Shown piece after piece: positions 1-64,000 of a stretch of DNA of 64,000 nt. A model generated the notes under the pieces. That model ran no database searches, was not told the DNA's origin, and was given only the letters and a program-made list of their open reading frames with translations. Origin of the DNA: a virus (Duplodnaviria > Caudoviricetes). Where the stretch lies: IMG/VR virus record IMGVR_UViG_3300029288_000077, positions 64,001 through 128,000 of that record. One strand, given 5' to 3'. Position numbers and translations under genes: made by a program. Positions within the stretch are counted from its first letter, which is position 1. Each line of letters opens with the position of its first letter.

Positions 1-2
1 GC

Positions 3-1730
3 CGTGGATCTTATACTGGCGCTCCCACTTCTACCTCGCAGCAATCCACTGCGATGGTGCCTATTTACTACGATTACCGGTTTTCTACACCAGACAAGTA
101 CTACTTTCCCAAAGACCGGTTCAATGCCAACTCTACGTGGCGTGATATCTATCGACGCGACGCCACCATCGGTATCGCCACTGACATGTATTCGGAGTTG
201 CCGTGGTCCGACTTTGATATAGAAGCTGTAGACGACCCTAAGATACAGCAGTGTTATGAAGATATGTTTACCGATTTGGCTTTGGCCCCACAAATGCCTT
301 TGTTTTCAAAGGACTTTCTAATACACGGAGAGTTCGTAGGGCACTCCCTGTTCAATGAAACTAAGGGGTACTGGGACCGGATCATCTCCCACAACCCAGA
401 TTATGTGAAAGTCATGGGTGTGGGTTTAGCTTCAGCACAGCCATTATGCTGGTTGCGTCCTACTCCTGACTTTGTGCGTCTTATGAACACTCCAGATCCT
501 CGGGTACGCAAGTACTTGAATACTATCCCTGGTGAAGTGCTGCGCTCGTTTAAGATGGGCAAGGAAGTGTACCTTGAGCCCATGAATACTACGTACATGC
601 CTCGCAAAAACACTTCACAAGAGGTGCGCGGTATATCTGTTTATACTCGTTTGTTCCGCATTAACATGTACGAAGATTTCGTGATGAATGCTTCACTGTC
701 CATAGCCCAACGCAATGCGGCTCCATTGCGCTTGTTCAAGATGGGTGATGTCTCCAGACCTGATGGTTGGATGCCGGGTGCAGAAGACATACAAGCATTT
801 ACCAATTTGTTGGCTACATCGGAGACAGATCCGTTTGCGGCGCTAATCACTCACCCGTACATCACCGTAGACTATGTGGGTGTAAGCGATAAAGTACTGC
901 TGATTTCCCGAGAGTGGGAGTTTATTGAGCGTGTGAAGCTGCTAGCATTTGGTGTGTCAAAAGCATTTCTGGTCGGGGAGACATCTTTTGCATCGAGCGT
1001 AGCAGGTTTGCAGACTTTGCTTGAGCGCCTGGCTAACTTTAGGCTGATGTTTGAAGTCAATCTGATGCGTGACAAACTGGCTAAGCCAGTAGCCGAGATG
1101 AACGATTTTTATGAGCATTCCCAGGCGGAGCTGGACCATAGAGTGCGGGTCAAGAACAAAGCTGAGCGCAGGTTGGTGCTACCCACTTTCAAGTGGAAGA
1201 AAAGCCTTGAACCGACTCAAGATCAATCCTTGATGAACACTTGGCGCGACTACAAAGAGCGTGGTTTGATCTCTGATAAGACTTATTTGGCTGGTGGTGG
1301 TGTAGATATAGAGATTGAAAGACGCAATCTCATTGAAGAGATAGAGTACAAAGAGAAGATGATCGAGGAAGGCAAGATTCAGCCTCCTGGCATGGAAGGT
1401 GAAGAGGGCATGGGTGGTGGTCTTGGCGGTGAAGAGCCGGGGTTGCCTCCGCCTCCGGGCGCACACAGGATGCGTGGCGTTCATCCAAACTTTCCACGTC
1501 GATTGCCGTCTATGAGGCACTGGGCGAAAAAGTTGATGGATGACTACACCCCAGGAGATGAGTTAGATTCAAGTAGGATGAGTGTAGACCAAGCCATGGA
1601 TAGATTTAGCAAGTTGAGTCCAAGGGCTAGGAAACAGTTGCTGCACGAGATCAAAAACAAGGTGCCGTCACAAGAGCCATACATGCTGAATGGTGCCGTG
1701 CGGACGGCAAGGAAGAAGCCACATGAATAA
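3..1730 (+). CDS. Portal protein (5' end lies outside the window)
   Basis: Frame is open from base 3. About 560 aa with portal-like features (RGISVYTRLFR, IAQRNAAPLRLFK, LLAFGVSKAFLVGETSFASS) and a Gly/Glu/Pro-rich C-terminal tail. It precedes the head module. Confidence 0.8.
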   Translation, partial: RGSYTGAPTSTSQQSTAMVPIYYDYRFSTPDKYYFPKDRFNANSTWRDIYRRDATIGIATDMYSELPWSDFDIEAVDDPKIQQCYEDMFTDLALAPQMPLFSKDFLIHGEFVGHSLFNETKGYWDRIISHNPDYVKVMGVGLASAQPLCWLRPTPDFVRLMNTPDPRVRKYLNTIPGEVLRSFKMGKEVYLEPMNTTYMPRKNTSQEVRGISVYTRLFRINMYEDFVMNASLSIAQRNAAPLRLFKMGDVSRPDGWMPGAEDIQAFTNLLATSETDPFAALITHPYITVDYVGVSDKVLLISREWEFIERVKLLAFGVSKAFLVGETSFASSVAGLQTLLERLANFRLMFEVNLMRDKLAKPVAEMNDFYEHSQAELDHRVRVKNKAERRLVLPTFKWKKSLEPTQDQSLMNTWRDYKERGLISDKTYLAGGGVDIEIERRNLIEEIEYKEKMIEEGKIQPPGMEGEEGMGGGLGGEEPGLPPPPGAHRMRGVHPNFPRRLPSMRHWAKKLMDDYTPGDELDSSRMSVDQAMDRFSKLSPRARKQLLHEIKNKVPSQEPYMLNGAVRTARKKPHE

Positions 1731-2166
1731 ATACCTTCTACGTGCAATAGCACAGTTGAAAAAGTATTTGGAACCGGAGGTTAGAACACTTCGGACCAGC
1801 CCCGCAATTGAAAAAATAGAAAGTCCCAGAAAGACCATTGAGTATTTTACAGACAGCATCAGTTCTGGGGAAGGAAGCCTAGATATGGACTCTTCTGAAT
1901 TTGAAGTGGTTTTTACCGGAGGGTGGTCAAAAGAAGACGATGAGATGATATCAAACATGATACAATCTTCTGGTATTGGTTGGGAAGAATATCACATAAC
2001 AAACGCTAGTACGATCTATGTTAATAACAGAAAGAATGCTAACAAAATATTTGAACTAGTTTATGAACAATATAAGGAACGGGGATATGACGAATTCATA
2101 TTGCAAACTGCTTCAGGAGTACTTATTAAAACCAAAGATTCTATCGGACCAAGACAAATAGAGTAA
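1723..2166 (+). CDS. Acidic hypothetical protein with a weak N-terminal tag variant (YLLRAIAQL)
   Basis: ATG 1723 overlaps the portal end and is preceded by AAGGAAG. Confidence 0.6.
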   Translation: MNKYLLRAIAQLKKYLEPEVRTLRTSPAIEKIESPRKTIEYFTDSISSGEGSLDMDSSEFEVVFTGGWSKEDDEMISNMIQSSGIGWEEYHITNASTIYVNNRKNANKIFELVYEQYKERGYDEFILQTASGVLIKTKDSIGPRQIE

Positions 2167-2168
2167 AA

Positions 2169-3353
2169 ATGCTTTCTTATGATCAACACTTGGTGGCTGA
2201 AGTAGAGCGTCTGGCGGGCGGTGCTCAAATACACGATGTAAGGGACGTGATAGCTACTTACAAAAATTGGTTTTCCGTCCTAGAACAGGTACCCGATCAC
2301 GAAGAAGAGGCATTAAAGCGCATAAATGAGTATGAGGATTTATTGCGAGCGTACGTGCAAATGAGAAAATCAGGACAATATCCTAGCATTTACAAAATGA
2401 AGGAAAAGTTTCTATCAGAAGTGAAAGGTGCAATGAACATGAAAGGTGCAATAAATAAGGCGATTGAAGTATTGGCTGAGAAAACCAAAGTGTGGACGTG
2501 GGCCGATGATGATATGGAGTGGCGTAGTGTATCAATAAATGCATATGAAAACATACCAGCACGTGATGTACTGGCATTGGCTGACTCTGCTGGACAGGTA
2601 AATTACCCTAGCGTGTTTGTGAAAGAGAAAATAGTAAACGGCGCTCGCGTAATACGCTTTAAATTCGAGTATAATAATATTGGATTTACGGTAATTGGTG
2701 TACCTACGAGGAGCGAAGCAGAGAAGGCAGTAAAAGGTGCTGGGTGGGGTTATTATTTAGAAGGTTATGAATCTGAACAGGAAGCCGAAGAAAACAGAGA
2801 ACAAAGGAAAAAAGACATCAGTGAAAGTAAAATGCTTCGTACTCTTAGAACTACCAAAGACTGGGATTTTGTAGAGAGTTTGATTGACCAGTATGCAAAC
2901 AGTTTCGAAGCGTATAGTAACCTATCTTTTAATGAAAACATACCACAGGAAATACTACTTGAATGGGTTGATAGTGTAGATGATAGTAATCTTGGACCAG
3001 TATTGGGTATGCTCCCGTTTGATGAAGAAAGTTTTGAAGAACTAATAAATGAGTACAAAGATGATGGAAAAATATTAGCAAGAATCGCAAGCAATCCGTA
3101 TTTACCAAGTTATGTGGCATTAGAATTATTCAATAAATACTTCAATAGCCGAGATGTGGTATATGCATTGTTGAATGAGGAGCCTGCATTTACTTTGGAA
3201 CAATTTGAAAAGATAGTTAATAGATACAAGAATGACAAGTGGATGATGAATAGCGTGTATTTTACTTTAAAGGATCATTACAAGAAATCTCCGGAAAGAG
3301 ACGATATTATCGAAAGAACGGAAAAACTACTCAAAAAATGGTTCCGTATATGA
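2169..3353 (+). CDS. Acidic protein with internal KAIEVLA-tagged domain and C-terminal helical (LRV/HEAT-like) repeats
   Basis: 394 aa. In-frame internal ATGs at 2433/2439 follow GAAAGGTG. The tagged domain is paralogous to 3415..3816. C-terminal repeats such as NLSFNENIP and RIASNPYLP. Confidence 0.7.
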   Translation: MLSYDQHLVAEVERLAGGAQIHDVRDVIATYKNWFSVLEQVPDHEEEALKRINEYEDLLRAYVQMRKSGQYPSIYKMKEKFLSEVKGAMNMKGAINKAIEVLAEKTKVWTWADDDMEWRSVSINAYENIPARDVLALADSAGQVNYPSVFVKEKIVNGARVIRFKFEYNNIGFTVIGVPTRSEAEKAVKGAGWGYYLEGYESEQEAEENREQRKKDISESKMLRTLRTTKDWDFVESLIDQYANSFEAYSNLSFNENIPQEILLEWVDSVDDSNLGPVLGMLPFDEESFEELINEYKDDGKILARIASNPYLPSYVALELFNKYFNSRDVVYALLNEEPAFTLEQFEKIVNRYKNDKWMMNSVYFTLKDHYKKSPERDDIIERTEKLLKKWFRI

Positions 3354-3414
3354 CCATCTACTGACGATTGAAAGGGTGCTTGCGTAGAGTGCATAGGAAG
3401 GGGTTGGCGGCAAA

Positions 3415-3816
3415 ATGAGTAACATTGCAAAAGCTATTGAAGTACTGGCTGGCGAGACCAGGGTGTGGAATTGGAATGAGATCGGGATGGAGTGGACATC
3501 AGCCTTGGTTGGTGTCTCTCCTACGGATTCTGGTGACAAGATTAGTATTATGTATGATGTAGCTATTGGTAATTTAGACGAGAGTTTGATTGATTGGAGC
3601 AATAAAGATGGAATGTATGGTTTAGAGAACACAGACTTCTGGGGTTTGCCTGTTAAAGATGATAAGGTTGGCAATTTTAGGGTGTTACACACTCCATGTC
3701 AAGATGGTCATGTAGATCAAGCATTGTTGGTAGTGGGGCCTAAATCTGCCAAAGAAGCACAACAGGCTGCTATGAAGGCAGGGTACGGTGAATGGTTTGA
3801 AGATTTGCAAGAATAG
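3415..3816 (+). CDS. KAIEVLA-tagged hypothetical protein, paralog of the internal domain of 2169..3353
   Basis: KAIEVLAGETRVWNW vs KAIEVLAEKTKVWTW; VVGPKSAKEAQQAAMKAGYG vs VIGVPTRSEAEKAVKGAGWG. Confidence 0.75.
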   Translation: MSNIAKAIEVLAGETRVWNWNEIGMEWTSALVGVSPTDSGDKISIMYDVAIGNLDESLIDWSNKDGMYGLENTDFWGLPVKDDKVGNFRVLHTPCQDGHVDQALLVVGPKSAKEAQQAAMKAGYGEWFEDLQE

Positions 3817-4042
3817 GCGTCCCTCTACTATTGAGGCAGAACGGTTGGCAGAAACATCTGATGACGGTGTGGCATACATAGTAACCTACAACGATAACTA
3901 TCCAAAGCGTGAATTGGACAGACGTGAAGTAAAACCAAGAAAGCAAATGCAGTCTTTAGAGGATGTGGGTAGGTCGTGGTTGCTGGATCCCGTGGTGCCT
4001 GAACACGGACAGTTTCCCAAAGAAAACAAGAGGAGGTCTTCA

Positions 4043-4312
4043 ATGATAGTTAGAGCAAGGGACGTGTGGACTGATGAGGAAGTAGATATTTCTAGACTCA
4101 TTAAGTTTGCACAAGCTTGGGAACAAATGGGCAGCACAGTATCTAGACAGTTGATAGCTATCATGGAGAGTCCTGAGGCTGAGGTAAATCCACGTGCTAT
4201 CTCTGAAGCTAAAGACTTTATTGGTGGTTTTCACGAAGAGATAGATGCTGCAATCGCTGAGTTTGAAAATACCATGGAACATGCCAGCAGGCCCGGTGAT
4301 GATGAGGAATGA
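4043..4312 (+). CDS. Acidic hypothetical protein
   Basis: Strong SD (GAGGAGGT) before ATG 4043. The frame is also open upstream to 3788. Confidence 0.6.
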   Translation: MIVRARDVWTDEEVDISRLIKFAQAWEQMGSTVSRQLIAIMESPEAEVNPRAISEAKDFIGGFHEEIDAAIAEFENTMEHASRPGDDEE

Positions 4313-4743
4313 GGGCAGATGCTATGAAAAAGATGATAGTAAAAGCTATTGACATGCTATCTGTAAATGGTAGTTCTCAAGAAATAACTGAAGAAGACAT
4401 AGCCAAGGTGGTTGGGTCCAAACCAGATCACTTTGAAACTGGGATGCATGATAATTCTGTGTATGCAGCTTATTTCAACACCTCTATGAAGCGTTCCCCT
4501 AAAGGAATTCATGCCGATGGTGAGTATGGTGAAATATTTATAGATAAAAATGCTCATGTTTATGTTGGTATCTTCAATCCAGAGTATGATGAGAGTGATG
4601 AATACGATGAAGACGAAGATCTTCCAGAACAGCAATTTAATTTTTTCCATGGTACATATCCTGGTACCACAGTACACAGTTTAGCTGAACTAGAAGAGGT
4701 TTGGAACAGCGACGATTGGCACCAGGGCGATCTCACATTGTGA
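4309..4743 (+). CDS. Tagged (MIVKAIDMLS) acidic hypothetical protein
   Basis: ATGA overlap with the upstream stop, tag motif, D/E-rich. Confidence 0.7.
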   Translation: MRADAMKKMIVKAIDMLSVNGSSQEITEEDIAKVVGSKPDHFETGMHDNSVYAAYFNTSMKRSPKGIHADGEYGEIFIDKNAHVYVGIFNPEYDESDEYDEDEDLPEQQFNFFHGTYPGTTVHSLAELEEVWNSDDWHQGDLTL

Positions 4744-5384
4744 TGTTAAATACCTGGCTTGAACAAATCGGCAGCGTGCACGGTATACAAATAAAGTACA
4801 AGGATGAGTCCATATTTATGAAGTTTCTTGGGTTGATATTATTTTTTAATAAGAATTTTGCTAGCTGGTATACCACCACTATCGGCAATACTATTTATTT
4901 TCCAACTCGTAAATGGGTGCAGGAGTGGGAAGATCGAGCGGTAAGAGTGTGCTGGCATGAATTGGTACATGTATTAGATAGAAAGATGCTAAATGATAGA
5001 TTTCCATTTTTCTATGAGCTGATTTATTTATTTCCGCAATGCTTGGCTGTACTGTCAGTATTTTCGCTGTTGTCATTTTTTTCGCTGTGGTTTTTATTTG
5101 CGTTGGTGTTTTTGATTTTTCTTGCTCCCATACCTTCCTGTGGTCGTGCCTGGTTAGAGACCAGGGCCTATGCCATGAATATGTACATAAGCTATTTAAA
5201 GATGGGTGAAGGTTACAATGCTGAACAGCATGTGCAAGTGTTTGAGCCGGAATTTATGAGCGTGAACTATTATTACATGAGTGGTGACTGGAAGCAAACT
5301 AAGGAAAATTTGATAAACTGTTTACGAAAATTGCCGCAAACGCACGTTGCATTCAAAAAAGCACGAGACTGGTATTCCAAGTAA
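4743..5384 (+). CDS. Membrane-associated HExxH zinc metallopeptidase-like protein (DUF4157-like)
   Basis: TTTIGNTIYFP...WHELVH, hydrophobic hairpin, downstream ETRAY. Confidence 0.6.
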   Translation: MLNTWLEQIGSVHGIQIKYKDESIFMKFLGLILFFNKNFASWYTTTIGNTIYFPTRKWVQEWEDRAVRVCWHELVHVLDRKMLNDRFPFFYELIYLFPQCLAVLSVFSLLSFFSLWFLFALVFLIFLAPIPSCGRAWLETRAYAMNMYISYLKMGEGYNAEQHVQVFEPEFMSVNYYYMSGDWKQTKENLINCLRKLPQTHVAFKKARDWYSK

Positions 5385-5429
5385 TTTATCAGCTCAAGAA
5401 AAACAGTACAAGGGTGTAATGGAGGGGCC

Positions 5430-6362
5430 GTGGTAAATATAAAGAGAGAGTCGTATTCGAGTGTGCCTTTCTATTCCTTATCGGCATCAAAAGTGGACTG
5501 TTTCATGGGGTGTCCTAGATTATTTTTATATAGATACCTGAGAAAGCCATTTGACATACAAGAAAACAAATATTTTGCTTTGGGAAACTTGGTACACAAG
5601 ACACTCGAAGTCTTTCACCTAATAGCACAATTTGGTACGATGGTGGTGCCGACCACCACAGCCACAGGACAAAGAGCACCTTTTGATCCTACTCAAGCTG
5701 CAGAGCTGATGAAGTACGCCTTTTATGTAGCCATGCAACAGGAGGGGTCTGAATACAAATTTAGATTAGGGATACTGTCCAAAGAAGACCTGCAAAGTGC
5801 TAAGAACATGCTCAAGAATTATTTAAAGACTGTGAATTGGAATGCAACTACTGTGGGTGTTGAAATAAAGTTTATAATTGACATAGAGGGCATCGAGGTA
5901 CACGGAAAGATAGATAGAGTGGAACTAGATGGGAACGTGTTGAGAATAATAGATTACAAGACCAACAAAAGACCGTATTCAGAAAAAGAAGTTGAAGAGT
6001 CTGTGCAGCTAAGTACTTACAGTCGTTGGGTGGAACAGTCAAAAAATAAGATCATGGAGCATTTTGGTGTTGAGTCGATAATACCAAAATATGAATATAA
6101 CTTCCTGCTTTCTCAAAAGAAGCGAGAGTATACTGTCTCAGAGGCATCTTTACGTGCGGATGCAGAGAAGTACAAGAAGACCATGAGTGCCGTGAGATCT
6201 GGAAAAGGATTTCATCAAAACTTCAGGTATAAGATGTGTGGTTTGTGTGACTATAAAGGGTACTGCCTAGAGGACAAGAAGAATGACATCACAGTGAATG
6301 ATGATAGATGTGCGGAGTGTGACGGTGTTGGGTGCGCTGTTTGCCGAGGAGGGTCTAACTAA
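5430..6362 (+). CDS. PD-(D/E)XK RecB/AddB/Cas4-like exonuclease
   Basis: LSASK..CPR, GNLVHKTLE, VE...GKIDRVE...IIDYKT, C-terminal CxxC-x5-C (candidate Fe-S ligands). GTG start with GGAGG SD. Confidence 0.85.
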   Translation: MVNIKRESYSSVPFYSLSASKVDCFMGCPRLFLYRYLRKPFDIQENKYFALGNLVHKTLEVFHLIAQFGTMVVPTTTATGQRAPFDPTQAAELMKYAFYVAMQQEGSEYKFRLGILSKEDLQSAKNMLKNYLKTVNWNATTVGVEIKFIIDIEGIEVHGKIDRVELDGNVLRIIDYKTNKRPYSEKEVEESVQLSTYSRWVEQSKNKIMEHFGVESIIPKYEYNFLLSQKKREYTVSEASLRADAEKYKKTMSAVRSGKGFHQNFRYKMCGLCDYKGYCLEDKKNDITVNDDRCAECDGVGCAVCRGGSN

Positions 6363-6592
6363 TGTACCATTATGATATACGCAGGAGAAGCAACGCAGCA
6401 CTTGCCCTTCTCAAGGAATTGGCTGTAACACACGGACCATTGTTCATAACGCATGACTTGAAAAAGACTGAAATGGATGACCTAACCAATTATCCATTCG
6501 TTGTATGTGCGGATGAGCACAAAATTGAAGTAATAAAGGACAGGCTTGGAGGTTTGTGCGGGGCTTGTATCTGCGTAGACTACGAGACGTGA
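6362..6592 (+). CDS. Hypothetical protein
   Basis: TAATG coupling to the nuclease gene. Confidence 0.55.
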   Translation: MYHYDIRRRSNAALALLKELAVTHGPLFITHDLKKTEMDDLTNYPFVVCADEHKIEVIKDRLGGLCGACICVDYET

Positions 6593-6606
6593 GGTGGAGG
6601 TGCGCC

Positions 6607-6810
6607 GTGGACAATAACAAACTTTTCGCGAATCTGTTGCGTCGTATTAATCGTAGGTGGTGGGTGCAATATTATGAAACACCGGTGTTTGAATCAATCA
6701 GAGACGAGGATTATACGATGTATGGCATCGCGTATTACAGATGGCTGCGACGACTTGAACTACGGAAGATAATTGATTCTTCGAAAGTTTTTAATGCAAC
6801 CATAGAATGA
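6607..6810 (+). CDS. Hypothetical protein
   Basis: GGAGGT SD before GTG 6607. Confidence 0.5.
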   Translation: MDNNKLFANLLRRINRRWWVQYYETPVFESIRDEDYTMYGIAYYRWLRRLELRKIIDSSKVFNATIE

Positions 6811-6825
6811 GTAAGGTGGTGTGGT

Positions 6826-7008
6826 ATGCATGAAAGCATGCGCAAAATGTTTGTTTATGCGATGCGCGTACTAAAATTAAGCAAGTTCTTTATTGGTCTT
6901 TCTGACAAAGAAAAGCGCACTGTCATAAAGAGGCTTAGATTCCCTTTTGTGTATGGAATCCTTTCGTCAGACATTGAAGAGGTACTTGAAAATGTCAAGA
7001 AAAATTGA
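6826..7008 (+). CDS. Hypothetical protein
   Basis: AAGGTGG SD; fits the tightly packed gene run. Confidence 0.45.
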   Translation: MHESMRKMFVYAMRVLKLSKFFIGLSDKEKRTVIKRLRFPFVYGILSSDIEEVLENVKKN

Positions 7009-7408
7009 TCTTTGTGATGGTAAGTACACTATCATCATTCCTGATAACTGGGGCAAAGAAAAATTCGAATGCCTGCGATACGGCGAAAGTTGGCGTGATT
7101 TGACCGGCGACAAGATGGTTGCAGCTTTATGTGAGGAAATCATAGAACTTCAAGAGAGCATTAAAAGTGGATGTAAAACGCACGTGATAGAGATTGAGGC
7201 GTGTAATACTGCGCTGAAATACGAGAGCGAGAAGTGGGCGGAATGGGAGGCTAAAGCCAGGCTGCTTGCTATGCAGGCAGCAGAACTGGCTTATGACGCC
7301 TACGGTGCTGATGCCAATCCGGAATACTGGTTGGATTGGGTAGAAATGGTTATTAATGCGTGTGACTCCATAAATAAATTCTTGGTGTGGGCTGTAGCAA
7401 AGGAGTGA
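6992..7408 (+). CDS. Hypothetical protein (chimeric C-terminus, see 26-bp repeat)
   Basis: GAGGT SD before ATG 6992; contains LRYGESWRD. Confidence 0.6.
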   Translation: MSRKIDLCDGKYTIIIPDNWGKEKFECLRYGESWRDLTGDKMVAALCEEIIELQESIKSGCKTHVIEIEACNTALKYESEKWAEWEAKARLLAMQAAELAYDAYGADANPEYWLDWVEMVINACDSINKFLVWAVAKE

Positions 7409-7694
7409 GGTAATGACTGCAGGCGAAAGACTGATTTGGGCTGCTTGGTTTGTAAAAGTGTTGGATTTTAATACCAATAACACAGAAATACTAAAAGATT
7501 CGAAAAAATGGGAAGAGTTTGAAAGTGCTCGTATGCATCAAGCGGCAGAATCTGCAACAGGTATTGTTAATAGATTGCGTGAACAAGCAGATAGCATAGA
7601 AGATGGTTTTGGTTTAAATTCTCCGGTTACGAGAATGGTGCATGACATGCTTGGTTTTTATAAACCTGTGTGAAGAAATTATAGAACTTCAAGA
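7130..7694 (+). repeat. 26-bp direct repeat pair (7130-7155 and 7669-7694) bracketing an inserted segment
   Basis: TGTGAGGAAATCATAGAACTTCAAGA vs TGTGAAGAAATTATAGAACTTCAAGA, 24/26 identical, both differences synonymous (CEEIIELQE). Confidence 0.85.
7413..7673 (+). CDS. Hypothetical protein
   Basis: GGAGTGAGGT SD. Confidence 0.6.
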   Translation: MTAGERLIWAAWFVKVLDFNTNNTEILKDSKKWEEFESARMHQAAESATGIVNRLREQADSIEDGFGLNSPVTRMVHDMLGFYKPV

Positions 7695-7733
7695 AAAGCT
7701 TGAAGTATATAAGGAAGCGAAGGAGACGAACAA

Positions 7734-8258
7734 GTGACTAATACGATAAAGCTGGGTGTTGATGGTGATGCTGCATACGCTCTTTATGGGGGAGACTTGG
7801 GCAGCGGTCAAGCACATTTTGTTGACATCGCAGGTGAATACAAGGATGATCCAAATAAGGTGTACGTAAGCTGTCTGGCTGCGTTTTATTCGTTGAGGGA
7901 AGACCTGCATCAACAAGGCATAGAAATTGGAGCACTGAATTATGAGTGGGCAGATGAGGCAAAAGCATTGATGTTTGGACCACCTAGTCAGTTCAACTTC
8001 ATAGAAATAGGCAAGATTCGTAAAATAAATCAGGGAAAACTATGCAATCTTCAAAAACCCCAATCTTACGTAAAGATAAACAGTGTGGAGATTTGCAAAG
8101 GTGAGAGCATGACGGCGTATCTGGTTGTGGAAGACAACATCAGGATTCAAGTGGAGTTGCATGTAGATCGTGCTGGAACTCCCAGAGTACTTGTTAGTAA
8201 GAAGGATGCTTTGATAGTTAATTGCTTCGAAAATGTATACGGAGAAGAAGATGAGTAG
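7734..8258 (+). CDS. Hypothetical protein
   Basis: AAGGAG SD before GTG; 174 aa. Confidence 0.6.
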   Translation: MTNTIKLGVDGDAAYALYGGDLGSGQAHFVDIAGEYKDDPNKVYVSCLAAFYSLREDLHQQGIEIGALNYEWADEAKALMFGPPSQFNFIEIGKIRKINQGKLCNLQKPQSYVKINSVEICKGESMTAYLVVEDNIRIQVELHVDRAGTPRVLVSKKDALIVNCFENVYGEEDE

Positions 8259-8742
8259 AACAAAACTTGCAGTACGTACACTTGCCCCAACTGCCACTCT
8301 TATTGTGTTGTTTGTTTCTCTGTGTATTATTAAAGGGTGCTGCGGTAATGACACCGAAGTTGATGTTGATAACACAGAACTACTGTCAGTGATCAATGTA
8401 GACGATACTTGTTGGATTTGCAAAACAGCAGCGTGTGTGAACATTGATCGGGTACAATTATGGTACTGCAATGACCCAGACGTAGTTTTTTCGTTCATTA
8501 ACGGGTACCGCATGATGATGTATTCTGTTGGGTGCGAACAATTTAAGGAGGCCATGATGAAATGCGGAAAGAAGCATGTACAAGCAGAAAAAGTAACAAT
8601 AGACGATACGGACTCTCTGTACCATCTTTGTGATTTACGTTTAGCCGCCTGCGAAGCATCTGGTGAGAAAGAAGCCTGTGATCGTGCCGAAGACTGCGTA
8701 CAGGCACGGTATCGCGCTGAGTTGGCGAATTCAATGAGATAA
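8251..8742 (+). CDS. Cys-rich membrane-anchored/lipoprotein-like protein
   Basis: Basic N-terminus, hydrophobic helix ending IIKGCC, many further Cys. Confidence 0.55.
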   Translation: MSRTKLAVRTLAPTATLIVLFVSLCIIKGCCGNDTEVDVDNTELLSVINVDDTCWICKTAACVNIDRVQLWYCNDPDVVFSFINGYRMMMYSVGCEQFKEAMMKCGKKHVQAEKVTIDDTDSLYHLCDLRLAACEASGEKEACDRAEDCVQARYRAELANSMR

Positions 8743-8747
8743 ATAGT

Positions 8748-8948
8748 ATGAAAACGAAGAAGACAGTGGATCTAGAAGCCGTGCGTACTGCTGTAGCTGA
8801 CTATATGAGGAGCGAAGGCTGTTCGTGTTGTCAGAATCGGGAAATGCATAAATTACACGAAGAAGTATTAGCCAAATTGCTGCATGTTAGAAAGTACAAG
8901 GACGGATCCGGGTACGACTTCGGAAAATACGAATCAAAGAAGGAATAA
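8748..8948 (+). CDS. Conserved-looking small phage protein (AVADYMRSEGCSCC...DGSGYDF)
   Basis: Fits the gene run; Cys/His motif. Confidence 0.6.
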   Translation: MKTKKTVDLEAVRTAVADYMRSEGCSCCQNREMHKLHEEVLAKLLHVRKYKDGSGYDFGKYESKKE

Positions 8949-8952
8949 AATC

Positions 8953-9345
8953 ATGACTTCTGCGCTCAAAGGTGTGGAGTGGTTTGCAGAGGAAAATGCC
9001 AGGCTTAATGCCCGTATAGCAATATTAGAAGCTCGCATAGAAATGATTGAACTTGAGCGTGATAATGCATGGGCTGAGGTGGCCGAGTTAGAGTCAAAGA
9101 ACGCTGTGTTGGTAGAGCAGGCCATGCACATCAAGTGCCCGTGGCATGAGAAGTTTATAGCCGCAGAGGAGAAGGCCGAGAGGTGGAAGCGGGCGGCTGC
9201 GTTGCTTGCTCCCCGCAATCAGCAAGACGCTAGTGAGACGGTGGAAGATACTGTGGCGTGGGCGTACTCGGAAGCCGCGCCCAAAGAGCCTGGTGCTGTG
9301 TGTCCAGAGTGTGGTGGTAGCGGCAAAGTAAGGACCCGAGGATAG
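8953..9345 (+). CDS. Coiled-coil protein with a DnaJ-type zinc finger interrupted by a frameshift (second CxxC in +1 frame, to 9418)
   Basis: CPECGGSG is followed by a stop; the +1 frame continues DRYWIGSAPCPTC...*. Confidence 0.6.
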   Translation: MTSALKGVEWFAEENARLNARIAILEARIEMIELERDNAWAEVAELESKNAVLVEQAMHIKCPWHEKFIAAEEKAERWKRAAALLAPRNQQDASETVEDTVAWAYSEAAPKEPGAVCPECGGSGKVRTRG

Positions 9346-9419
9346 GTATTGGATTGGATCTGCACCATGCCCTACCTGCAGCCAAAAGCGTTCGGTGTCT
9401 CAGGAAAAGGAGGAATGAG

Positions 9420-9584
9420 ATGGTATCAAATAAACGTGTAGTGCGCGCAGACCAGTCTCCGATGAACCCGAAGCGATGGTGCTTGACGTTGGAGTGCGGA
9501 CACGAGGTGTGGGTTACTGCCAAGCGACGTCCGAAACGTGCAATGATCATCTGTGTGGAGTGCGGAAGAAGTAAAAATGTTTGA
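9420..9584 (+). CDS. Small zinc-ribbon protein (WCLTLECGH...CVEC), paralog of 16749..16943
   Basis: AGGAGG SD; near-identical motif in the second copy. Confidence 0.7.
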   Translation: MVSNKRVVRADQSPMNPKRWCLTLECGHEVWVTAKRRPKRAMIICVECGRSKNV

Positions 9585-10551
9585 TAAGAAAGTACTGCTG
9601 ATTGGTGCCGGTGGTTTGCTGGGGCAAGCCATCGTTGCAGAATATAACAAGTTGTTTGTTCGTAAACTGCTAAGCTTTTTTCTAATACACAGAAACAAAA
9701 AACAGTTAGATATCACCAACAGGATCCGAATAGAAGAAGCAATCAGTGTTTACAGCCCAAACATCATTATCAACGCCTCTGGATACACCAACGTAGATGG
9801 TGCTGAAAAAGAACCAGAACTGTGTAACAAAATAAATGGTATAGGGGTGCGGAATCTAGCAGAAGCAGCAAACCACTTAGGTATCAAAGTCATTCATATT
9901 TCTTCTGATTATGTATTTTCCGGGTCCGCAAGAAAGCCGTATGCTATCGACGCACAATTTGCCCCTATAAATACCTACGGAAACAGTAAGGCGGTTGGTG
10001 AGATCAATATAAGGAGCACTTTAGATCCAGCATTCTACAAAATAATTCGTACAAGCAGCTTATTTGGTCCGTACAAGGAGAATTTTCTATACAGGCTAAT
10101 TCGCAGGATCGTAATTTCTTCTGATTTAACCGCGCCTATTATCATGACCGACAAGATGCGCACAGCTATAACCAACGCAAACGAGCTAGCAAGGTTTATA
10201 TTGAATCTGTGCGAGCACGACCACTTGTATAAAGCGTTTGACAATACCATTCATTTTACAAATACAGGTAGTATGACTAGGTATGAATTAGCCAAGAAAG
10301 TGATACATGGGCTGGGTGTGGATGAACATGTACTCAGAAAGGGTGATTTTGTAGCAAAAGAGTCAGCAGCGAAAAGGCCAACATACTCCGTATTGGATCT
10401 TAGTAAAACGGTTGACAGGTATACAGTAAATTCCTGTGAACATGTTCTAGATGAGTACATAAAGACATTTGCTTTATACGATATATTGAAAGCGTGTAAT
10501 GTACCAGTAAAACAAGTTTCGACGTGGGTGAAGAGGAGACAGGAATTATGA
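9577..10551 (+). CDS. rmlD: dTDP-4-dehydrorhamnose reductase-like SDR
   Basis: GAGGLLG Rossmann motif, GYTNVDGAE, HISSDYVFSG, PINTYGNSKAVGE (YxxxK), AKRPTYSVLD. Confidence 0.85.
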   Translation: MFDKKVLLIGAGGLLGQAIVAEYNKLFVRKLLSFFLIHRNKKQLDITNRIRIEEAISVYSPNIIINASGYTNVDGAEKEPELCNKINGIGVRNLAEAANHLGIKVIHISSDYVFSGSARKPYAIDAQFAPINTYGNSKAVGEINIRSTLDPAFYKIIRTSSLFGPYKENFLYRLIRRIVISSDLTAPIIMTDKMRTAITNANELARFILNLCEHDHLYKAFDNTIHFTNTGSMTRYELAKKVIHGLGVDEHVLRKGDFVAKESAAKRPTYSVLDLSKTVDRYTVNSCEHVLDEYIKTFALYDILKACNVPVKQVSTWVKRRQEL

Positions 10552-10775
10552 AATACAAAGTGCAGGTTGATTTGACATTAGATTGTGGGTCAAAACACTG
10601 CAGAAACTGCAGATTTCTGGTTACCACAGAAACCATACGCTATACACATGTTTATGTTGAAGAATTTAGCCACACAATACGCTGTACTTTGTTCGACAAA
10701 ATTGTGGAATTTAGAGGGTTGAATGCAATGCGTTTGGATGAGTGCTTGCGATTTCTTAAAAAACTAGGTAAATAA
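10548..10775 (+). CDS. Small Cys-rich hypothetical protein
   Basis: ATGA coupling; CxxxCxxC. Confidence 0.55.
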   Translation: MKYKVQVDLTLDCGSKHCRNCRFLVTTETIRYTHVYVEEFSHTIRCTLFDKIVEFRGLNAMRLDECLRFLKKLGK

Positions 10776-10795
10776 CTGCAGGTGGTTTAGGATCG

Positions 10796-11032
10796 ATGTT
10801 GGAACACGACCTACAGTTAGGCGAGTTGATAACTTGGGGTGATATCGTCTACGAGGTATTTAGCCTGTTCATGTGTACCGATGGCCCATTCTTGGCTAGG
10901 TTGCGTCGGCTAGATACGATGCAGATTACTCAAGGAGTTGTGCTTGTTGGTACGCTGGTTGGAAATAAGAAGGGGTACACCAGGAAAAAGCAATCTATTG
11001 AATTGTTTGGAGATGAGTTTGCTGGGTGCTAA
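10796..11032 (+). CDS. Hypothetical protein
   Basis: Fits the gene run. Confidence 0.45.
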   Translation: MLEHDLQLGELITWGDIVYEVFSLFMCTDGPFLARLRRLDTMQITQGVVLVGTLVGNKKGYTRKKQSIELFGDEFAGC

Positions 11033-11433
11033 ATACACAGGAGACCGTGCGTAGAAAAATACACGCTATTGGAGTGAGATGTACCATGAAAGACTTACAA
11101 TGTCAAATGTACCATGATGGAGTACAATGTACAGGCACTCTCGTATACCTAGATAGATACAGTACCTGTCTTGGTACCGTAGAGGGACTAAACGGAAATC
11201 AAATAGCAGAGATATTTAGGTGTAGTGTATGCAAGGAATTGATCGTAAGACCGTACAGGTGGCATGTGGCTGGTGAACAGGACAAGCATGAGCTTAGAGA
11301 TTTTATAAGTGGTAAGAATGGAATGAACTATTCAGTGTTGTTGACAGAAGATGAGTTGCTTTTGCTAGATGGTCATGCATCTGAACGAGTACAAAAGATG
11401 ATTGAATTCATAAAAGCGTGCACGGAGTATTAA
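11026..11433 (+). CDS. Hypothetical Cys-containing protein
   Basis: Fits the gene run; start uncertain. Confidence 0.5.
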   Translation: MLNTQETVRRKIHAIGVRCTMKDLQCQMYHDGVQCTGTLVYLDRYSTCLGTVEGLNGNQIAEIFRCSVCKELIVRPYRWHVAGEQDKHELRDFISGKNGMNYSVLLTEDELLLLDGHASERVQKMIEFIKACTEY

Positions 11434-11676
11434 ATGATAGTTGGTAATAAAAAGTATTTTCTTGAGTGTCTTAAATGCCATACTAATTTTGAATGTAATG
11501 AGGAAAATTACAAAAAGTATACTGACGGATCTGGATTCAGCATTTTTTGCCCAGTGTGTAAACGTATGTATGCAGGAGGATTGGTGGGTGTTTTAAATCT
11601 GGTTGGTGTGAAAATCAAAAAACACCATGAAACTAAACCCAGAAGTATACATATGTCTAAGTGGCTGCTGCTGTAA
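11434..11676 (+). CDS. Zinc-ribbon protein
   Basis: CLKC...CPVC; starts directly after the upstream stop. Confidence 0.55.
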   Translation: MIVGNKKYFLECLKCHTNFECNEENYKKYTDGSGFSIFCPVCKRMYAGGLVGVLNLVGVKIKKHHETKPRSIHMSKWLLL

Positions 11677-11688
11677 GGAGGTGCAATA

Positions 11689-11964
11689 ATGGCACTGATA
11701 GTTATTGGATCAATCTTCGGGGTCCTTACCGCTACTACAATATTTCTTATCATTCGAGGATTGAAATATACTGACGAAACAAAGGTGGCTGCACATATTG
11801 TTCCTGCTTTGTTTACTGGATTGGCTGCCCTTACCGTACTGGTTTGGTTTTTTATAGAATTGAACAGTTGTCTAGCTTGTATATACGGACACTGGGAAGA
11901 ACGAAATATAAGATGGGGTTACTACTCTGGCTGTCAAGTTGTAAATGTGCGGGTAGAAAAATAG
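11689..11964 (+). CDS. Two-TM membrane protein
   Basis: TAAGGAGGT SD; two hydrophobic helices. Confidence 0.65.
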   Translation: MALIVIGSIFGVLTATTIFLIIRGLKYTDETKVAAHIVPALFTGLAALTVLVWFFIELNSCLACIYGHWEERNIRWGYYSGCQVVNVRVEK

Positions 11965-11965
11965 A

Positions 11966-12391
11966 ATGAAAACCCACAAATGGGCAGAAATAAAGACCAG
12001 AAAGTTCTCTAAGAAAAAGATTTATGATCTAGACAAGCGGATAAATAAGATAAATCAGAAGTTATATGAAACGGAAATGAAAGAAGCAAAACAGTGTGCA
12101 GCAGATGGTTGCAGGAAAAAGTCCAGCGCAAGTGTGGCCGAGATTGTCATTAACCACAACTGGGTACGTATTGCTGGATTGTGTTCAGAACATTTCGCGC
12201 AGAGACTAAGAGAGCTGGCCGATAAAGCAGAGAGACTGGTGAAATGCCCGTATTGTGATGGTACCAAATGGACTACTGCTACTGATGGCATTCATGCTAT
12301 GTCTTTCAAGTGTGTTTGTCCAGAGTGTGTCGGATACGGAAAAGTTACAAGAGGTAGAGCACATGATATCAGAAAAGGCATGAGCAAATGA
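11966..12391 (+). CDS. Zinc-finger protein (DnaJ-type CPYCDG...CPECVGYG)
   Basis: Cys motifs; basic N-terminus. Confidence 0.55.
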   Translation: MKTHKWAEIKTRKFSKKKIYDLDKRINKINQKLYETEMKEAKQCAADGCRKKSSASVAEIVINHNWVRIAGLCSEHFAQRLRELADKAERLVKCPYCDGTKWTTATDGIHAMSFKCVCPECVGYGKVTRGRAHDIRKGMSK

Positions 12392-12777
12392 AATGTTCAG
12401 CCACATTGCGTTTGGGTGACGATTATGGGGACAACACTAGTACCTTCCGATGCCAATTAGAGGAAGGACACCAAGGACCGCACCAAGAAGTATTTAAACA
12501 TACTGGTGTTAGCGGTAAGGAAGGAAAGGTGGTAGTGACTTGGGAAGAAGACGAGGGTGAAGAATTTTATTTCAAGGATCGTTTTTTCTCTGATGAACTA
12601 AAAAGAACGTGTAAGAGACTGGACGGTCTTACTACAGAGGAACAAGACACTGCAGCTATGCGTTTGTTTGAAGATGAAGAGTTTACCAAAGAGGAAATAG
12701 CCAAGTGCGCTTCTTGTGAACTATTTTCAAGATGCCAAGATAGGATAGAACCGGAGAAAGTAGAAGATGGACTCTAG
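12388..12777 (+). CDS. Hypothetical protein (C/H metal-binding motif CQLEEGHQGPH)
   Basis: ATGA coupling. Confidence 0.6.
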   Translation: MKCSATLRLGDDYGDNTSTFRCQLEEGHQGPHQEVFKHTGVSGKEGKVVVTWEEDEGEEFYFKDRFFSDELKRTCKRLDGLTTEEQDTAAMRLFEDEEFTKEEIAKCASCELFSRCQDRIEPEKVEDGL

Positions 12778-12976
12778 TACATTTCGTCCTTGCAAAATGT
12801 GTATGGAACACACCTGTAAATGGTGGAGAATTACACCGGAATCTGACAACCTAACTACGTACATGTATCCTGCCAGGTTCTATGTAGCTGATAGTAATGG
12901 TAAACTTAAGGAGATCGTTTCTCCTGGGTACTGTACCAGGAAAGGGTCACCACTTTGTTTTGAGAAGGGTGCATGA
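12767..12976 (+). CDS. Small Cys-rich hypothetical protein
   Basis: Overlap coupling on both sides. Confidence 0.5.
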   Translation: MDSSTFRPCKMCMEHTCKWWRITPESDNLTTYMYPARFYVADSNGKLKEIVSPGYCTRKGSPLCFEKGA

Positions 12977-13248
12977 TCATGTACAGGGTGTCTGAATGCC
13001 CAGAAGACGAAGTAAGATTGCAAAGCGGTGCTATAGTACATCCGCTAGTCACATTCACTACAGATTCGGGACATCCAGCAGCACATATCATTCAAGACAG
13101 CGGATGTTATGTACTGTTGTTGGACCGTGATGACTATTGTATACTTACACCGTGGTGGTTTCCCGAGGCTGTGGCTGCAGTAAGAATGCTTCCGATGCCC
13201 ACAAAGGACAACACGTTTTATGATTATGTGGAGAGGGACCATGAGTGA
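12973..13248 (+). CDS. Hypothetical protein
   Basis: ATGA coupling. Confidence 0.55.
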   Translation: MIMYRVSECPEDEVRLQSGAIVHPLVTFTTDSGHPAAHIIQDSGCYVLLLDRDDYCILTPWWFPEAVAAVRMLPMPTKDNTFYDYVERDHE

Positions 13249-14236
13249 TGATCTTGAAGAGTTTGGTACCGAAGTGGGTGATGATTCTAAGCCTGATAGT
13301 GAGAAAGAGCTTAGACCAAAGCTTACTAAGGCGGAACCAGGAGATGCGATGGTTCCGGACGCATCTTCAGGCGAATTTAGATACGAACAATGGTCGATAG
13401 GTGGGAATGGTTGCTTTTTTGGTGCAGGAACAACCGTAGAAATACTACCGCCAGGAATGTATAAAGCATGTATGAGTGAATCTGGGCCGTACGTAGAAAG
13501 GATGGACATAAAGATAGATGATCTTATGGAGGCACCAGATGGGTTGTCAAAACAAGTTTTTGATGAGATACAACTATTTTGGACCAAGGAAGAGGTGTTC
13601 AGGCATTATGGTTTCTTGCACAGACGTGGGTATCTTTTGTTTGGACCAGCCGGGAGTGGTAAAACTGCTTTAGTGCAGCTTATTTGTCATAGAGTGGTCA
13701 GTGAGGGAGACATAGTTTTGATGTGTGAAAATCCTGGTCCTTTACAACGAGTACTCAAGATGCTAAGAAGTATAGAATCAAACAGGCGTGTAGTGTGTGT
13801 CTTTGAAGATATAGATGCCATTGTTAGTAATTATGGAGATTCGAAGATATTGTCCATACTTGACGGAGAGGATCAAATCAATAGGGTATTGAATATTGCT
13901 ACCACCAATTATCCAGAAAGACTAGATAGGCGCATCGTGGCTCGTCCAAGGCGGTTTGATAGAGTGATGAAGATTGGTGCCCCGTCTGCACAAACCAGGT
14001 ATTTATACTTGAAGAAGAAGTTGAGTATAGGAAAAGATGAATTAGACACTTGGGTTGAAAAAACAGAGGGACTGTCTTTTGCATCTATGGCAGAGCTAGT
14101 AATCAGTGTAAAGTGCCTGGATCATGACTTTGATAGTACCGTGGAGCTGTTGCGTAAGATGGCAAAGGGTAAGTCTTCGAGTGAAGACTACGCAAATAAC
14201 CACATAGGTATTTGCCCTAGCGTGGCGCAGAAATAA
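13241..14236 (+). CDS. AAA+ ATPase
   Basis: RRGYLLFGPAGSGKT (Walker A), VFEDID (Walker B), ATTNYPERLD, RPRRFD (arginine finger). Confidence 0.9.
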   Translation: MSDDLEEFGTEVGDDSKPDSEKELRPKLTKAEPGDAMVPDASSGEFRYEQWSIGGNGCFFGAGTTVEILPPGMYKACMSESGPYVERMDIKIDDLMEAPDGLSKQVFDEIQLFWTKEEVFRHYGFLHRRGYLLFGPAGSGKTALVQLICHRVVSEGDIVLMCENPGPLQRVLKMLRSIESNRRVVCVFEDIDAIVSNYGDSKILSILDGEDQINRVLNIATTNYPERLDRRIVARPRRFDRVMKIGAPSAQTRYLYLKKKLSIGKDELDTWVEKTEGLSFASMAELVISVKCLDHDFDSTVELLRKMAKGKSSSEDYANNHIGICPSVAQK

Positions 14237-14237
14237 A

Positions 14238-14465
14238 TTGAGCAACAAAAAGAAAAAGACGATTATAATGGTGGCTGCGTCTAAGGATGCAGATCTTCCA
14301 GCTAATTTGGTATTGAAAAAGGTTTGTGATGAATTTGGCGGTAAAAGTGGAGGAAGAGCCGATTTTGCTCAGGGTGGTGGTGTGGACCCCGAAAAGTTCA
14401 ATGTGGAGCGGATTTATGAGATCATAGAAGAGATACTTAGAAATAAACACAAAGGAGACAAATAA
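14238..14465 (+). CDS. Stand-alone DHHA1 / AlaRS C-terminal (C-Ala)-like domain
   Basis: ANLVLKKVCDEFGGKSGGRADFAQGGG matches the AlaRS C-terminal GGKGGGRPDxAQxGG signature. TTG start. Confidence 0.7.
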   Translation: MSNKKKKTIIMVAASKDADLPANLVLKKVCDEFGGKSGGRADFAQGGGVDPEKFNVERIYEIIEEILRNKHKGDK

Positions 14466-14782
14466 TGGCCGGTAGAAGGATGGATTGTGGACACAACGAG
14501 GATGCCGTTATTTGGGACGTCGCTTTGAAGAAGACCGTGTGCAGTTCTTGCAATGCAGAAGCGGTAAATGCCTCGTTCCTTGCACGCCTATTGGATTCAC
14601 AACAAAATGAAGCAGCATTTAAAACGATACACGAAACGTTCAAGGAGAGGCCGTCAGAGGAGTATATGCGTGAAGCCATGAAAACTTATAAGAACATGCA
14701 CTCAAGCGATCCTGATCATATGCAGGGGTTCATTAAGTTGATGGAAATGGCCCTGCAAGTATATAATACCAAAGGAGAGTGA
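14465..14782 (+). CDS. Hypothetical protein
   Basis: AAAGGAG SD, TAATG coupling. Confidence 0.6.
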   Translation: MAGRRMDCGHNEDAVIWDVALKKTVCSSCNAEAVNASFLARLLDSQQNEAAFKTIHETFKERPSEEYMREAMKTYKNMHSSDPDHMQGFIKLMEMALQVYNTKGE

Positions 14783-14785
14783 CAA

Positions 14786-14983
14786 ATGTTTATAAAAACT
14801 GGTGATGCTATGGAAGTGCAGAAGGTGTTATGCGAGTGTGGGGGAGAAATTGACGAGAGCACCAAGAAGTGTAAAAAGTGTGGTAAGGACTATAACGAAA
14901 AGAAGGCAGATTTGGTTAAGCATTCCGATGAGCATGGGTATCCCGCGTCATGTGGGTGTACTACATCATGGGGAGGTGCATAG
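14786..14983 (+). CDS. Small zinc-ribbon protein
   Basis: AAAGGAG SD; CEC...CKKC. Confidence 0.6.
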   Translation: MFIKTGDAMEVQKVLCECGGEIDESTKKCKKCGKDYNEKKADLVKHSDEHGYPASCGCTTSWGGA

Positions 14984-15033
14984 ATAAAATACTGTAAGAG
15001 TGGTGGTGTTAGGAACAAACTCGAAAAAGGAGA

Positions 15034-15288
15034 ATGAACGTGGCAGAAGAAGTGAAGGAAACTGTGACCGAGACTGCAGAGACCTGTTGCAAGAAGGTGC
15101 TAACCCTCAAGTCTGAGGCTTTGCACGGTATGGCGAAGTTGATGGATGCCATCTATGCAGATGACGAACCGGCCGCTAAGGGCACCAAGGCTGCGCTGCG
15201 CCGAATCCGTGTGTCTATCATGGAGATGGTGCACCTGGCCAAGACAGCCCGCAAGGACGTCCTGGAGCTGATGAAGTCGGGCAAGTGA
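15034..15288 (+). CDS. Hc1 (histone H1-like) family-like protein
   Basis: KGTKAALRRIRVSIMEMVHLAKTARKDV resembles the Hc1 core GNKAAxxRxRxxxxELxKxAKxxRKE. AAAGGAG SD; GC-rich codons. Confidence 0.6.
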   Translation: MNVAEEVKETVTETAETCCKKVLTLKSEALHGMAKLMDAIYADDEPAAKGTKAALRRIRVSIMEMVHLAKTARKDVLELMKSGK

Positions 15289-15297
15289 TGTCGCCGC

Positions 15298-15339
15298 AAT
15301 GTGCCCGGTGTTGGTAATAGTGCTGGCACCGGGCACATT
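15298..15339 (+). terminator. Long hairpin downstream of the Hc1-like gene (second small hairpin GTAGCA/TGCTAC follows)
   Basis: AATGTGCCCGGTG / CACCGGGCACATT perfect 13-bp inverted repeat. Confidence 0.6.
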
Positions 15340-15391
15340 CGTGTAAGGAAGGTAGCAAACATGCTACATATTTATTTAAAGAAGGAAGAAA

Positions 15392-15580
15392 ATGAGTACG
15401 CAGTTTCAAAAAGATAAGTGGGTTCTGTGGGAAGCAATAAATAAATATGCACAGTCCAGTGGTAATGACAAGTACCTGGCGGAAGAAATAGAAAGACTTA
15501 TAAAATCTTTGGCAGAAAATTTGTATACGCACACTGCGGAGAAGTTCTACGAATTTTATGGTATGCCCGTAGGTGGATGA
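15392..15580 (+). CDS. Hypothetical protein
   Basis: AAGGAAG SD. Confidence 0.5.
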   Translation: MSTQFQKDKWVLWEAINKYAQSSGNDKYLAEEIERLIKSLAENLYTHTAEKFYEFYGMPVGG

Positions 15581-15921
15581 CGTATCCCCACCAGGAAGAT
15601 CGTATGATTCAATCATCGTTAAAATATGAAGCTCATGGATGTTCTACGTCCATGCCAGATGGGCACAATAATGACAGTAACGTTACTTACACAGCAGTGT
15701 ACGTTAACAATGAACCAGATGACTGCGCAAAAGAAGATGAATTCGAAGGGATGTTGTTTAGTGCGTGGGAGTCAAACTATTGGTGGCGCGATTGTGCCAA
15801 GGATGATTGTTTTTCTGTAGAAATGCCTGTACTACCCTTAATTGAAAAGAAAGTGTGGACCTTCAATCATAGCGGAGTTAGACCGTGGACAGGAAAAAAC
15901 TTTCACAAAAGCGTACATTGA
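15577..15921 (+). CDS. Hypothetical protein
   Basis: ATGA coupling. Confidence 0.5.
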   Translation: MTYPHQEDRMIQSSLKYEAHGCSTSMPDGHNNDSNVTYTAVYVNNEPDDCAKEDEFEGMLFSAWESNYWWRDCAKDDCFSVEMPVLPLIEKKVWTFNHSGVRPWTGKNFHKSVH

Positions 15922-15945
15922 CCAGCGGCTTTTTCGCAGTATAAT
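15918..15945 (+). promoter_or_regulatory. Sigma70-type promoter, probably producing a leaderless transcript
   Basis: TTGACC-N16-TATAAT; ATG begins 6 nt after the -10 and has no SD. Confidence 0.7.
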
Positions 15946-15951
15946 ACACAC

Positions 15952-16407
15952 ATGAACATACTCTTCTTAGACTTTGACGGCGTGTTTATCTGCTGTGCCG
16001 GTCCCTCTGCACGATTGCCTTATCCTCCTGCTGTAGATGCACTGAACGATTTAATCAAGCGTACCAATTCTCAAGTGGTGGTGTCTTCTGCATGGCGCAT
16101 TGGCTGGACCATTGAGAAGCTGCAGCAGACCTTAGATGAGTTTGGTGTGTGGTGTAAGGTAATCGGAAAAACATGCAATACTACATACGATCATGATAGC
16201 AATAAACAAAGCACTAGGGGCGAGGAGATTGCTGAGTGGTTGGGTGAGTGCGGCTTTGGGCACCGTGTGACAGATTTTGTCGTTGTCGATGACGAGACTT
16301 GTGACATGACCAACTTACCACAAGACAAGATCTTATATGTTGAAGACGGTTGGTTTAACAAAGGGCTGACTCAAGAGATGGTGGACAAGTTTCTAGAAAG
16401 GAAGTAA
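15952..16407 (+). CDS. HAD phosphatase (Swiss-army-knife RNA-repair-like HAD)
   Basis: LFLDFDGV, VVSSAWR, RGEEIAEWL, FVVVDD, GLT. Confidence 0.85.
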   Translation: MNILFLDFDGVFICCAGPSARLPYPPAVDALNDLIKRTNSQVVVSSAWRIGWTIEKLQQTLDEFGVWCKVIGKTCNTTYDHDSNKQSTRGEEIAEWLGECGFGHRVTDFVVVDDETCDMTNLPQDKILYVEDGWFNKGLTQEMVDKFLERK

Positions 16408-16412
16408 AGGAA

Positions 16413-16619
16413 ATGCATAAAAGATATCATGATTATATTGAAGCGCTGTCAATCTTCATGAAGTATGATCCGGACGGTACATGCGTATTGTGCGCCGAAC
16501 ACGATGTTATATATGCACTTGTAGATACTAAAAAAATCTCTGCACAAGATCTCAATAAGCTGAAGGAACTTGGATGGTGTATAACTAATGATGGTAAAAG
16601 TTTTTATACGTACACATAA
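16413..16619 (+). CDS. Small conserved phage protein (CAEHDVIY...LKELGW)
   Basis: AAAGGA SD; recognisable small phage motif. Confidence 0.6.
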   Translation: MHKRYHDYIEALSIFMKYDPDGTCVLCAEHDVIYALVDTKKISAQDLNKLKELGWCITNDGKSFYTYT

Positions 16620-16748
16620 CAAGGAGATCTTTCCATAAAAACTAAAGCGTGCTTTGTAAGACACCTCGTGTCCAGAGTACATGGAAGGATCGCGTTTTGA
16701 ACTCATGCGCTGGGCAGCAGGCAGTGGATGGATGCGTGGGAGAGCAAA

Positions 16749-16943
16749 ATGAAAGAGATTAACAAGCAGGTAATGCGAGTAGACTGCTCTCCGCTGAACC
16801 CGAAGCAGTGGTGCCTGACGCTGGAGTGTGGGCATGAGATGTGGGTGACCAGCAAGCGGCGTCCGACTAGAAGGAAAGTTGTTTGCGTCGAGTGCAAAAT
16901 GCAGTACGGGAACATTGCGCCCAAGGAGGAGGTGGAGGGATGA
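16749..16943 (+). CDS. Small zinc-ribbon protein, paralog of 9420..9584
   Basis: SPLNPKQWCLTLECGHEMWVTSKRRP...CVEC. Confidence 0.7.
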   Translation: MKEINKQVMRVDCSPLNPKQWCLTLECGHEMWVTSKRRPTRRKVVCVECKMQYGNIAPKEEVEG

Positions 16944-17143
16944 GCGATACCGTTGACGAAGGAACGATCCAGGATCTCCAGTGCTACATCATTACCCTGG
17001 AGTCCGAGTTACGTAGCATCAAGAAAGCGGCTGAGTTATTTTATGCAAGCCACACCCACGGAAACGTAATCTGTGCTGTGTGCGAGGCAGTAAAGCAGGT
17101 AATGGCATTGCTCCAGATGGTAAAAAGTTGTAATACACCATGA
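16940..17143 (+). CDS. Hypothetical protein
   Basis: GGAGG SD, ATGA coupling. Confidence 0.55.
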   Translation: MSDTVDEGTIQDLQCYIITLESELRSIKKAAELFYASHTHGNVICAVCEAVKQVMALLQMVKSCNTP

Positions 17144-17156
17144 AAGTGAGTGACTT

Positions 17157-17393
17157 GTGAGAACTAAGACTAAGAAGAACACTGTTGAAGCCAGGCTTGA
17201 TCGTCTAGAACAAATCGCACAGTTGGTGCTCAAACATATCAGCGCAGCGGGTGACAGAAACCGAATTTACGCCAACAAGAAGATGGCAATGCAGGCTGAT
17301 GCTGAGGCAGATCGCTTGTGGTGCATGCAGGCACAGGAAAATCAAACGGTGGCGATCAAATTTCTACAAGAAATGGAGAGGAACAAGTCATGA
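17157..17393 (+). CDS. Hypothetical protein
   Basis: GTG start; fits the gene run. Confidence 0.45.
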   Translation: MRTKTKKNTVEARLDRLEQIAQLVLKHISAAGDRNRIYANKKMAMQADAEADRLWCMQAQENQTVAIKFLQEMERNKS

Positions 17394-17497
17394 GAGCCCG
17401 TGCGATGCGTTATCAGAAGGCCCAAGAGAAGAGACAGGCGCGTAATAAGAAGAAGCGCGCTGCTACCAGACGTTTCCAAAATGCTAAGGCGCACTGA
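17390..17497 (+). CDS. 35-aa highly basic peptide (MRARAMRYQKAQEKRQARNKKKRAATRRFQNAKAH)
   Basis: ATGA coupling and GGAGAGG SD; below the ORF-track cutoff. Confidence 0.45.
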   Translation: MRARAMRYQKAQEKRQARNKKKRAATRRFQNAKAH

Positions 17498-17573
17498 GTA
17501 GTTGATTTGTCTCTTTATTTTCCTTTTCACTAAACACACCTTAAATTCCTTATCTTAGAAAGTAATATACTTG

Positions 17574-17595
17574 TCCTTGGTGTAATAACCAAGGA
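17574..17595 (+). promoter_or_regulatory. Hairpin occluding the SD of the prohead protease gene
   Basis: TCCTTGGT-GTAATA-ACCAAGGA; the AAGGAG SD overlaps the 3' arm. Confidence 0.55.
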
Positions 17596-17603
17596 GCGAG
17601 TAA

Positions 17604-18464
17604 ATGTTTTTTAAAACTGCCTCTATTCCCATCATAGCCTTATTCGAAACCAACGGCAAATTCCACAAACTGGCATCACAGAACGATGACTTGCCTGGGC
17701 ATGCCCTTGATAAAATTAAGGGCAAGTTGAACATGTTTGATAAGGACATGCTCAAAGCTATAGCTAAAGTATATAATATCTCCGACAAAATTTCTGATTA
17801 TGTATTTCCTGTTCCGCGTGCTGTAACTGCTAATATACCCAACGGCAACCGAGATAGATTTACTGATGGTGAGTTATTGCGTTTTGCTGAACTACATAAG
17901 TGTCGGGTTTATGAGACTTTCCGCAATGATCCTATCCACATTGAGCACAATGCTGCTGACCCGCGCACTGCTCGTGGGTTTATACCTGATGCAGCCTACA
18001 ATAAGTATAACCACAAAGATCAACATGTGTTGACCATCGCTGCTATAGACACTAAGAAAGACATACCTTTTGCACAGGGCATAATCAGTGGTGAGATAAA
18101 CAAGTTTTCGATGGGCTGTATATGTGATTCAGTGAAATGCGGAAAGTGTGGGAAGGTGGCCAGTTCTGAGGAAGATCTGTGTGACTGTTTGAAGCATGAT
18201 AAGATGTCTACTTACAGTGACTGTTTGGGTGTGGAGTTCAAAGAGTTGTCTGGTGTGGATAACCCAGCCGATGAGACTGCCACCACTCAATATATGTTGA
18301 TGGCAGCCAGTCTAAGAAAGATGGGCGTACAGGCAAAGGAACAAGCAAAGATTGTAAACCAGATTTTGAATCGTGGCGAACAAGTACAGTTAGCTAGGTA
18401 CATCAAAGCAAACATAAATACTTTGCCTGAATCATTCTTGAAACTAGTTCAAACTATAATGTAG
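17604..18464 (+). CDS. Prohead maturation protease (HK97/assemblin-like fold) with Cys-rich insertion
   Basis: PIHIEH (His), FSMG (Ser), FKELSGVDNPAD; CICDSVKCGKC...CDC insert; located upstream of scaffold and capsid genes. Confidence 0.85.
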   Translation: MFFKTASIPIIALFETNGKFHKLASQNDDLPGHALDKIKGKLNMFDKDMLKAIAKVYNISDKISDYVFPVPRAVTANIPNGNRDRFTDGELLRFAELHKCRVYETFRNDPIHIEHNAADPRTARGFIPDAAYNKYNHKDQHVLTIAAIDTKKDIPFAQGIISGEINKFSMGCICDSVKCGKCGKVASSEEDLCDCLKHDKMSTYSDCLGVEFKELSGVDNPADETATTQYMLMAASLRKMGVQAKEQAKIVNQILNRGEQVQLARYIKANINTLPESFLKLVQTIM

Positions 18465-18534
18465 GTTATACAAACAAAAATTAATAACACATACGGCATA
18501 ATATAGTATGCTGTAGAAACAGGAGAGCAAAAAC

Positions 18535-19938
18535 ATGGCAGGTTTGAGAACGAAGACTTTGGAAAAGGTGAACGGTTTTTTGAAGAAGGCTCAAAAGGAA
18601 GAAGAGCCAAAAGACGAAACTGAGGAAGCTCCTGAGCCTGAAGGTGGCGAAGAGGTCGAGGAAGAGTCTGAAGGTGAAGAAGCGGGTGACGAAGAGGTGC
18701 CCGCTGAAGGCGAAGAGGCTACCGAGGAAGAAGAGGCTGAGGAGCCAGAAGAGAAGACCGTTGAAGAGAAGGTCGATGATTTAACCGATAAGGTTGACAG
18801 TTTGGCTGATGCAGTCAACCAGTTGCTTGGACTTGAAGAGAAAGAGCATGAGTTAGAGGAAACGGAACAGGGTGTTGAAGACGATTTTTCAGAGTACGTG
18901 GAAATGGTTGATGATGAAAACGCTGAAGAGCTGTCCGAGGAAGAGTTTGGAATGTCCCCGGATCAGTTTGTAACCTCTTCTGATAAGGGGAAGGAGCGAG
19001 GAATGACCCTAAGACAGAAGCGGCTAGCCCGCATGAAGATCTACAAGAAGTCCACTACTCTTGCCGATGAATTTGCTCTGGACAAGAGTTTGAAGAATAA
19101 GAAGGACCTGACTGGTACGCCAGTGGTTAATTACACTGACAAGTTGGTGAAGGTCCCTCCGACTCCGGACATGCTGAAAGTAGCAGAGCTTTCTCTGGAG
19201 TCTGATGATGCCAACACCAAGTGGACCGTGATGGATAAGCGCGGTCGTGCTCTGTACACCATTGCTCGTGGCACCATTAACCCGAAAGAGTTTAGTGACG
19301 CTGAGTTTGCGCGTGGCGTAATTCGCGACATGCACAAGATGGGTGTGAAAGAGGCACTGAAAAAGTACGGCGCTAAGCCCTGGGAAGATGAAGAAGACAA
19401 GAAGGACGAAGATAAGAAAGATGAGAAGGAAGCTAAGGCCAGTCTGAAGCAGATCGCTTCTGATTATCACCGCAAGTTTGCCCGTGCCATGCGGCTGGTG
19501 ATTGCAGCCATGAACAAGAACATGATTAGGCCCATTCCGCTGAAGGGTGCCTTGATTGAGATCATGGCTAAGATGGGTGTTGAGCAGCCAATTACCATCA
19601 TTGAAGCTGCATTCAAGTCCGCTGCTGATAAACACTTTGAAGTGGCGCTGGCTAATGCCGAGAAGCTTATGGACATGTCTGATGAGGCGTTTGTGGAATA
19701 CGAGGCGCTGGTGCATGGTGGTGATGTGGCTCCAGTAGCCAGCCCTGAGCAAGAGGCTGAGATCGTAGCTACTGCCAATCTGTCAGAAAAGGCGCTAGAC
19801 CTGCGTAGGCAGGCTGCAAAAGGGTCTGTTGATGTTTCTTCTGCTTCAGAGGAAGACGTTGACAGCTTTGACCAAAGACTGGCAGCGGTCGTGCCCAAGC
19901 CGCTGACTTGGAAACTGGCTCTTAGAGCCAGGAAGTAA
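18535..19938 (+). CDS. Head scaffolding/core protein
   Basis: Very acidic low-complexity N-terminal third, helical C-terminus; lies between protease and capsid genes. Confidence 0.7.
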   Translation: MAGLRTKTLEKVNGFLKKAQKEEEPKDETEEAPEPEGGEEVEEESEGEEAGDEEVPAEGEEATEEEEAEEPEEKTVEEKVDDLTDKVDSLADAVNQLLGLEEKEHELEETEQGVEDDFSEYVEMVDDENAEELSEEEFGMSPDQFVTSSDKGKERGMTLRQKRLARMKIYKKSTTLADEFALDKSLKNKKDLTGTPVVNYTDKLVKVPPTPDMLKVAELSLESDDANTKWTVMDKRGRALYTIARGTINPKEFSDAEFARGVIRDMHKMGVKEALKKYGAKPWEDEEDKKDEDKKDEKEAKASLKQIASDYHRKFARAMRLVIAAMNKNMIRPIPLKGALIEIMAKMGVEQPITIIEAAFKSAADKHFEVALANAEKLMDMSDEAFVEYEALVHGGDVAPVASPEQEAEIVATANLSEKALDLRRQAAKGSVDVSSASEEDVDSFDQRLAAVVPKPLTWKLALRARK

Positions 19939-19973
19939 CGGGCAACTAGGTAATCCTAGAAAGGGGTGTCGAG

Positions 19974-20669
19974 ATGATCGACCGCGAAAGAATGAAACAG
20001 TACATGCCGTCCCGGGTGTTCTACGATGTAGACCCCAACGCCGAGATCTATGCCGGGATGGTCGCATTCCTGGCTGTGGATGGCAATGGTGTAACCGTTG
20101 CTACCACTGCGCCGTCAGGTACCCGGCCCATTGGTACCTTCGAAAAGGACCAGGGACTGGCCTATGAGCGTTCATCTGTAGAGCAGCACACCTTCGATGC
20201 CAACAACCAGATCCTTGTCAAGCACCCGTTTGTAACTGCTGGTAAGGCGGAAGGCAAGTTGCAGAGTCTGGCTGGTGTTGTGTACACCGAGAATGTGGAC
20301 TACACTGTCAACCTGACAAACGGCGTCATTACCCGTGTGGTTGGTGGTGCCATTGCTGCTGGCGAAACTGTAGACGTGTGGTATCGGTACACAGTCAAGG
20401 CCGGTGACACGATGTGGAATGGCGGAACCAACCTGGACCGCGTTCCGGACGACACTCTTGGCAGTGGTCAGATCACTGTCATCGAGGATTGGGCTCACAT
20501 TTGGACCGACCAGTTCGTGGTAACTGATCAGTTCGCCGTTGGTGACGAGCTTCGGCCTGCGGCTGACAGTCGTTGGACCAATCAGGTAAACGGCCATCCG
20601 GTGTGCGGTATGTGCATCCACGTGCCTTCACCCGATAACCCCCTGTTGGGTGTGCGTCAGCAGATCTAA
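19974..20669 (+). CDS. Capsid decoration/cement protein with inserted beta domain
   Basis: Immediately upstream of MCP. AGMVAFL...DDTLGSGQITV...TDQF...VGDEL...VCGMC beta-tulip-like pattern; same codon bias as MCP. Confidence 0.7.
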   Translation: MIDRERMKQYMPSRVFYDVDPNAEIYAGMVAFLAVDGNGVTVATTAPSGTRPIGTFEKDQGLAYERSSVEQHTFDANNQILVKHPFVTAGKAEGKLQSLAGVVYTENVDYTVNLTNGVITRVVGGAIAAGETVDVWYRYTVKAGDTMWNGGTNLDRVPDDTLGSGQITVIEDWAHIWTDQFVVTDQFAVGDELRPAADSRWTNQVNGHPVCGMCIHVPSPDNPLLGVRQQI

Positions 20670-20709
20670 GGGGTAGGGGACTAAGGTAATAGAGAAAGGG
20701 AGAGATGTC

Positions 20710-21843
20710 ATGAAATTCAACCCGTACTTGGACAAGATGCAGGGCAAGGTCACCATTGACCGAAAAACTGGTGAACCCTTCAACCCGCTGAACTTCTCTG
20801 CAAAGAAGGATGACAGCGGCAAGCGCAAGGTGTCTGCTAGTGAGCGCCTGTTCAACAAGGACAACGAGCTGAACGCTTCCAGCAAGAAAGACGCGCTGCA
20901 GAAGATCGCTGCCCTGTTCGAGATGGTGCAGGACGGCGAGTTCGAAGTCGCCACTCAGCCTGAGGGCTTCAAGGTTGATGCTGCCGAGCAGGATGCCCTG
21001 CTCAAGCAGGCTTATGCCGACCCGTCTGGTGAGGGGTTTGCTAAGCTTGGTCAGCAGATGTTGACCGTGGTGCGCGAGGTCATCGACTACGAAGGCGTAA
21101 CCCGCAAGCTGTGGATGGATCGGCCGGTGAAGGCTGGCGAGACCATTCGGTACGACAAAGACGTGCATGTGGTGGCCTACGTCATCGGTGAAGATGGCGA
21201 GACTCCGCAGAGCGTGGTTGGTGGTAAGTACTTCTTCCCGCCCGAGTTCGAAGTGTCCGCTAACGTGTCCATCGAGCTGAAGGACCAGTACCGGTCGCAG
21301 TACAACATCCTTGAGCGTGCACAGGACAAGGCTCGCCAGGCCATTGAGTACCGCGAAGACCTGGCTGGTATTCGCCTGCTTCGTCGTGCATCCAACGTGG
21401 TTAACACCACCGTTGCGTTTGCTTCGATGAACCTGGGCGCGTTCGAGTCCCTGCGCTACCAGATCGAGCAGCACCGCCTCATGACTGCCGCTTTCCTGAT
21501 TCACCGTCAGGAAGTGTCCGACATCGTGAACGTGCTGACCGCACAGGTTGACCCAGTGACTCAGCGTGAGATCATCATGGCTGGGTACATCGGTCACATC
21601 CTGAATACCGCAGTCATCACCACTGCTGGTACTAACAACATGTACGAGATCCTGCAGCCTGGTGAAGTGTTTGCAGTGACTCTGCCTGAGTACCTGGGCG
21701 GCATCTCGCAACGCAGTGATCTCATGAGCGAGCCTTACACCGAGGCAGTGAACGGCAAGCCCCGGCGCGGGTTCTACTGGTGGGAGATGCTCTGCCTGGC
21801 ACTGATCAACGCCAAGGGCGTTGCCTACGGTCAGAAGATCTAA
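20710..21843 (+). CDS. Major capsid protein (HK97 fold)
   Basis: 377 aa. IDYEGVTRK, FPPEFEVSAN, LERAQDKARQAIEYRED, GYIGHILNTAVI, PGEVFAV, PEYLG. Strongest codon bias in the window. Confidence 0.9.
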   Translation: MKFNPYLDKMQGKVTIDRKTGEPFNPLNFSAKKDDSGKRKVSASERLFNKDNELNASSKKDALQKIAALFEMVQDGEFEVATQPEGFKVDAAEQDALLKQAYADPSGEGFAKLGQQMLTVVREVIDYEGVTRKLWMDRPVKAGETIRYDKDVHVVAYVIGEDGETPQSVVGGKYFFPPEFEVSANVSIELKDQYRSQYNILERAQDKARQAIEYREDLAGIRLLRRASNVVNTTVAFASMNLGAFESLRYQIEQHRLMTAAFLIHRQEVSDIVNVLTAQVDPVTQREIIMAGYIGHILNTAVITTAGTNNMYEILQPGEVFAVTLPEYLGGISQRSDLMSEPYTEAVNGKPRRGFYWWEMLCLALINAKGVAYGQKI

Positions 21844-21876
21844 CCACGAAACGAAAGGGTTGAAAGGAGAGAAATC

Positions 21877-22335
21877 ATGAATCTGAAACTAGCACGGCGT
21901 TACCTGGATTTTGCCGCCACTGAGATGGATCAGAAGGGTCACAAGGACCTGGCCGATCGCATCGACAAGCACGTCGAGCGGCTGGCTTCTGCCGATCAGC
22001 GGATGGTGGACCTGATCGTGCGCGATCTCAAGAAAATCGCTCGCGAGTCCAATCGGCGTGATCGTGGTGTGGATGAAGACGCCAGTGAGCGCACTGATGA
22101 GCGGCCTAGCCGACTGTCCGCTCTGCGGCGTCGGCTGGCACTCCGCAAACGTCTAGCTGCTCGTCGTGAGCCGCTGTCTGAGCGCCGGTTGGCTTCCCTT
22201 CGCAGTCGCCGCAAGGCGCGGATGGAAGAGTATGGCGACGACGGCGACGAGGATCGCAGCACCGCGAGTGATCGGCTGCGCCGGTCACGGTTGGCTCGCC
22301 GAATCCGCGCTCGCCGGGAACGTGACCTAGAATAA
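21877..22335 (+). CDS. Arg-rich (protamine-like) head-associated protein
   Basis: N-terminal helix motif AATEMDQKGHKDLADRID followed by poly-Arg blocks. Co-transcribed with MCP; strong SD. Confidence 0.7.
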   Translation: MNLKLARRYLDFAATEMDQKGHKDLADRIDKHVERLASADQRMVDLIVRDLKKIARESNRRDRGVDEDASERTDERPSRLSALRRRLALRKRLAARREPLSERRLASLRSRRKARMEEYGDDGDEDRSTASDRLRRSRLARRIRARRERDLE

Positions 22336-22353
22336 GCAGGTGTGGGATGGGAT

Positions 22354-22399
22354 TGCCCCACGGAGTGACTTCGTGTAATAGCACTCCGTGGGGCATTTT
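22354..22399 (+). terminator. Rho-independent terminator closing the capsid operon
   Basis: TGCCCCACGGAGTG / CACTCCGTGGGGCA perfect 14-bp stem followed by TTTT. Confidence 0.85.
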
Positions 22400-22417
22400 C
22401 ATAAAAGGTGTTGAAAT

Positions 22418-22654
22418 ATGCACATAACAAGTAGTTCGGCAGAGTTTATGACACTGCTTGAAGATTTAGCACGACAGGTGAGAGATGCGCTTAGTCAGGC
22501 GCGTTTTGCTCAACGAGAAATGGAAGATGACATAATGGCGGCCGAAGACAACGGCGATACTGTAGCAGTAGATGAGTTGCGATTAGTACACGATGATTTC
22601 ACTACATTTATTAAAGGTTTGAGGAAAGCAGTAGAAATGTATGACTCCAAGTGA
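22418..22654 (+). CDS. Small acidic helical protein
   Basis: AAAGGTG SD. Confidence 0.6.
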   Translation: MHITSSSAEFMTLLEDLARQVRDALSQARFAQREMEDDIMAAEDNGDTVAVDELRLVHDDFTTFIKGLRKAVEMYDSK

Positions 22655-23486
22655 GACAGCCACCAAAGTTAATAAAGTCATCCAATTACACAAGGATGAC
22701 TTCATTTACGAAAAGGTGTATTTTAATCCTATGTTCACTGCTGATTTGTACCGATTGGTACCAGAGTTAGAAGAGGAAGGCGTGATATCCCGTTTATATG
22801 AATCTGAAAATGAAGATGGTGTTACGTATAAAGGTGCCTTGAAGTATGGTACCAGTTTGCTGCATCTGGGTAAGATTAGGCTGGATGGGGAAGACATCAT
22901 AGTCGATGAGAAGTTGACTCCTATAAAAGCATTGGTAAAATGGATAGAATCGGTGTTGGAGGAGACTGAGGTAAAAGATATGATAGTAAAAGCGATAAAT
23001 ATTGTGTCTGTTGATAGACAAGAAAAATACTTAGATAGAGCTAAGACAATGATGCAGCAAATGAATGATATCATCAATTCTGGGAAATTGGGTGTAAAAG
23101 AATACGCAAAGCTAGAATCATTGAGTGCTAGGTTGTGGCACTCATTTGAAGACCTAAGACAGAACCTAGAATTGGTGGGTGGTCAAACAGTAATTCTATC
23201 CGTGAAAGTTAAAAGATCTGACTTATACGAAGTGGACGAATATCTTTCCAAAAATTATAGAAAATACCTTGTTTCAGCAGACACCACCTCAGTAAATCAA
23301 ACATTTATATTTATGGTACCACACACTGAGGCAGACAAACTCATAGATTCGGGGTACTTTGAAGACATGGTTGAAGAAATTTCCGAATTGCATTCTGTAG
23401 AAGCTATAGATTATGATTTTACAGATGAACCTAGATCTGAAAAGAACACCTTAAGAACAAACTGGGTAAAGGATTATGATATTTAG
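22641..23486 (+). CDS. Acidic protein with internal tagged start (MIVKAINIVS at 22980)
   Basis: In-frame ATG 22980 preceded by GGAGGAGACTGAGGT. Confidence 0.65.
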   Translation: MTPSETATKVNKVIQLHKDDFIYEKVYFNPMFTADLYRLVPELEEEGVISRLYESENEDGVTYKGALKYGTSLLHLGKIRLDGEDIIVDEKLTPIKALVKWIESVLEETEVKDMIVKAINIVSVDRQEKYLDRAKTMMQQMNDIINSGKLGVKEYAKLESLSARLWHSFEDLRQNLELVGGQTVILSVKVKRSDLYEVDEYLSKNYRKYLVSADTTSVNQTFIFMVPHTEADKLIDSGYFEDMVEEISELHSVEAIDYDFTDEPRSEKNTLRTNWVKDYDI

Positions 23487-23995
23487 TAATACTTTACAAT
23501 TGAACGTGACTTTTTAAAAATAGAAAATGATGATGAATTCTAAAACGTGAAAGGTGAAAGCCATGATAGTGAAAGCGATAGAAGTACTGAGCATATGTAA
23601 AACTGCAAAGAAATTTACAGTTTATGTTTTTCATACTCGTGGTGATATCTATCCAGAACATGAAGAAGAAGTACAAGCCACAAATCTTGAAAGTGCATGT
23701 AAACAGGTTTCTGATAAATTTGGTTATAAATGGATAGGAAAATCAAAAGGTAATTATGGATTTTTTGCCGTAGATGTTGATTATTTCAATGAATGGCACG
23801 GTAAATATCACGATACACGCAAAAATAAAAAAGAAGATTTAGAAAAGGAACTAAATGAATCTATAGAAACAATAAAATCCGGCAGAGACGATGAATTTCG
23901 TGGTTTGATGTGTCTTTGTGATGATTACAATGCCTATGGTGCCAATGAAGAAGACGACGATGACTAAATAGTTTTTAGTGATACTTTACAATTGA
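23482..23995 (+). repeat. 22-bp direct repeat pair (23482-23503 and 23974-23995) bracketing a tagged gene cassette
   Basis: TTTAGTAATACTTTACAATTGA vs TTTAGTGATACTTTACAATTGA (21/22). Confidence 0.85.
23554..23967 (+). CDS. KAIEVLS-tagged acidic hypothetical protein
   Basis: MKAMIVKAIEVLS N-terminus; AT-rich. Confidence 0.7.
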   Translation: MKAMIVKAIEVLSICKTAKKFTVYVFHTRGDIYPEHEEEVQATNLESACKQVSDKFGYKWIGKSKGNYGFFAVDVDYFNEWHGKYHDTRKNKKEDLEKELNESIETIKSGRDDEFRGLMCLCDDYNAYGANEEDDDD

Positions 23996-24020
23996 CTCGA
24001 AAATGGTAACATTGTTGGCA

Positions 24021-25241
24021 GTGTTTTTGTCTCATAAAATACGTCTTTATCCAAATGACAAACAGGTGTCTTACCTGAAACGTGCTTGTGGTATCAAGCG
24101 TTTTGCTTATAATTGGGCGTTAGCTGAGTCTAGAAAACTATATGAGCAAGGCATAAAAACTTCCGGTTACGATCTCAGTAAACGATTTAACGCAATAAAA
24201 CGGGAACAGTTTCCTTTCGTACTAGAAGTATCAAAATGGGTGTCTCAAAAAGCCATTTATGATCTTGAAGACGCTTACAAAAATTGGTGGAGTAAACGTG
24301 CGCGTGCCCCCAAATTCAAGAAAAAAGGTAAGTGCAAAGATAGTTTTTATCTGGCCAATGATGCAACAAAAACTGTTGAGCACAGAATTTATATTTCTAA
24401 GTGTGGGTGGGTGCGCATGTCTCAGTCTTTGCGTTTTCCTGGTCACGTGATGTCTGTAGTAATTTCAAGTGAATATGCTAAGTGGCATGCTTCTATCCAA
24501 GTGGAATTGGACGGCACCTGGTCTTGTCCTCATACTTGCAAAACCCAAGCAGTGTGTGGATTGGACATGGGTGTACGTGACTTAGTGGTATTAGATGATG
24601 GCACTAAGTACTTAGCCCCTAGGAGTCTGCGTAAGTCCGAGAAAAAGTTGAAGAGACTGAATCGTGTAGTCTCAAGGAGGGTAAAAGGATCAAACCGTAG
24701 GAAGAAAGCTGTGCATATACTAAGTAGAGTCCATGAGAAAGTGACTAACATACGCAAGGACTGTATACATAAGATCACTGCTAAACTAGTAGAAGACTAC
24801 CGTATCATAGGTATGGAAGATTTGAACGTCAAGGGTATGATCAAAAATCATCACTTGGCCAAGTCTGTGTCTGATGCTGCGTTTGGTACAGTCAAAAGCC
24901 AATTGGAGTACAAGACTGAGCTGTCAGGATCAGTATTAGTCAAAGCAGATCGCTTTTACCCATCGAGTAAGATGTGTTCAAACTGTGGACATGTCTTAGA
25001 CACTTTGCCGTTGCGTATACGTGTTTGGACTTGTCCTGGGTGCGGTGCAGTACATGATCGTGATGTCAATGCTGCTAAAAATTTACTAAATGTCGCCTTA
25101 AGGTATAAGGAGACTGTAAACGCTCGTGGAGTAGAAAGCTCTGGTACTGGTGATTTTACTAGTACGAAACTGTCTACTGTGAAGCGAGTACCCGGCAGCC
25201 GCAGACCAACGGTGGTTTCGGTTCAAGTCCGGGGTTCCTAA
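24021..25241 (+). CDS. tnpB: RNA-guided endonuclease TnpB (IS200/IS605 or IS607 accessory protein); no tnpA in the window
   Basis: HKIRLYP..RFAYNWAL N-terminus, RuvC-I GLDMG, RuvC-II MEDLNV, zinc ribbon CSNC/CPGC, RuvC-III HDRDVNAA. Probable GTG start 8 nt after TTTACA-N16-TAACAT. Confidence 0.95.
   Translation: MFLSHKIRLYPNDKQVSYLKRACGIKRFAYNWALAESRKLYEQGIKTSGYDLSKRFNAIKREQFPFVLEVSKWVSQKAIYDLEDAYKNWWSKRARAPKFKKKGKCKDSFYLANDATKTVEHRIYISKCGWVRMSQSLRFPGHVMSVVISSEYAKWHASIQVELDGTWSCPHTCKTQAVCGLDMGVRDLVVLDDGTKYLAPRSLRKSEKKLKRLNRVVSRRVKGSNRRKKAVHILSRVHEKVTNIRKDCIHKITAKLVEDYRIIGMEDLNVKGMIKNHHLAKSVSDAAFGTVKSQLEYKTELSGSVLVKADRFYPSSKMCSNCGHVLDTLPLRIRVWTCPGCGAVHDRDVNAAKNLLNVALRYKETVNARGVESSGTGDFTSTKLSTVKRVPGSRRPTVVSVQVRGS
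25085..25240 (+). ncRNA. Putative omega/reRNA scaffold overlapping the tnpB 3' end (boundaries uncertain)
   Basis: TnpB guide scaffolds are known to overlap the ORF 3' end. Pairing elements seen: CGCTCGTGGAGTAGA with TCTACTGTGAAGCG, GTACTGGTGA with TTACTAGTAC, CCCGG with CCGGG. Confidence 0.55.
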
Positions 25242-25252
25242 AGGAGAGAAAG

Positions 25253-25876
25253 ATGAAGCAAGTAACCATGCCCAAGCGCCTAACCCTCAAGTACCTACTC
25301 GATAACAAGTTGCCGGTATGGGTACAGAACATGACCGGTCGTGGGTGGATCCCTTCTGGTGGTCGTAAGGCCGTGCCGTGCCTTATTACCATTCAGATTG
25401 GGACTGGTGACACCCGAGACAAGATGTGGATTCCGCCTGGTGCTGATCCTGTGTGCTTGACCGACCAAGCCGACATGGACACACTTCGCACCAGCCGCGA
25501 TCTCTTCAAGGCTATTGACAAGGGTGCGCTGGTGTTGCTGAATCCAGAAGAGGCTGACAAGTACTACGATGAAAATGACACCCGCCGCGAAGCTTTGAAC
25601 CGCAAGCTGCATGCACTTCAGACCGAGGAAAAGTTGGATGGTGTGGCGGTCAGTGACGTGGGGTCCATCATTGAAGACGTGTCTATCGATGACTCTTTGT
25701 TGAACATGTGCCTGGGTCTGAAGCACGGCACTGTCAAGGAGTCTGATGCCCTTGAAATGGTGATGGAGCGTTCACCTTCTTACTCTCTGAACGACCTGAA
25801 TTATTTGTCAGCGAATGGAAAGTTTGATTCGATCAAGAAGGTGGCGCAGCACGAGATAGACAAGCGTGACAAGTAA
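25253..25876 (+). CDS. Probable virion/head-assembly protein
   Basis: Same AAAGGAGAGAAA RBS as 21877; capsid-like GC-rich codon usage. Confidence 0.6.
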   Translation: MKQVTMPKRLTLKYLLDNKLPVWVQNMTGRGWIPSGGRKAVPCLITIQIGTGDTRDKMWIPPGADPVCLTDQADMDTLRTSRDLFKAIDKGALVLLNPEEADKYYDENDTRREALNRKLHALQTEEKLDGVAVSDVGSIIEDVSIDDSLLNMCLGLKHGTVKESDALEMVMERSPSYSLNDLNYLSANGKFDSIKKVAQHEIDKRDK

Positions 25877-25878
25877 TA

Positions 25879-26187
25879 CTACTTTTTGGTGCAGCACCCG
25901 TCATCGAAGTAAAACCCGTCATCAGCTAAGAACTTCGCATCCTCTGCCGTATCCAGCAACGTTTCGAGGTATCTGCACAACTGCCTAGAAGTTTTTGCTT
26001 CTCCCACGTTCTTGGAGGCTAATACCAGCATTTTCGTCAGCTTCTCGACAGTGGACAAGGTTTCTTGCCGGTCTGCGAGGGCATTGTGAAATACTACCTC
26101 AAACTGCTCGGCGGCATTTTTGGCAGCCGATGCTTTGGAGAATTCTACCTGCGCTGTGTGCATCATATCTGACAGTTTCTTTAGCAT
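25879..26187 (-). CDS. Hypothetical helical protein
   Basis: AAAGAGA SD; last gene of the inverted island. Confidence 0.6.
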   Translation of the reverse strand: MLKKLSDMMHTAQVEFSKASAAKNAAEQFEVVFHNALADRQETLSTVEKLTKMLVLASKNVGEAKTSRQLCRYLETLLDTAEDAKFLADDGFYFDDGCCTKK

Positions 26188-26204
26188 AGTGTGTCTCTTT
26201 TTGT

Positions 26205-26456
26205 CTAGGCCAAGCCATCTCTGCCGAGCCTGATATCTTCAATCTTCATCAAAGCTTCCAGGTGTGTGTTCAGAGCGCGCTTGGCGGCTGCTACGGATTC
26301 GAACTCACCCAACCAACACCCGTCTGATCCCTGTGCCACACACGGTTCATGTCCTGCTTCGATGGCTGTCTTGTACAGTATCAGGATCAGACACTCTTGA
26401 AAACTCCCGTGCTTTCCGATCCACCTGCTGCCAAATTTGGTCCACTGATAGCCCAT
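26205..26456 (-). CDS. Hypothetical protein
   Basis: AAAGGAG SD. Confidence 0.6.
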   Translation of the reverse strand: MGYQWTKFGSRWIGKHGSFQECLILILYKTAIEAGHEPCVAQGSDGCWLGEFESVAAAKRALNTHLEALMKIEDIRLGRDGLA

Positions 26457-26480
26457 ACTAATGCTCCTTTGTTAGGACGT

Positions 26481-26591
26481 TTAGCAGCAGCACCGCACCA
26501 CAGCAACGGTGATCGCCGCTACGATGATTGCGTCCGCGATCTTGGCCCACCAAGGCATGATGGCCCACGTCATCTTGATCCTCTTCCACAT
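26481..26591 (-). CDS. 36-aa single-TM peptide ending in CCC (MWKRIKMTWAIMPWWAKIADAIIVAAITVAVVRCCC)
   Basis: AGGAGG SD and a consensus promoter directly upstream; below the ORF-track cutoff. Confidence 0.65.
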   Translation of the reverse strand: MWKRIKMTWAIMPWWAKIADAIIVAAITVAVVRCCC

Positions 26592-26609
26592 TGAACGCCT
26601 CCTACGAAT

Positions 26610-26638
26610 ATTATACCACGTTTATTATACTCAGTCAA
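26610..26638 (-). promoter_or_regulatory. Strong sigma70-type promoter
   Basis: TTGACT-N17-TATAAT with TG extension on the minus strand. Confidence 0.8.
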
Positions 26639-26662
26639 TGTACGCGCATGTATGATATGTGA

Positions 26663-26839
26663 CTACCAGTAGTCTGCCAGGTTACTCCAAGAAACGCGCA
26701 CAGTGTCTTGCTCATAAGCACCGTTCACTAGTTTGCGCAGGAACTTGAGGAACACCTCTTCCGTGGGGGCGGTGAGTACCACCACTTCATTGACCTTGCC
26801 GTCCCTGTCCAGTACCATAATCGTGCACGTGGTCTTCAT
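26663..26839 (-). CDS. 58-aa hypothetical protein (MKTTCTIMVLDRDGKVNEVVV...)
   Basis: AAAAGGAG SD; below the ORF-track cutoff. Confidence 0.6.
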   Translation of the reverse strand: MKTTCTIMVLDRDGKVNEVVVLTAPTEEVFLKFLRKLVNGAYEQDTVRVSWSNLADYW

Positions 26840-26996
26840 TTGGAGATCTCCTTTTCGTTATCCATCAAAAATAAAGACGCATGAGAGGTGTTGTTCCTGA
26901 CATCTAAATTTATGCTTATTTGTGTCTGATGAATTTTAATTGAACGTGTGTGTTGTATAGTATCATAATCGCAGGATCACGAACAGGGGTATAAAT

Positions 26997-27704
26997 ATGC
27001 TAAAGAAGGCAACTTTTGGTAATGAGAAAAACGCATTTTACGAGTTTTCTAACAAAGTGAATTGGGCCATTTTTTGGAGAGAGCAGGGTGGTTGCCGAGA
27101 CACCATTAAAAAGTGGGCAGAAAAGACAGGCATAGTTGATCCAGGTGCCTGGTACGAATGCCTACACGCATTCCTGTTTGGACACTGGAACAGCTCGGAA
27201 CCCATTCGTCGCCCCTCGAAAGTACCAATCAAGGTGGCCACCAAACACAAGTTCAGTGAATTTTTGAAGCAGGCTGCTGAAAACCACCAAGAGTCACCTA
27301 AGCCAAATAGTTGGTACATAAATTACGGAATGACCAAGGATGCGTATGTGTCTGCCTTGGAAAGATCTTCCGACATCCCTGAGGAACAGGCGGCCATCTC
27401 CTATTTAAATACTAAGTGTCTGAGTCTTGGACACCAACTTTTTGAGGAGTACCTGTTAACTTTGGTGCCTGTAGACGAGGAGATGAAACAAACTGCTTCT
27501 AGGCTTCGCAAAAAGGCGGCTGTGTTAGAGAGAAAAGCTAGTATAGTACAATCATTTAAGAAGGGTGACAAAGTAAAGTATGTACTGCTGCAAAACAAGA
27601 CACTCGAAGTGCAAGGCACCGTAGAGGGTGCTGTAATAGGGCGCGACACAAACAATGGCTCACTTTCCTACGTCGAAGACGTGTGGAATCTTGAAAGGGT
27701 GTAA
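26997..27704 (+). CDS. Hypothetical, probably head-associated protein
   Basis: Repeated K/R-x-A(S) motifs (LKKA, IKVA, KQTAS, RKAS) as in protease and scaffold. Confidence 0.6.
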   Translation: MLKKATFGNEKNAFYEFSNKVNWAIFWREQGGCRDTIKKWAEKTGIVDPGAWYECLHAFLFGHWNSSEPIRRPSKVPIKVATKHKFSEFLKQAAENHQESPKPNSWYINYGMTKDAYVSALERSSDIPEEQAAISYLNTKCLSLGHQLFEEYLLTLVPVDEEMKQTASRLRKKAAVLERKASIVQSFKKGDKVKYVLLQNKTLEVQGTVEGAVIGRDTNNGSLSYVEDVWNLERV

Positions 27705-27705
27705 C

Positions 27706-28380
27706 ATGGACAAGCATGCTGATTTCATGGAACCTCAAATAACCGACAGAAGAGAGTGGTTAGTAATTGATGGTCCTCAGGGGTCTGAGTATCTGGACTT
27801 AGACGATATTGACCCAGGCGCAGCGCACAGCCTGGTACGTGCAGTAGAATTGCATGATCCTCAAAGTCCAGAAGACAGAGTAGCTCTAAGTGAAAGTTTT
27901 CCGGAGCTAAAGGATTATTTTAGAAATGATAAAGTTTGGGAGGCGGAGATAATAACTGGTTATGGTGCTAGACTGTCAGCATCAGGGTACTTAGATCGCA
28001 CCGAGTGGGTTGTGTTTGATACTCCAGAAGAGGCCGAAGCTTTCCTAGAAGAAATGTACGGTGACGACGATTTTGATGAAGAGGCGTGTGAGTATAAAGC
28101 CTCAAGACACATTGCCAGCAAGTTAGATAAGGAGTTTGAAAAAGCGCAACAATTGTTGAAGGATGCCAAGGTACAGTTAAGAGAGTGTGCAAAGGTATTT
28201 ACATCTCTAAGTAATGATTTAGGTGTGCGAGTAGATGCTCTGGATGCAGTCACAAGACATGATGACAATATTGAAGATGGCAGTAAGTACATTAAATTGT
28301 TGGATAAACTAGATAAACTGCATGGGGAAGTAGAAATGGCAGTGGCGTACGTTGAGGCAGCTTCAGAAGCTGCAAAATAA
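27706..28380 (+). CDS. Acidic phage protein (GYGARLSASGYLDRTEW domain plus helical C-terminal domain)
   Basis: AAAGGG SD before ATG 27706. Confidence 0.65.
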   Translation: MDKHADFMEPQITDRREWLVIDGPQGSEYLDLDDIDPGAAHSLVRAVELHDPQSPEDRVALSESFPELKDYFRNDKVWEAEIITGYGARLSASGYLDRTEWVVFDTPEEAEAFLEEMYGDDDFDEEACEYKASRHIASKLDKEFEKAQQLLKDAKVQLRECAKVFTSLSNDLGVRVDALDAVTRHDDNIEDGSKYIKLLDKLDKLHGEVEMAVAYVEAASEAAK

Positions 28381-28389
28381 GGTTGTGTA

Positions 28390-29250
28390 TTGAACGATCT
28401 GACTGAATTAGCTATTTTTCGTACAGGACAAACCGGTGTAATAACCTGGTTTGTTAAGAACCATACTACCGGTGACTTGATAGATCTAGGATCTGGTAGT
28501 CGGTTTAGTATGATTGACATAGATAGCAATGTGGAAGTGTTGTCCGAGAATCTAGGTCCCTTGGGTGGTGCTCTTGTAACTAGAGCTGCAGAAGGTACCT
28601 ATCAGTTCTCCGTTGATACTTCTGTTTACCCTGGCAGCTACATAGCTGGTATTTACTGTGTAGTGCCTGGTGAAACTTTCAATGTAAACACTTTCTTCAA
28701 GTCCGTGTCTGCTAAACAGTTTGCTTATGCTGCACAACTGAGGATGACCGTAGATAAAGCAAACAAATCGATGGTGGATTATATAGCTAATATGGATCGT
28801 CCTGCTGGTCCGCCCATTTTGTTGAAGTACGGGTATTCAGACGAGGCGTTAATATATTACATGGAGCGCGGTACGCAGCTAATCAATGCAGTCCCTCCTT
28901 ACACCGCACTAATAGTAGATACATTTCCATTTAGTATCTTTGGTAACATATTGATTGATGCAGCTACCATAGCCACATTGGAAGCACAGGGTATTTTTGC
29001 TATTGACACTGACTTTGATTATGCCTTTGGTGGAAACAGTATGGTCATAGATCACTTTACTAAGCTAAGTGCTTTTGTGCAAAATTTGCTTGGACGATTT
29101 AAGGATGAAGTGTCTGCTTTCAAAAAGCAGTACCTTACCAAGGGTATGGTGTTATACCAATTCCTGCCTGGTGGCATTCGTGACTTGCGGTACTTGTCTG
29201 CTATGCCAGATGGATTCTGGTCAAGACTGTTCAGTGTATCATTCGGGTGA
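28390..29250 (+). CDS. Head-tail adaptor/connector protein
   Basis: Beta-rich N-domain plus helical domain (YSDEALIYYM...INAVPP; DFDYAFGGNSMVID); located after head genes. Confidence 0.6.
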   Translation: MNDLTELAIFRTGQTGVITWFVKNHTTGDLIDLGSGSRFSMIDIDSNVEVLSENLGPLGGALVTRAAEGTYQFSVDTSVYPGSYIAGIYCVVPGETFNVNTFFKSVSAKQFAYAAQLRMTVDKANKSMVDYIANMDRPAGPPILLKYGYSDEALIYYMERGTQLINAVPPYTALIVDTFPFSIFGNILIDAATIATLEAQGIFAIDTDFDYAFGGNSMVIDHFTKLSAFVQNLLGRFKDEVSAFKKQYLTKGMVLYQFLPGGIRDLRYLSAMPDGFWSRLFSVSFG

Positions 29251-29495
29251 TAAATATGGTTGAGAAGAAGACCAACAAGACCTTTGTGACCAATGACTTT
29301 TCTATGTCAGCATATTTATTTATGCGAGGAAAACACTTGGTAAAGGCTTCGAAAGATGGGGCCACATTCAGATTTGAATTTGTAGATGATGGAGAAATAG
29401 AATCACTGACCATGGAATACATACATTCGGAGAGTTCCAAGTTTGATGATGCAGTGCGAAAAATCAAAAAGATCATCTATGGTACGAAAGGATAA
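29247..29495 (+). CDS. DUF5659-like small protein
   Basis: FVTNDFSMSAYL...FRFEF pattern. Confidence 0.55.
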   Translation: MINMVEKKTNKTFVTNDFSMSAYLFMRGKHLVKASKDGATFRFEFVDDGEIESLTMEYIHSESSKFDDAVRKIKKIIYGTKG

Positions 29496-29500
29496 ATAAT

Positions 29501-29926
29501 ATGGCTCACAACTCGTGGGGTAATTTTCAAGTAGCTACCGTCACGGTTGAACCGGGTGGTTATGTAGATGTGTTTCCTATACGGTCCAACACTGTTTACA
29601 AAAACGTGTCTGTTGGTGTGATACCACTAGATGATCATATCACTTACAAGCACGCTGTTGGCATTTATATGTATGAAGAGTTAGAAGAGTCACATATATA
29701 TAATGACGACAGCAAACACATTTCATTTATGACATTGCCAGATAAGATCTTTCCTCCAAATGTAGGATTAAAAACAAACCCAGAAATGGTCCGGGCTGCT
29801 TTATATGAACCTGCCTTGAACGTAATAAAGATTCGTATAGCAAATGCTGAGGCTGAGACGAGGCATTTCCAGGTGTATGGTACATTTGAATGCCTTGATA
29901 CTGTCATGAAAGCTGTAGGTAAGTAA
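29501..29926 (+). CDS. Small beta-sandwich virion-type protein (no signal peptide)
   Basis: Beta-strand pattern; AAAGGA SD. Confidence 0.55.
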   Translation: MAHNSWGNFQVATVTVEPGGYVDVFPIRSNTVYKNVSVGVIPLDDHITYKHAVGIYMYEELEESHIYNDDSKHISFMTLPDKIFPPNVGLKTNPEMVRAALYEPALNVIKIRIANAEAETRHFQVYGTFECLDTVMKAVGK

Positions 29927-29927
29927 C

Positions 29928-30260
29928 ATGATAAATCACTATAAGTGGGGCCTGCAAGACGGACAAGCAGATCCAGACAGCGGAAGTGGTGTGCCTGCTG
30001 GTTCTGATTATGGTGCTCCAGAGGTGTTTACTGGTGCTTTAGCAGGAGATGTCACACTTACGTTTACGCGAGCCACCAAGTCTGTGACTATACACAATAC
30101 GCATGATTCAGAGCACTTGGAGGCGTCTTTGGATGGTGGGTTAACTTGGATTGACTTTGGGCCGTATGGTGAGCGTACCTATGATGTTAGCATACAGCAA
30201 CTTATGTTAAGACTGGTAGCTGGCAATAGTTCCTATGCTGTGGTTGGGGTGTTGTCATGA
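29928..30260 (+). CDS. Small beta-sandwich virion-type protein (no signal peptide)
   Basis: ATKSVTIHNT...SLDGGLTW pattern. Confidence 0.6.
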   Translation: MINHYKWGLQDGQADPDSGSGVPAGSDYGAPEVFTGALAGDVTLTFTRATKSVTIHNTHDSEHLEASLDGGLTWIDFGPYGERTYDVSIQQLMLRLVAGNSSYAVVGVLS

Positions 30261-30772
30261 AGAAGATAGCTTTTCTATTTTTGCTGGTTTTTGCTGTTGC
30301 TGCCCAAGCACAAGTAAATCAACAGGTAGATTGCCGCCTTAGAGATGCCACAAACCCAACTACTCGTGCTGCTGTGGGTGCTGCCACCGGGTCTACATTC
30401 GCAGTCTCTATCATAGGACTAACAGTAAAATCTGCTAATTATTTTTACAATGGGAGTGCCTGGGCTCCCATGATCCCTCCTTGGGGTACAGGATCCCTTT
30501 CTTCTGCAACAAATTGTGTTGCCATGGACACGGTTGGCACAGAGATTACAATTGTTCCTGGGTGGCACAAAATAAAAGCCATAAGCAACAGTGCTTGTTT
30601 GTTGTCGGGTGCAGTTGGTGTGTTAGCCTCCTTGACATGCGGAGCAGGTACGATGGGGTATCAATTAAGCGAAGGGGAACGCTTAGAAATTTACATACCA
30701 GACGTGCGTTTGGCAGTAAAAGCACCAACTAGCGTAACCGGTGATCTCTTGTGCGTAATTCGCATATACTAA
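30257..30772 (+). CDS. Signal-peptide-bearing small beta protein
   Basis: MKKIAFLFLLVFAVAAQA: basic n-region, hydrophobic core, AxA site. Confidence 0.7.
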   Translation: MKKIAFLFLLVFAVAAQAQVNQQVDCRLRDATNPTTRAAVGAATGSTFAVSIIGLTVKSANYFYNGSAWAPMIPPWGTGSLSSATNCVAMDTVGTEITIVPGWHKIKAISNSACLLSGAVGVLASLTCGAGTMGYQLSEGERLEIYIPDVRLAVKAPTSVTGDLLCVIRIY

Positions 30773-32868
30773 TAGCGGTCGCATATATTTTTTCTGTAAG
30801 CACATCTTTATCAGAAGATGCGGGGGAATTGTATCCGAAGTGGAGCGCCTCGTTTTCAGGATCTGATTACATAGATCCGTGTGTGGTGCGCGCCGGGGTT
30901 AAGGTATGCCCGACGTTGGACATGAACTTCGACCAGGCAGTTGCCGCGCAGGTAACCCCTGACGTGGGGCCAGCAGGGTTTGTACTGGATGTGGGGGGAA
31001 CTCCTGTACGTGTGCCTGATGGAACTTACCCCGATGGATTTGATGGTTCTAGTGGTAATGCTTGGGATATGCAAGGCGGGTATCTATACAGAGCGCACGC
31101 CAGCGGTGGAAGTGCGTTCAATCCTAACACAGCATTCTCCGCTTGCGTCGTGGTTACTCCGAACACCGCCATCACAACCAACAGCAGCCTACTTGGAAAG
31201 TATGACAGCACGTTCGCCAACCGCTCCTGGATGCTGTACGCCACCGCCGCAGACGGAGGATCGGCCGCAGCACTGTTTTCTGACAACGGCACCACCGATG
31301 CTGGGCACGTAACTGTACTGACTCGCACACTCGGGTTCCGCCCGCACATGACCAGCGTGGTTTGCATCACCTGGAGGAACGCCGGGGACGGTACCTCCCC
31401 GGCCGCGCTGTACGTCAACCGACTAGCCGTGGCTGGTACCGCCGCCGCACAGGCCCCCATCTACGCTTCCACGGCTCCGTTCTCTATTGGCTGCCAGAAC
31501 GTAGGCACGTACCCCTTCCCAGGACAGATCCACAGAGTCACCTTCTGGCAGGATGTGGAGTTGACTGCTGCTGAAGTGCAGCACTACCAGGCAGGTTATT
31601 TTGGGTACTTGGACAACAACGGGGTGACCTCACCAACATTTTACACAGGACTTAGTACAGATATTCCTCCATCTATCCCTTTTGCTAAAGCAGACACTGT
31701 AATTGAACCATTTATAGGAATGGCTGGTCAGGGGTTTTCTCGTGTAGGAGAATTAGTAGAAGGGGTTGGTGGCATTGCTTGGAATGAACCAACTATAAAT
31801 CTGTTACCAAACCCGTCTGCAGAATATGTAGATGAGGATCCGGAGGGGCCTGGAGGAACGTACCGTCCATTAGGTTGGGAGTTTCTCTGTAGTGACTGCG
31901 ATCCTTGGCTGCAAGTATCTGACGATCATTCCGCACACGGTAGCAATGCTATGGTTATTGGTCGTGCAGACGAATTCACTACTGGAGAGGCTTATTCAAC
32001 GTGTGTCGTTGGCTCTGGTCCTAAAAATTATTATCTGGATTTTAGATCTATGACCTCGGCGCACACCACTCCTGGGGGAACGGGGTTTTTTTCTGTATAC
32101 GCAGTTAGTTGGAGCGGGGCTGCTTGCGATGGTTCAAGACTAAGCGAGCCGCTGCTTTTAACAGTAGAAGATGTGGAGGGTGCTGGTTGGGTGTGGCATC
32201 AGGATGCTTTTACAAGTCACGCAGACGCCGAAAGTATAAATCTGTGGTTTGTTTGGACTGATGGAGAGCCAGCATCCACAATGTGGATAGATGCTGTTCA
32301 AGTTAGAGAATCAACATACCCTGTTTACGGGTTTTGCGGGCACAGTGCAACCGCTATAGCGACCTCCGTTTGCGCACAAATCGCTCCGAGTATTGAGCCA
32401 AATCCCTTGAATATCTCTAATACAGGAATAAGCTTAAAAGTGATCCAGCCCTACAGCATCAGCGAGATTACTGGCGTAGGTTGGTATGTAATATACTCTA
32501 GAGCAACCTCCGGAGCAAACAATTTACCTAATATCCAACTTGATACTGGTGGGGGGTACATCCGTAGTACTGTTCATTCTGGAACTGCTGGGGCGACAGA
32601 CTCCTGCCGAAACTTTGGTGATCCCTGGGCTAAGGATGTGCAGCACGAGATTCATTTTAGTTACACTAACAACGTTGGCGGAGATGGTTATATCTGGCAT
32701 GAAGTAGACGGCACGGACTACAATAACTTTATCTGCTTTGGGGTAGGTCCTGGGCGAGGGCTGGTAAACGGGATCGGTACAAGCCTCTGTATCGGCCACC
32801 CCTATAGTTATGCAAAAGGCTCTGGTTACGTACAAGATTTTTATGTGTACTTGAGATCTCTTCCCTGA
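30751..32868 (+). CDS. LamG/concanavalin-A-like plus carbohydrate-binding-domain fibre-like protein with putative signal peptide
   Basis: SLLGKY...RSWML...ALYVN...FSIG...FPGQIHRVTFW...LTAAEV (LamG); NLLPNPSAE...MWIDAVQV (CBM-like). Confidence 0.7.
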   Translation: MRNSHILIAVAYIFSVSTSLSEDAGELYPKWSASFSGSDYIDPCVVRAGVKVCPTLDMNFDQAVAAQVTPDVGPAGFVLDVGGTPVRVPDGTYPDGFDGSSGNAWDMQGGYLYRAHASGGSAFNPNTAFSACVVVTPNTAITTNSSLLGKYDSTFANRSWMLYATAADGGSAAALFSDNGTTDAGHVTVLTRTLGFRPHMTSVVCITWRNAGDGTSPAALYVNRLAVAGTAAAQAPIYASTAPFSIGCQNVGTYPFPGQIHRVTFWQDVELTAAEVQHYQAGYFGYLDNNGVTSPTFYTGLSTDIPPSIPFAKADTVIEPFIGMAGQGFSRVGELVEGVGGIAWNEPTINLLPNPSAEYVDEDPEGPGGTYRPLGWEFLCSDCDPWLQVSDDHSAHGSNAMVIGRADEFTTGEAYSTCVVGSGPKNYYLDFRSMTSAHTTPGGTGFFSVYAVSWSGAACDGSRLSEPLLLTVEDVEGAGWVWHQDAFTSHADAESINLWFVWTDGEPASTMWIDAVQVRESTYPVYGFCGHSATAIATSVCAQIAPSIEPNPLNISNTGISLKVIQPYSISEITGVGWYVIYSRATSGANNLPNIQLDTGGGYIRSTVHSGTAGATDSCRNFGDPWAKDVQHEIHFSYTNNVGGDGYIWHEVDGTDYNNFICFGVGPGRGLVNGIGTSLCIGHPYSYAKGSGYVQDFYVYLRSLP

Positions 32869-32881
32869 TAGGAGACAGAAG

Positions 32882-33268
32882 ATGCATACAATGCTGTTTC
32901 TGATTTGGCTTCTTGCCCAAGTAAACCCGTTTCCTGTATATGAAAGTACTACTACAGTAGCTGTTGCAGGTACTGCTACTACAGCCTGCGTGGCTCAGAA
33001 GGTTTTGATTTATCAAAATATGACGTTTACGGTTAGGAACACAGGCGCTAATGTCCTTACCGCATGTACGGTAGAGCAATCTGCTGATGGTATAACCTAT
33101 AGTACTGTATCAGATTCGTGGACAGACTGTAGCGAACTTGCAGCGGGCGCACAAACAACGTGGTCGATAAGTGGACATAGCTTCAAGTACATTCGAGTGC
33201 GTGTCACTGCTGCTGCGGCACCCAATAATACAACCGTGTCTTGTATCATCACGGGTAATGCGGGGTAA
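32882..33268 (+). CDS. Small beta-sandwich protein with short hydrophobic leader
   Basis: MHTMLFLIWLLAQ; VEQSADGITY...FKYIRVRVT; 4 Cys; AGGAG SD. Confidence 0.7.
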   Translation: MHTMLFLIWLLAQVNPFPVYESTTTVAVAGTATTACVAQKVLIYQNMTFTVRNTGANVLTACTVEQSADGITYSTVSDSWTDCSELAAGAQTTWSISGHSFKYIRVRVTAAAAPNNTTVSCIITGNAG

Positions 33269-33271
33269 ACC

Positions 33272-34951
33272 ATGCATCGTTTGCTTATTGCACTATTGCT
33301 TCCTATACTGTTGGGTGCATCCCCTCCGTCCGTTCTAGAGGGAGATACTCAAACATTTTTAGGTCCAATAAAAGTAGTGGGTGAAATTTATCGGTGGTTG
33401 GATAGCGTGTTGGGCACGGCTACTTTGGCGACGGTAGCTCCGATAACCTTATACGTAGAGACTACGGGGAACGATTCGAATGACTGCCTCTCCGTTAGTA
33501 CAGCGTGTTTAACTATACAAGAGGCCATCAATAGAATCCCTAAAAATATAGGCCACACAGTATCAATAACGGTTGGATCTGGTAATTTTGCTGGTTTTGT
33601 TGTCAGTGGTTTTATTGTAACAGACCAAAATCAATTTTCTGTTCAGGGCACACTTGGTGCCTATTCTCCTGCAACAGGGTTGCAAACAGGTGTTGCTGAT
33701 GGTGCGGGGGGTAGCACCGAAAAACTAGTAGACAGTGATGGTGGATGGACCGTTAACAATCTAAAGGGGTCTCTTTTAAAGATAGGAACCGAATACAGAT
33801 TTATTAGGGACAATACAGCTACAGAAATAGAGGTAGTTGGTGCATTCTCTGCTACTTGTAACGGAAAAACTTATGAAATTGTTGAGTCTAAAACGGTGAT
33901 TACTTCCAATGCATCAGTGGGTAGCGCTAGAGTCTATATTACCGCCAATGTAGCACGATCGGGTGGCATTCGAATTCTCAATTTGAAATCTTCTGGAGGG
34001 ACATATGGGTTCTTTGCAGATGGGACATCTGGGACGCGTTTTCAATATCTACACGCATATGGTTTCAGTGGTGTTGGATTTATAAATCAATTCGTAGATT
34101 ATGCTACTATATTTGATATAGCCGCTTCCGCTGGTACGGGTACCTCCTACGGCATTTTTATTTCGCACTCACATATGAGTAGTGTCGGTAGGATGTTTTC
34201 ATTTTCTAGTACTGGGGCCTACGGTATTAGGGCATACTCCACAAGTATAAATTCGCCGTCTTATTGGGTAGTATATGATTTAACTGGCACATCTGTATAT
34301 GGCATAGCCTTGGAAGCAATGATGAATATGGAATTAACTGGCACCAATAGGATTAAAAATATTACTGGGTCTACAAGTGTATATGGGGCCGGTTTTTATT
34401 CTGGGGCCTATTATAAGATAAGTGGAACGCTACTGATAGATACGATTACTAAAACTGGAGCTGTCGATTTAACTACTGGCATTGGCTTATATCAAGGACA
34501 ACCATGTGACGTAAACCTTCACAATATTACAGTAACAAACTGTACTAGTCATGGAATTTCTGCTACAAGATCTACTAGTATTATGCTCGTTACTGCTAGC
34601 CTTACAAATAACGATGGGTATGGTTTGCATGCCATACAAAATTCTAATATAATTTTTCGTAATGGAACGCAAACTGTTTCTGGCAATGCCTTAGGAGGAG
34701 TATATGCAGGCACTTCGGCCAAGGTTCTTTTAGACAACACAGATGGGTCAAATACTGGATATGGTATAACCGTTGAACAGGGTGCAAGAGTCACGATTGA
34801 TAGCGGAACAGGGATTACGGGAACCACAAATAATATTTTGTTAGACGATGTGGAGAAAACCTATGCTGGTGATTTTGCAGTAAACAAAGACACAGAAATT
34901 GGTGTGTATGGCTCTGTTGTACAGCGTTATGATGGGCTCGACTTTATGTAG
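33272..34951 (+). CDS. Right-handed beta-helix (pectate-lyase-like) tailspike-like protein with signal peptide
   Basis: MHRLLIALLLPILLGA; LYVETTGNDSNDCLSVSTACLTIQEAINRIPK; repeated YGI/GI beta-helix rungs. Confidence 0.75.
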   Translation: MHRLLIALLLPILLGASPPSVLEGDTQTFLGPIKVVGEIYRWLDSVLGTATLATVAPITLYVETTGNDSNDCLSVSTACLTIQEAINRIPKNIGHTVSITVGSGNFAGFVVSGFIVTDQNQFSVQGTLGAYSPATGLQTGVADGAGGSTEKLVDSDGGWTVNNLKGSLLKIGTEYRFIRDNTATEIEVVGAFSATCNGKTYEIVESKTVITSNASVGSARVYITANVARSGGIRILNLKSSGGTYGFFADGTSGTRFQYLHAYGFSGVGFINQFVDYATIFDIAASAGTGTSYGIFISHSHMSSVGRMFSFSSTGAYGIRAYSTSINSPSYWVVYDLTGTSVYGIALEAMMNMELTGTNRIKNITGSTSVYGAGFYSGAYYKISGTLLIDTITKTGAVDLTTGIGLYQGQPCDVNLHNITVTNCTSHGISATRSTSIMLVTASLTNNDGYGLHAIQNSNIIFRNGTQTVSGNALGGVYAGTSAKVLLDNTDGSNTGYGITVEQGARVTIDSGTGITGTTNNILLDDVEKTYAGDFAVNKDTEIGVYGSVVQRYDGLDFM

Positions 34952-35036
34952 TAATTTTCTAAGTGGTAAATTTCTCGCCGTCCCTTAAATCTTCTCTGTT
35001 ACCACGCAGTATAATAATCAGCAAATAGGAGGTCCC

Positions 35037-35168
35037 ATGAACAAGCAGACTACCAAGATCCTAAACTCCGTGAAAGAGTTCATTTACAAGTACAAGATTC
35101 CTGTAATTCTTGTTGCTTTACTGGTGGTTGCATCTACCGCAATCACCTGTGCGACCTGCGGTGCTTAG
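35037..35168 (+). CDS. 43-aa single-TM peptide ending TCATCGA
   Basis: AGGAGGT SD; TATAAT at 35010-35015; below the ORF-track cutoff. Confidence 0.6.
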   Translation: MNKQTTKILNSVKEFIYKYKIPVILVALLVVASTAITCATCGA

Positions 35169-35173
35169 CCGCC

Positions 35174-35374
35174 GTGTACGATTTTACACCTATGTGGACA
35201 CCTAAAATTAGGCGCATAGCCGAGTGTATGCACCAACAGCGCGAGTGGTGGGTGAATCGAAGGTCTTCTAAGGAAACTGTGCCGTTCGAGGCACTACCAG
35301 AATGTGATAAATTGGCCTACAAAATGGTAGCGGAACGCATATTGAAGATCACAGAAGATGAAAAAGACTATTGA
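35174..35374 (+). CDS. Hypothetical protein (RyR-like IAECMH...VPFEALPECDK)
   Basis: Weak motif resemblance. Confidence 0.45.
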   Translation: MYDFTPMWTPKIRRIAECMHQQREWWVNRRSSKETVPFEALPECDKLAYKMVAERILKITEDEKDY

Positions 35375-35497
35375 AAAGCTTTTTATTGGTGGTATGAAAG
35401 TGTTGGGCACATGCGCGTACGTGTTCTGTTGCTTGTGCGCCTATGTGGATCATAAGATTAAAGAAGGCGATAGGTTAGAGAAGCTAGGTATGCGAAA

Positions 35498-35743
35498 ATG
35501 ACACGTCCCGATATAGATAAGCTAGTGCGTGATGTTTATCTGGACCCGAGCGTGCCTTCTCATGCTCTACGTGCAATAGACACCTTCGTAAGATACATTC
35601 AGCACTTAGAACATGAACTAGATTTTACGGAACCTTATGACGCCCCTGCTAAGATAGCGAAGTTGAAGCTGGAGAAGCAGTTCGATCCCAGGAACGTGCC
35701 GGAGTTTCTAGATATCGTGAGGAAACAACATGACAAAGATTAG
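35498..35743 (+). CDS. Hypothetical protein
   Basis: Overlaps the next gene start. Confidence 0.5.
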   Translation: MTRPDIDKLVRDVYLDPSVPSHALRAIDTFVRYIQHLEHELDFTEPYDAPAKIAKLKLEKQFDPRNVPEFLDIVRKQHDKD

Positions 35744-36191
35744 AGTATATGCAAACCAAGAAGATCTTCAACTCGTTTTTGGAGACGAACTATTTGGAAT
35801 GGATATTCTTAATAACGATCCGTGGGCACTGGCGCAATTGTCCGACATCAACATCCTTTCTAATAAAGAACTTCTTGCTAGCTTTGTTGATGTGAATTTT
35901 GAAGGAGAAGGTGGCGTAGTTGTAGCGGCCATTTTCGATGCTTATGACGGCGAATCGTACGACTTTGATACAGTAGTGCATCCTAAGTACCAGGGGCGTG
36001 GTTTAGGAACACAGCTAATTGAAATAGCTATGGATCGGTTCAAGAGTGAAATATTAGAGATGAATCCTGATGCGAAGTTACATTTAGACGTAGTAAACCC
36101 GGGCATGGTTGATTTTCTAAAAACGAAGTATGGCCTAGAGGTAAAGGAAGAGGTTGGAAGTCACATAATTATGGGTGCTATTCTTGAGTAA
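35730..36191 (+). CDS. GNAT acetyltransferase
   Basis: VVHPKYQGRGLGTQLI acetyl-CoA-binding motif A; LDVVNP. Confidence 0.85.
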   Translation: MTKIRVYANQEDLQLVFGDELFGMDILNNDPWALAQLSDINILSNKELLASFVDVNFEGEGGVVVAAIFDAYDGESYDFDTVVHPKYQGRGLGTQLIEIAMDRFKSEILEMNPDAKLHLDVVNPGMVDFLKTKYGLEVKEEVGSHIIMGAILE

Positions 36192-36342
36192 CCTTTGCAA
36201 ATTTTGTCATAAGCCGTTTACGAAAACTAGTTCTAGACAAGTATATTGTAAACGACCGGAATGCATAGCTAGAAAACGCGCACGGATGCGGTACGTAAAA
36301 AACGTGTTAGGAGTCTCGTGGGCAAGATATGAGAAAAGATAA
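36184..36342 (+). CDS. 52-aa zinc-finger protein (CKFCHKPF...YCKRPEC)
   Basis: TTG start; fills the gap exactly; treble-clef Cys pattern. Confidence 0.55.
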   Translation: MSNLCKFCHKPFTKTSSRQVYCKRPECIARKRARMRYVKNVLGVSWARYEKR

Positions 36343-36766
36343 AATAATACTGTTTCTAGACATAGATGGGGTTCTAATTTGCAAGGGTGAGGAACAGCCG
36401 CGTTTAGAGGCTGTTTCTTCTATAAACAAATTAATAAAAATTTTTGATGCATATATAGTTATAACGTCTGCTAGAAGAATTGGAAAATCAACTGAAGAAC
36501 TTCAAGAAAAAATAGAGAAATACGGTATTTTGGGTATTGTTGTAGGAAAAACAAAAGATGCACCTATTATAAATAGAAGAGGAAATGATATTTATTCTTA
36601 CATAAAAGAAAATGGAGTACAAAAGTATGTTGTTGTGGATGACGTAGATCCAATTCAACTGATCCCTCCCTTAGATAAAAGTTGTGTTTTGCATGTCCCG
36701 TTAGGATTTAGGACCGGAATAACACGAGGTATGGTAGACAGATTCTTGGAGAATAGAATAATATGA
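36329..36766 (+). CDS. Second HAD phosphatase (Swiss-army-knife-like), paralog of 15952..16407
   Basis: LFLDIDGV, ITSARRIG, RGNDIYSY, YVVVDD, GITRGMVDRFLE. Confidence 0.8.
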   Translation: MRKDKIILFLDIDGVLICKGEEQPRLEAVSSINKLIKIFDAYIVITSARRIGKSTEELQEKIEKYGILGIVVGKTKDAPIINRRGNDIYSYIKENGVQKYVVVDDVDPIQLIPPLDKSCVLHVPLGFRTGITRGMVDRFLENRII

Positions 36767-37107
36767 CTTCCATTAACCATGATCGCACAATACGTATGTT
36801 GTATGGTGAGTGTTCTGGGATTGAAGAGTTGGATTGCACTTATTGTGTGTGTACGGTATGTGGATCCTCATATATAGAGGTGTTCCCTAAGCACGCGTTA
36901 GATATCAGCAAAATGAAGAAGCTTACTATTGACCAAGCAAAAAATTTGGGTTTATATGAAGGCGCATATAAGGAGCACCTTCTGTGTGAAACGTGCCAAC
37001 AAAAACGAATAAAACACGAGGATATTTTACAGATACTTAGTTTTGTGTTTTGTGTCTTGTCGGTGATTGCATTGACAGTACTATTCTCTGTTGGAGGAAT
37101 TCCTTGA
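36763..37107 (+). CDS. Zinc-ribbon protein with C-terminal TM anchor
   Basis: CTVC...CETC, hydrophobic tail. Confidence 0.55.
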   Translation: MTSINHDRTIRMLYGECSGIEELDCTYCVCTVCGSSYIEVFPKHALDISKMKKLTIDQAKNLGLYEGAYKEHLLCETCQQKRIKHEDILQILSFVFCVLSVIALTVLFSVGGIP

Positions 37108-37574
37108 GTACAAAGCGAAAAGGCTGGCATGAATACTTTATGAATTTGGCTGAACTTACATCAACAAGGGGCACGTGTGATCGAGCTAGAGTGGGCTGCG
37201 TTCTGGTTAAAGATAAATTAGTTATTGCTGGTGGATATAATGGCTCGCTTCCTGGTGCGGATCATTGTGATGATATAGGACACTTTATGCAAGAAGGTCA
37301 CTGCCGACGCACGAACCATTCGGAAGCAAATATGATAGCTTCCGCAGCCAAACGCGGCGTTTCTACTGATGGTGGAGTTCTCTACTGTACGCACACTCCA
37401 TGCATTACGTGCCTAAAATTGCTTGTGGCAGCAGGGGTTCATACTGTATATTATCTTAATGAATATAGGATAGAAGATGTGCCAGATTTTGTTAAGGAGA
37501 AAGTAAGGTTGGTAAAATTCAACAAGAACCTAGACACTCTTAATGAAGTAATTGTTAGAAAGGATTATTTGTGA
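37104..37574 (+). CDS. dCMP deaminase (ComEB-like)
   Basis: WHEYFM, RGTCDRARVGCVLV, GYNG, HSEAN, PCITC. GGAGG SD before TTG. Confidence 0.9.
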   Translation: MSTKRKGWHEYFMNLAELTSTRGTCDRARVGCVLVKDKLVIAGGYNGSLPGADHCDDIGHFMQEGHCRRTNHSEANMIASAAKRGVSTDGGVLYCTHTPCITCLKLLVAAGVHTVYYLNEYRIEDVPDFVKEKVRLVKFNKNLDTLNEVIVRKDYL

Positions 37575-38023
37575 TGGAAGAACTATATGTAAACACGGAG
37601 CGTATGAAGCATCGCCCCGATAAACCAAAATCTAATCTTGAATTTTGGAAAGTGTGGGTGCCTGTTATAGTTACGCTTGTAACTGTGTTTGGCTCTCTTG
37701 TTGGTATTTACATCCAGGGAAATAAATCTGCTTCTAAGATCGAGTACATAGTAAGCCAAATCAATGATGCAATAATTCCTAGGCTAGAAAAAGCACTTGA
37801 AGGTAATAATACAGAAATAAAGATTTTGCGTGAGCGGGTGGCTGTTCTAGAAAAAATGAGCGAGGTTCGAAGATCTAGAGTAGTTCCAACCACATTTGGT
37901 TTTGGTAATCCATTGGATCTTCCGGCACCTGCTGTAAAGACGCTTTCTAAACCAGCTACAGAGGCACTAAAGACTTCTACTAAATATGATATACCTAGAT
38001 TGCAACATGAACAGGTAGAGTAA
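37571..38023 (+). CDS. Single-TM coiled-coil protein (possible lysis-related)
   Basis: One TM helix followed by LRERVAVLE coiled coil. Confidence 0.5.
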   Translation: MMEELYVNTERMKHRPDKPKSNLEFWKVWVPVIVTLVTVFGSLVGIYIQGNKSASKIEYIVSQINDAIIPRLEKALEGNNTEIKILRERVAVLEKMSEVRRSRVVPTTFGFGNPLDLPAPAVKTLSKPATEALKTSTKYDIPRLQHEQVE

Positions 38024-38025
38024 TC

Positions 38026-40320
38026 ATGAAGAAACTGTTAATATCCGCTATTGCTGTTGTTTTTCTGTTTCCGTCCGCTGCTTATGCTGTTGCCTGCGTA
38101 TCAAACGGAACTGGTGGTGGCAACTGGAGCGATGAAGCTACATGGACTGACGCCTCGTGCGGTGCAGCACATTTTCCTATATCTGGAGATTCTGCTACCA
38201 TAGCCGCAGGAGACACAGTAACAATAGATGGAGATCTTACGGTAGGCACTTCTCCCGCAAGTGCTGTTACTTATGATTTAGATATTTCTGGCACGCTGTA
38301 TTGGCCAAACAATCCAGGCATAGATATGATTTTTACACTACAGTCCTCCATGAGAATAAACGCGGGAGGCATATTCCAGATTGGGGATTCTGGAACCCCG
38401 TTAAATTCTGCAGTTCGTGCCCACATACTGTTTAATAATACATCTCCTGTCCCCGATCAAAAATACAAAATTCTTGTAAATGGTGGCAAATTGTATGTGT
38501 ATGGGAACTCAAGTTATTTTATGACATCAGGAGCAAATTACAGGGCAAGGATTTTTGGGTGCATTCCGGACTGCAACGCCGGTGCCGGTAGAACTATAAT
38601 GCTAGACCGTGCTGTATATTGGCCTGCATCAGCCAGTCTCACACACGATGCGATATTGATCGGAATAGGAGGCAACGTATCAACTGCCCCGGCTGCTGGT
38701 GACGATGGGGAACTAATTACTAGTTGGGGATCTCCTGGTTCTAGCAGCATCAACGGGGTAACACTTACAGAAAATCATATGATTGGGGATATTGTAGTAA
38801 ACGTGTCCCGAAACGTTCTCTTTCAGGCGGATAGTGCTACTTATCATAGCATAGTAGAAACAACTGCTACAAATAATCCATACGATATAAATTATGCGAG
38901 GTTCGATGAATTTGGAGATAACACTACCACAGGATCTGGTATAACATTCAATGCTGCATCTAATACTGTTGGAACAATAAATCATGTATCCGTAACTAAT
39001 TGTGAAGATGGTGCCGGTACTACTTGTTTTTATATTAACTCTTCTGGATGGACTAAATTTGAAGGAAATACGGCATATGAATCAAGATCAACTGGAAATG
39101 GATTTTATTTTTTAGGTAATCAGTATCCAGCAGGAACATTTGAAATAAAAGATTGTACATATATTGAGGGACCACTAGGAAATGGAGATGGTATTGAATT
39201 CGCTTCAAACACTGTAAAAACTGATTTAACTGGATTTTGGTCATCTAACGCAAATTCTGGAATAAAAATAACTGCATCATATACTGATACTTATTCTTGT
39301 ATTCTTCATGCTACCACTACTTATGGGGTACAAATTACAAGCCCAAATTCTACGTATTATCAGTATGTAAAATTAAAAATAGATTCATGTGAAATAAGGA
39401 ATAGTGAATCGAATTCAATATATTTGCTCTCATTTGCAAATTTAATTTATTCAAATAATGATATAGATGGAGCAGAAGCTACTTGCTTCAATGTTGCTGG
39501 TAGTTTTTATGGTTATTTTGAAAATAATACTTACGATAGATGCAATACGAGCAATACAACAAACAGAGCAGGATTTGAAATACTTAATTCTGACAATAAT
39601 TTTGATGTATATGCAGTAAATGAATCATTTGGAGCAACAACCGCAAACAATAAATCAAATATAAATATAGATTCACCAACATTCAATGATACAATTACTG
39701 GATCTAATAGATATGTATGCAACAATTGCTTACTCGCAGAAGTTAATAATCCGATTACATGTAGCTCAATGCCAACAGATGGAATAATTATTCCATGTCT
39801 TACATATAATAATGCCGTGTATATTCCAGAGGAATCTTTTTATTCATTACATAATAAAGATCAAGTTGAAAATGCAAATTACGGATGGGGTCCTGGGGGA
39901 ATGGTATTTACTAGAGAAACCGTGACTGTCGTGGATAATACATTGAATGTTAAAGTTCAGCCAGGAAACGCTACTGACTATGGGTACCTTCCTTTAGGAA
40001 CTATAAGCGTTGTGCAAGGACAAACTGTTACTGTAAACGTACAAATACGCAAAGACGAATCTCAAAGTGCAGGATTTCGGCCAAGATTGGGTTTAGAAGG
40101 GGCAGGATTTAACAGGTACACCACATACGATGAAATGAGCGATGCTATAAACACATGGGAGACGGTCACTGTCACTGGTGTGGCCACTTACTCTGGAAGC
40201 GTTCATATTTATTTAGGCGTTAAAAATAATTTGTCTGGTGCGAACAACTATGAGCCGGAATGGCCACCAACACTAGAAATATATGCAGATGGAATCAGTG
40301 TTACAAAGACAGGGCCATGA
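38026..40320 (+). CDS. G8-like plus beta-helix fibre/adhesin-like protein with signal peptide
   Basis: MKKLLISAIAVVFLFPSAAYA; GGGNWSDEATW...P..GDSATIAAGDTVTID; Asn-rich beta-helix rungs; CBM-like C-terminus. Confidence 0.75.
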   Translation: MKKLLISAIAVVFLFPSAAYAVACVSNGTGGGNWSDEATWTDASCGAAHFPISGDSATIAAGDTVTIDGDLTVGTSPASAVTYDLDISGTLYWPNNPGIDMIFTLQSSMRINAGGIFQIGDSGTPLNSAVRAHILFNNTSPVPDQKYKILVNGGKLYVYGNSSYFMTSGANYRARIFGCIPDCNAGAGRTIMLDRAVYWPASASLTHDAILIGIGGNVSTAPAAGDDGELITSWGSPGSSSINGVTLTENHMIGDIVVNVSRNVLFQADSATYHSIVETTATNNPYDINYARFDEFGDNTTTGSGITFNAASNTVGTINHVSVTNCEDGAGTTCFYINSSGWTKFEGNTAYESRSTGNGFYFLGNQYPAGTFEIKDCTYIEGPLGNGDGIEFASNTVKTDLTGFWSSNANSGIKITASYTDTYSCILHATTTYGVQITSPNSTYYQYVKLKIDSCEIRNSESNSIYLLSFANLIYSNNDIDGAEATCFNVAGSFYGYFENNTYDRCNTSNTTNRAGFEILNSDNNFDVYAVNESFGATTANNKSNINIDSPTFNDTITGSNRYVCNNCLLAEVNNPITCSSMPTDGIIIPCLTYNNAVYIPEESFYSLHNKDQVENANYGWGPGGMVFTRETVTVVDNTLNVKVQPGNATDYGYLPLGTISVVQGQTVTVNVQIRKDESQSAGFRPRLGLEGAGFNRYTTYDEMSDAINTWETVTVTGVATYSGSVHIYLGVKNNLSGANNYEPEWPPTLEIYADGISVTKTGP

Positions 40321-40595
40321 ATAAAGAAATTGAAAATATACTTAGTTTTTTGTGTTCAGAATTGAAGAGTGTAATTGAAGGAGTGTTTTACAATGATACT
40401 ACCTTCAACAATGAATTGTGTGTTTATGTAATTGTACGTGAACATTTTAACAGGTTCTATGAAAAAATACTATTAACAGAAGGAAAAATAAATCAGACGT
40501 ATAAAACACCAGTTACAATACATGTGTGGGCATCTCAAGGTCGCACGATAGAAAAATGCAGACCTCCTAGTACCAAGCAGTGGGTATCTAAGTGA
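40317..40595 (+). CDS. Hypothetical protein
   Basis: Coupled by ATGA/GTGA overlaps on both sides. Confidence 0.5.
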   Translation: MNKEIENILSFLCSELKSVIEGVFYNDTTFNNELCVYVIVREHFNRFYEKILLTEGKINQTYKTPVTIHVWASQGRTIEKCRPPSTKQWVSK

Positions 40596-41146
40596 CTCCG
40601 TGGGGTGATGGGCTTCCTGGGTTAGATGACGTCCCGATTGGTGGGTGGGGCGACGGACTTCCTCTTGGGCCGTCTACTGTTGGACCTCAAGTCGTGTCTG
40701 CTGTGGCTGTGGATTCTACTACCACAAGACTTACCTACAATAAAGAAGTACAACATTCAAACCCAGGTAACATCAACGATTCTTTGAATCCAGCGAATTA
40801 TGCTTTTTCTGGTGGTTTATCTGCGGTGAGTGTGTCTGTTAACCAAGCCAATCCAACTGTAGTAGATATTATAGTAACGCCTGCAATGGAGAACATTAAC
40901 TACACTGTTGTAGTGTCTAATGTAGAAGATCTTGCGGGCAATCTGGTAGATCCACTATATAATTCTGCTACGTACTTGGGACCGGAAAATGACGAAGCCA
41001 ACGATTTTATTGCTGAAATACTCATTGGTGATGAGGTGGTGTGGAGTGCAAACAGTTTTGTAAACCAACAAAAAATAAAAATTGACGTGGCACGATTTTA
41101 CGGTAAATTTCCTCTAACGTTTAGGATAAGGGGTATTAGGATATGA
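40592..41146 (+). CDS. Bacterial Ig-like domain virion-type protein
   Basis: WGDGLP twice at the N-terminus; PQVVSAVA...NPANY...YTVVVSNVEDLAGN. Confidence 0.7.
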   Translation: MTPWGDGLPGLDDVPIGGWGDGLPLGPSTVGPQVVSAVAVDSTTTRLTYNKEVQHSNPGNINDSLNPANYAFSGGLSAVSVSVNQANPTVVDIIVTPAMENINYTVVVSNVEDLAGNLVDPLYNSATYLGPENDEANDFIAEILIGDEVVWSANSFVNQQKIKIDVARFYGKFPLTFRIRGIRI

Positions 41147-41406
41147 GAAAAAGAGACGTGGACTGCAAGCGCATAAGAGAGCGCATTGTTGCTCTGCTTG
41201 AAAAGGAACCGTGGCTTACTAATTACACCATCAGCCAACGATTTGGATGCCCTGTTGACTATGTAGGAGACGTAAGACGTTCTGCCGGTAAAAAGTCTCC
41301 TAGAACTGAAACACTTACTGATACAGACTTCAAGAAATCAAGATTTTCAAAGCTAATCAAAAAACTAAGAAACAACCCTCATTACATAACTGAGCGTAAG
41401 AAATAA
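41143..41406 (+). CDS. HTH protein
   Basis: LTNYTISQRFGCPVDYVGDVRR. Confidence 0.55.
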   Translation: MRKRDVDCKRIRERIVALLEKEPWLTNYTISQRFGCPVDYVGDVRRSAGKKSPRTETLTDTDFKKSRFSKLIKKLRNNPHYITERKK

Positions 41407-41828
41407 TAGTACACAAAGACATACTAAATGTTGATGCAGGCATACTTGTACATCAAGTAAATCTGTGCGGGGTTATGGGTGCTGGTGTAGCCAAGCAAAT
41501 TAGACTAAAGTATCCACAAGTATTTACAGAGTACAGTGCAGCTTGCGCACACAATAACTGTGGATTGGGTGATGTTCAATTTGTTGAAATAAATGAGTAT
41601 TTGTACGTGTGTGATTTGTTCGGTCAAAGAGGGTATGGCAGAAATGAACTACACACTGATTATGCAGCACACAGAAAAGCGTGGCCGCTCATTAAGAACA
41701 AGTCGAGTGAACTGCAATTAAAAGTGTTTGCGCCTTACATGATAGGGTGTGGTTTAGGTGGTGGTAACTGGGACGTCTTGCGACCGATAATAGAGTCAGC
41801 GTGCGATGTAGTATGGTGCCGAAAGTGA
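41403..41828 (+). CDS. Macrodomain (Poa1p/DarG-like) protein; start non-canonical
   Basis: IIVHKDIL...LVHQVNLCGVMGAGVAKQIRLKYP...PYMIGCGLGGGNW; the conserved N-terminus lies upstream of the first ATG (41475). Confidence 0.85.
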   Translation: MIVHKDILNVDAGILVHQVNLCGVMGAGVAKQIRLKYPQVFTEYSAACAHNNCGLGDVQFVEINEYLYVCDLFGQRGYGRNELHTDYAAHRKAWPLIKNKSSELQLKVFAPYMIGCGLGGGNWDVLRPIIESACDVVWCRK

Positions 41829-41844
41829 AAAGGAAAGGTACACA

Positions 41845-42690
41845 ATGGAAGCCATAGTTGTAGACAAATTTATTGATAAACGCACCGACCCAGTAAACCT
41901 GACGGTCTATGGGGACCTGCACGAAGACTCACGCATGTGTAACATAAAGAAGCTGCACGAACATATGAATCATCGAGCGAAATTAAAGAATGCTATGTTT
42001 GTTGGTATTGGGGATATGAGTGACTGGATTTTACCTTCTGATAAAAGATACACACCATCAAATACACGTATAGATGCAATACACCCAGGGTACGATGATT
42101 TGATTGATCGTGAAATAATGCGACAGGCAGAGTTCTATAAGAAGTTTCCGTGGGCTGTGCTGGGAATGGGCAACCATTGTCTGAAACCACTAAAAGTGCA
42201 TTACACCAACCCAGCAGAGAGACTGGCACAAATACTTGGATGTAAATATGGTGGGTACAGTGGATTTTTGAGGATTCGCATAAGACAAAAAGGTAAGATG
42301 AAGAATTATGTATCTAGTGATATCGTTGGCTCAGTTACCATACTCTACCATCATGGTGCGTGGGGTGGAAGAGTAATAAAGGGTTTTGGTGGTGCCAGGG
42401 ATTGGGGTAGGGCGCATGAAGGATGGGACGTTCTTTGTTATGGGCACTCACATCAAACAGTAGTACATCAAGAAGTCAGAAAAATGATGACACACAGAGG
42501 AAACATCGTAGACAAAGACGTGTATATAGTAAACTGCGGCACATTTTACTCTGGTGTTGCGGATGGTGGTCCGCCATCCTATGCAGAGAGAGGTGGCTTT
42601 CCACCAGTTTCGGTGGGAGCCCCTCTTATTACCATAACTCCGTGTGAACAATCCATACCACACATATCCATAAGTGTTGGAGACTGCTAA
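41845..42690 (+). CDS. Calcineurin-like metallophosphoesterase
   Basis: GDLH, GD, GNH, HHG, GHSH motifs. Confidence 0.85.
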   Translation: MEAIVVDKFIDKRTDPVNLTVYGDLHEDSRMCNIKKLHEHMNHRAKLKNAMFVGIGDMSDWILPSDKRYTPSNTRIDAIHPGYDDLIDREIMRQAEFYKKFPWAVLGMGNHCLKPLKVHYTNPAERLAQILGCKYGGYSGFLRIRIRQKGKMKNYVSSDIVGSVTILYHHGAWGGRVIKGFGGARDWGRAHEGWDVLCYGHSHQTVVHQEVRKMMTHRGNIVDKDVYIVNCGTFYSGVADGGPPSYAERGGFPPVSVGAPLITITPCEQSIPHISISVGDC

Positions 42691-42691
42691 T

Positions 42692-43489
42692 ATGAACATT
42701 GGAATAGCTGGGTTCGGGTTTGTGGGTCAGGCTGTGTATGCTTCTTTGAAACCTGAGTACAAAAAACAGTGCATTATTTATGATCCCCCGAAAGGTTTTG
42801 ATAATTTTGACCAACTGATTGCCAGCGATTTTGTATTTTGCTGTTTGCCGTCACCAACCATAAAAGACGAAAACTTAGGAATAAGTGGTCTTAGACAGGA
42901 CTTTTCTGCATATGAACAGTTTTTCAAAGCAGTAATTGGTCAATTAAAAAACAAACAAACTGTATTTATAGTAAAAAGTACAGTGCTGTATAGCAATATA
43001 CTCCCTTATTTATCACAGCTAAACATAGTAATGAATCCAGAGTTTCTGAACCAAAATACGTCTATTGAAGATTTTATGAATCAAAAATGGGTGTTGTTGG
43101 GAGGAAGGACGGACCGCTGTTGCCAAGTTAGGGATATGTATGATGAGTGCTTTGACCTTGGGTACACTATATGTGAATTTTGTAGTGAAAAGGAAGCCAT
43201 AGAGGCAAAATACATTCACAACTTGTACCATGCGTATAAAGTACTGTTTTGGAACTACGTACAAGAAGTAACCGGCAATGAACGAAAGATTTATGATTTG
43301 TACAAGAAAGTGTTGAAAGAACCAACTGATATGGCCAAAATTTGTGCAGATGGCTCACCTGGATTTGGTGGAGCATGCTTTCCAAAGGATTTGGCCGCCT
43401 TTGACGGAGAATTTCCGCATATGTTGACCAGGTTCATGCAAGAGTACAATCACCGATTAAGGTCGATGGGCTTCAAAACAAATCTTTAG
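42692..43489 (+). CDS. ugd: UDP-glucose/GDP-mannose dehydrogenase-like (lacks the C-terminal domain)
   Basis: GFGFVG, CLPSP, VKSTV, NPEFL, GFGGACFPKD. Confidence 0.85.
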   Translation: MNIGIAGFGFVGQAVYASLKPEYKKQCIIYDPPKGFDNFDQLIASDFVFCCLPSPTIKDENLGISGLRQDFSAYEQFFKAVIGQLKNKQTVFIVKSTVLYSNILPYLSQLNIVMNPEFLNQNTSIEDFMNQKWVLLGGRTDRCCQVRDMYDECFDLGYTICEFCSEKEAIEAKYIHNLYHAYKVLFWNYVQEVTGNERKIYDLYKKVLKEPTDMAKICADGSPGFGGACFPKDLAAFDGEFPHMLTRFMQEYNHRLRSMGFKTNL

Positions 43490-43515
43490 TTCGAACTTTA
43501 ATATTTAGTTCGAAC
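43485..43515. repeat. Two copies of TTTAGTTCGAAC (palindromic core GTTCGAAC), 19-bp period
   Basis: 43485-43496 and 43504-43515. Confidence 0.75.
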
Positions 43516-43582
43516 CTTCAACCTCCCTACGAAATAACAGCGTATTTAGGAGCATGAAACGTTTTGTCCGACTTGTGTTATA

Positions 43583-43879
43583 ATGGAGGTGTTGGATAAC
43601 TGCATAAGGAGTTGTGCAATGTATAATGTAATAATTCAAAGATTGTGGAATTGCATTCTATGGTTATTTTACAAAGAAAGACGATCAATAGGTTGGTGGA
43701 TTAAGAACCTTGAAAGAAGGACTGGCGGCAAAACAATAAATATACCACAAAGTGTGCAGTATGGAAATCTGCTGGTCATAACACACGATGGCTGGAAAAT
43801 CACTGATCACAGTGGTAATGGAACCGGTTTTACGCTCATGCACTTACAATCTGGGAGGGTGTTGATAATAAGAAAATAA
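43583..43879 (+). CDS. Hypothetical protein
   Basis: Open frame; start uncertain. Confidence 0.4.
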   Translation: MEVLDNCIRSCAMYNVIIQRLWNCILWLFYKERRSIGWWIKNLERRTGGKTINIPQSVQYGNLLVITHDGWKITDHSGNGTGFTLMHLQSGRVLIIRK

Positions 43880-43884
43880 CTATC

Positions 43885-43913
43885 TTTACTGATTATTATA
43901 TGTGTAGTATAAT
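43885..43913 (+). promoter_or_regulatory. Sigma70-type promoter
   Basis: TTTACT-N17-TATAAT followed by AGGAGGT SD. Confidence 0.65.
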
Positions 43914-43931
43914 GTGTACCAGGAGGTGCTT

Positions 43932-44096
43932 ATGATGGGTAGTGCTGTAAAGTTTATGAGAATGCTTTCTGAGGCCAAGACTGAAGAAGAAGTGACCAGA
44001 AAGTGGACCAAGAGACGAGTCTTGCAATTCGCAAGTGGTGTGAGGAAAACTGTATCGAAATGGGCGGAGGTTGGTGACATATGGGCAATTCAATGA
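43932..44096 (+). CDS. Small hypothetical protein
   Basis: AGGAGGT SD. Confidence 0.55.
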   Translation: MMGSAVKFMRMLSEAKTEEEVTRKWTKRRVLQFASGVRKTVSKWAEVGDIWAIQ

Positions 44097-44245
44097 AACA
44101 TAAGCTGTTTTGGGTTGAGTATAACAACGGTAAAATCGAAAAGAAGTACAAGATTTTCAAGAATGTTAAAGACCGAGACAATTTTTCTAAGGAGCTGGTG
44201 AAGAAGGAACATTTTGTCGCTTTCAGGACATGGGCGTGTACATAG
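44093..44245 (+). CDS. 50-aa hypothetical protein (MKHKLFWVEY...)
   Basis: ATGA coupling; below the ORF-track cutoff. Confidence 0.5.
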   Translation: MKHKLFWVEYNNGKIEKKYKIFKNVKDRDNFSKELVKKEHFVAFRTWACT

Positions 44246-44262
44246 TTCGGTGGAGATTAGCC

Positions 44263-44694
44263 ATGCAATTTGTTTATGACGATGGTGGGCGTGCTGCTGC
44301 AGGGTTCAAGGGAGATGCCGGTGATTGTGTTTGTCGTGCTATTGCAATTGCTTGCCAGAAACCTTATTTGGAGGTGTACGACGCACTGAATGTGTGTGCA
44401 AAGGATGAACGTATTACAAAGAGACGGCCAAAAAGATCAAGTGCACGTACCGGTGTAAATAAGGGTATCATCAAAAAGTACTTGGCTGGTATTGGTGCTA
44501 AGTGGGTGCCGACCATGCACATCGGTGCGGGCTGTAAAGTACATTTACGAGACGGGGAAATTCCGATGGGCAGGCTGGTGGTGCAGGTTAGCAAGCACCT
44601 GGTGGCAGTAATTAACGGCGTAGTTCACGATACCTACAATCCAGATCGCGACGAAAGCAGGTGCGTGTATGGGTACTGGTGGGTGGTGCCATGA
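44263..44694 (+). CDS. Papain-fold (C39-like) Cys-His-Asp domain protein
   Basis: GDCVCRAIAI...KHLVAVINGVVHDT...VYGYW. Confidence 0.6.
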   Translation: MQFVYDDGGRAAAGFKGDAGDCVCRAIAIACQKPYLEVYDALNVCAKDERITKRRPKRSSARTGVNKGIIKKYLAGIGAKWVPTMHIGAGCKVHLRDGEIPMGRLVVQVSKHLVAVINGVVHDTYNPDRDESRCVYGYWWVVP

Positions 44695-44873
44695 GTCGTA
44701 AAGAATTACTCGATGATAGATTTGTTCGGTGGGAGGTGGTGGTCTGTGACAAGTGCGGCGCAGAGTGGACTGTAGATGTTGCTGAGAAACGTGGGTGGGA
44801 TTTAGACAACAATGGACGTGATTTTTGTAATTACTGTGCTGTTGCGAAAAAGAAGAAAAATGTTAAGTATTAG
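44691..44873 (+). CDS. Small zinc-finger protein
   Basis: CDKC...GW...FCNYC. Confidence 0.55.
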   Translation: MSRKELLDDRFVRWEVVVCDKCGAEWTVDVAEKRGWDLDNNGRDFCNYCAVAKKKKNVKY

Positions 44874-45075
44874 ATAGTCTTTCAATCTCTCTATTTACAT
44901 ACCACGCCGCTTTCTGTAAATCTTCAAGTTGATTGTTCTTCAAACCAGCGCGCCACAAATATTTTATGGCATTGCCGATGTTGAAATTGAAGTGTTCTAC
45001 CACCGTGATACACTCTACACCTGATGGGTGACTGTTGTAGTGTGGTGGGTGATTCACTTTTTCTTTCTTTGTCAT
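44863..45075 (-). CDS. DUF3310 (T7 gp1.7-like) protein
   Basis: VNHPPHY...ECI...GNAIKYLWRAGLK...EDLQKAAWY. Confidence 0.9.
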   Translation of the reverse strand: MTKKEKVNHPPHYNSHPSGVECITVVEHFNFNIGNAIKYLWRAGLKNNQLEDLQKAAWYVNREIERLSNT

Positions 45076-45362
45076 TAATACAGCACCTTGTGTTTGGAGG
45101 TGTCCACCAATTCTATGTATATGCTTGAATTCATGGACTTTGCTAGTTTTACCATCATTCGAAGTGTGAGTTTGGCTGGGCTTATGGCTATGGCTCGCAA
45201 TTCCTTAACAGTCAATCCGAGTTCTTTTGATAGTATATCATAGTTGCACCGGCCGACTTCTTTTGATGCCTGTCTGAGTTTGTCTGTGGCATATGATATA
45301 GACTTATCCACTATCTGTTTGTTGATGTGATATAGTTCAATGTTGACCTCTTCCTCGGTCAT
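45075..45362 (-). CDS. XRE-like HTH protein
   Basis: LSKELGLT...LTLRMMVKLAKSM...IELV. Confidence 0.55.
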   Translation of the reverse strand: MTEEEVNIELYHINKQIVDKSISYATDKLRQASKEVGRCNYDILSKELGLTVKELRAIAISPAKLTLRMMVKLAKSMNSSIYIELVDTSKHKVLY

Positions 45363-45787
45363 GTATTCAGCCTCATTTTGGCTATGCCGTTACCGGTAGT
45401 AAACCACACGTCTCTGCACCCAAGCTCCCTTAGGTATGCAGAACAACACGGACACGGCTTGCTGTTTTTCAATATACCTTTCTTTGACATTCTGACATTC
45501 AAAACCTCCCAAGTCTTGTTTTGATTCAATATTCCTTTGGCTTTTCTGTAGGCATCAGTCTCTGAATGTATCTTTCCATATTTTGGGTATCCATGATAAA
45601 TCAAAGGATCAGCCGACCTATTGTAACCCACTTCTACTATAGCGTTGTCTTGTACCACAAAGGTGAAGTGTGCATGATACCTGATCTGCGGGTGTCTCTT
45701 CTCGAATATTTTCTTTCGAGCCCTGGCAACGCACTCGCGTATAACAGTATCCTTCATGCAGACTGGTTGTACTATTACTATGCTCAA
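45359..45787 (-). CDS. Cytidine/deoxycytidylate deaminase-fold protein
   Basis: GYN, IHSETDA, SKPCPCC, VWFTT; true start may be the internal Met (MKDTV). Confidence 0.75.
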   Translation of the reverse strand: MSIVIVQPVCMKDTVIRECVARARKKIFEKRHPQIRYHAHFTFVVQDNAIVEVGYNRSADPLIYHGYPKYGKIHSETDAYRKAKGILNQNKTWEVLNVRMSKKGILKNSKPCPCCSAYLRELGCRDVWFTTGNGIAKMRLNT

Positions 45788-45858
45788 TAGTAAATATACG
45801 AGGATTTATGATCTTGTTGCTGTGTTTGATTAAATTATTGTGAAAGGCGGGTAAATGC

Positions 45859-46254
45859 ATGGAAACCGTAAGTAATATCATAGACCAGGCATTTTTGAAA
45901 TCATTAGAAGAACGGATAGTTGCGTTTGTGCTAGATGACAACCACATTTACCTGTTCCTTGGTCTTATATCTATAATGGCGTTGCTTAGGTATGTACCAT
46001 ATTTTCAAAAAGTGGTTTTTACAGAGTCAAGAAAATGGTTAGCCGCTCCAATAAACGTAGCATTGAGCGTGGTTGGTGTATTTCTACTGAGTATGACGCC
46101 TGCTACCACCACGGGTTTGAAAATCGTGGTAGTTGCGGTTGAGTCTACGTTGGCAACCTTCTTGTATGAAGCAGCTCTGAAGAGACTCATTAGCATGGTA
46201 CAAAGTAGATTAGAAAAGTACAAGAATGGTGATGCTGCGCCGCCCACCGTATAA
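45859..46254 (+). CDS. Multi-TM membrane protein (holin candidate)
   Basis: Three hydrophobic segments, charged C-terminus, late-gene context. Confidence 0.5.
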   Translation: METVSNIIDQAFLKSLEERIVAFVLDDNHIYLFLGLISIMALLRYVPYFQKVVFTESRKWLAAPINVALSVVGVFLLSMTPATTTGLKIVVVAVESTLATFLYEAALKRLISMVQSRLEKYKNGDAAPPTV

Positions 46255-46275
46255 CCGAATGGTGTTGTGTAAGTA

Positions 46276-47193
46276 ATGTCCCCGCACTGGATCAGCCCCT
46301 TCCGCGTAAGAAGAGTAACCAACATACTTAGTTTTGGTGTTCGCCAGAACTATGAATTACTGAACACTGGCGGCGAGGCGATGTTTCTGTTGAAACGCAT
46401 GTCTCGCTCCAATGCCACTTTTCAATTAGCAGACAGACGAATAGATACCATCACACAAATAGCTTCCGGAGGGTCATTTAGTACCGACCCAGAGACTGGT
46501 GATTATCGGTGTAAGCTGTGGGGATCACACTCAGATCCAGACACAGCTTATCCAGATCTTGGTACTCTTACATGCACTGTTCAAGCCAGTGGCGGGGCAG
46601 CCGGTGTCTGGGATCCTGCCATAGATAAATATAGCTTCATATTAGGCGCGGAGGAGTATTCACCAGATATTTTTCAAAATCAAATCGAGTCTGACGGAAC
46701 AGAACTAGAAGATGCTGTGTATATTGTGTTTAATACGCCGCCATTTTCTTTGGATGATATAGCTATTTTTAATTATGGTACTATCAATCCACAGGTTAAA
46801 TTTAACAGGATGCAACCCATCATAGATAGTTATTCGGTATTCAAAGATTCACTGTTTTCGTATGAACAGTGGTTGGACCCAAATTCAAGGATAAGATCTA
46901 GAAAGCAACCCAATAGACTGTTGGTGGCGTTTCCTGGTACTTTGATGGATTTCAAGGTAACAGATGGTGGTCTTATTAGACAGATGCAAGATACCTATTG
47001 GACTGTGCCGCCTCCGTACGGACCAAAAGTTCAAGAACACGACATATTAGTTCGTGAAAGTTCAGGGCAGAGGTTTCAGATTATAGATTTAACACCGATT
47101 TATGTAGAAGATATATTAGTTTCACAGCACTTTTCGTTGAGTGAGTATGATCCAAAGTCGTCAGTGTATGATATAGAAGTGCAAACGGTGTGA
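46276..47193 (+). CDS. Head-closure/neck protein
   Basis: WTVPPPYGPKVQEHDILV...GQRFQI; upstream of sheath. Confidence 0.6.
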   Translation: MSPHWISPFRVRRVTNILSFGVRQNYELLNTGGEAMFLLKRMSRSNATFQLADRRIDTITQIASGGSFSTDPETGDYRCKLWGSHSDPDTAYPDLGTLTCTVQASGGAAGVWDPAIDKYSFILGAEEYSPDIFQNQIESDGTELEDAVYIVFNTPPFSLDDIAIFNYGTINPQVKFNRMQPIIDSYSVFKDSLFSYEQWLDPNSRIRSRKQPNRLLVAFPGTLMDFKVTDGGLIRQMQDTYWTVPPPYGPKVQEHDILVRESSGQRFQIIDLTPIYVEDILVSQHFSLSEYDPKSSVYDIEVQTV

Positions 47194-47194
47194 C

Positions 47195-47803
47195 ATGGCT
47201 TTAACTATGGTGTACAGAGGTATTGAGTTTATACGAGAATACGTAGCGTTATATTTGAAAGCAGCATTTATGGCAAATACTAAAGGTGCTGTAATATTTA
47301 CAGACGGAACCAACAAAATTACTTTCAGTAGAGAACCGCACGTGTCAGTTGCACAGGAGTGGGTTGAACGAGAAATACCATCAGTGTTGATTGGTAGTCC
47401 CAGCGGTGAATTCGGACTTAGAACTTTTGCCAATGATTTACTCAGGAATGATGACAACACAGAAGGAACGGGAAGTGCGTATAAATATACAGGTGGTGAT
47501 ATAGAGCTTACCCATGAAATAGTGATACGCTCCAAAACCGCCGCAGAACGTGATAGACTGGTTGATACTGTTTGTTTGTTGTTGTCACACCCAGATGCAC
47601 GTGCATTTTTTGGAAAACAGAACATAGCGGTACCTAAACCTCCTTCAATAGGTGGTTATAGGGAGATAAATGAACCAACCATAGATTATCCTATATATGA
47701 AGGTACTCTATCTTTTTATACGTGCGGATATTGGCAAGACAAAGAAGAGTTGGGTGAGAAACTGTTGGATATCATAGTCGAAGTAATAACATATATGGAA
47801 TGA
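47195..47803 (+). CDS. Tail completion/terminator protein
   Basis: EIPSVLI...IVIRSKTAAERDRLVD; directly before sheath. Confidence 0.65.
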   Translation: MALTMVYRGIEFIREYVALYLKAAFMANTKGAVIFTDGTNKITFSREPHVSVAQEWVEREIPSVLIGSPSGEFGLRTFANDLLRNDDNTEGTGSAYKYTGGDIELTHEIVIRSKTAAERDRLVDTVCLLLSHPDARAFFGKQNIAVPKPPSIGGYREINEPTIDYPIYEGTLSFYTCGYWQDKEELGEKLLDIIVEVITYME

Positions 47804-47877
47804 TGACTACGCCCATTAATAAAAAGAAGTTCTTTTGTGTGACAATGTAAACACGTAGTTTCTGAGGAGAGCAAACC

Positions 47878-49242
47878 ATGGCAGAACGAGTACCGGGCGT
47901 TATAACAACGATCACTGATGATACTGGTCGGATAGTGCCCCCCACCTTTAGACGGTACGTTACAATCATCGGTGTTGGAGATGCTTACAAGCTTATTCAG
48001 AACCGCAGAATGGTACGTGGTGCAGGCACCAACGACGCAATTCCTACCGTTACTCAAGTAAACACAATTGTGTCTGTTGGTGATTTACCAGGCATTTCAA
48101 AATATATTGATGGTGCCGACTATCAATTGTCTGGTGATGAAGTAGAATGGTTGGCTGGCGGTGATGAACCGGGTGCTGGTGATGCGTATTACCTAACTTT
48201 TACAGAGACTCGTCCGGCAAGCGCGTATCAGCCCATTCTATATTTCAATGACAACCTTGCAATTGCCAATCACGGCAACGTACTTATGACTACTGGTCAA
48301 ATCAATGATGTTACTAAAGGCGTGCAATTGGCTTTGGAAAACGGCGGTAAAGGTGTAATAGCTTTACAATTAGACTTGAGAGCTGCAGTCAATCCAAATG
48401 CACCAACCGGGCAGGAGCTGGAAAACGCTTTCTTGGCCTGTATTGACAAGCTAGAGCGCATTACTGATGCCAAGCTGTTAATGGTGGGCATGTCAAGCGG
48501 TGTTATGCAAACCGTGACTGCCGCCAATATCCTGTACAGTCATGCCATACTGGCTTCACAGCCAGAGCGCAAGCAATGGCGCACGGTGATGATGGCCATG
48601 CCTGCTGGTACTAGTTATTTGGAATTTGTGGCTGCACAAGCAGCGTATGCTAATTCACGGATGGTTGTTCCGGCCATACCTACGAATCTGTCTATGCCGG
48701 GTTTGCTTGGTACCTATGATTCTCGGTATTACTGTGCTGCGCTCGCAGGAAAGCTGCTGTCAGGTGGTGTAGGCGACACATATTACGATGAAATAATCTC
48801 TGGTATCACCTTTGGTGACTCTTACAACTACACGCCAGACGAATTAGAGTACTTGGTGCAACACAGTGTGTCCCCAGCCAAGTCCTTGTCTGGTGTGGTC
48901 AGAAACGTGGCCGCATTCACTACTGATGGAACCAGTGCACTTACTGAGGATTTGGGCGTACAAGATATCAAGGACTACACTGCGTATGCTTGGAACAAGA
49001 AGTTGTGGGAAGTATTTCGCAACAAGCGGTCTGCAATTGGTTTAGCTGGTGAGATAAAGTCTGCTTCTGAGAACTTCTTAGATACTTTTATTGATAAAGG
49101 TACCATAGCTAACCACAGAAATGTGGCTGCATACCAAGATATAACTGAACCGAGGAAGTATCGGGTTACTGGACAGATCTTGCCGGTGTTTGGTGTTGGG
49201 TGGATGGACGTTGACTTCGTGTTCTTTATGTCATTTGTATGA
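47878..49242 (+). CDS. Contractile tail sheath protein
   Basis: RVPGV N-terminus, HAILASQPERKQWR, CAALAG, DITEPRKYRV...PVFGVGWMDVDF. Confidence 0.9.
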   Translation: MAERVPGVITTITDDTGRIVPPTFRRYVTIIGVGDAYKLIQNRRMVRGAGTNDAIPTVTQVNTIVSVGDLPGISKYIDGADYQLSGDEVEWLAGGDEPGAGDAYYLTFTETRPASAYQPILYFNDNLAIANHGNVLMTTGQINDVTKGVQLALENGGKGVIALQLDLRAAVNPNAPTGQELENAFLACIDKLERITDAKLLMVGMSSGVMQTVTAANILYSHAILASQPERKQWRTVMMAMPAGTSYLEFVAAQAAYANSRMVVPAIPTNLSMPGLLGTYDSRYYCAALAGKLLSGGVGDTYYDEIISGITFGDSYNYTPDELEYLVQHSVSPAKSLSGVVRNVAAFTTDGTSALTEDLGVQDIKDYTAYAWNKKLWEVFRNKRSAIGLAGEIKSASENFLDTFIDKGTIANHRNVAAYQDITEPRKYRVTGQILPVFGVGWMDVDFVFFMSFV

Positions 49243-49260
49243 TAAACAAGGCGGTGATAC

Positions 49261-49725
49261 ATGGGATACCCACAAGTCAGTGTACCTGAAACCTCGAAAG
49301 TAGTTTCGTATGCTTACAGCATTACTGTGAATGGTGCTGCAATCGGCTCGTTTGAAAACTTTTCTTCACGTTCACAGCGTGTGGTCGAACGTGTACGCGA
49401 AATTTTATTTTCTCGTGGACCGGAAACAGTAGAGTTGCTGTGGGGCGGCACCGACACTAGCATCGACCTGCGATACGTGGAGATGTACGAAAAGTCGTGT
49501 TTTGAGGCCATTGGTTACCCAGTGTATGCTCTTGAGGACATGAATTTCCCAGTTACTATTATTGAAGTGATGAAGCTGCCAGACTCTATTGGTGGCATTC
49601 GTCAGATTGAATACATTGATGCTGTGTGTGAATCCTGGGGCAAGGAGCTTGAGGCTGGTGCGCCTAAAGTGGTTTCATCTATGACTTTCCAAATCAGGAA
49701 GGTGAAGGGTACCAGGCTCAGTTGA
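49261..49725 (+). CDS. Tail tube protein
   Basis: 154 aa after sheath; ITVNGAAIG...VERVREI. Confidence 0.85.
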   Translation: MGYPQVSVPETSKVVSYAYSITVNGAAIGSFENFSSRSQRVVERVREILFSRGPETVELLWGGTDTSIDLRYVEMYEKSCFEAIGYPVYALEDMNFPVTIIEVMKLPDSIGGIRQIEYIDAVCESWGKELEAGAPKVVSSMTFQIRKVKGTRLS

Positions 49726-49765
49726 TGCAATGTTTTCTTAGTACACGAAACGAACAGAGGATGAC

Positions 49766-50305
49766 ATGACCACTGAACCTTCCAAGTCTGACATCAGCAC
49801 ACCTAAAAGCAAAGACGCAGAATTTTTTAGAAACAAAAGCTTGGCTGCTATAGAAGATCTGTTCCGTGTGGGGTATACTGAATCGGGTGATATAGTTGTA
49901 TTTAGAGATGAGTCAAAAGAGATAGAAATTACAGCCAGATTTAGGACATTGACCCCTACCGAGATCAGAGACGTAGAGGAAATAGTTAGTAAGTATGAAT
50001 CTGCTGGTGCCAAAGGTGTTATGCAAGGTGTAGAAACACTGGCTCGTGCTATAATACACATCAACGGCAGACCACTTATATTACCGACCAACGAAGTTGA
50101 GGAGTTGAAAAAGCAAATAGGTAGAGAGCCTGACAGACTAGATCAGGCTCGGGAAATACTCCACAACAAAGTGCGAAGCTGGTATGTACTTGATGCGATG
50201 TTTGACGCGTACCAAGAGTTTACTGCTGAGCTGGACGGGTATTTTGAAGGTCTAAAAAAAAAGTTGAAGAGTCAACAGCCTTCCAGCTCGACTGGTCAAT
50301 CATAA
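49766..50305 (+). CDS. Tail assembly chaperone (G)
   Basis: FRTLTPTE...ETLARAIIHING; lies between tube and tape measure. Confidence 0.8.
   Translation: MTTEPSKSDISTPKSKDAEFFRNKSLAAIEDLFRVGYTESGDIVVFRDESKEIEITARFRTLTPTEIRDVEEIVSKYESAGAKGVMQGVETLARAIIHINGRPLILPTNEVEELKKQIGREPDRLDQAREILHNKVRSWYVLDAMFDAYQEFTAELDGYFEGLKKKLKSQQPSSSTGQS
50254..50263 (+). other. Programmed -1 frameshift slippery site (A AAA AAG)
   Basis: CTA AAA AAA AAG; the -1 frame is open from 50263 to 50811. Confidence 0.85.
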
Positions 50306-50811
50306 GGTACTTCAAAGTACTGCCTACAGATCCAAACTTTCAAAATCTAAGCCCACTTCAAAAAATAATACTGTCTACATTCATACAACGTCAAGAGGGG
50401 TATGAATATGACTTACAAAAGGCCATGCTAAACCAGTTAAAGATGTACATACGTCCAGAAATGTACGTTGAAGAGTTTGGCTTGGGGGATGACAAGACAG
50501 GTAGAACCAATTCGGAGTTTGAACAGCACTCCCAAACGGCCAGGATGACTGGGAAGCCCTTACTATCCAAGGAGATGAAAGAGGCCGTCCGGAGGGCCTG
50601 GGAAGGCCGGGAAAGGGTAAGAGGAAAGTCGTGCCTGTTCCCCGACCTGCAACAGCCAAAACAACGCCCCGAAGCGCCACTGCCTGTTGGCGCGGTGCGT
50701 CAAATAGTGCTCGATCCGGATGGTAATGTAATACATGAAACGGTGGTTACACCGGATGCCCCTGCATCCGATAAAATAAAATCTGATGAAGAAGACACTC
50801 CACTAGGATAA
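50263..50811 (+). CDS. Tail chaperone frameshift extension (T part of GT)
   Basis: VEESTAFQLDWSIIRYFKVLPTDPNFQNLSPLQK... is continuous with the track ORF 50425..50811. Confidence 0.75.
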   Translation, partial: VEESTAFQLDWSIIRYFKVLPTDPNFQNLSPLQKIILSTFIQRQEGYEYDLQKAMLNQLKMYIRPEMYVEEFGLGDDKTGRTNSEFEQHSQTARMTGKPLLSKEMKEAVRRAWEGRERVRGKSCLFPDLQQPKQRPEAPLPVGAVRQIVLDPDGNVIHETVVTPDAPASDKIKSDEEDTPLG

Positions 50812-50818
50812 GTACTAT

Positions 50819-53041
50819 ATGGCTGGCGACGTATTTACCGTAGACACAAAAGCCTTTGCGCAGGCTAATGAATCCCTGAAATCTATGCAGGGTAGTACCG
50901 AGAAGGTACGCAAAGGTATGGGTGATGTAGTAAGTGCTCTGCAGCTACTTTCTAAGACACAACAAGAAATAAGCAAGTCAGCCATAGTAGACCCCAACGC
51001 AAGTAAGGTGGTGGCAGATTTACGCAAGCAGCTTGAAGCTGTGGGGGTACAGGCCAGAACTATAGCAATAGCATCTAACAAAGAAGTAATCAATTACCGG
51101 CAGTTGGGCATAATGGACAAGCTTAGGGTCATGATGCTGTCTGCGCAGTCTGACAAAAAGAAGCGGATGGTAATGTATGGCGGCCAGATGATAGAACTGG
51201 CTGCTAAAGAAAATTCATTATTAAAAGCGTCTGCTAGTTTGTGGAATAAGAGCAAGCAAAGCATAACTGGTGCTGTTCGTGGTGTTACAAGTTATGCCAC
51301 GTCTATGACAGGAGTAACGCTTTCTCTTACTGGTATAATAGCACTTTTGTTGGATATATACAACAAGAGTAACCGTATTGGTGCTATGAGCAGACAAATT
51401 ACAGCGCAGTGGGGCTCTACCAACACAGGCATGAAAACAGCCTCGCGTGCTATGGCAGACCTTAGAAGCAGTTTCTACATGACTGTTGATGCTGCAGGTA
51501 ATATAGCTACATCCATAGCCAGGTCCGGTTTTGAAGAGAAAAACCTGGCCACTATAGCTAAAGACGCTGCTGCCATAGAACTGCAACATGGCATAGCTGT
51601 ACAGGATCATGCACAGCAGGTTAAAAACTTGGCCACCAGTTATGGCATGACTGCCGATTCTTCCTCCATGCTGCTGCACTTTGTGCGCGAAACCAGCAAA
51701 ACGGTGCCTTACCTCAGCATGCAGGAAGTAAGTCAAGACATGGCTGAGTTGATACACTCTACTCGCGCATTCAACAGTGACCTGCTCGGCACCATTTCTA
51801 TGTACAATACTTTAGCAAGACAGGACATAGCCGAGAAACTTGGATTAGGGAAGATGCCTATTGACATGCGCCGCGACATGATAAAAACTGCCGCCGCATT
51901 TTCCCAGAACTTGAATAAGGGGTTGCAGGCAACACTTGGTGAAGGAAGGACAGCGGCAGAACGTATACTGAGTTTCCGCAAGATGGAAACGCCTGAGCAA
52001 TTCTCAAAGATGGCTGGGTTTATTACTAAGAGTACTGCTGGATTTAAAGGTGCCGAAAAAGAACTTGCTACTATGCAATTGCTGGAGGAGTTTGGGTTCA
52101 ACCAGGATGAAATGAACGCTACTTTAGCAGAAGCTTTTGCTGGTGGTGGGTTTGAGCCAGAAAATTTGCAGGCAGTGATGGATGAAATAGCTGCCTCACG
52201 CAAGGTAGCTGAAGACGCTCAAAAGAACGAAAAAACTGCTCGTGCTAAATTGTACAAGGATGCCGGTCGCATAGCATATGGTTTGGAAAGTCTTGAAGAT
52301 AAACTGAAGAGAGCCATCGAAAATTCGATGTTGGGTGCTGCTGGATGGAAAGACATACAAGCAAACTTGGAAAAGATAGCTTCGTGGGCTCTTGAGAACA
52401 TACCGAAGTTGTTTAGAGATGCTGTAGACTTGCTGTCAAACATACTTGATGTGTTGGATTTTGATAAGCACGACAAGAACATCGCAGAAGGAAAAAAGAC
52501 TATCGCAGGAACGATGGTATCTGAAGGTTTTGGTGCAACAGCAAAACAAGCACTTGGGCAATTCAAGCGCATTGAAACTCAATTGGTTGGTATTGGTCCA
52601 AAAGGCCCTGTAGCCATGACAAATTTGCAATCATTGATACAGGACATTAGACTTGATCCTAAGTCTGTAGAAGATATGGCTAATTCTTTGAAAGATGTGA
52701 TTCCAGAAATTGCCAGGATGCGTATTGGTGAAAAACGCGGACTTATTACAAATGTGGCCCTTTCACAGCTTGCTACCACTGGAGTTGGAAGCCACGCACA
52801 AGAACTTGGCGTACCACAAGCAAGTGAATTGGAGACGTTTGTAATAGCTTTGGCCAGGGGTGAAATGGCCACTGCCAACAAGATTCTGCGAGCGCAGCTC
52901 AGAGAAAAAGCAAACATCAGAGAACAAGTTACACAATTGCGCAGTGCTTATGCTAAACATCAAAGTGGTATGAACTTCTGGACAACCAGTCCAACAGAAG
53001 CCGCTGAGTTAGCGGTGGCTGAATTTAAAGGTAAAATGTAA
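50819..53041 (+). CDS. Tape measure protein
   Basis: 740 aa, Ala/Lys/Met-rich helical; canonical position. Confidence 0.85.
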   Translation: MAGDVFTVDTKAFAQANESLKSMQGSTEKVRKGMGDVVSALQLLSKTQQEISKSAIVDPNASKVVADLRKQLEAVGVQARTIAIASNKEVINYRQLGIMDKLRVMMLSAQSDKKKRMVMYGGQMIELAAKENSLLKASASLWNKSKQSITGAVRGVTSYATSMTGVTLSLTGIIALLLDIYNKSNRIGAMSRQITAQWGSTNTGMKTASRAMADLRSSFYMTVDAAGNIATSIARSGFEEKNLATIAKDAAAIELQHGIAVQDHAQQVKNLATSYGMTADSSSMLLHFVRETSKTVPYLSMQEVSQDMAELIHSTRAFNSDLLGTISMYNTLARQDIAEKLGLGKMPIDMRRDMIKTAAAFSQNLNKGLQATLGEGRTAAERILSFRKMETPEQFSKMAGFITKSTAGFKGAEKELATMQLLEEFGFNQDEMNATLAEAFAGGGFEPENLQAVMDEIAASRKVAEDAQKNEKTARAKLYKDAGRIAYGLESLEDKLKRAIENSMLGAAGWKDIQANLEKIASWALENIPKLFRDAVDLLSNILDVLDFDKHDKNIAEGKKTIAGTMVSEGFGATAKQALGQFKRIETQLVGIGPKGPVAMTNLQSLIQDIRLDPKSVEDMANSLKDVIPEIARMRIGEKRGLITNVALSQLATTGVGSHAQELGVPQASELETFVIALARGEMATANKILRAQLREKANIREQVTQLRSAYAKHQSGMNFWTTSPTEAAELAVAEFKGKM

Positions 53042-53043
53042 AT

Positions 53044-53754
53044 ATGGCTATAATAGATTCATTGGCTGATTTTGCTCCGTCCGTAAACCAGGAGCGCCTT
53101 ACTTTTAGGCGTTTTGATGGGTTGGAACTGGCCAAAGCTGCAGAAAAAGGTACAGTCATCAGTCCTAAGTATGTCACTACAGTAACCTTATTAATAAACC
53201 CTACTGAGTTGTCCTGGAGTAGCACAAAGCTCACCAACAAAGTGCCCTCAAACTCTCCTGGCAGATTTATTGTGTTTAATTGGGGGAACGATTTAGATAT
53301 GTTAAACATATCTGGTACCACAGGTAACATGGATCCTGCCACTTCCGTTGCTAATACCCCTGATCAATTGGCCAGTTTCGTGAATGGTCTGTCGGGTCAA
53401 GTTGTTGAAGGATTTCATTCACCAGAAGTGCATAAAGCAGAAGTACTAACGCTCAAAACATTAATAAAATCTTTTAACTATTTTCAGTTACTAGATATGT
53501 CCCCGAAGTATAGGACCTTTAAGAAGTTGCAAGAAATGTACAAAATATCTGATCCAGATTCAGATGTGGTTACGTTAGAGATGTGTGAACAAATTTATCG
53601 CGGGTACTTTTCAGAATTCCGTTTTCAAGTACAAGAGCGCATGCCTTGGGTGTGGACTTACAACATGAGCTTTATCATATTACAGGACTTGGCTTTGTTC
53701 GATCCTAAACAGGATGGAACCTTTCCAACAGGTGCTGATATTCGTACTAAGTGA
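53044..53754 (+). CDS. Tail tube initiator/baseplate protein
   Basis: LLINPTEL...WGNDLDMLNISGTTG...YRGYFSEFRF...PWVWTYNMSF. Confidence 0.7.
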   Translation: MAIIDSLADFAPSVNQERLTFRRFDGLELAKAAEKGTVISPKYVTTVTLLINPTELSWSSTKLTNKVPSNSPGRFIVFNWGNDLDMLNISGTTGNMDPATSVANTPDQLASFVNGLSGQVVEGFHSPEVHKAEVLTLKTLIKSFNYFQLLDMSPKYRTFKKLQEMYKISDPDSDVVTLEMCEQIYRGYFSEFRFQVQERMPWVWTYNMSFIILQDLALFDPKQDGTFPTGADIRTK

Positions 53755-53766
53755 GCAAATCACAGA

Positions 53767-55851
53767 ATGTCTAATGCTCAAGCACTCTCAGGTCTTATCC
53801 TGCAGGCACTGTATTCAGGGAAACTGAAACACGGCTTTGGTGACTCTGAAGATAGAAGGATAGTTAATCATCCTAGAGTAATATACGGTCTGTCATCATC
53901 GGATCCTGAAATACCATATGTTATACCCAACGAAGCGTTTACACCTCGATTTTGTGTGTCGTTCGATTTTACCCACACGTTTACCACTGCTGGCATAGGA
54001 TTTAAAAGGCCGGTTTCTGAAGATACGTTGTATCGGGTTGGTTCTGATCTGTCTCGGTTTTTTAGATACTATTTTGAGTATGTATTGTCATACGGAAAAT
54101 CAAACAAAAAATCGGCAGAAAGTAGATTGGTAGACTGGAGCATAGGTGTTTATGAAGATGATTTAAATTTGTTTGTTAACTGGATGATTAATTTATTTAT
54201 ATCTAGTGTAACCACAAACTCCGCCATTCATCAAATTGGTAGTGCTGTTATTGAAATAAATGACAACAACACGTATAAATACAATAACAGGAACAGGCTG
54301 TTTTATGACACATCATTTAGTATACTGAGCCAATTGTTTGTCCCAATGGTGCCAGTAATGATTTGGGCCAAGGGCAGACTGTACCCCAATTACTGGTTCC
54401 CCATTTTCGATGGGTTTATCACTGCTCCCAACATAGCTACGCGTGGCGGCTTTCAATCCATTACACTGAACTGCAAAGATTCTCTTGAAATCGCCAGGAT
54501 TAGCACTGAGATGGTAAATCCATCCATTTTGCAAATAGAAGAAGTAAAAACACAACAAAGCATAAACATTTTCAACATGCCATTCTATGGGTTAGATCAT
54601 TTTGACATTTTTCTGACCATGTTTCATGGCGGGAAGCTGGTATATCACGCTGAAAAAAACAGGCTGGTGCCGTCAGACCCGGAATTTCACAATACTAGTG
54701 CTACCAACTTTTCTGCTCTTTTAGGCTTCAACCGCATAGACGATTATCAATCACGCCTAAAGCCACATGAGATAGCACAGACAAAGTATGCTATTCACAG
54801 AGATGATTTTAGCCTGAAAAAGGCCATAAAGCAAACTTCGTACACAGAAAGAAAACGCAACACCGTTATGTGGGGCAACAAAATTACTCCATACCGCATT
54901 TTGAATTATGCGGCCCCTAAGGTATATGAGGCCGAATTTTCTTCAAGACTTGAGGTTATGCAAAACGTAGCACAGATGACCTATTATGATTTGTACGTGA
55001 ATGGGTACGGCGATGTGTGTTACCACCCCATGAGACTGTCCAATGAATTCCTGAGGAACGAGGCCATTTACAAGTCCGGTGATCAAAACGCCGAAGAGTT
55101 CAAACAAGCATTTCCAGGTGTAAATATAATTGGACCACACGAGTGTACGTCTACTAACGAGCTGCTGAATATCGACGAGCTGACTACATTCTTGCGGCTT
55201 ACCGGCAAACATCCATTCTTTTCTAGTGAAGTAGCTGAGACGCTGTTACTGACAGGATCTGCTGTAGATGAGAATCTGTGGAACCGGTTTGGGTACAGAA
55301 GAAAATCTCTTACTAACCCATTGTTTAACATAAACGTCGAACTATTCACAAAGAACGGTAAAAAAGTTCGTTTTATGGACATGGCTGCTCGTATTTTAAT
55401 GAGCTTCATGAATGCAGAACTTCATACCCTATCATATAGTATGATTTTTAGACCTGAAATGCGGTTGGCATTTCCAGTATTGAACCCCTACACTTCAGAT
55501 GTATTTTACTGTCAATCGCTGTCACACAACATTACTGTAAACGGTGAAGCTACCACCACAATCAACGGTGGGTATGCACGCAAAGAGCGTGAAAGTCCAT
55601 CAGACTTATTTAGCTTCCTGGTGATGTCGCAGAGACTGTTTGACTTGAACGGGAAACTTCCTGTACCACCAGCCTCATTCAACGCAGAAAGTGTAAAAGA
55701 GTATTATGAATCAAACTTTGGAATTAGCAGCATGCAATTTATTAGTTGGCTAGATGAAATGGTGAATCAACAGGAGAAGTTTGAAGAATATGAAAGACAA
55801 AAATCGCGAGAAAGGTCGGTTGATGTGAACGCACAAGAGGTGATAGCATAA
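53767..55851 (+). CDS. Baseplate hub protein
   Basis: IFDGFI...ITLNCKD, SRLEVM...LYVNGYG, RFGYR, FRPEMRLAFP...FYCQSLSHNI. Confidence 0.75.
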   Translation: MSNAQALSGLILQALYSGKLKHGFGDSEDRRIVNHPRVIYGLSSSDPEIPYVIPNEAFTPRFCVSFDFTHTFTTAGIGFKRPVSEDTLYRVGSDLSRFFRYYFEYVLSYGKSNKKSAESRLVDWSIGVYEDDLNLFVNWMINLFISSVTTNSAIHQIGSAVIEINDNNTYKYNNRNRLFYDTSFSILSQLFVPMVPVMIWAKGRLYPNYWFPIFDGFITAPNIATRGGFQSITLNCKDSLEIARISTEMVNPSILQIEEVKTQQSINIFNMPFYGLDHFDIFLTMFHGGKLVYHAEKNRLVPSDPEFHNTSATNFSALLGFNRIDDYQSRLKPHEIAQTKYAIHRDDFSLKKAIKQTSYTERKRNTVMWGNKITPYRILNYAAPKVYEAEFSSRLEVMQNVAQMTYYDLYVNGYGDVCYHPMRLSNEFLRNEAIYKSGDQNAEEFKQAFPGVNIIGPHECTSTNELLNIDELTTFLRLTGKHPFFSSEVAETLLLTGSAVDENLWNRFGYRRKSLTNPLFNINVELFTKNGKKVRFMDMAARILMSFMNAELHTLSYSMIFRPEMRLAFPVLNPYTSDVFYCQSLSHNITVNGEATTTINGGYARKERESPSDLFSFLVMSQRLFDLNGKLPVPPASFNAESVKEYYESNFGISSMQFISWLDEMVNQQEKFEEYERQKSRERSVDVNAQEVIA

Positions 55852-56913
55852 ATGGCAATGTCTACGCAGAGGATTGTGTGTCCCGCAATAGTACTGGCGG
55901 TTCACCCAGAAGATAGACTTGTGGACGTGAAGTGGGCAGATGCCGAAGGTGGCAGAAAAGGCGTAGTGATGATTAATGACATGGGGTCTTACTCCATGCC
56001 AAACATAGGAGACTCTGTTCTGGTGCTTGGTACTGGTGTAGATTATTTTTGTGTAGGTAAAATAGAATACGGATACAAAGCCAAACTTAACGGAAAGCAG
56101 CGCGTGCAGGGATCTAGCACGCCTCTGAAGTATAAAAATGTTGGTCCGGGAGAAATCATAATCAACCACATACGCAAACTGTCATGGCTAAAACTTGCTA
56201 ATAGCGGCGACTTTTCGCTAATGAATGGATTCATTGAAGGATTTAAATATCTAAGAAGCATAAGAACAGCCCGCGTATTGGGTCGTACCATAGAACTAGT
56301 AGCTAATGGTGTTAAGATTGGGGCAGGTACGGTTATTAGAAATATACCAGGAAAAGGCGAACAGCCGATTACCGGGGAGTCTGGCGGAAAAGCTCTAGAA
56401 TACTACATACAGATAGCATATAACAGCATACAGTCAGTGCGTTTTCATTTGGGTGAGATTCGTGATATGACTTTGGGGGTAGTGCCGGAAGTAAGTTCAC
56501 TTGGTGGTAGAGTAAAAGCACTATTGGAGGTTACACAGGCCGCAGTAAGAATGGGATTCTTGGTTATTGATGAAGCTGGTAATGTCGAGCTGACATCAAA
56601 AGTGGCTACGACTGTGGTAGGTGGGACAGAGGTAAAACTTGGTGGTGTGGCTGCACAGGAGCCAGTAATAAAAGGACAGTCTTATTCTACTGCGGAAATA
56701 AATTTTTTGTCGAAGATGACTTCGTTTGTAACTGCGCTGCAGGCTTACATAACTGCTTGTTCTACAGAAAAGACAACGGCCCCCACACTGTTAACTGAAA
56801 CTGCTGCTAGTGCCGTTGCGTTTATGCCACTTATAGCTGAATTTCTGTCTGCTATTTCAGAATTCAACGGAAAGATAACACCGGCACTGTCTGCTGTAGT
56901 AAAAACTACTTGA
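55852..56913 (+). CDS. Baseplate central spike (gpV/gp5-like)
   Basis: N-terminal OB-fold (VLAVHP...VDV...MPNIGDSVLV), VGPGEI, VKLGG..A.EPVIKG. Confidence 0.7.
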   Translation: MAMSTQRIVCPAIVLAVHPEDRLVDVKWADAEGGRKGVVMINDMGSYSMPNIGDSVLVLGTGVDYFCVGKIEYGYKAKLNGKQRVQGSSTPLKYKNVGPGEIIINHIRKLSWLKLANSGDFSLMNGFIEGFKYLRSIRTARVLGRTIELVANGVKIGAGTVIRNIPGKGEQPITGESGGKALEYYIQIAYNSIQSVRFHLGEIRDMTLGVVPEVSSLGGRVKALLEVTQAAVRMGFLVIDEAGNVELTSKVATTVVGGTEVKLGGVAAQEPVIKGQSYSTAEINFLSKMTSFVTALQAYITACSTEKTTAPTLLTETAASAVAFMPLIAEFLSAISEFNGKITPALSAVVKTT

Positions 56914-57829
56914 TTGCAGACATTTTACTAACTACAAAATTTACTACTTCTGGAGATACTTCCATCTTTGTGCCTGCGGCTTGTCTGTGACCGCCACCAC
57001 CAAATTTATTAGCGATTTCTGATACATCTACATCACTTTTTTCAGTATATAGTGAAACCCTGTTTTCATCTGCGTTTACTATTATTACATAGTCTATTTC
57101 ATTGTGACTTTTCAGAAATTTGTGACCGGTTTCTGGTTGATACTGTGTTGCTAATATTACTGAATATCTGTGCCCGTTAGGATCACAAAAAACTGTAATT
57201 GGCGAATTCTTTTCTACTGTTCTGGTTATTTGTTCGTTCCTTCTTTCTCTGGTTGCTTCTATAATCTCTTTCATTTTCTCTAGATCTGCATTAATGTTGA
57301 TGTACATGTGTTTTACAAAAGAGTTAAACCCGAGTACCTGCAACAAATCATTTAATCCTTCTCCCCTAAATCTGTGATGTGACGATAATTTCCACATGTC
57401 ATAGGCATCAATTGCCTTTGAAAATATGTATTTGCTGTCTGACTCATTTATTTTTGCGTCATCGTTCTGAATTTTCATGCAAAAATTGTAAACAAGGGAT
57501 GTTGCACACCTATTTGGATTAAAAGACGACCCAAAATCATACTTTGAAAGCCACTTCTTTGTTTTGTGGTGATCTATAATCAATACCTGGTTTTTGTATT
57601 TGTGTGCATTTATTTGATCGCATACTTCAATAGATGGGCAAATGTCGGTAATCATAAGCAGAGTAGAATCGTCTAACTGCTCCAGGGCCTGCAATACATG
57701 CTTGTCTATCTTTTCGTATCCACACTGTTGGTATCTTGTTACGTTAAAAAATAATTTCAGCAATATCAAACACCCGGCACCGTCTAAATCTGAGTGTGTT
57801 ATTGCTATTACTTGTTTTTCGTTGTCCAT
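56906..57829 (-). CDS. DHH/DHHA1 phosphoesterase (NrnA-like)
   Basis: THSDLDG, ITD, IDHH, YDMW, FGGGGHRQAAG; GGAGG SD before ATG 57829. Confidence 0.9.
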   Translation of the reverse strand: MDNEKQVIAITHSDLDGAGCLILLKLFFNVTRYQQCGYEKIDKHVLQALEQLDDSTLLMITDICPSIEVCDQINAHKYKNQVLIIDHHKTKKWLSKYDFGSSFNPNRCATSLVYNFCMKIQNDDAKINESDSKYIFSKAIDAYDMWKLSSHHRFRGEGLNDLLQVLGFNSFVKHMYININADLEKMKEIIEATRERRNEQITRTVEKNSPITVFCDPNGHRYSVILATQYQPETGHKFLKSHNEIDYVIIVNADENRVSLYTEKSDVDVSEIANKFGGGGHRQAAGTKMEVSPEVVNFVVSKMSAIK

Positions 57830-57929
57830 GTGTTCCTCCATTACCTTGCCAGAAGTGGTACCGTATAGGACACGGTAGTCAACACAAGAATTTATTTTGG
57901 AGAGCGGCATGATTGTAAAATGGTATGCA

Positions 57930-58394
57930 ATGGCTTTTGCTGACATAGAGAATAAGGAGTGTTTGTGTGCGTGGTTGGCTGGATTGGGTGAACCACCAAA
58001 GCAGCAGCTAAAAACCTTGATTCAGGTTGCAAATGGGCTTATTCAAACGGCTAAGGCTGTATACATACTCATAAACACTGATTTTGAAGATCTGTTGAAA
58101 AAAGAGGCTTTAGAGAAGTTACTTGAAGTATATAAATTAGCCACAAAACCGCTAGAGATGCCGTTAAATTATTTGTCGGCGGTGACTGCCCCTGCGGCTG
58201 ATTGTCCACCAGTAGCACAAATTGCCGCCACTATGTATGATCTGAAAAATACTTTATTGGCACCAGTAAAAGATTTGGAAGAAGAAATAGAAGCATATAT
58301 TAGTTCCATAGAACAGTCACAGGCGAATTCTGAGTTTTTAGATATGTTGTCTAGTGTATTGGATGACATAAGCCAAGCTATAAATGAGTGTTGA
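57930..58394 (+). CDS. Helical baseplate-region protein
   Basis: Position; overlaps the next start. Confidence 0.55.
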   Translation: MAFADIENKECLCAWLAGLGEPPKQQLKTLIQVANGLIQTAKAVYILINTDFEDLLKKEALEKLLEVYKLATKPLEMPLNYLSAVTAPAADCPPVAQIAATMYDLKNTLLAPVKDLEEEIEAYISSIEQSQANSEFLDMLSSVLDDISQAINEC

Positions 58395-59127
58395 CATGGT
58401 AGATTATCAATCTGACCTAAAAGTGATACTTCCGGATGGCACTCGCTTCAGAAGTTCCATAGCCCTATCCCCCTCTGGTGACATACAACTTGTTACTGGC
58501 AGGGAAAAACTGATATCACAGCTCGTGTTTGCTATACTGAATGAAAATACGTTTCCTGAAGGGGTTGCAAATTCTAAGTCTAATGCACTAGGTGATTTGA
58601 AAACCGCACTGAATGTTATATTGAGAAGATTCAAGCAAAACCAAATAGCGTATGTGCAACAGTACGCTGATTCTGATTTTTTGGGTTTTGGTATTTACAG
58701 AAAAGAGGCTGGCGCTGATACAGATTATGCTAGAATTTCTAACCAAGCAGTAACTTGGAATTTTGAAGACACAGATGTATACAACGAAAAGGAGTATTTA
58801 TACGGAATCTCCAAATTATATAAAGGTATGCTAGAATCCAAGTATGTTGATGTATTTAGAATTGCTCCTACCTCTAACACTGAAAATGTTACTGTGTTGT
58901 CTGGTAGATATGCTGCCATTGTAAACGGCAATAAATCTGTGTCCATCTATGTTGACTACAATAAGACATTTAAAGCGTCAGAACTATTGCAAAACATAAT
59001 CAGAATACAGGCCACTTTAGTAAAGACAGACCCCAGAAGGGTGTTAATTGATTTGGTAATAGAGAATTACTTAGGTGAGCAAGTGTCGCTGTCTTCATAT
59101 GGCGCTGCTAATGCGTACGGTGCATAA
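58384..59127 (+). CDS. gp25/gpW-like baseplate wedge protein with inserted FN3-like domain
   Basis: GDIQLVTGREKLISQL...Q..Q and ELLQNI...TDPRRVLIDL flank GFGIYRK...FEDTDV...YLYGI. Confidence 0.65.
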   Translation: MSVDMVDYQSDLKVILPDGTRFRSSIALSPSGDIQLVTGREKLISQLVFAILNENTFPEGVANSKSNALGDLKTALNVILRRFKQNQIAYVQQYADSDFLGFGIYRKEAGADTDYARISNQAVTWNFEDTDVYNEKEYLYGISKLYKGMLESKYVDVFRIAPTSNTENVTVLSGRYAAIVNGNKSVSIYVDYNKTFKASELLQNIIRIQATLVKTDPRRVLIDLVIENYLGEQVSLSSYGAANAYGA

Positions 59128-59130
59128 ATA

Positions 59131-60549
59131 ATGGCTGCTATAAAATCAATACAAACTATGTTCGCAGAATTGAAGACCTATTTAAGAGCCAGATCTAAGT
59201 ATTTAGATTTGAGCGACAACAGCCTATTGAATGAGCTAATATTGAAGTCTTTTTCTGTCGGTGGAAAACTTATTATGGATCAAGTAAACAAATTCAAAAA
59301 TTTGCACATACTGTCCTTGACTACCGGATCTGATTTAGAAGACGAAGCTGGCAATTATTTATTGGAAAAGTTAAGCGGCAACTATGCAAAAGTGATACTG
59401 ACATTATGGACCAACACCAAGCCCACGAGCAATGTAGTAATACCGATAAGTACTCAGGCAAAAACCAGTGGCACAGCGTTTGTATCACCAGTAACCTTTT
59501 CAACACTTAGCGAATTGAACGTACCTGTTAGTGCTGTAGACTCGTATTTCTCATTCGACAGAAACAGGTATGAATTCAACGTGTTGGCGCAGTGTGATAG
59601 TATAGGCAGTGTGGGTATTGTTGGTTCGAACCTTGTAAATGAACTCATTACTTCGGTTTCTCAGATTGACAGTGTTACAAACCTGCGCGCTTCATACGGG
59701 AACAATCTAGATTCAGAGTCGGATTCTGGCTTGCAAGAGAGAATTCGTCTTGCCCGTGTGGGTAGAAACAAAAACGTGTTGAACGGCATCAAGAAAACGA
59801 TGAAGGATCTTGGATTTTTTGATGCTAATGTGGTGCGTCCTGGAGACACGTATTCAGAAAAAGCTACCGGAATTGACACTTTTGTGGTCGATACCTCCTC
59901 TGAAAAAGCTGAAGACGTGTTTGTATATGATCCATCGAATGTAAGATATTATTTTACCCACAGACCAATTTTGGAAGTAACTTCTGTAGTGTCCGAAATA
60001 AACGGCGCACTGGTAGCATCACAGTACAGTGTTACTATAGACTCAGACTCCCCTGTGAGAAGGAGCGTTGATGCGTTAGATTATATTGAGTTTTTGCCGC
60101 CTGTGTCGTTGGTTCCTGGATCTAGAATTACCGTCGTCTATAACTACGCCTCTGCAATAAAAAATGCACAAGATATAATAAATTTAGATAATAGCAAAGT
60201 TTTGACCTCTAATGTGTTGGTAAAAAGAGCGTACCCTTTATATCTATATCTGAATGCACAATTGACCTTGAAGGCAAATGCAGATGGGCCTACCACAAGA
60301 AACAAGTGTAAAAATGCATTAGCTCAGTTTATGTCTACGTACATACTTGGGCAGCCATTGCAAGAGAGTGATTTGATAGTAACCTTGCAATTGGGGTACG
60401 GAGATTATCCAATTGATACTGTAGACGCTGTTAGGATAAGTCAATTCTATTTACAAGATGAATATGGCAATAACTACCCATCAGTAAATGGTGTAATATC
60501 TTTGAACAAAAAGCAGCATGCAGTATACGGGTCTACTTCTATAGTGTAG
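59131..60549 (+). CDS. Baseplate J-like protein
   Basis: TGSDLE, AQCDSIGSVGIVG, VTN...DSESDSGLQERI, GIDTFV. Confidence 0.85.
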   Translation: MAAIKSIQTMFAELKTYLRARSKYLDLSDNSLLNELILKSFSVGGKLIMDQVNKFKNLHILSLTTGSDLEDEAGNYLLEKLSGNYAKVILTLWTNTKPTSNVVIPISTQAKTSGTAFVSPVTFSTLSELNVPVSAVDSYFSFDRNRYEFNVLAQCDSIGSVGIVGSNLVNELITSVSQIDSVTNLRASYGNNLDSESDSGLQERIRLARVGRNKNVLNGIKKTMKDLGFFDANVVRPGDTYSEKATGIDTFVVDTSSEKAEDVFVYDPSNVRYYFTHRPILEVTSVVSEINGALVASQYSVTIDSDSPVRRSVDALDYIEFLPPVSLVPGSRITVVYNYASAIKNAQDIINLDNSKVLTSNVLVKRAYPLYLYLNAQLTLKANADGPTTRNKCKNALAQFMSTYILGQPLQESDLIVTLQLGYGDYPIDTVDAVRISQFYLQDEYGNNYPSVNGVISLNKKQHAVYGSTSIV

Positions 60550-60555
60550 GTATAT

Positions 60556-61149
60556 ATGAATATCTGGTGGTGCTCACCTAACGGAAACAACGTCTTTGGC
60601 GTTGGAAGCAGGGAAAACCCGTTCCAAACCATCGAAAAAGCCTTGTCTGTGTTTCAAGATGGAGATCAGATTAGACTGCTACCAGGAACGTTTACTCCTA
60701 CAGACAGTGTGTTGATTAGTGGTAAAAGTGGATCTATATTTGCAGATGTACCAAAAGCTAGCTTTATACAGCCGCAAAAGACACTCAATCACCGGGCTGG
60801 GATAGCTGTAATAGATGCAGAAAGGTTTACTATAGCTGGCATAGTATTGTTACAAGCTTCTGACTCTAGCGGCAATTTGATGGGTATTTATGTTAATAAT
60901 ATAGAGAAATTTCTGTGTCTAACCTGCGATGTAAAGAATTTCACAGTTCCGTCTGGAGATGCTATTGGAATTTTTGCGTCTGGTGGTGGACGAGTAGAAA
61001 ACTGTACAGTAAGTAACTTGAACGGCGCAGGAAACAAAACTATTGGAATTTGGACTATAGGTATAGTGCCAATAGATTGTCACACAGAGGAATCTTCCGG
61101 TGTGAATTACTTCCGTGGGATGCTGATAGAGGGGTTAAATTATCCTTGA
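60556..61149 (+). CDS. Short beta-helix (DUF1565-like) protein, no signal peptide
   Basis: SPNGNN..GVGSRENPFQTIEKAL...GDQIRLLPGTF. Confidence 0.7.
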   Translation: MNIWWCSPNGNNVFGVGSRENPFQTIEKALSVFQDGDQIRLLPGTFTPTDSVLISGKSGSIFADVPKASFIQPQKTLNHRAGIAVIDAERFTIAGIVLLQASDSSGNLMGIYVNNIEKFLCLTCDVKNFTVPSGDAIGIFASGGGRVENCTVSNLNGAGNKTIGIWTIGIVPIDCHTEESSGVNYFRGMLIEGLNYP

Positions 61150-61760
61150 TAACTGCTTCTTTAATACGTGGTAATGGTTATTTGCCAGGAAATGCCTCTG
61201 TTGGTGGAGTGGTGTTCTTTAGCTTGACCGATAGCAACCCACAGAACGTGCTGTGGAATCTAGAAAGTGCACCTAATGGATCTGTGGCCAGACTTTTTAA
61301 TACGAACGGTGCAACCACCAAGTTGTTGGACATAGATAAATATGGCGTATACTTTGTAAAGGCAAAATTGTTTGTTGGTACCCCAACAGAAAAAGAGTAT
61401 TCCTATTCAGTATCGGTACCTCAAACTGTACACAACGTAATCCCCCCGGAACCGGTGTTTGAGGCAAGTGACCGGGTTAGAAACTTCAATTTTGAATTGC
61501 CCGGTGAATTTTTTGGGGAGGCACACTACTGGAATACAGAAGATGACAACGGCATTTTGTTTGGCGGGGGAGGTGCGACCCGTGGTAGAATTGAGCATCC
61601 TATTGGCTACGATAAAGATACTGGATTTATATTTTGTTTGGGGGATGATTTGAATGAGGAGTCTGTGTTCTACAGAGACACACTATTTTCGATATCGCAA
61701 GTTGTAGATTTTAGCAATATTGAAACACTAGAAATAGCATTGAAGTTTAGAAAAGGATAA
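61146..61760 (+). CDS. PKD/Ig-like baseplate-associated protein ending in a half beta-sandwich
   Basis: WNLESAPNGSVA...DKYGVYFV (PKD-like); TTG start overlapping the upstream stop. Confidence 0.6.
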   Translation: MITASLIRGNGYLPGNASVGGVVFFSLTDSNPQNVLWNLESAPNGSVARLFNTNGATTKLLDIDKYGVYFVKAKLFVGTPTEKEYSYSVSVPQTVHNVIPPEPVFEASDRVRNFNFELPGEFFGEAHYWNTEDDNGILFGGGGATRGRIEHPIGYDKDTGFIFCLGDDLNEESVFYRDTLFSISQVVDFSNIETLEIALKFRKG

Positions 61761-61764
61761 TACT

Positions 61765-63894
61765 GTGTCCACCCTCCCAGCATTTTATGTAGATAACATA
61801 AAGGTCATAGAAGACCGTACGTATGTTGTGCGTGGCAATGTCGTATCTAACTGCTATGGATCAGATGCAATTGGCATAGAAATAAAGAACTGCAACACAG
61901 TTCGAGCAAAAAATAATCGCACTCACAGAATTAGATCTGTGTTGGGTAACAGCATTGGTTTGAAAATAGTTGATTGTGAAGACGTAGTGTCAGTATACCA
62001 TGTATCTTCGCGGTGCAATGCTGGAGTGCATTTAGAAAACATAGAGAAACTATATTTTTATAACTATACGTCCCACGATTGTGACATTTGCGGCACACTC
62101 GACAACCCATCAGTGGTGTCAACATTAAGAAACATCAGTCTGTCGGTGTACGACAATGTGCCTATATTTAGAAAAGGATCTGGATTTGTGCTGTCATCAG
62201 GCAGTGTGCTTGACATTGATTACATGTACCACTACGGTATTGGTGACTTATATGTGGGCGGTTCTGTTACTGAAGGATCTAGTATAACATTAGACAAACC
62301 TATCTATGTTGATGAGGAAAACGACGATCTTACTCCGGACAATTTGTCGGTTTTGAACAATGCGGGTACGGACAACCCACTCTATGAGGCAAATCCAGAC
62401 ATAGGAGGAATAGAGAGTGAGGTTGTAGACGAACAAACCACAGACCAGGATTATTATTACAAGTTACTTGATAACACATTCTGGGACATAGGTAATCAAA
62501 GTGCGGTTGAAGTGTCGCTCATCAAAGCATTTCAAAGCAGGATTTTAGCTAATTGCGAGTTGGCTGTCAGTACAGCTAAAAGAGACTATTTTATTAAAGA
62601 CGCACAATCTTTGACTGGGTTTTCTGAGATATTTCCGTGTCAGGCATACTATTTCAACAGCTCAAAATTCAAAAAACGTGTGATGGATCTGTGGTTCAAC
62701 ACCATAAATCCTTCTACGTTGTATTCCATGAATTGTTCAATTGGTGGGTACAACCTGTTTCCATCATACTTCAAGAGAACTGAAGATGATATACGTTATT
62801 GGCTGCTAGGAAGCTCGGCAGTAAATATTGATAATATGCTTTCTAGTGTAGAAAATCTTAGGTATGGTATAACCATAGACGTGCTGGGTTTGTCAACTAT
62901 GTCTTCGATGGCTTCTGCAGAATGTTACAGCCATTTCAAGGAAACTGTGGCTGATGCCGGTCCGTTTGTGTGGACTATGCACAATGAACCACAACCCAGT
63001 GGCTATTTATTATTTACAGATATGTGGAACGACTTTGAAAGATGTACCCTAAATAAAATGTTCTACAACAATGATTTCAACATAAGTCCGGAGTCTGCCG
63101 AAGATTGTTCACTTGTTACCCCATTGTTGATTACAGGAGCAAATCCCATTTCTGGATCCGTAACTCTTGGGCCTGCTCCATCAGGCGGAGGAGATGTAGA
63201 GCTTTCTTTGTTAGACCGTATTTGGGGCGAGTCTCTGAACAGACAAGCCCATTACAGACTTGGGGATTCAGAACCATCTATGGGTTCGTGGAATGAATTG
63301 GACAATGTTATAGGAAAAACGATATCAATCAATAACAGATACATACAATTTCGAATAAACGTGTCCGACTTGAAAAGAAAAGATGATTATGAATTTATGG
63401 GATTGTGTTTACGACCACTACAAAACAGACGTGTGTGGTCAGAACCACAAGAATATACACAAAGTTACATAGAAATAGTGCCTGGCGAGTGCTGTTTTGA
63501 TAAGACCAATCCTCCTATTTTAGACGAGGGTGGTATTAGGTTCTCGGATGATGGTGTTCCGCATATTTGTGGATGGAGTTATTTTGTGCCGAAAGAAATA
63601 AGAGAGAGTGCGTCTGAACTTATTCTGATGATTTCTTCTGCTGGGTTGGGTGATTTGTATATGCAATATTCAATAATTACTTTATTGAATACCGGTTTTA
63701 TGGGTGCATCGTTGGTGTCTAATTTTATACAAAATTTCGATGGTGTTGGCTTCTTCAAAACCGTGAAAATAAATATGAGTGGCTTGTTTAATAATGCAAC
63801 TACGCATATTATACTATTGCTAACTCGTGATTCTACGAACATAAACGACACACTCAACGGAAATGCTACTATGTTGCTTGGGAAAATAGAATAG
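61765..63894 (+). CDS. Beta-helix plus baseplate wedge/fibre-attachment protein
   Basis: N-terminal beta-helix, DLTPDNLS...PDIGGIE, helical wedge-like middle, RYIQFRIN beta-sandwich. Confidence 0.6.
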   Translation: MSTLPAFYVDNIKVIEDRTYVVRGNVVSNCYGSDAIGIEIKNCNTVRAKNNRTHRIRSVLGNSIGLKIVDCEDVVSVYHVSSRCNAGVHLENIEKLYFYNYTSHDCDICGTLDNPSVVSTLRNISLSVYDNVPIFRKGSGFVLSSGSVLDIDYMYHYGIGDLYVGGSVTEGSSITLDKPIYVDEENDDLTPDNLSVLNNAGTDNPLYEANPDIGGIESEVVDEQTTDQDYYYKLLDNTFWDIGNQSAVEVSLIKAFQSRILANCELAVSTAKRDYFIKDAQSLTGFSEIFPCQAYYFNSSKFKKRVMDLWFNTINPSTLYSMNCSIGGYNLFPSYFKRTEDDIRYWLLGSSAVNIDNMLSSVENLRYGITIDVLGLSTMSSMASAECYSHFKETVADAGPFVWTMHNEPQPSGYLLFTDMWNDFERCTLNKMFYNNDFNISPESAEDCSLVTPLLITGANPISGSVTLGPAPSGGGDVELSLLDRIWGESLNRQAHYRLGDSEPSMGSWNELDNVIGKTISINNRYIQFRINVSDLKRKDDYEFMGLCLRPLQNRRVWSEPQEYTQSYIEIVPGECCFDKTNPPILDEGGIRFSDDGVPHICGWSYFVPKEIRESASELILMISSAGLGDLYMQYSIITLLNTGFMGASLVSNFIQNFDGVGFFKTVKINMSGLFNNATTHIILLLTRDSTNINDTLNGNATMLLGKIE

Positions 63895-63903
63895 GAATAA
63901 TGA

Positions 63904-64000
63904 ATGCCCGCGAAATTGGAACTTGTTCCTGGTGCTGCTGGTATGGACGGCACCAACCCCGCCACACAGGATGCACAAGATATAATTTTTGAGGGGGACA
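63904..64000 (+). CDS. Truncated ORF, paralog of the C-terminal domain of 61765..63894
   Basis: LELVPGAAGMDGTNP vs IEIVPGECCFDKTNP; runs off the window. Confidence 0.55.
   Translation, partial: MPAKLELVPGAAGMDGTNPATQDAQDIIFEGD

Follow-up and report, generated by a model that had tools for sequence, protein, structure and literature searches.

Leader-bearing spike-like and lectin-like genes in the structural module of an uncultured contractile-tailed phage, and their possible role on host surface glycans

A cassette of leader-bearing genes among the virion genes

The window analysed here, 64,000 nucleotides in length (positions 64,001 to 128,000 of IMG/VR record IMGVR_UViG_3300029288_000077), belongs to a complete 184-kb uncultured contractile-tailed phage (183.8-kb contig). 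A preliminary description of the window had reported signal-peptide-like leaders on five open reading frames (ORFs) of the structural region, which like their neighbours are named here by their start positions. The genes relevant to this cassette are the following.

28390..29250, + strand: head-tail connector-like gene, upstream border of the cassette (PHROG 17327 connector, E 0.0015)
29501..29926, + strand: small protein of 141 aa, no leader; conserved in the neighbourhood of the cassette
29928..30260, + strand: jelly-roll protein of 110 aa, no leader; its N-terminus is Gly-rich and disordered, and it contains an Asp-box (SLDGGLTW)
30257..30772, + strand: 171-aa protein predicted to be exported; behind the leader MKKIAFLFLLVFAVAAQA comes the 'Q..CRLRD..T' N-domain of a wider exported family
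30751..32868, + strand: 705-aa lectin protein of LamG/concanavalin-like type, predicted to be exported; starts with GTG, leader RNSHILIAVAYIFSVSTSLS
32882..33268, + strand: predicted exported 128-aa DUF6385-like beta-sandwich protein; weak leader MHTMLFLIWLLA followed by QVNP
33272..34951, + strand: right-handed beta-helix protein of 559 aa, predicted to be exported; leader MHRLLIALLLPILLGA, C-x6-C pair in a helix-cap motif
37571..38023, + strand: 150-aa single-pass membrane and coiled-coil protein with an N-terminal TM segment, tightly 5' of 38026
38026..40320, + strand: predicted exported 764-aa G8, beta-helix and CBM4-like protein; leader MKKLLISAIAVVFLFPSAAYA
40592..41146, + strand: 184-aa protein, no leader; two WGDGLP repeats at its N-terminus
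60556..61149, + strand: leaderless 197-aa beta-helix-cap protein of the baseplate module; Cys-free cap motif GVGSRENPFQTIE

The coordinates and N-termini of 30257, 30751, 32882, 33272 and 38026 agreed with those first given, the observation of five leaders held, and no choice of start codon removes any of them: an in-frame stop lies 3-27 nt upstream of each ORF, 38026 has zero alternative starts within its first 45 codons, and the other four have no leader-skipping start before codon 26-39. Leaders were called by a heuristic combining hydrophobicity, charge and the -3/-1 residues, together with conservation in homologues. When the 289 ORFs of the 183.8-kb contig were scanned uniformly for an N-terminal hydrophobic window without an acidic residue, the five leader ORFs ranked at the top, their 8-residue Kyte-Doolittle windows of 2.9-3.4 being the highest of all, in a ranking that sets aside one TnpB and one baseplate protein, both without the rest of the leader pattern. 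Lysine or arginine occurs within the first 2-4 residues of 30257, 30751, 33272 and 38026; the leader of 32882, with a histidine only, is the weakest of the five. The -3/-1 motifs (AQA, SLS, LLA, LGA and AYA) consist of small residues. Four of the five ORFs are consecutive genes, for which the probability among five random picks is ~5e-6, and they form, as originally proposed, two pairs in which a small gene lies directly 5' of a large one. Since the leader genes are packed with virion genes, their starts and stops overlapping or only a few bases apart, and since promoter and terminator scans of the cassette performed no better than shuffles and found no internal signals, late expression may be presumed.

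At the upstream border, homologues of 28390 (45-49% identity) lie directly 5' of a leader-bearing block in the related loci L008/L009 and L021; thus the position of this 'head-tail adaptor' is conserved, although the PHROG match behind the name is weak. Homologues of 29501 (33-35% identity) are adjacent in L003 and displaced in L002 and L021, and Pfam-type and PHROG searches with 29501 returned no family match. Apart from the 28390 match, nothing useful came from comparing the cassette and tail genes with PHROGs, nor from PDB sequence searches with A1, A3 and A5. In Rctr197k, which among deposited phages comes nearest, none of the structural genes bears a leader.

Conservation of the leaders and the cysteines that accompany them

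The two small leader proteins turned out to be halves of one wider exported family, in which 30257 represents the N-domain, aligning as such with full-length members, and 32882 the C-terminal domain. Leaders are present on 37/58 representatives of this family, and a glutamine follows the cleavage site in 22/40; within the source phage cassette only the two small proteins obey this Q-rule. Relatives of 30257 occur in L002, with a leader, and in P0046, with a hydrophobic N-terminal segment in the A4 alignment. For 32882, the L002 orthologue has an in-frame stop at the expected leader position and no leader, while the relatives in L003 and L008 carry clear ones. Against DUF6385 (PF19912) 32882 scores 26.5 bits, with the gathering cut-off at 26.8, and its CARDB match is marginal; the family member P0085 reaches 28.6 bits and other members stay under the cut-off. 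Searches of deposited phages with P0085 and 29928 yielded nothing useful.

In the LamG protein 30751, residues 121-277 match Laminin_G_3 (PF13385; 34.7 bits, E 2.3e-8, gathering cut-off 27.6). A single-protein scan found no viral relative; the one available relative with a leader-like N-terminus is that of L002 (25% identity, 14 Cys), and in L021 the relative, of 884 aa and with 4 Cys, is leaderless.

The two beta-helix proteins allowed leader-bearing and leaderless homologues to be compared. For 38026, an n-h-c leader of drifting sequence is kept in 12/12 database homologues (38-67% identity) and in the L008 relative, with AYA/AHA/SWA/LAA at -3/-1 in all leader-bearing relatives. Three distant leaderless homologues (L012, L013 and L007) start exactly at the predicted mature N-terminus, and those of L012 and L013 sit behind baseplate-like genes, in the tail-fibre slot. 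A lipoprotein (signal peptidase II) reading of 38026 was discarded, a +1 cysteine (AVAC) being present in only 8/15 leader-bearing relatives and AAY/AVY in the others. For 33272, which scores 23.9 bits against Pfam Beta_helix, just below the cut-off of 25.9, the n-h-c leader with small -3/-1 residues (VLA/VQA/LGA) is kept in seven leader-bearing relatives (six from the database search and 13423 of L003). The closer 33272 homologues, like all 12 database homologues of 38026, retain the type M-K/R, hydrophobic run, A-x-A. The N-terminal part of these relatives is conserved and the C-terminal part swapped.

The leader proteins had also been described as Cys-rich. The counts were right, but a content of 0.9-2.9% is not above that of the pooled phage proteome (1.78%) and exceeds only the core virion proteins (0-0.85%), and raw Cys-richness was dropped as disulfide evidence. 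What distinguishes the leader-bearing proteins is the position of their cysteines. The 38026 family columns C179, C183, C334, C565, C579 and C591 are filled in 12-15 of 15 leader-bearing members and in 0/3 leaderless ones, and the C-x6-C pair occurs in 8/8 leader-bearing but 0/4 leaderless relatives of 33272, in line with the contrast drawn earlier with the Cys-free cap motif of the baseplate protein 60556.

Since the leader form is conserved across divergent 38026 and 33272 homologues and most of the small family, and since leaderless 38026 homologues begin at the predicted cleavage site, export of the five proteins is well supported at the level of sequence. Likewise, because position-specific cysteine gains co-occur with the leader, their oxidative folding is supported. 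This clean comparison makes export hard to dismiss; judging from it, the leaders are later additions onto leaderless genes, and the spike-like, sugar-directed proteins most likely fold outside the cytoplasm, where particles are built.

Alternatively, the hydrophobic N-termini might not serve export, the proteins being assembled in the cytoplasm while the segment is cut by a phage protease or plays a membrane-active or assembly role. Porphyromonas gingivalis phages encode Sec-targeted proteins fitted to host secretion rules. Predicted signal peptides were noted there on capsid proteins, on spanins and on the products of five genes of unknown function, fibres and spikes being unmentioned, and the prohead protease was suggested as the likely cutter of the capsid-protein signal peptides (Matrishin et al. 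2023, PMC10367356). The source phage encodes a prohead protease as well, at 17604, and the L021 module contains leaderless LamG and small DUF6385-like versions, so that such proteins can work without a leader. This explanation is nevertheless improbable: small -3/-1 residues and a positive n-region are conserved over 38-67% identity, the start of leaderless relatives coincides with the predicted cleavage site, conserved Cys pairs were gained only along with the leader, and one leader type is found on unrelated folds, small and large.

Folds, neighbours and possible association with the particle

The 38026 model (pLDDT 83, pTM 0.82) places a G8 domain (residues 50-162; PF10162, 25.6 bits, gathering cut-off 22.9) ahead of a beta-helix and a C-terminal part that resembles CBM4 structures (target-normalised TM 0.43-0.52), its score against CBM_4_9 (PF02018) being 21.1 bits (cut-off 25.9). 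Its best structural match is the TMEM2 ectodomain (Z 22.7, 522 residues aligned, G8 and helix covered), followed by AlgE4/AlgG (Z ~21), and PL6 lyases and GH28 are also among the nearest folds. Many tailspikes match with Z 16-21, such as that of Sf6 (Z 20.8, 338 aligned, rmsd 3.4) and K64-1 S2-4 (Z 18.6), and the top Foldseek matches are phage depolymerases. Deposited phages searched with 38026 gave one weak Curvibacter phage match. The extracellular hyaluronidases TMEM2/CEMIP and the secreted or periplasmic alginate epimerases AlgE4/AlgG, which share the fold and act on polysaccharide outside the cytoplasm, are eukaryotic or cellular proteins of 10-14% identity, whereas 38026 lies in a virion module. 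The tailspike depolymerases (Sf6, P22, HK620, CBA120 TSP2/3, Klebsiella phage K64-1 S2-4 and K1 lyase) are, like 38026, right-handed beta-helices of similar length, and have in common with the cassette a gene in or near the fibre slot and modular exchange of the distal part. They possess, however, an N-terminal particle-binding domain and no signal peptide, while 38026 adds a cleavable-type leader, the G8 cap, the CBM4-like module and leader-linked Cys columns.

In the textbook account tailed phages are put together entirely in the cytoplasm, and their fibres and spikes should carry no export signal. Exported spike-like proteins are not accounted for by any published scheme of assembly, and our literature search for signal peptides on tail fibres or spikes found no paper describing them. 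One explanation would be virion assembly in two compartments, in which exported appendages mature outside the cytoplasm and are joined to the particle at or after lysis through a leaderless virion-borne adaptor, such as 29928 or 40592. We regard this as possible but rather unlikely. Within the structural module the leader genes do occupy slots of fibre or neck genes, leaderless homologues hold the tail-fibre slot in other phages, and a conserved N-terminus with a swapped C-terminus is the style of receptor-binding proteins.

Both adaptor candidates keep company with the exported proteins. A leaderless 29928-type gene is the constant upstream partner of the exported small family, coupled directly to it in seven loci; the stop of 29928 overlaps the start of 30257, and its homologues (37-53% identity) lie directly 5' of the family in L002, L003, L018, L019, L020 and L021. 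The core of the 29928 model has a pLDDT of ~95 and its nearest folds are viral turret/spike jelly-rolls, with non-specific Z values; fold searches gave generic jelly-roll or cupin neighbours only. The second candidate, 40592, has a homologue 3' of the 38026 homologue in three genomes of different contexts, directly adjacent in L011, where the leader-bearing 38026 homologue stands right behind a Baseplate_J gene and is followed, together with the WGDGLP protein, by a 60556 homologue. On the other side of 38026, 37571 has a counterpart of 69% identity in L002, the stop codon of which overlaps the 38026 homologue at its start. Complex prediction for mature 38026 (residues 22-764) with 40592 gave scores of 0.00, 0.34 and 0.00, which favour neither binding nor non-binding.

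The docking partners are thus candidates only, and mature 38026 and 33272 appear to contain no recognisable particle-binding N-domain: 38026 begins directly with G8, its leaderless fibre-slot relatives being likewise without a separate anchor domain, and 33272 has only ~45 residues ahead of its helix-cap motif. Moreover, the virion has fibre candidates without leaders at its baseplate (60556, 61050 and 61765), so that the exported set looks accessory. Tailed phages are not known to acquire parts outside the cell, and the literature searched revealed no such case.

A cultured siphovirus of a Bacteroidota host, Cellulophaga phage phi10:1 (NC_021802), offers a parallel. Like the cassette, its tail-end genes gp091-gp095 form a run of consecutive leader-bearing genes, with leaders of the M-K-K, hydrophobic run, A-Q junction type, and all of gp091-gp094 (structural protein, pectate lyase, tail fiber) are noted in the GenBank record as 'experimental MS/MS proteomics', which argues that proteins of this kind can belong to the particle and need not be free. 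This signal may, however, represent co-purifying secreted protein. No sequence homology was found between phi10:1 and the source phage; the phi10:1 leaders obey the Q-rule, and phi10:1, unlike the source phage, makes no use of Shine-Dalgarno sites (0.04 vs 0.08; 0.35-0.64 in the source lineage). Because the lineage uses Shine-Dalgarno sites and shares no sequence with the Bacteroidota phages of like pattern, a general form of the particle-joined explanation, in which some of the host-recognition apparatus is built in another compartment than the particle and Sec-secreted, oxidatively folded spike-like and lectin proteins are captured at or after lysis by a virion-borne jelly-roll/repeat adaptor, would imply that the trick arose more than once; this too we hold to be unlikely.

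Host envelope and the site of action

The earlier proposal that the proteins are exported and disulfide-folded in the periplasm holds for export and oxidative folding. A periplasm cannot be asserted, since the sole clue to the host, the bin-mate chromosome C1, is that of a CPR bacterium without BamA or LpxC and is itself a doubtful host. C1 encodes PBPs and SPase I, the latter being the only S26 signal peptidase match in the bin (the phage encodes none), and its HisRS clusters with Candidatus Nomurabacteria (CPR); an atlas look-up with RpoB returned no taxon. As a host it was set aside, for C1 lacks Shine-Dalgarno enrichment (0.07 vs 0.08, n=420) and the phage shows 0.35 vs 0.08; no DNA common to the two was found. 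The short leaders of C1's own proteins resemble the phage leaders, a likeness that is compatible with C1 as host and does not discriminate. A Bacteroidota host, to which the glutamine after the cleavage site pointed, was rejected because the lineage is strongly Shine-Dalgarno and the Bacteroidota phage control is not.

We propose, with a probability of roughly one half, that the cassette encodes surface-polysaccharide binders or cutters, a set specific to this lineage, exported through Sec and acting outside the cytoplasm on the glycans of the infected cell. Its two small proteins and three large lectin or beta-helix proteins would have derived from tail-fibre/tailspike-type genes by gaining a leader of ~20 residues. 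Expressed presumably late in infection, they would cross the cytoplasmic membrane, lose their leaders to signal peptidase I and, unlike their leaderless relatives, fold with disulfide bonds. Directed to the cell's own capsule, slime or wall glycans, they would remove or cover receptors and matrix and thereby let progeny leave without being wasted on debris; a part of them may additionally stick to released particles. The LamG, G8, beta-helix and CBM4, and DUF6385/galactose-binding-like domains or folds argue for a glycan-directed role, cutting being suggested by the fold, and late expression would suit release or prevention of readsorption. Against a free-acting role stand the gene position, between connector and tail or behind Baseplate_J in L011, together with the swapped C-terminus, as expected of virion-borne receptor-binding proteins, and the phi10:1 annotation.

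Phage-encoded, Sec-dependent proteins of the infected-cell envelope, often receptor-blocking, are familiar from T5 Llp, phi80/T1 Cor, lambda Bor/Lom and T4 Spackle. These small lipoproteins or proteins of the outer membrane are produced early or by a prophage, and differ from the cassette in having no kinship to fibres and in not forming sets of five to seven glycan-directed proteins. That the cassette consists of moron-type auxiliary genes, secreted adhesins or polysaccharide-foraging enzymes apart from adsorption, release and virion structure, is the least probable of the explanations considered. Secreted or periplasmic bacterial enzymes are indeed among the nearest folds (AlgE4, AlgG, PL6 lyases and GH28), but the families were found on phage-like contigs only, with weak matches in two MAGs, a search of the 1.26-Mb bin with 33272, the one cassette protein used, brought up no further homologue, and the genes are packed with structural genes in fibre slots.

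In summary, a conserved spike-like, sugar-directed cassette has acquired leaders for secretion along with new pairs of cysteines. If its products act freely or on the cell surface, the phage would clear receptors in the manner of a neuraminidase, with tools made from duplicated spike genes; should they become part of the particle, assembly across two compartments would be a new principle. The finding bears on how host range and depolymerase activity are predicted from genomes of phages, on annotation pipelines that label such genes 'tail fibre', and on the expression of phage depolymerases, which may need oxidative folding. As cultured Cellulophaga phages, for which MS/MS data on virions exist, show the leader pattern too, laboratory tests are possible now.

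The leader-bearing genes and their genomic setting

The window covers bases 64001-128000 of the phage contig C2 (183,765 bp), which belongs to a bin of 10 contigs totalling 1.26 Mb. Since the ends of C2 overlap by 127 bp, which makes it circular, and it has no DNA in common with the other bin contigs, we regard it as a complete phage genome. Nearly all of its genes lie on the + strand, and most tail genes have no PHROG match. Among deposited phages the uncultured 'Virus Rctr197k' is closest, its portal being 37.5% identical. The following features of the window frame the analysis, in which genes are named by their start positions:

54-1730: portal
17604-18464: prohead protease
24003-25241, + strand: TnpB transposase (TnpB/IS605 OrfB-type), inside the head region
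37571-38023, + strand: single-pass membrane protein with a coiled-coil tail, just upstream of 38026
40592-41146, + strand: leaderless protein; two WGDGLP(L) repeats lie in its N-terminal part, an Ig-like middle is optional, and the C-terminal domain (about 50 residues) is conserved
59131-60549: Baseplate_J-like protein

The window also holds an island of 56% GC at about 20000-22000, in a genome of 40-45% GC; a minus-strand 410-aa ORF in it (20479-21711, -), flanked by the candidate capsid gene and by the head genes that follow, gave no match in a PHROG search.

The five ORFs with leader-like N-termini named in the preliminary description (30257, 30751, 32882, 33272 and 38026) were all present as described. 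In a uniform scan of the 289 ORFs of C2 they had the strongest acid-free hydrophobic N-termini, and four of the five are consecutive, for which the chance is about 5e-6 with five random picks. Each start has an in-frame stop 3-27 nt before it; there is no alternative start within 45 codons of 38026 and, in the other four, none that deletes the leader. The weakest leader is that of 32882, which is without K/R and whose orthologue in the related contig L002 has a stop codon at the leader position. Neighbouring cassette genes overlap (29928/30257 and 30257/30751) or are separated by a few bases. Within the block, consensus scans for promoters and terminators did no better than shuffled sequence.

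The position of 38026 varies among relatives. In L008/L009 the entire leader-bearing block, with the 38026 homologue in it, is flanked by the connector homologue on one side and the first tail gene on the other; in the window and L002 a non-structural gene stretch separates 38026 from the rest of the cassette; and in L011 its leader-bearing homologue is immediately 3' of the Baseplate_J gene, followed by a short form of 40592 and by homologues of the baseplate-module fibre candidates 60556 and, fibre-like, 61050/61765. In three genomes the 40592 gene lies 3' of the 38026 homologue, and in L011 the two are immediate neighbours; across the 1.26-Mb bin the WGDGLP motif occurs only in 40592. The membrane protein 37571 has a 69% identical counterpart in L002, whose stop overlaps the start of the 38026 homologue there; L008/L009 and L011 have no counterpart beside theirs. 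A 63% identical TnpB-type copy lies directly after L002's 38026 homologue (L002 11896-13101), indicating that the element moves within the phage lineage, and its mobility may explain the rearranged position of 38026.

Conservation of leaders and cysteine positions

Our leader calls rest on the comparison of homologues, where the leaders proved to be kept. In each of the 12 database homologues of 38026 (38-67% identity) the initial M is followed by K/R, a hydrophobic run and an A-x-A-type site, a form that stays while the leader sequence drifts; for 33272, the closer homologues (P0002-P0006, P0008 and L003 13423) carry a leader and four distant ones do not. Three distant relatives of 38026 (L012, L013 and L007; 29-32% identity) are leaderless, and their N-terminus, M-A-x-I-[ST]-S-N-G-T-G-G-G-x-W-S, aligns exactly one residue past the predicted cleavage site, so that the leader is a discrete N-terminal add-on. 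A lipoprotein reading of 38026 was rejected, as Cys follows the site in only 8 of 15 leader-bearing members. Non-export of the five products, against which the conserved leaders of the 38026 family speak, is improbable.

In related contigs the same module has five to seven leader-bearing genes (six in a row in L003, at least five in L008/L009), the further ones having LamG or CBM4-type domains again, or nothing recognisable. The structural genes of the more distant Rctr197k are without leaders, and thus the cassette is specific to a sub-lineage.

The leader-bearing proteins had also been called Cys-rich. The counts were right, but the content (0.9-2.9%) is not above that of the phage proteome (1.78% pooled) and exceeds only that of core virion proteins (0-0.85%). 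The leaderless, fibre-like baseplate-module protein 61765 (61765-63894, +) has 16 Cys, or 2.26%, and its L011 homologue 6; Cys-richness alone is therefore no marker of exported proteins here. Judged from the alignments, the Cys signal is instead positional. In the 38026 family, columns C179, C183, C334, C565, C579 and C591 hold Cys in 12-15 of 15 leader-bearing and 0 of 3 leaderless members. In the 33272 family, a helix-cap motif with a C-x6-C pair (...N[DN]CL..TACLTIQ) is found in 8/8 leader-bearing members, whereas 4/4 leaderless members have G...L or P...F in place of the pair, and the internal contrast drawn earlier holds, in that the window's own leaderless 60556 protein carries the Cys-free cap form. 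LamG proteins point the same way: two leader-bearing ones have 14 Cys each, an 884-aa leaderless relative in L021 has 4. At the level of sequence, then, leader gain and paired-Cys gain go together in two unrelated families, in counts that are inflated by the relatedness of the members.

The small, probably exported family and its neighbours

The tandem arrangement of a small exported gene followed by a large one was borne out twice. A full HMMER search placed the 32882 domain (about 105 residues, DUF6385-like, with weak galactose-binding-like matches) at the C-terminus of all 58 family representatives, 37 of which have leaders. Many full-length members share the mature start Q..(S/C)RIRD..T with 30257, whose mature N-terminus is QVNQQVDCRLRDATNPT, and the first ~75 residues align. 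Thus, 30257 matches the N-domain and 32882 the C-domain of a single exported family, here encoded by two separate genes, each directly before a large exported gene. In P0088 and P0099 the middle (alignment A4, columns about 130-500) consists of FYDG.N..RW.G ... AP(Y/F)V repeats in varying number, which suggests an extendable stalk in long members.

A leaderless homologue of 29928 (37-53% identity) lies directly upstream of a family member in every context examined (window, L002, L003, L018, L019, L020 and L021). 29928 is modelled as one jelly-roll whose N-terminus is disordered and rich in Gly; its Asp-box is perfect. The closest folds, with Z non-specific by the tool's own grading, are Ena spore-fibre subunits and the jelly-rolls of viral turrets and spikes. 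Directly before the 29928 homologue in L019 (92-499) and L021 (7600-7989) is a 129-135-aa protein with hydrophobic segments (…AWYLGCTTLCYLFIQVLR…), of which no counterpart was found in the window. In the same module of L021, a leaderless DUF6385-like protein (196 aa) directly precedes the leaderless LamG protein (884 aa). The leader state is equal in small and large neighbours, the degenerate L002 case excepted, which suggests that they work together in one compartment.

Probable export, host and possible destinations of the cassette proteins

The main chromosome of the bin, C1, is that of a CPR bacterium whose HisRS clusters at >=90% with Candidatus Nomurabacteria proteins. At 97.5% completeness it has PBPs, type I signal peptidase and two DsbA-like proteins, and no BamA, LpxC or VKOR. 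Using unambiguous starts only, we compared Shine-Dalgarno fractions near to and far from the start: there was no enrichment on C1 (0.07 near versus 0.08 far, n=420), while the phage gave 0.35 versus 0.08, and its relatives L002 and L003 0.59 and 0.64. A control, a genuine Bacteroidota phage, gave 0.04 versus 0.08. The bin itself looks chimeric, with C1 (775 kb, CPR/Nomurabacteria-like) lacking the enrichment and C2, C4, C5 and C6 having it (0.33-0.70 near versus 0.00-0.09 far). Of 40 leaders in the small exported family, 22 have A, G or S as last residue and Gln directly after, compared with Gln in 1 of 16 large cassette proteins; such a Gln is like that of the Bacteroidetes Q-rule (PMC10367356; see also PMC10653852). 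Despite this frequent Gln, the Shine-Dalgarno contrast indicates that the phage probably infects neither its bin-mate C1 nor Bacteroidota. Of the earlier proposal that the proteins are exported and disulfide-folded in the periplasm, export and oxidative folding are supported; whether the compartment would be a periplasm depends on the envelope type of the true host. We consider it well supported, with a probability of about 0.8, that a glycan-directed protein set derived from tailspikes is exported and folds oxidatively outside the cytoplasm.

As for the large proteins, 30751 is a concanavalin/LamG-type lectin protein and 33272 a right-handed beta-helix. The confident 38026 model (pLDDT 83, pTM 0.82) combines a G8 cap with a long beta-helix and, at the C-terminus, a CBM4-like sandwich. 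Foldseek ranked phage capsule depolymerases and the TMEM2 ectodomain at the top, and VIA-align matched TMEM2 (Z 22.7, 522 residues aligned), Sf6 tailspike (Z 20.8), and the alginate epimerases AlgE4/AlgE6 and periplasmic AlgG (Z about 21). Since virion spikes and secreted or periplasmic polysaccharide enzymes both match, the fold is common to both and cannot decide between them. The reading we favour, at roughly even odds, is that the proteins are accessory enzymes and lectins whose target, at a late stage of infection, is the polysaccharide on the surface of the infected cell.

Docking on virions after lysis is a serious rival, if an unlikely one; moron-type roles for these genes are very improbable. 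In the literature searched, tail fibres or spikes were nowhere described as having signal peptides; for Porphyromonas phages, Matrishin et al. report such peptides on spanins, capsid proteins and unknown genes (PMC10367356). In the GenBank record of the cultured Cellulophaga phage phi10:1, the annotation of gp091-gp094 (structural protein, virion structural protein, pectate lyase and tail fiber) is marked as 'based on experimental MS/MS proteomics analysis'. Textbook leaders followed by Gln are present on these four proteins and also on the similarity-annotated pectate lyase gp095. They have no sequence homology to the present cassette. By analogy, phi10:1 raises the odds that leader-bearing proteins can be particle-associated, co-purification being also possible.

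Known counterparts of the cassette are tailspikes on one side and exported phage envelope proteins on the other. The pattern is otherwise found mainly in Bacteroidota phages and occurs here independently, in a large contractile-tailed lineage whose host uses Shine-Dalgarno initiation.
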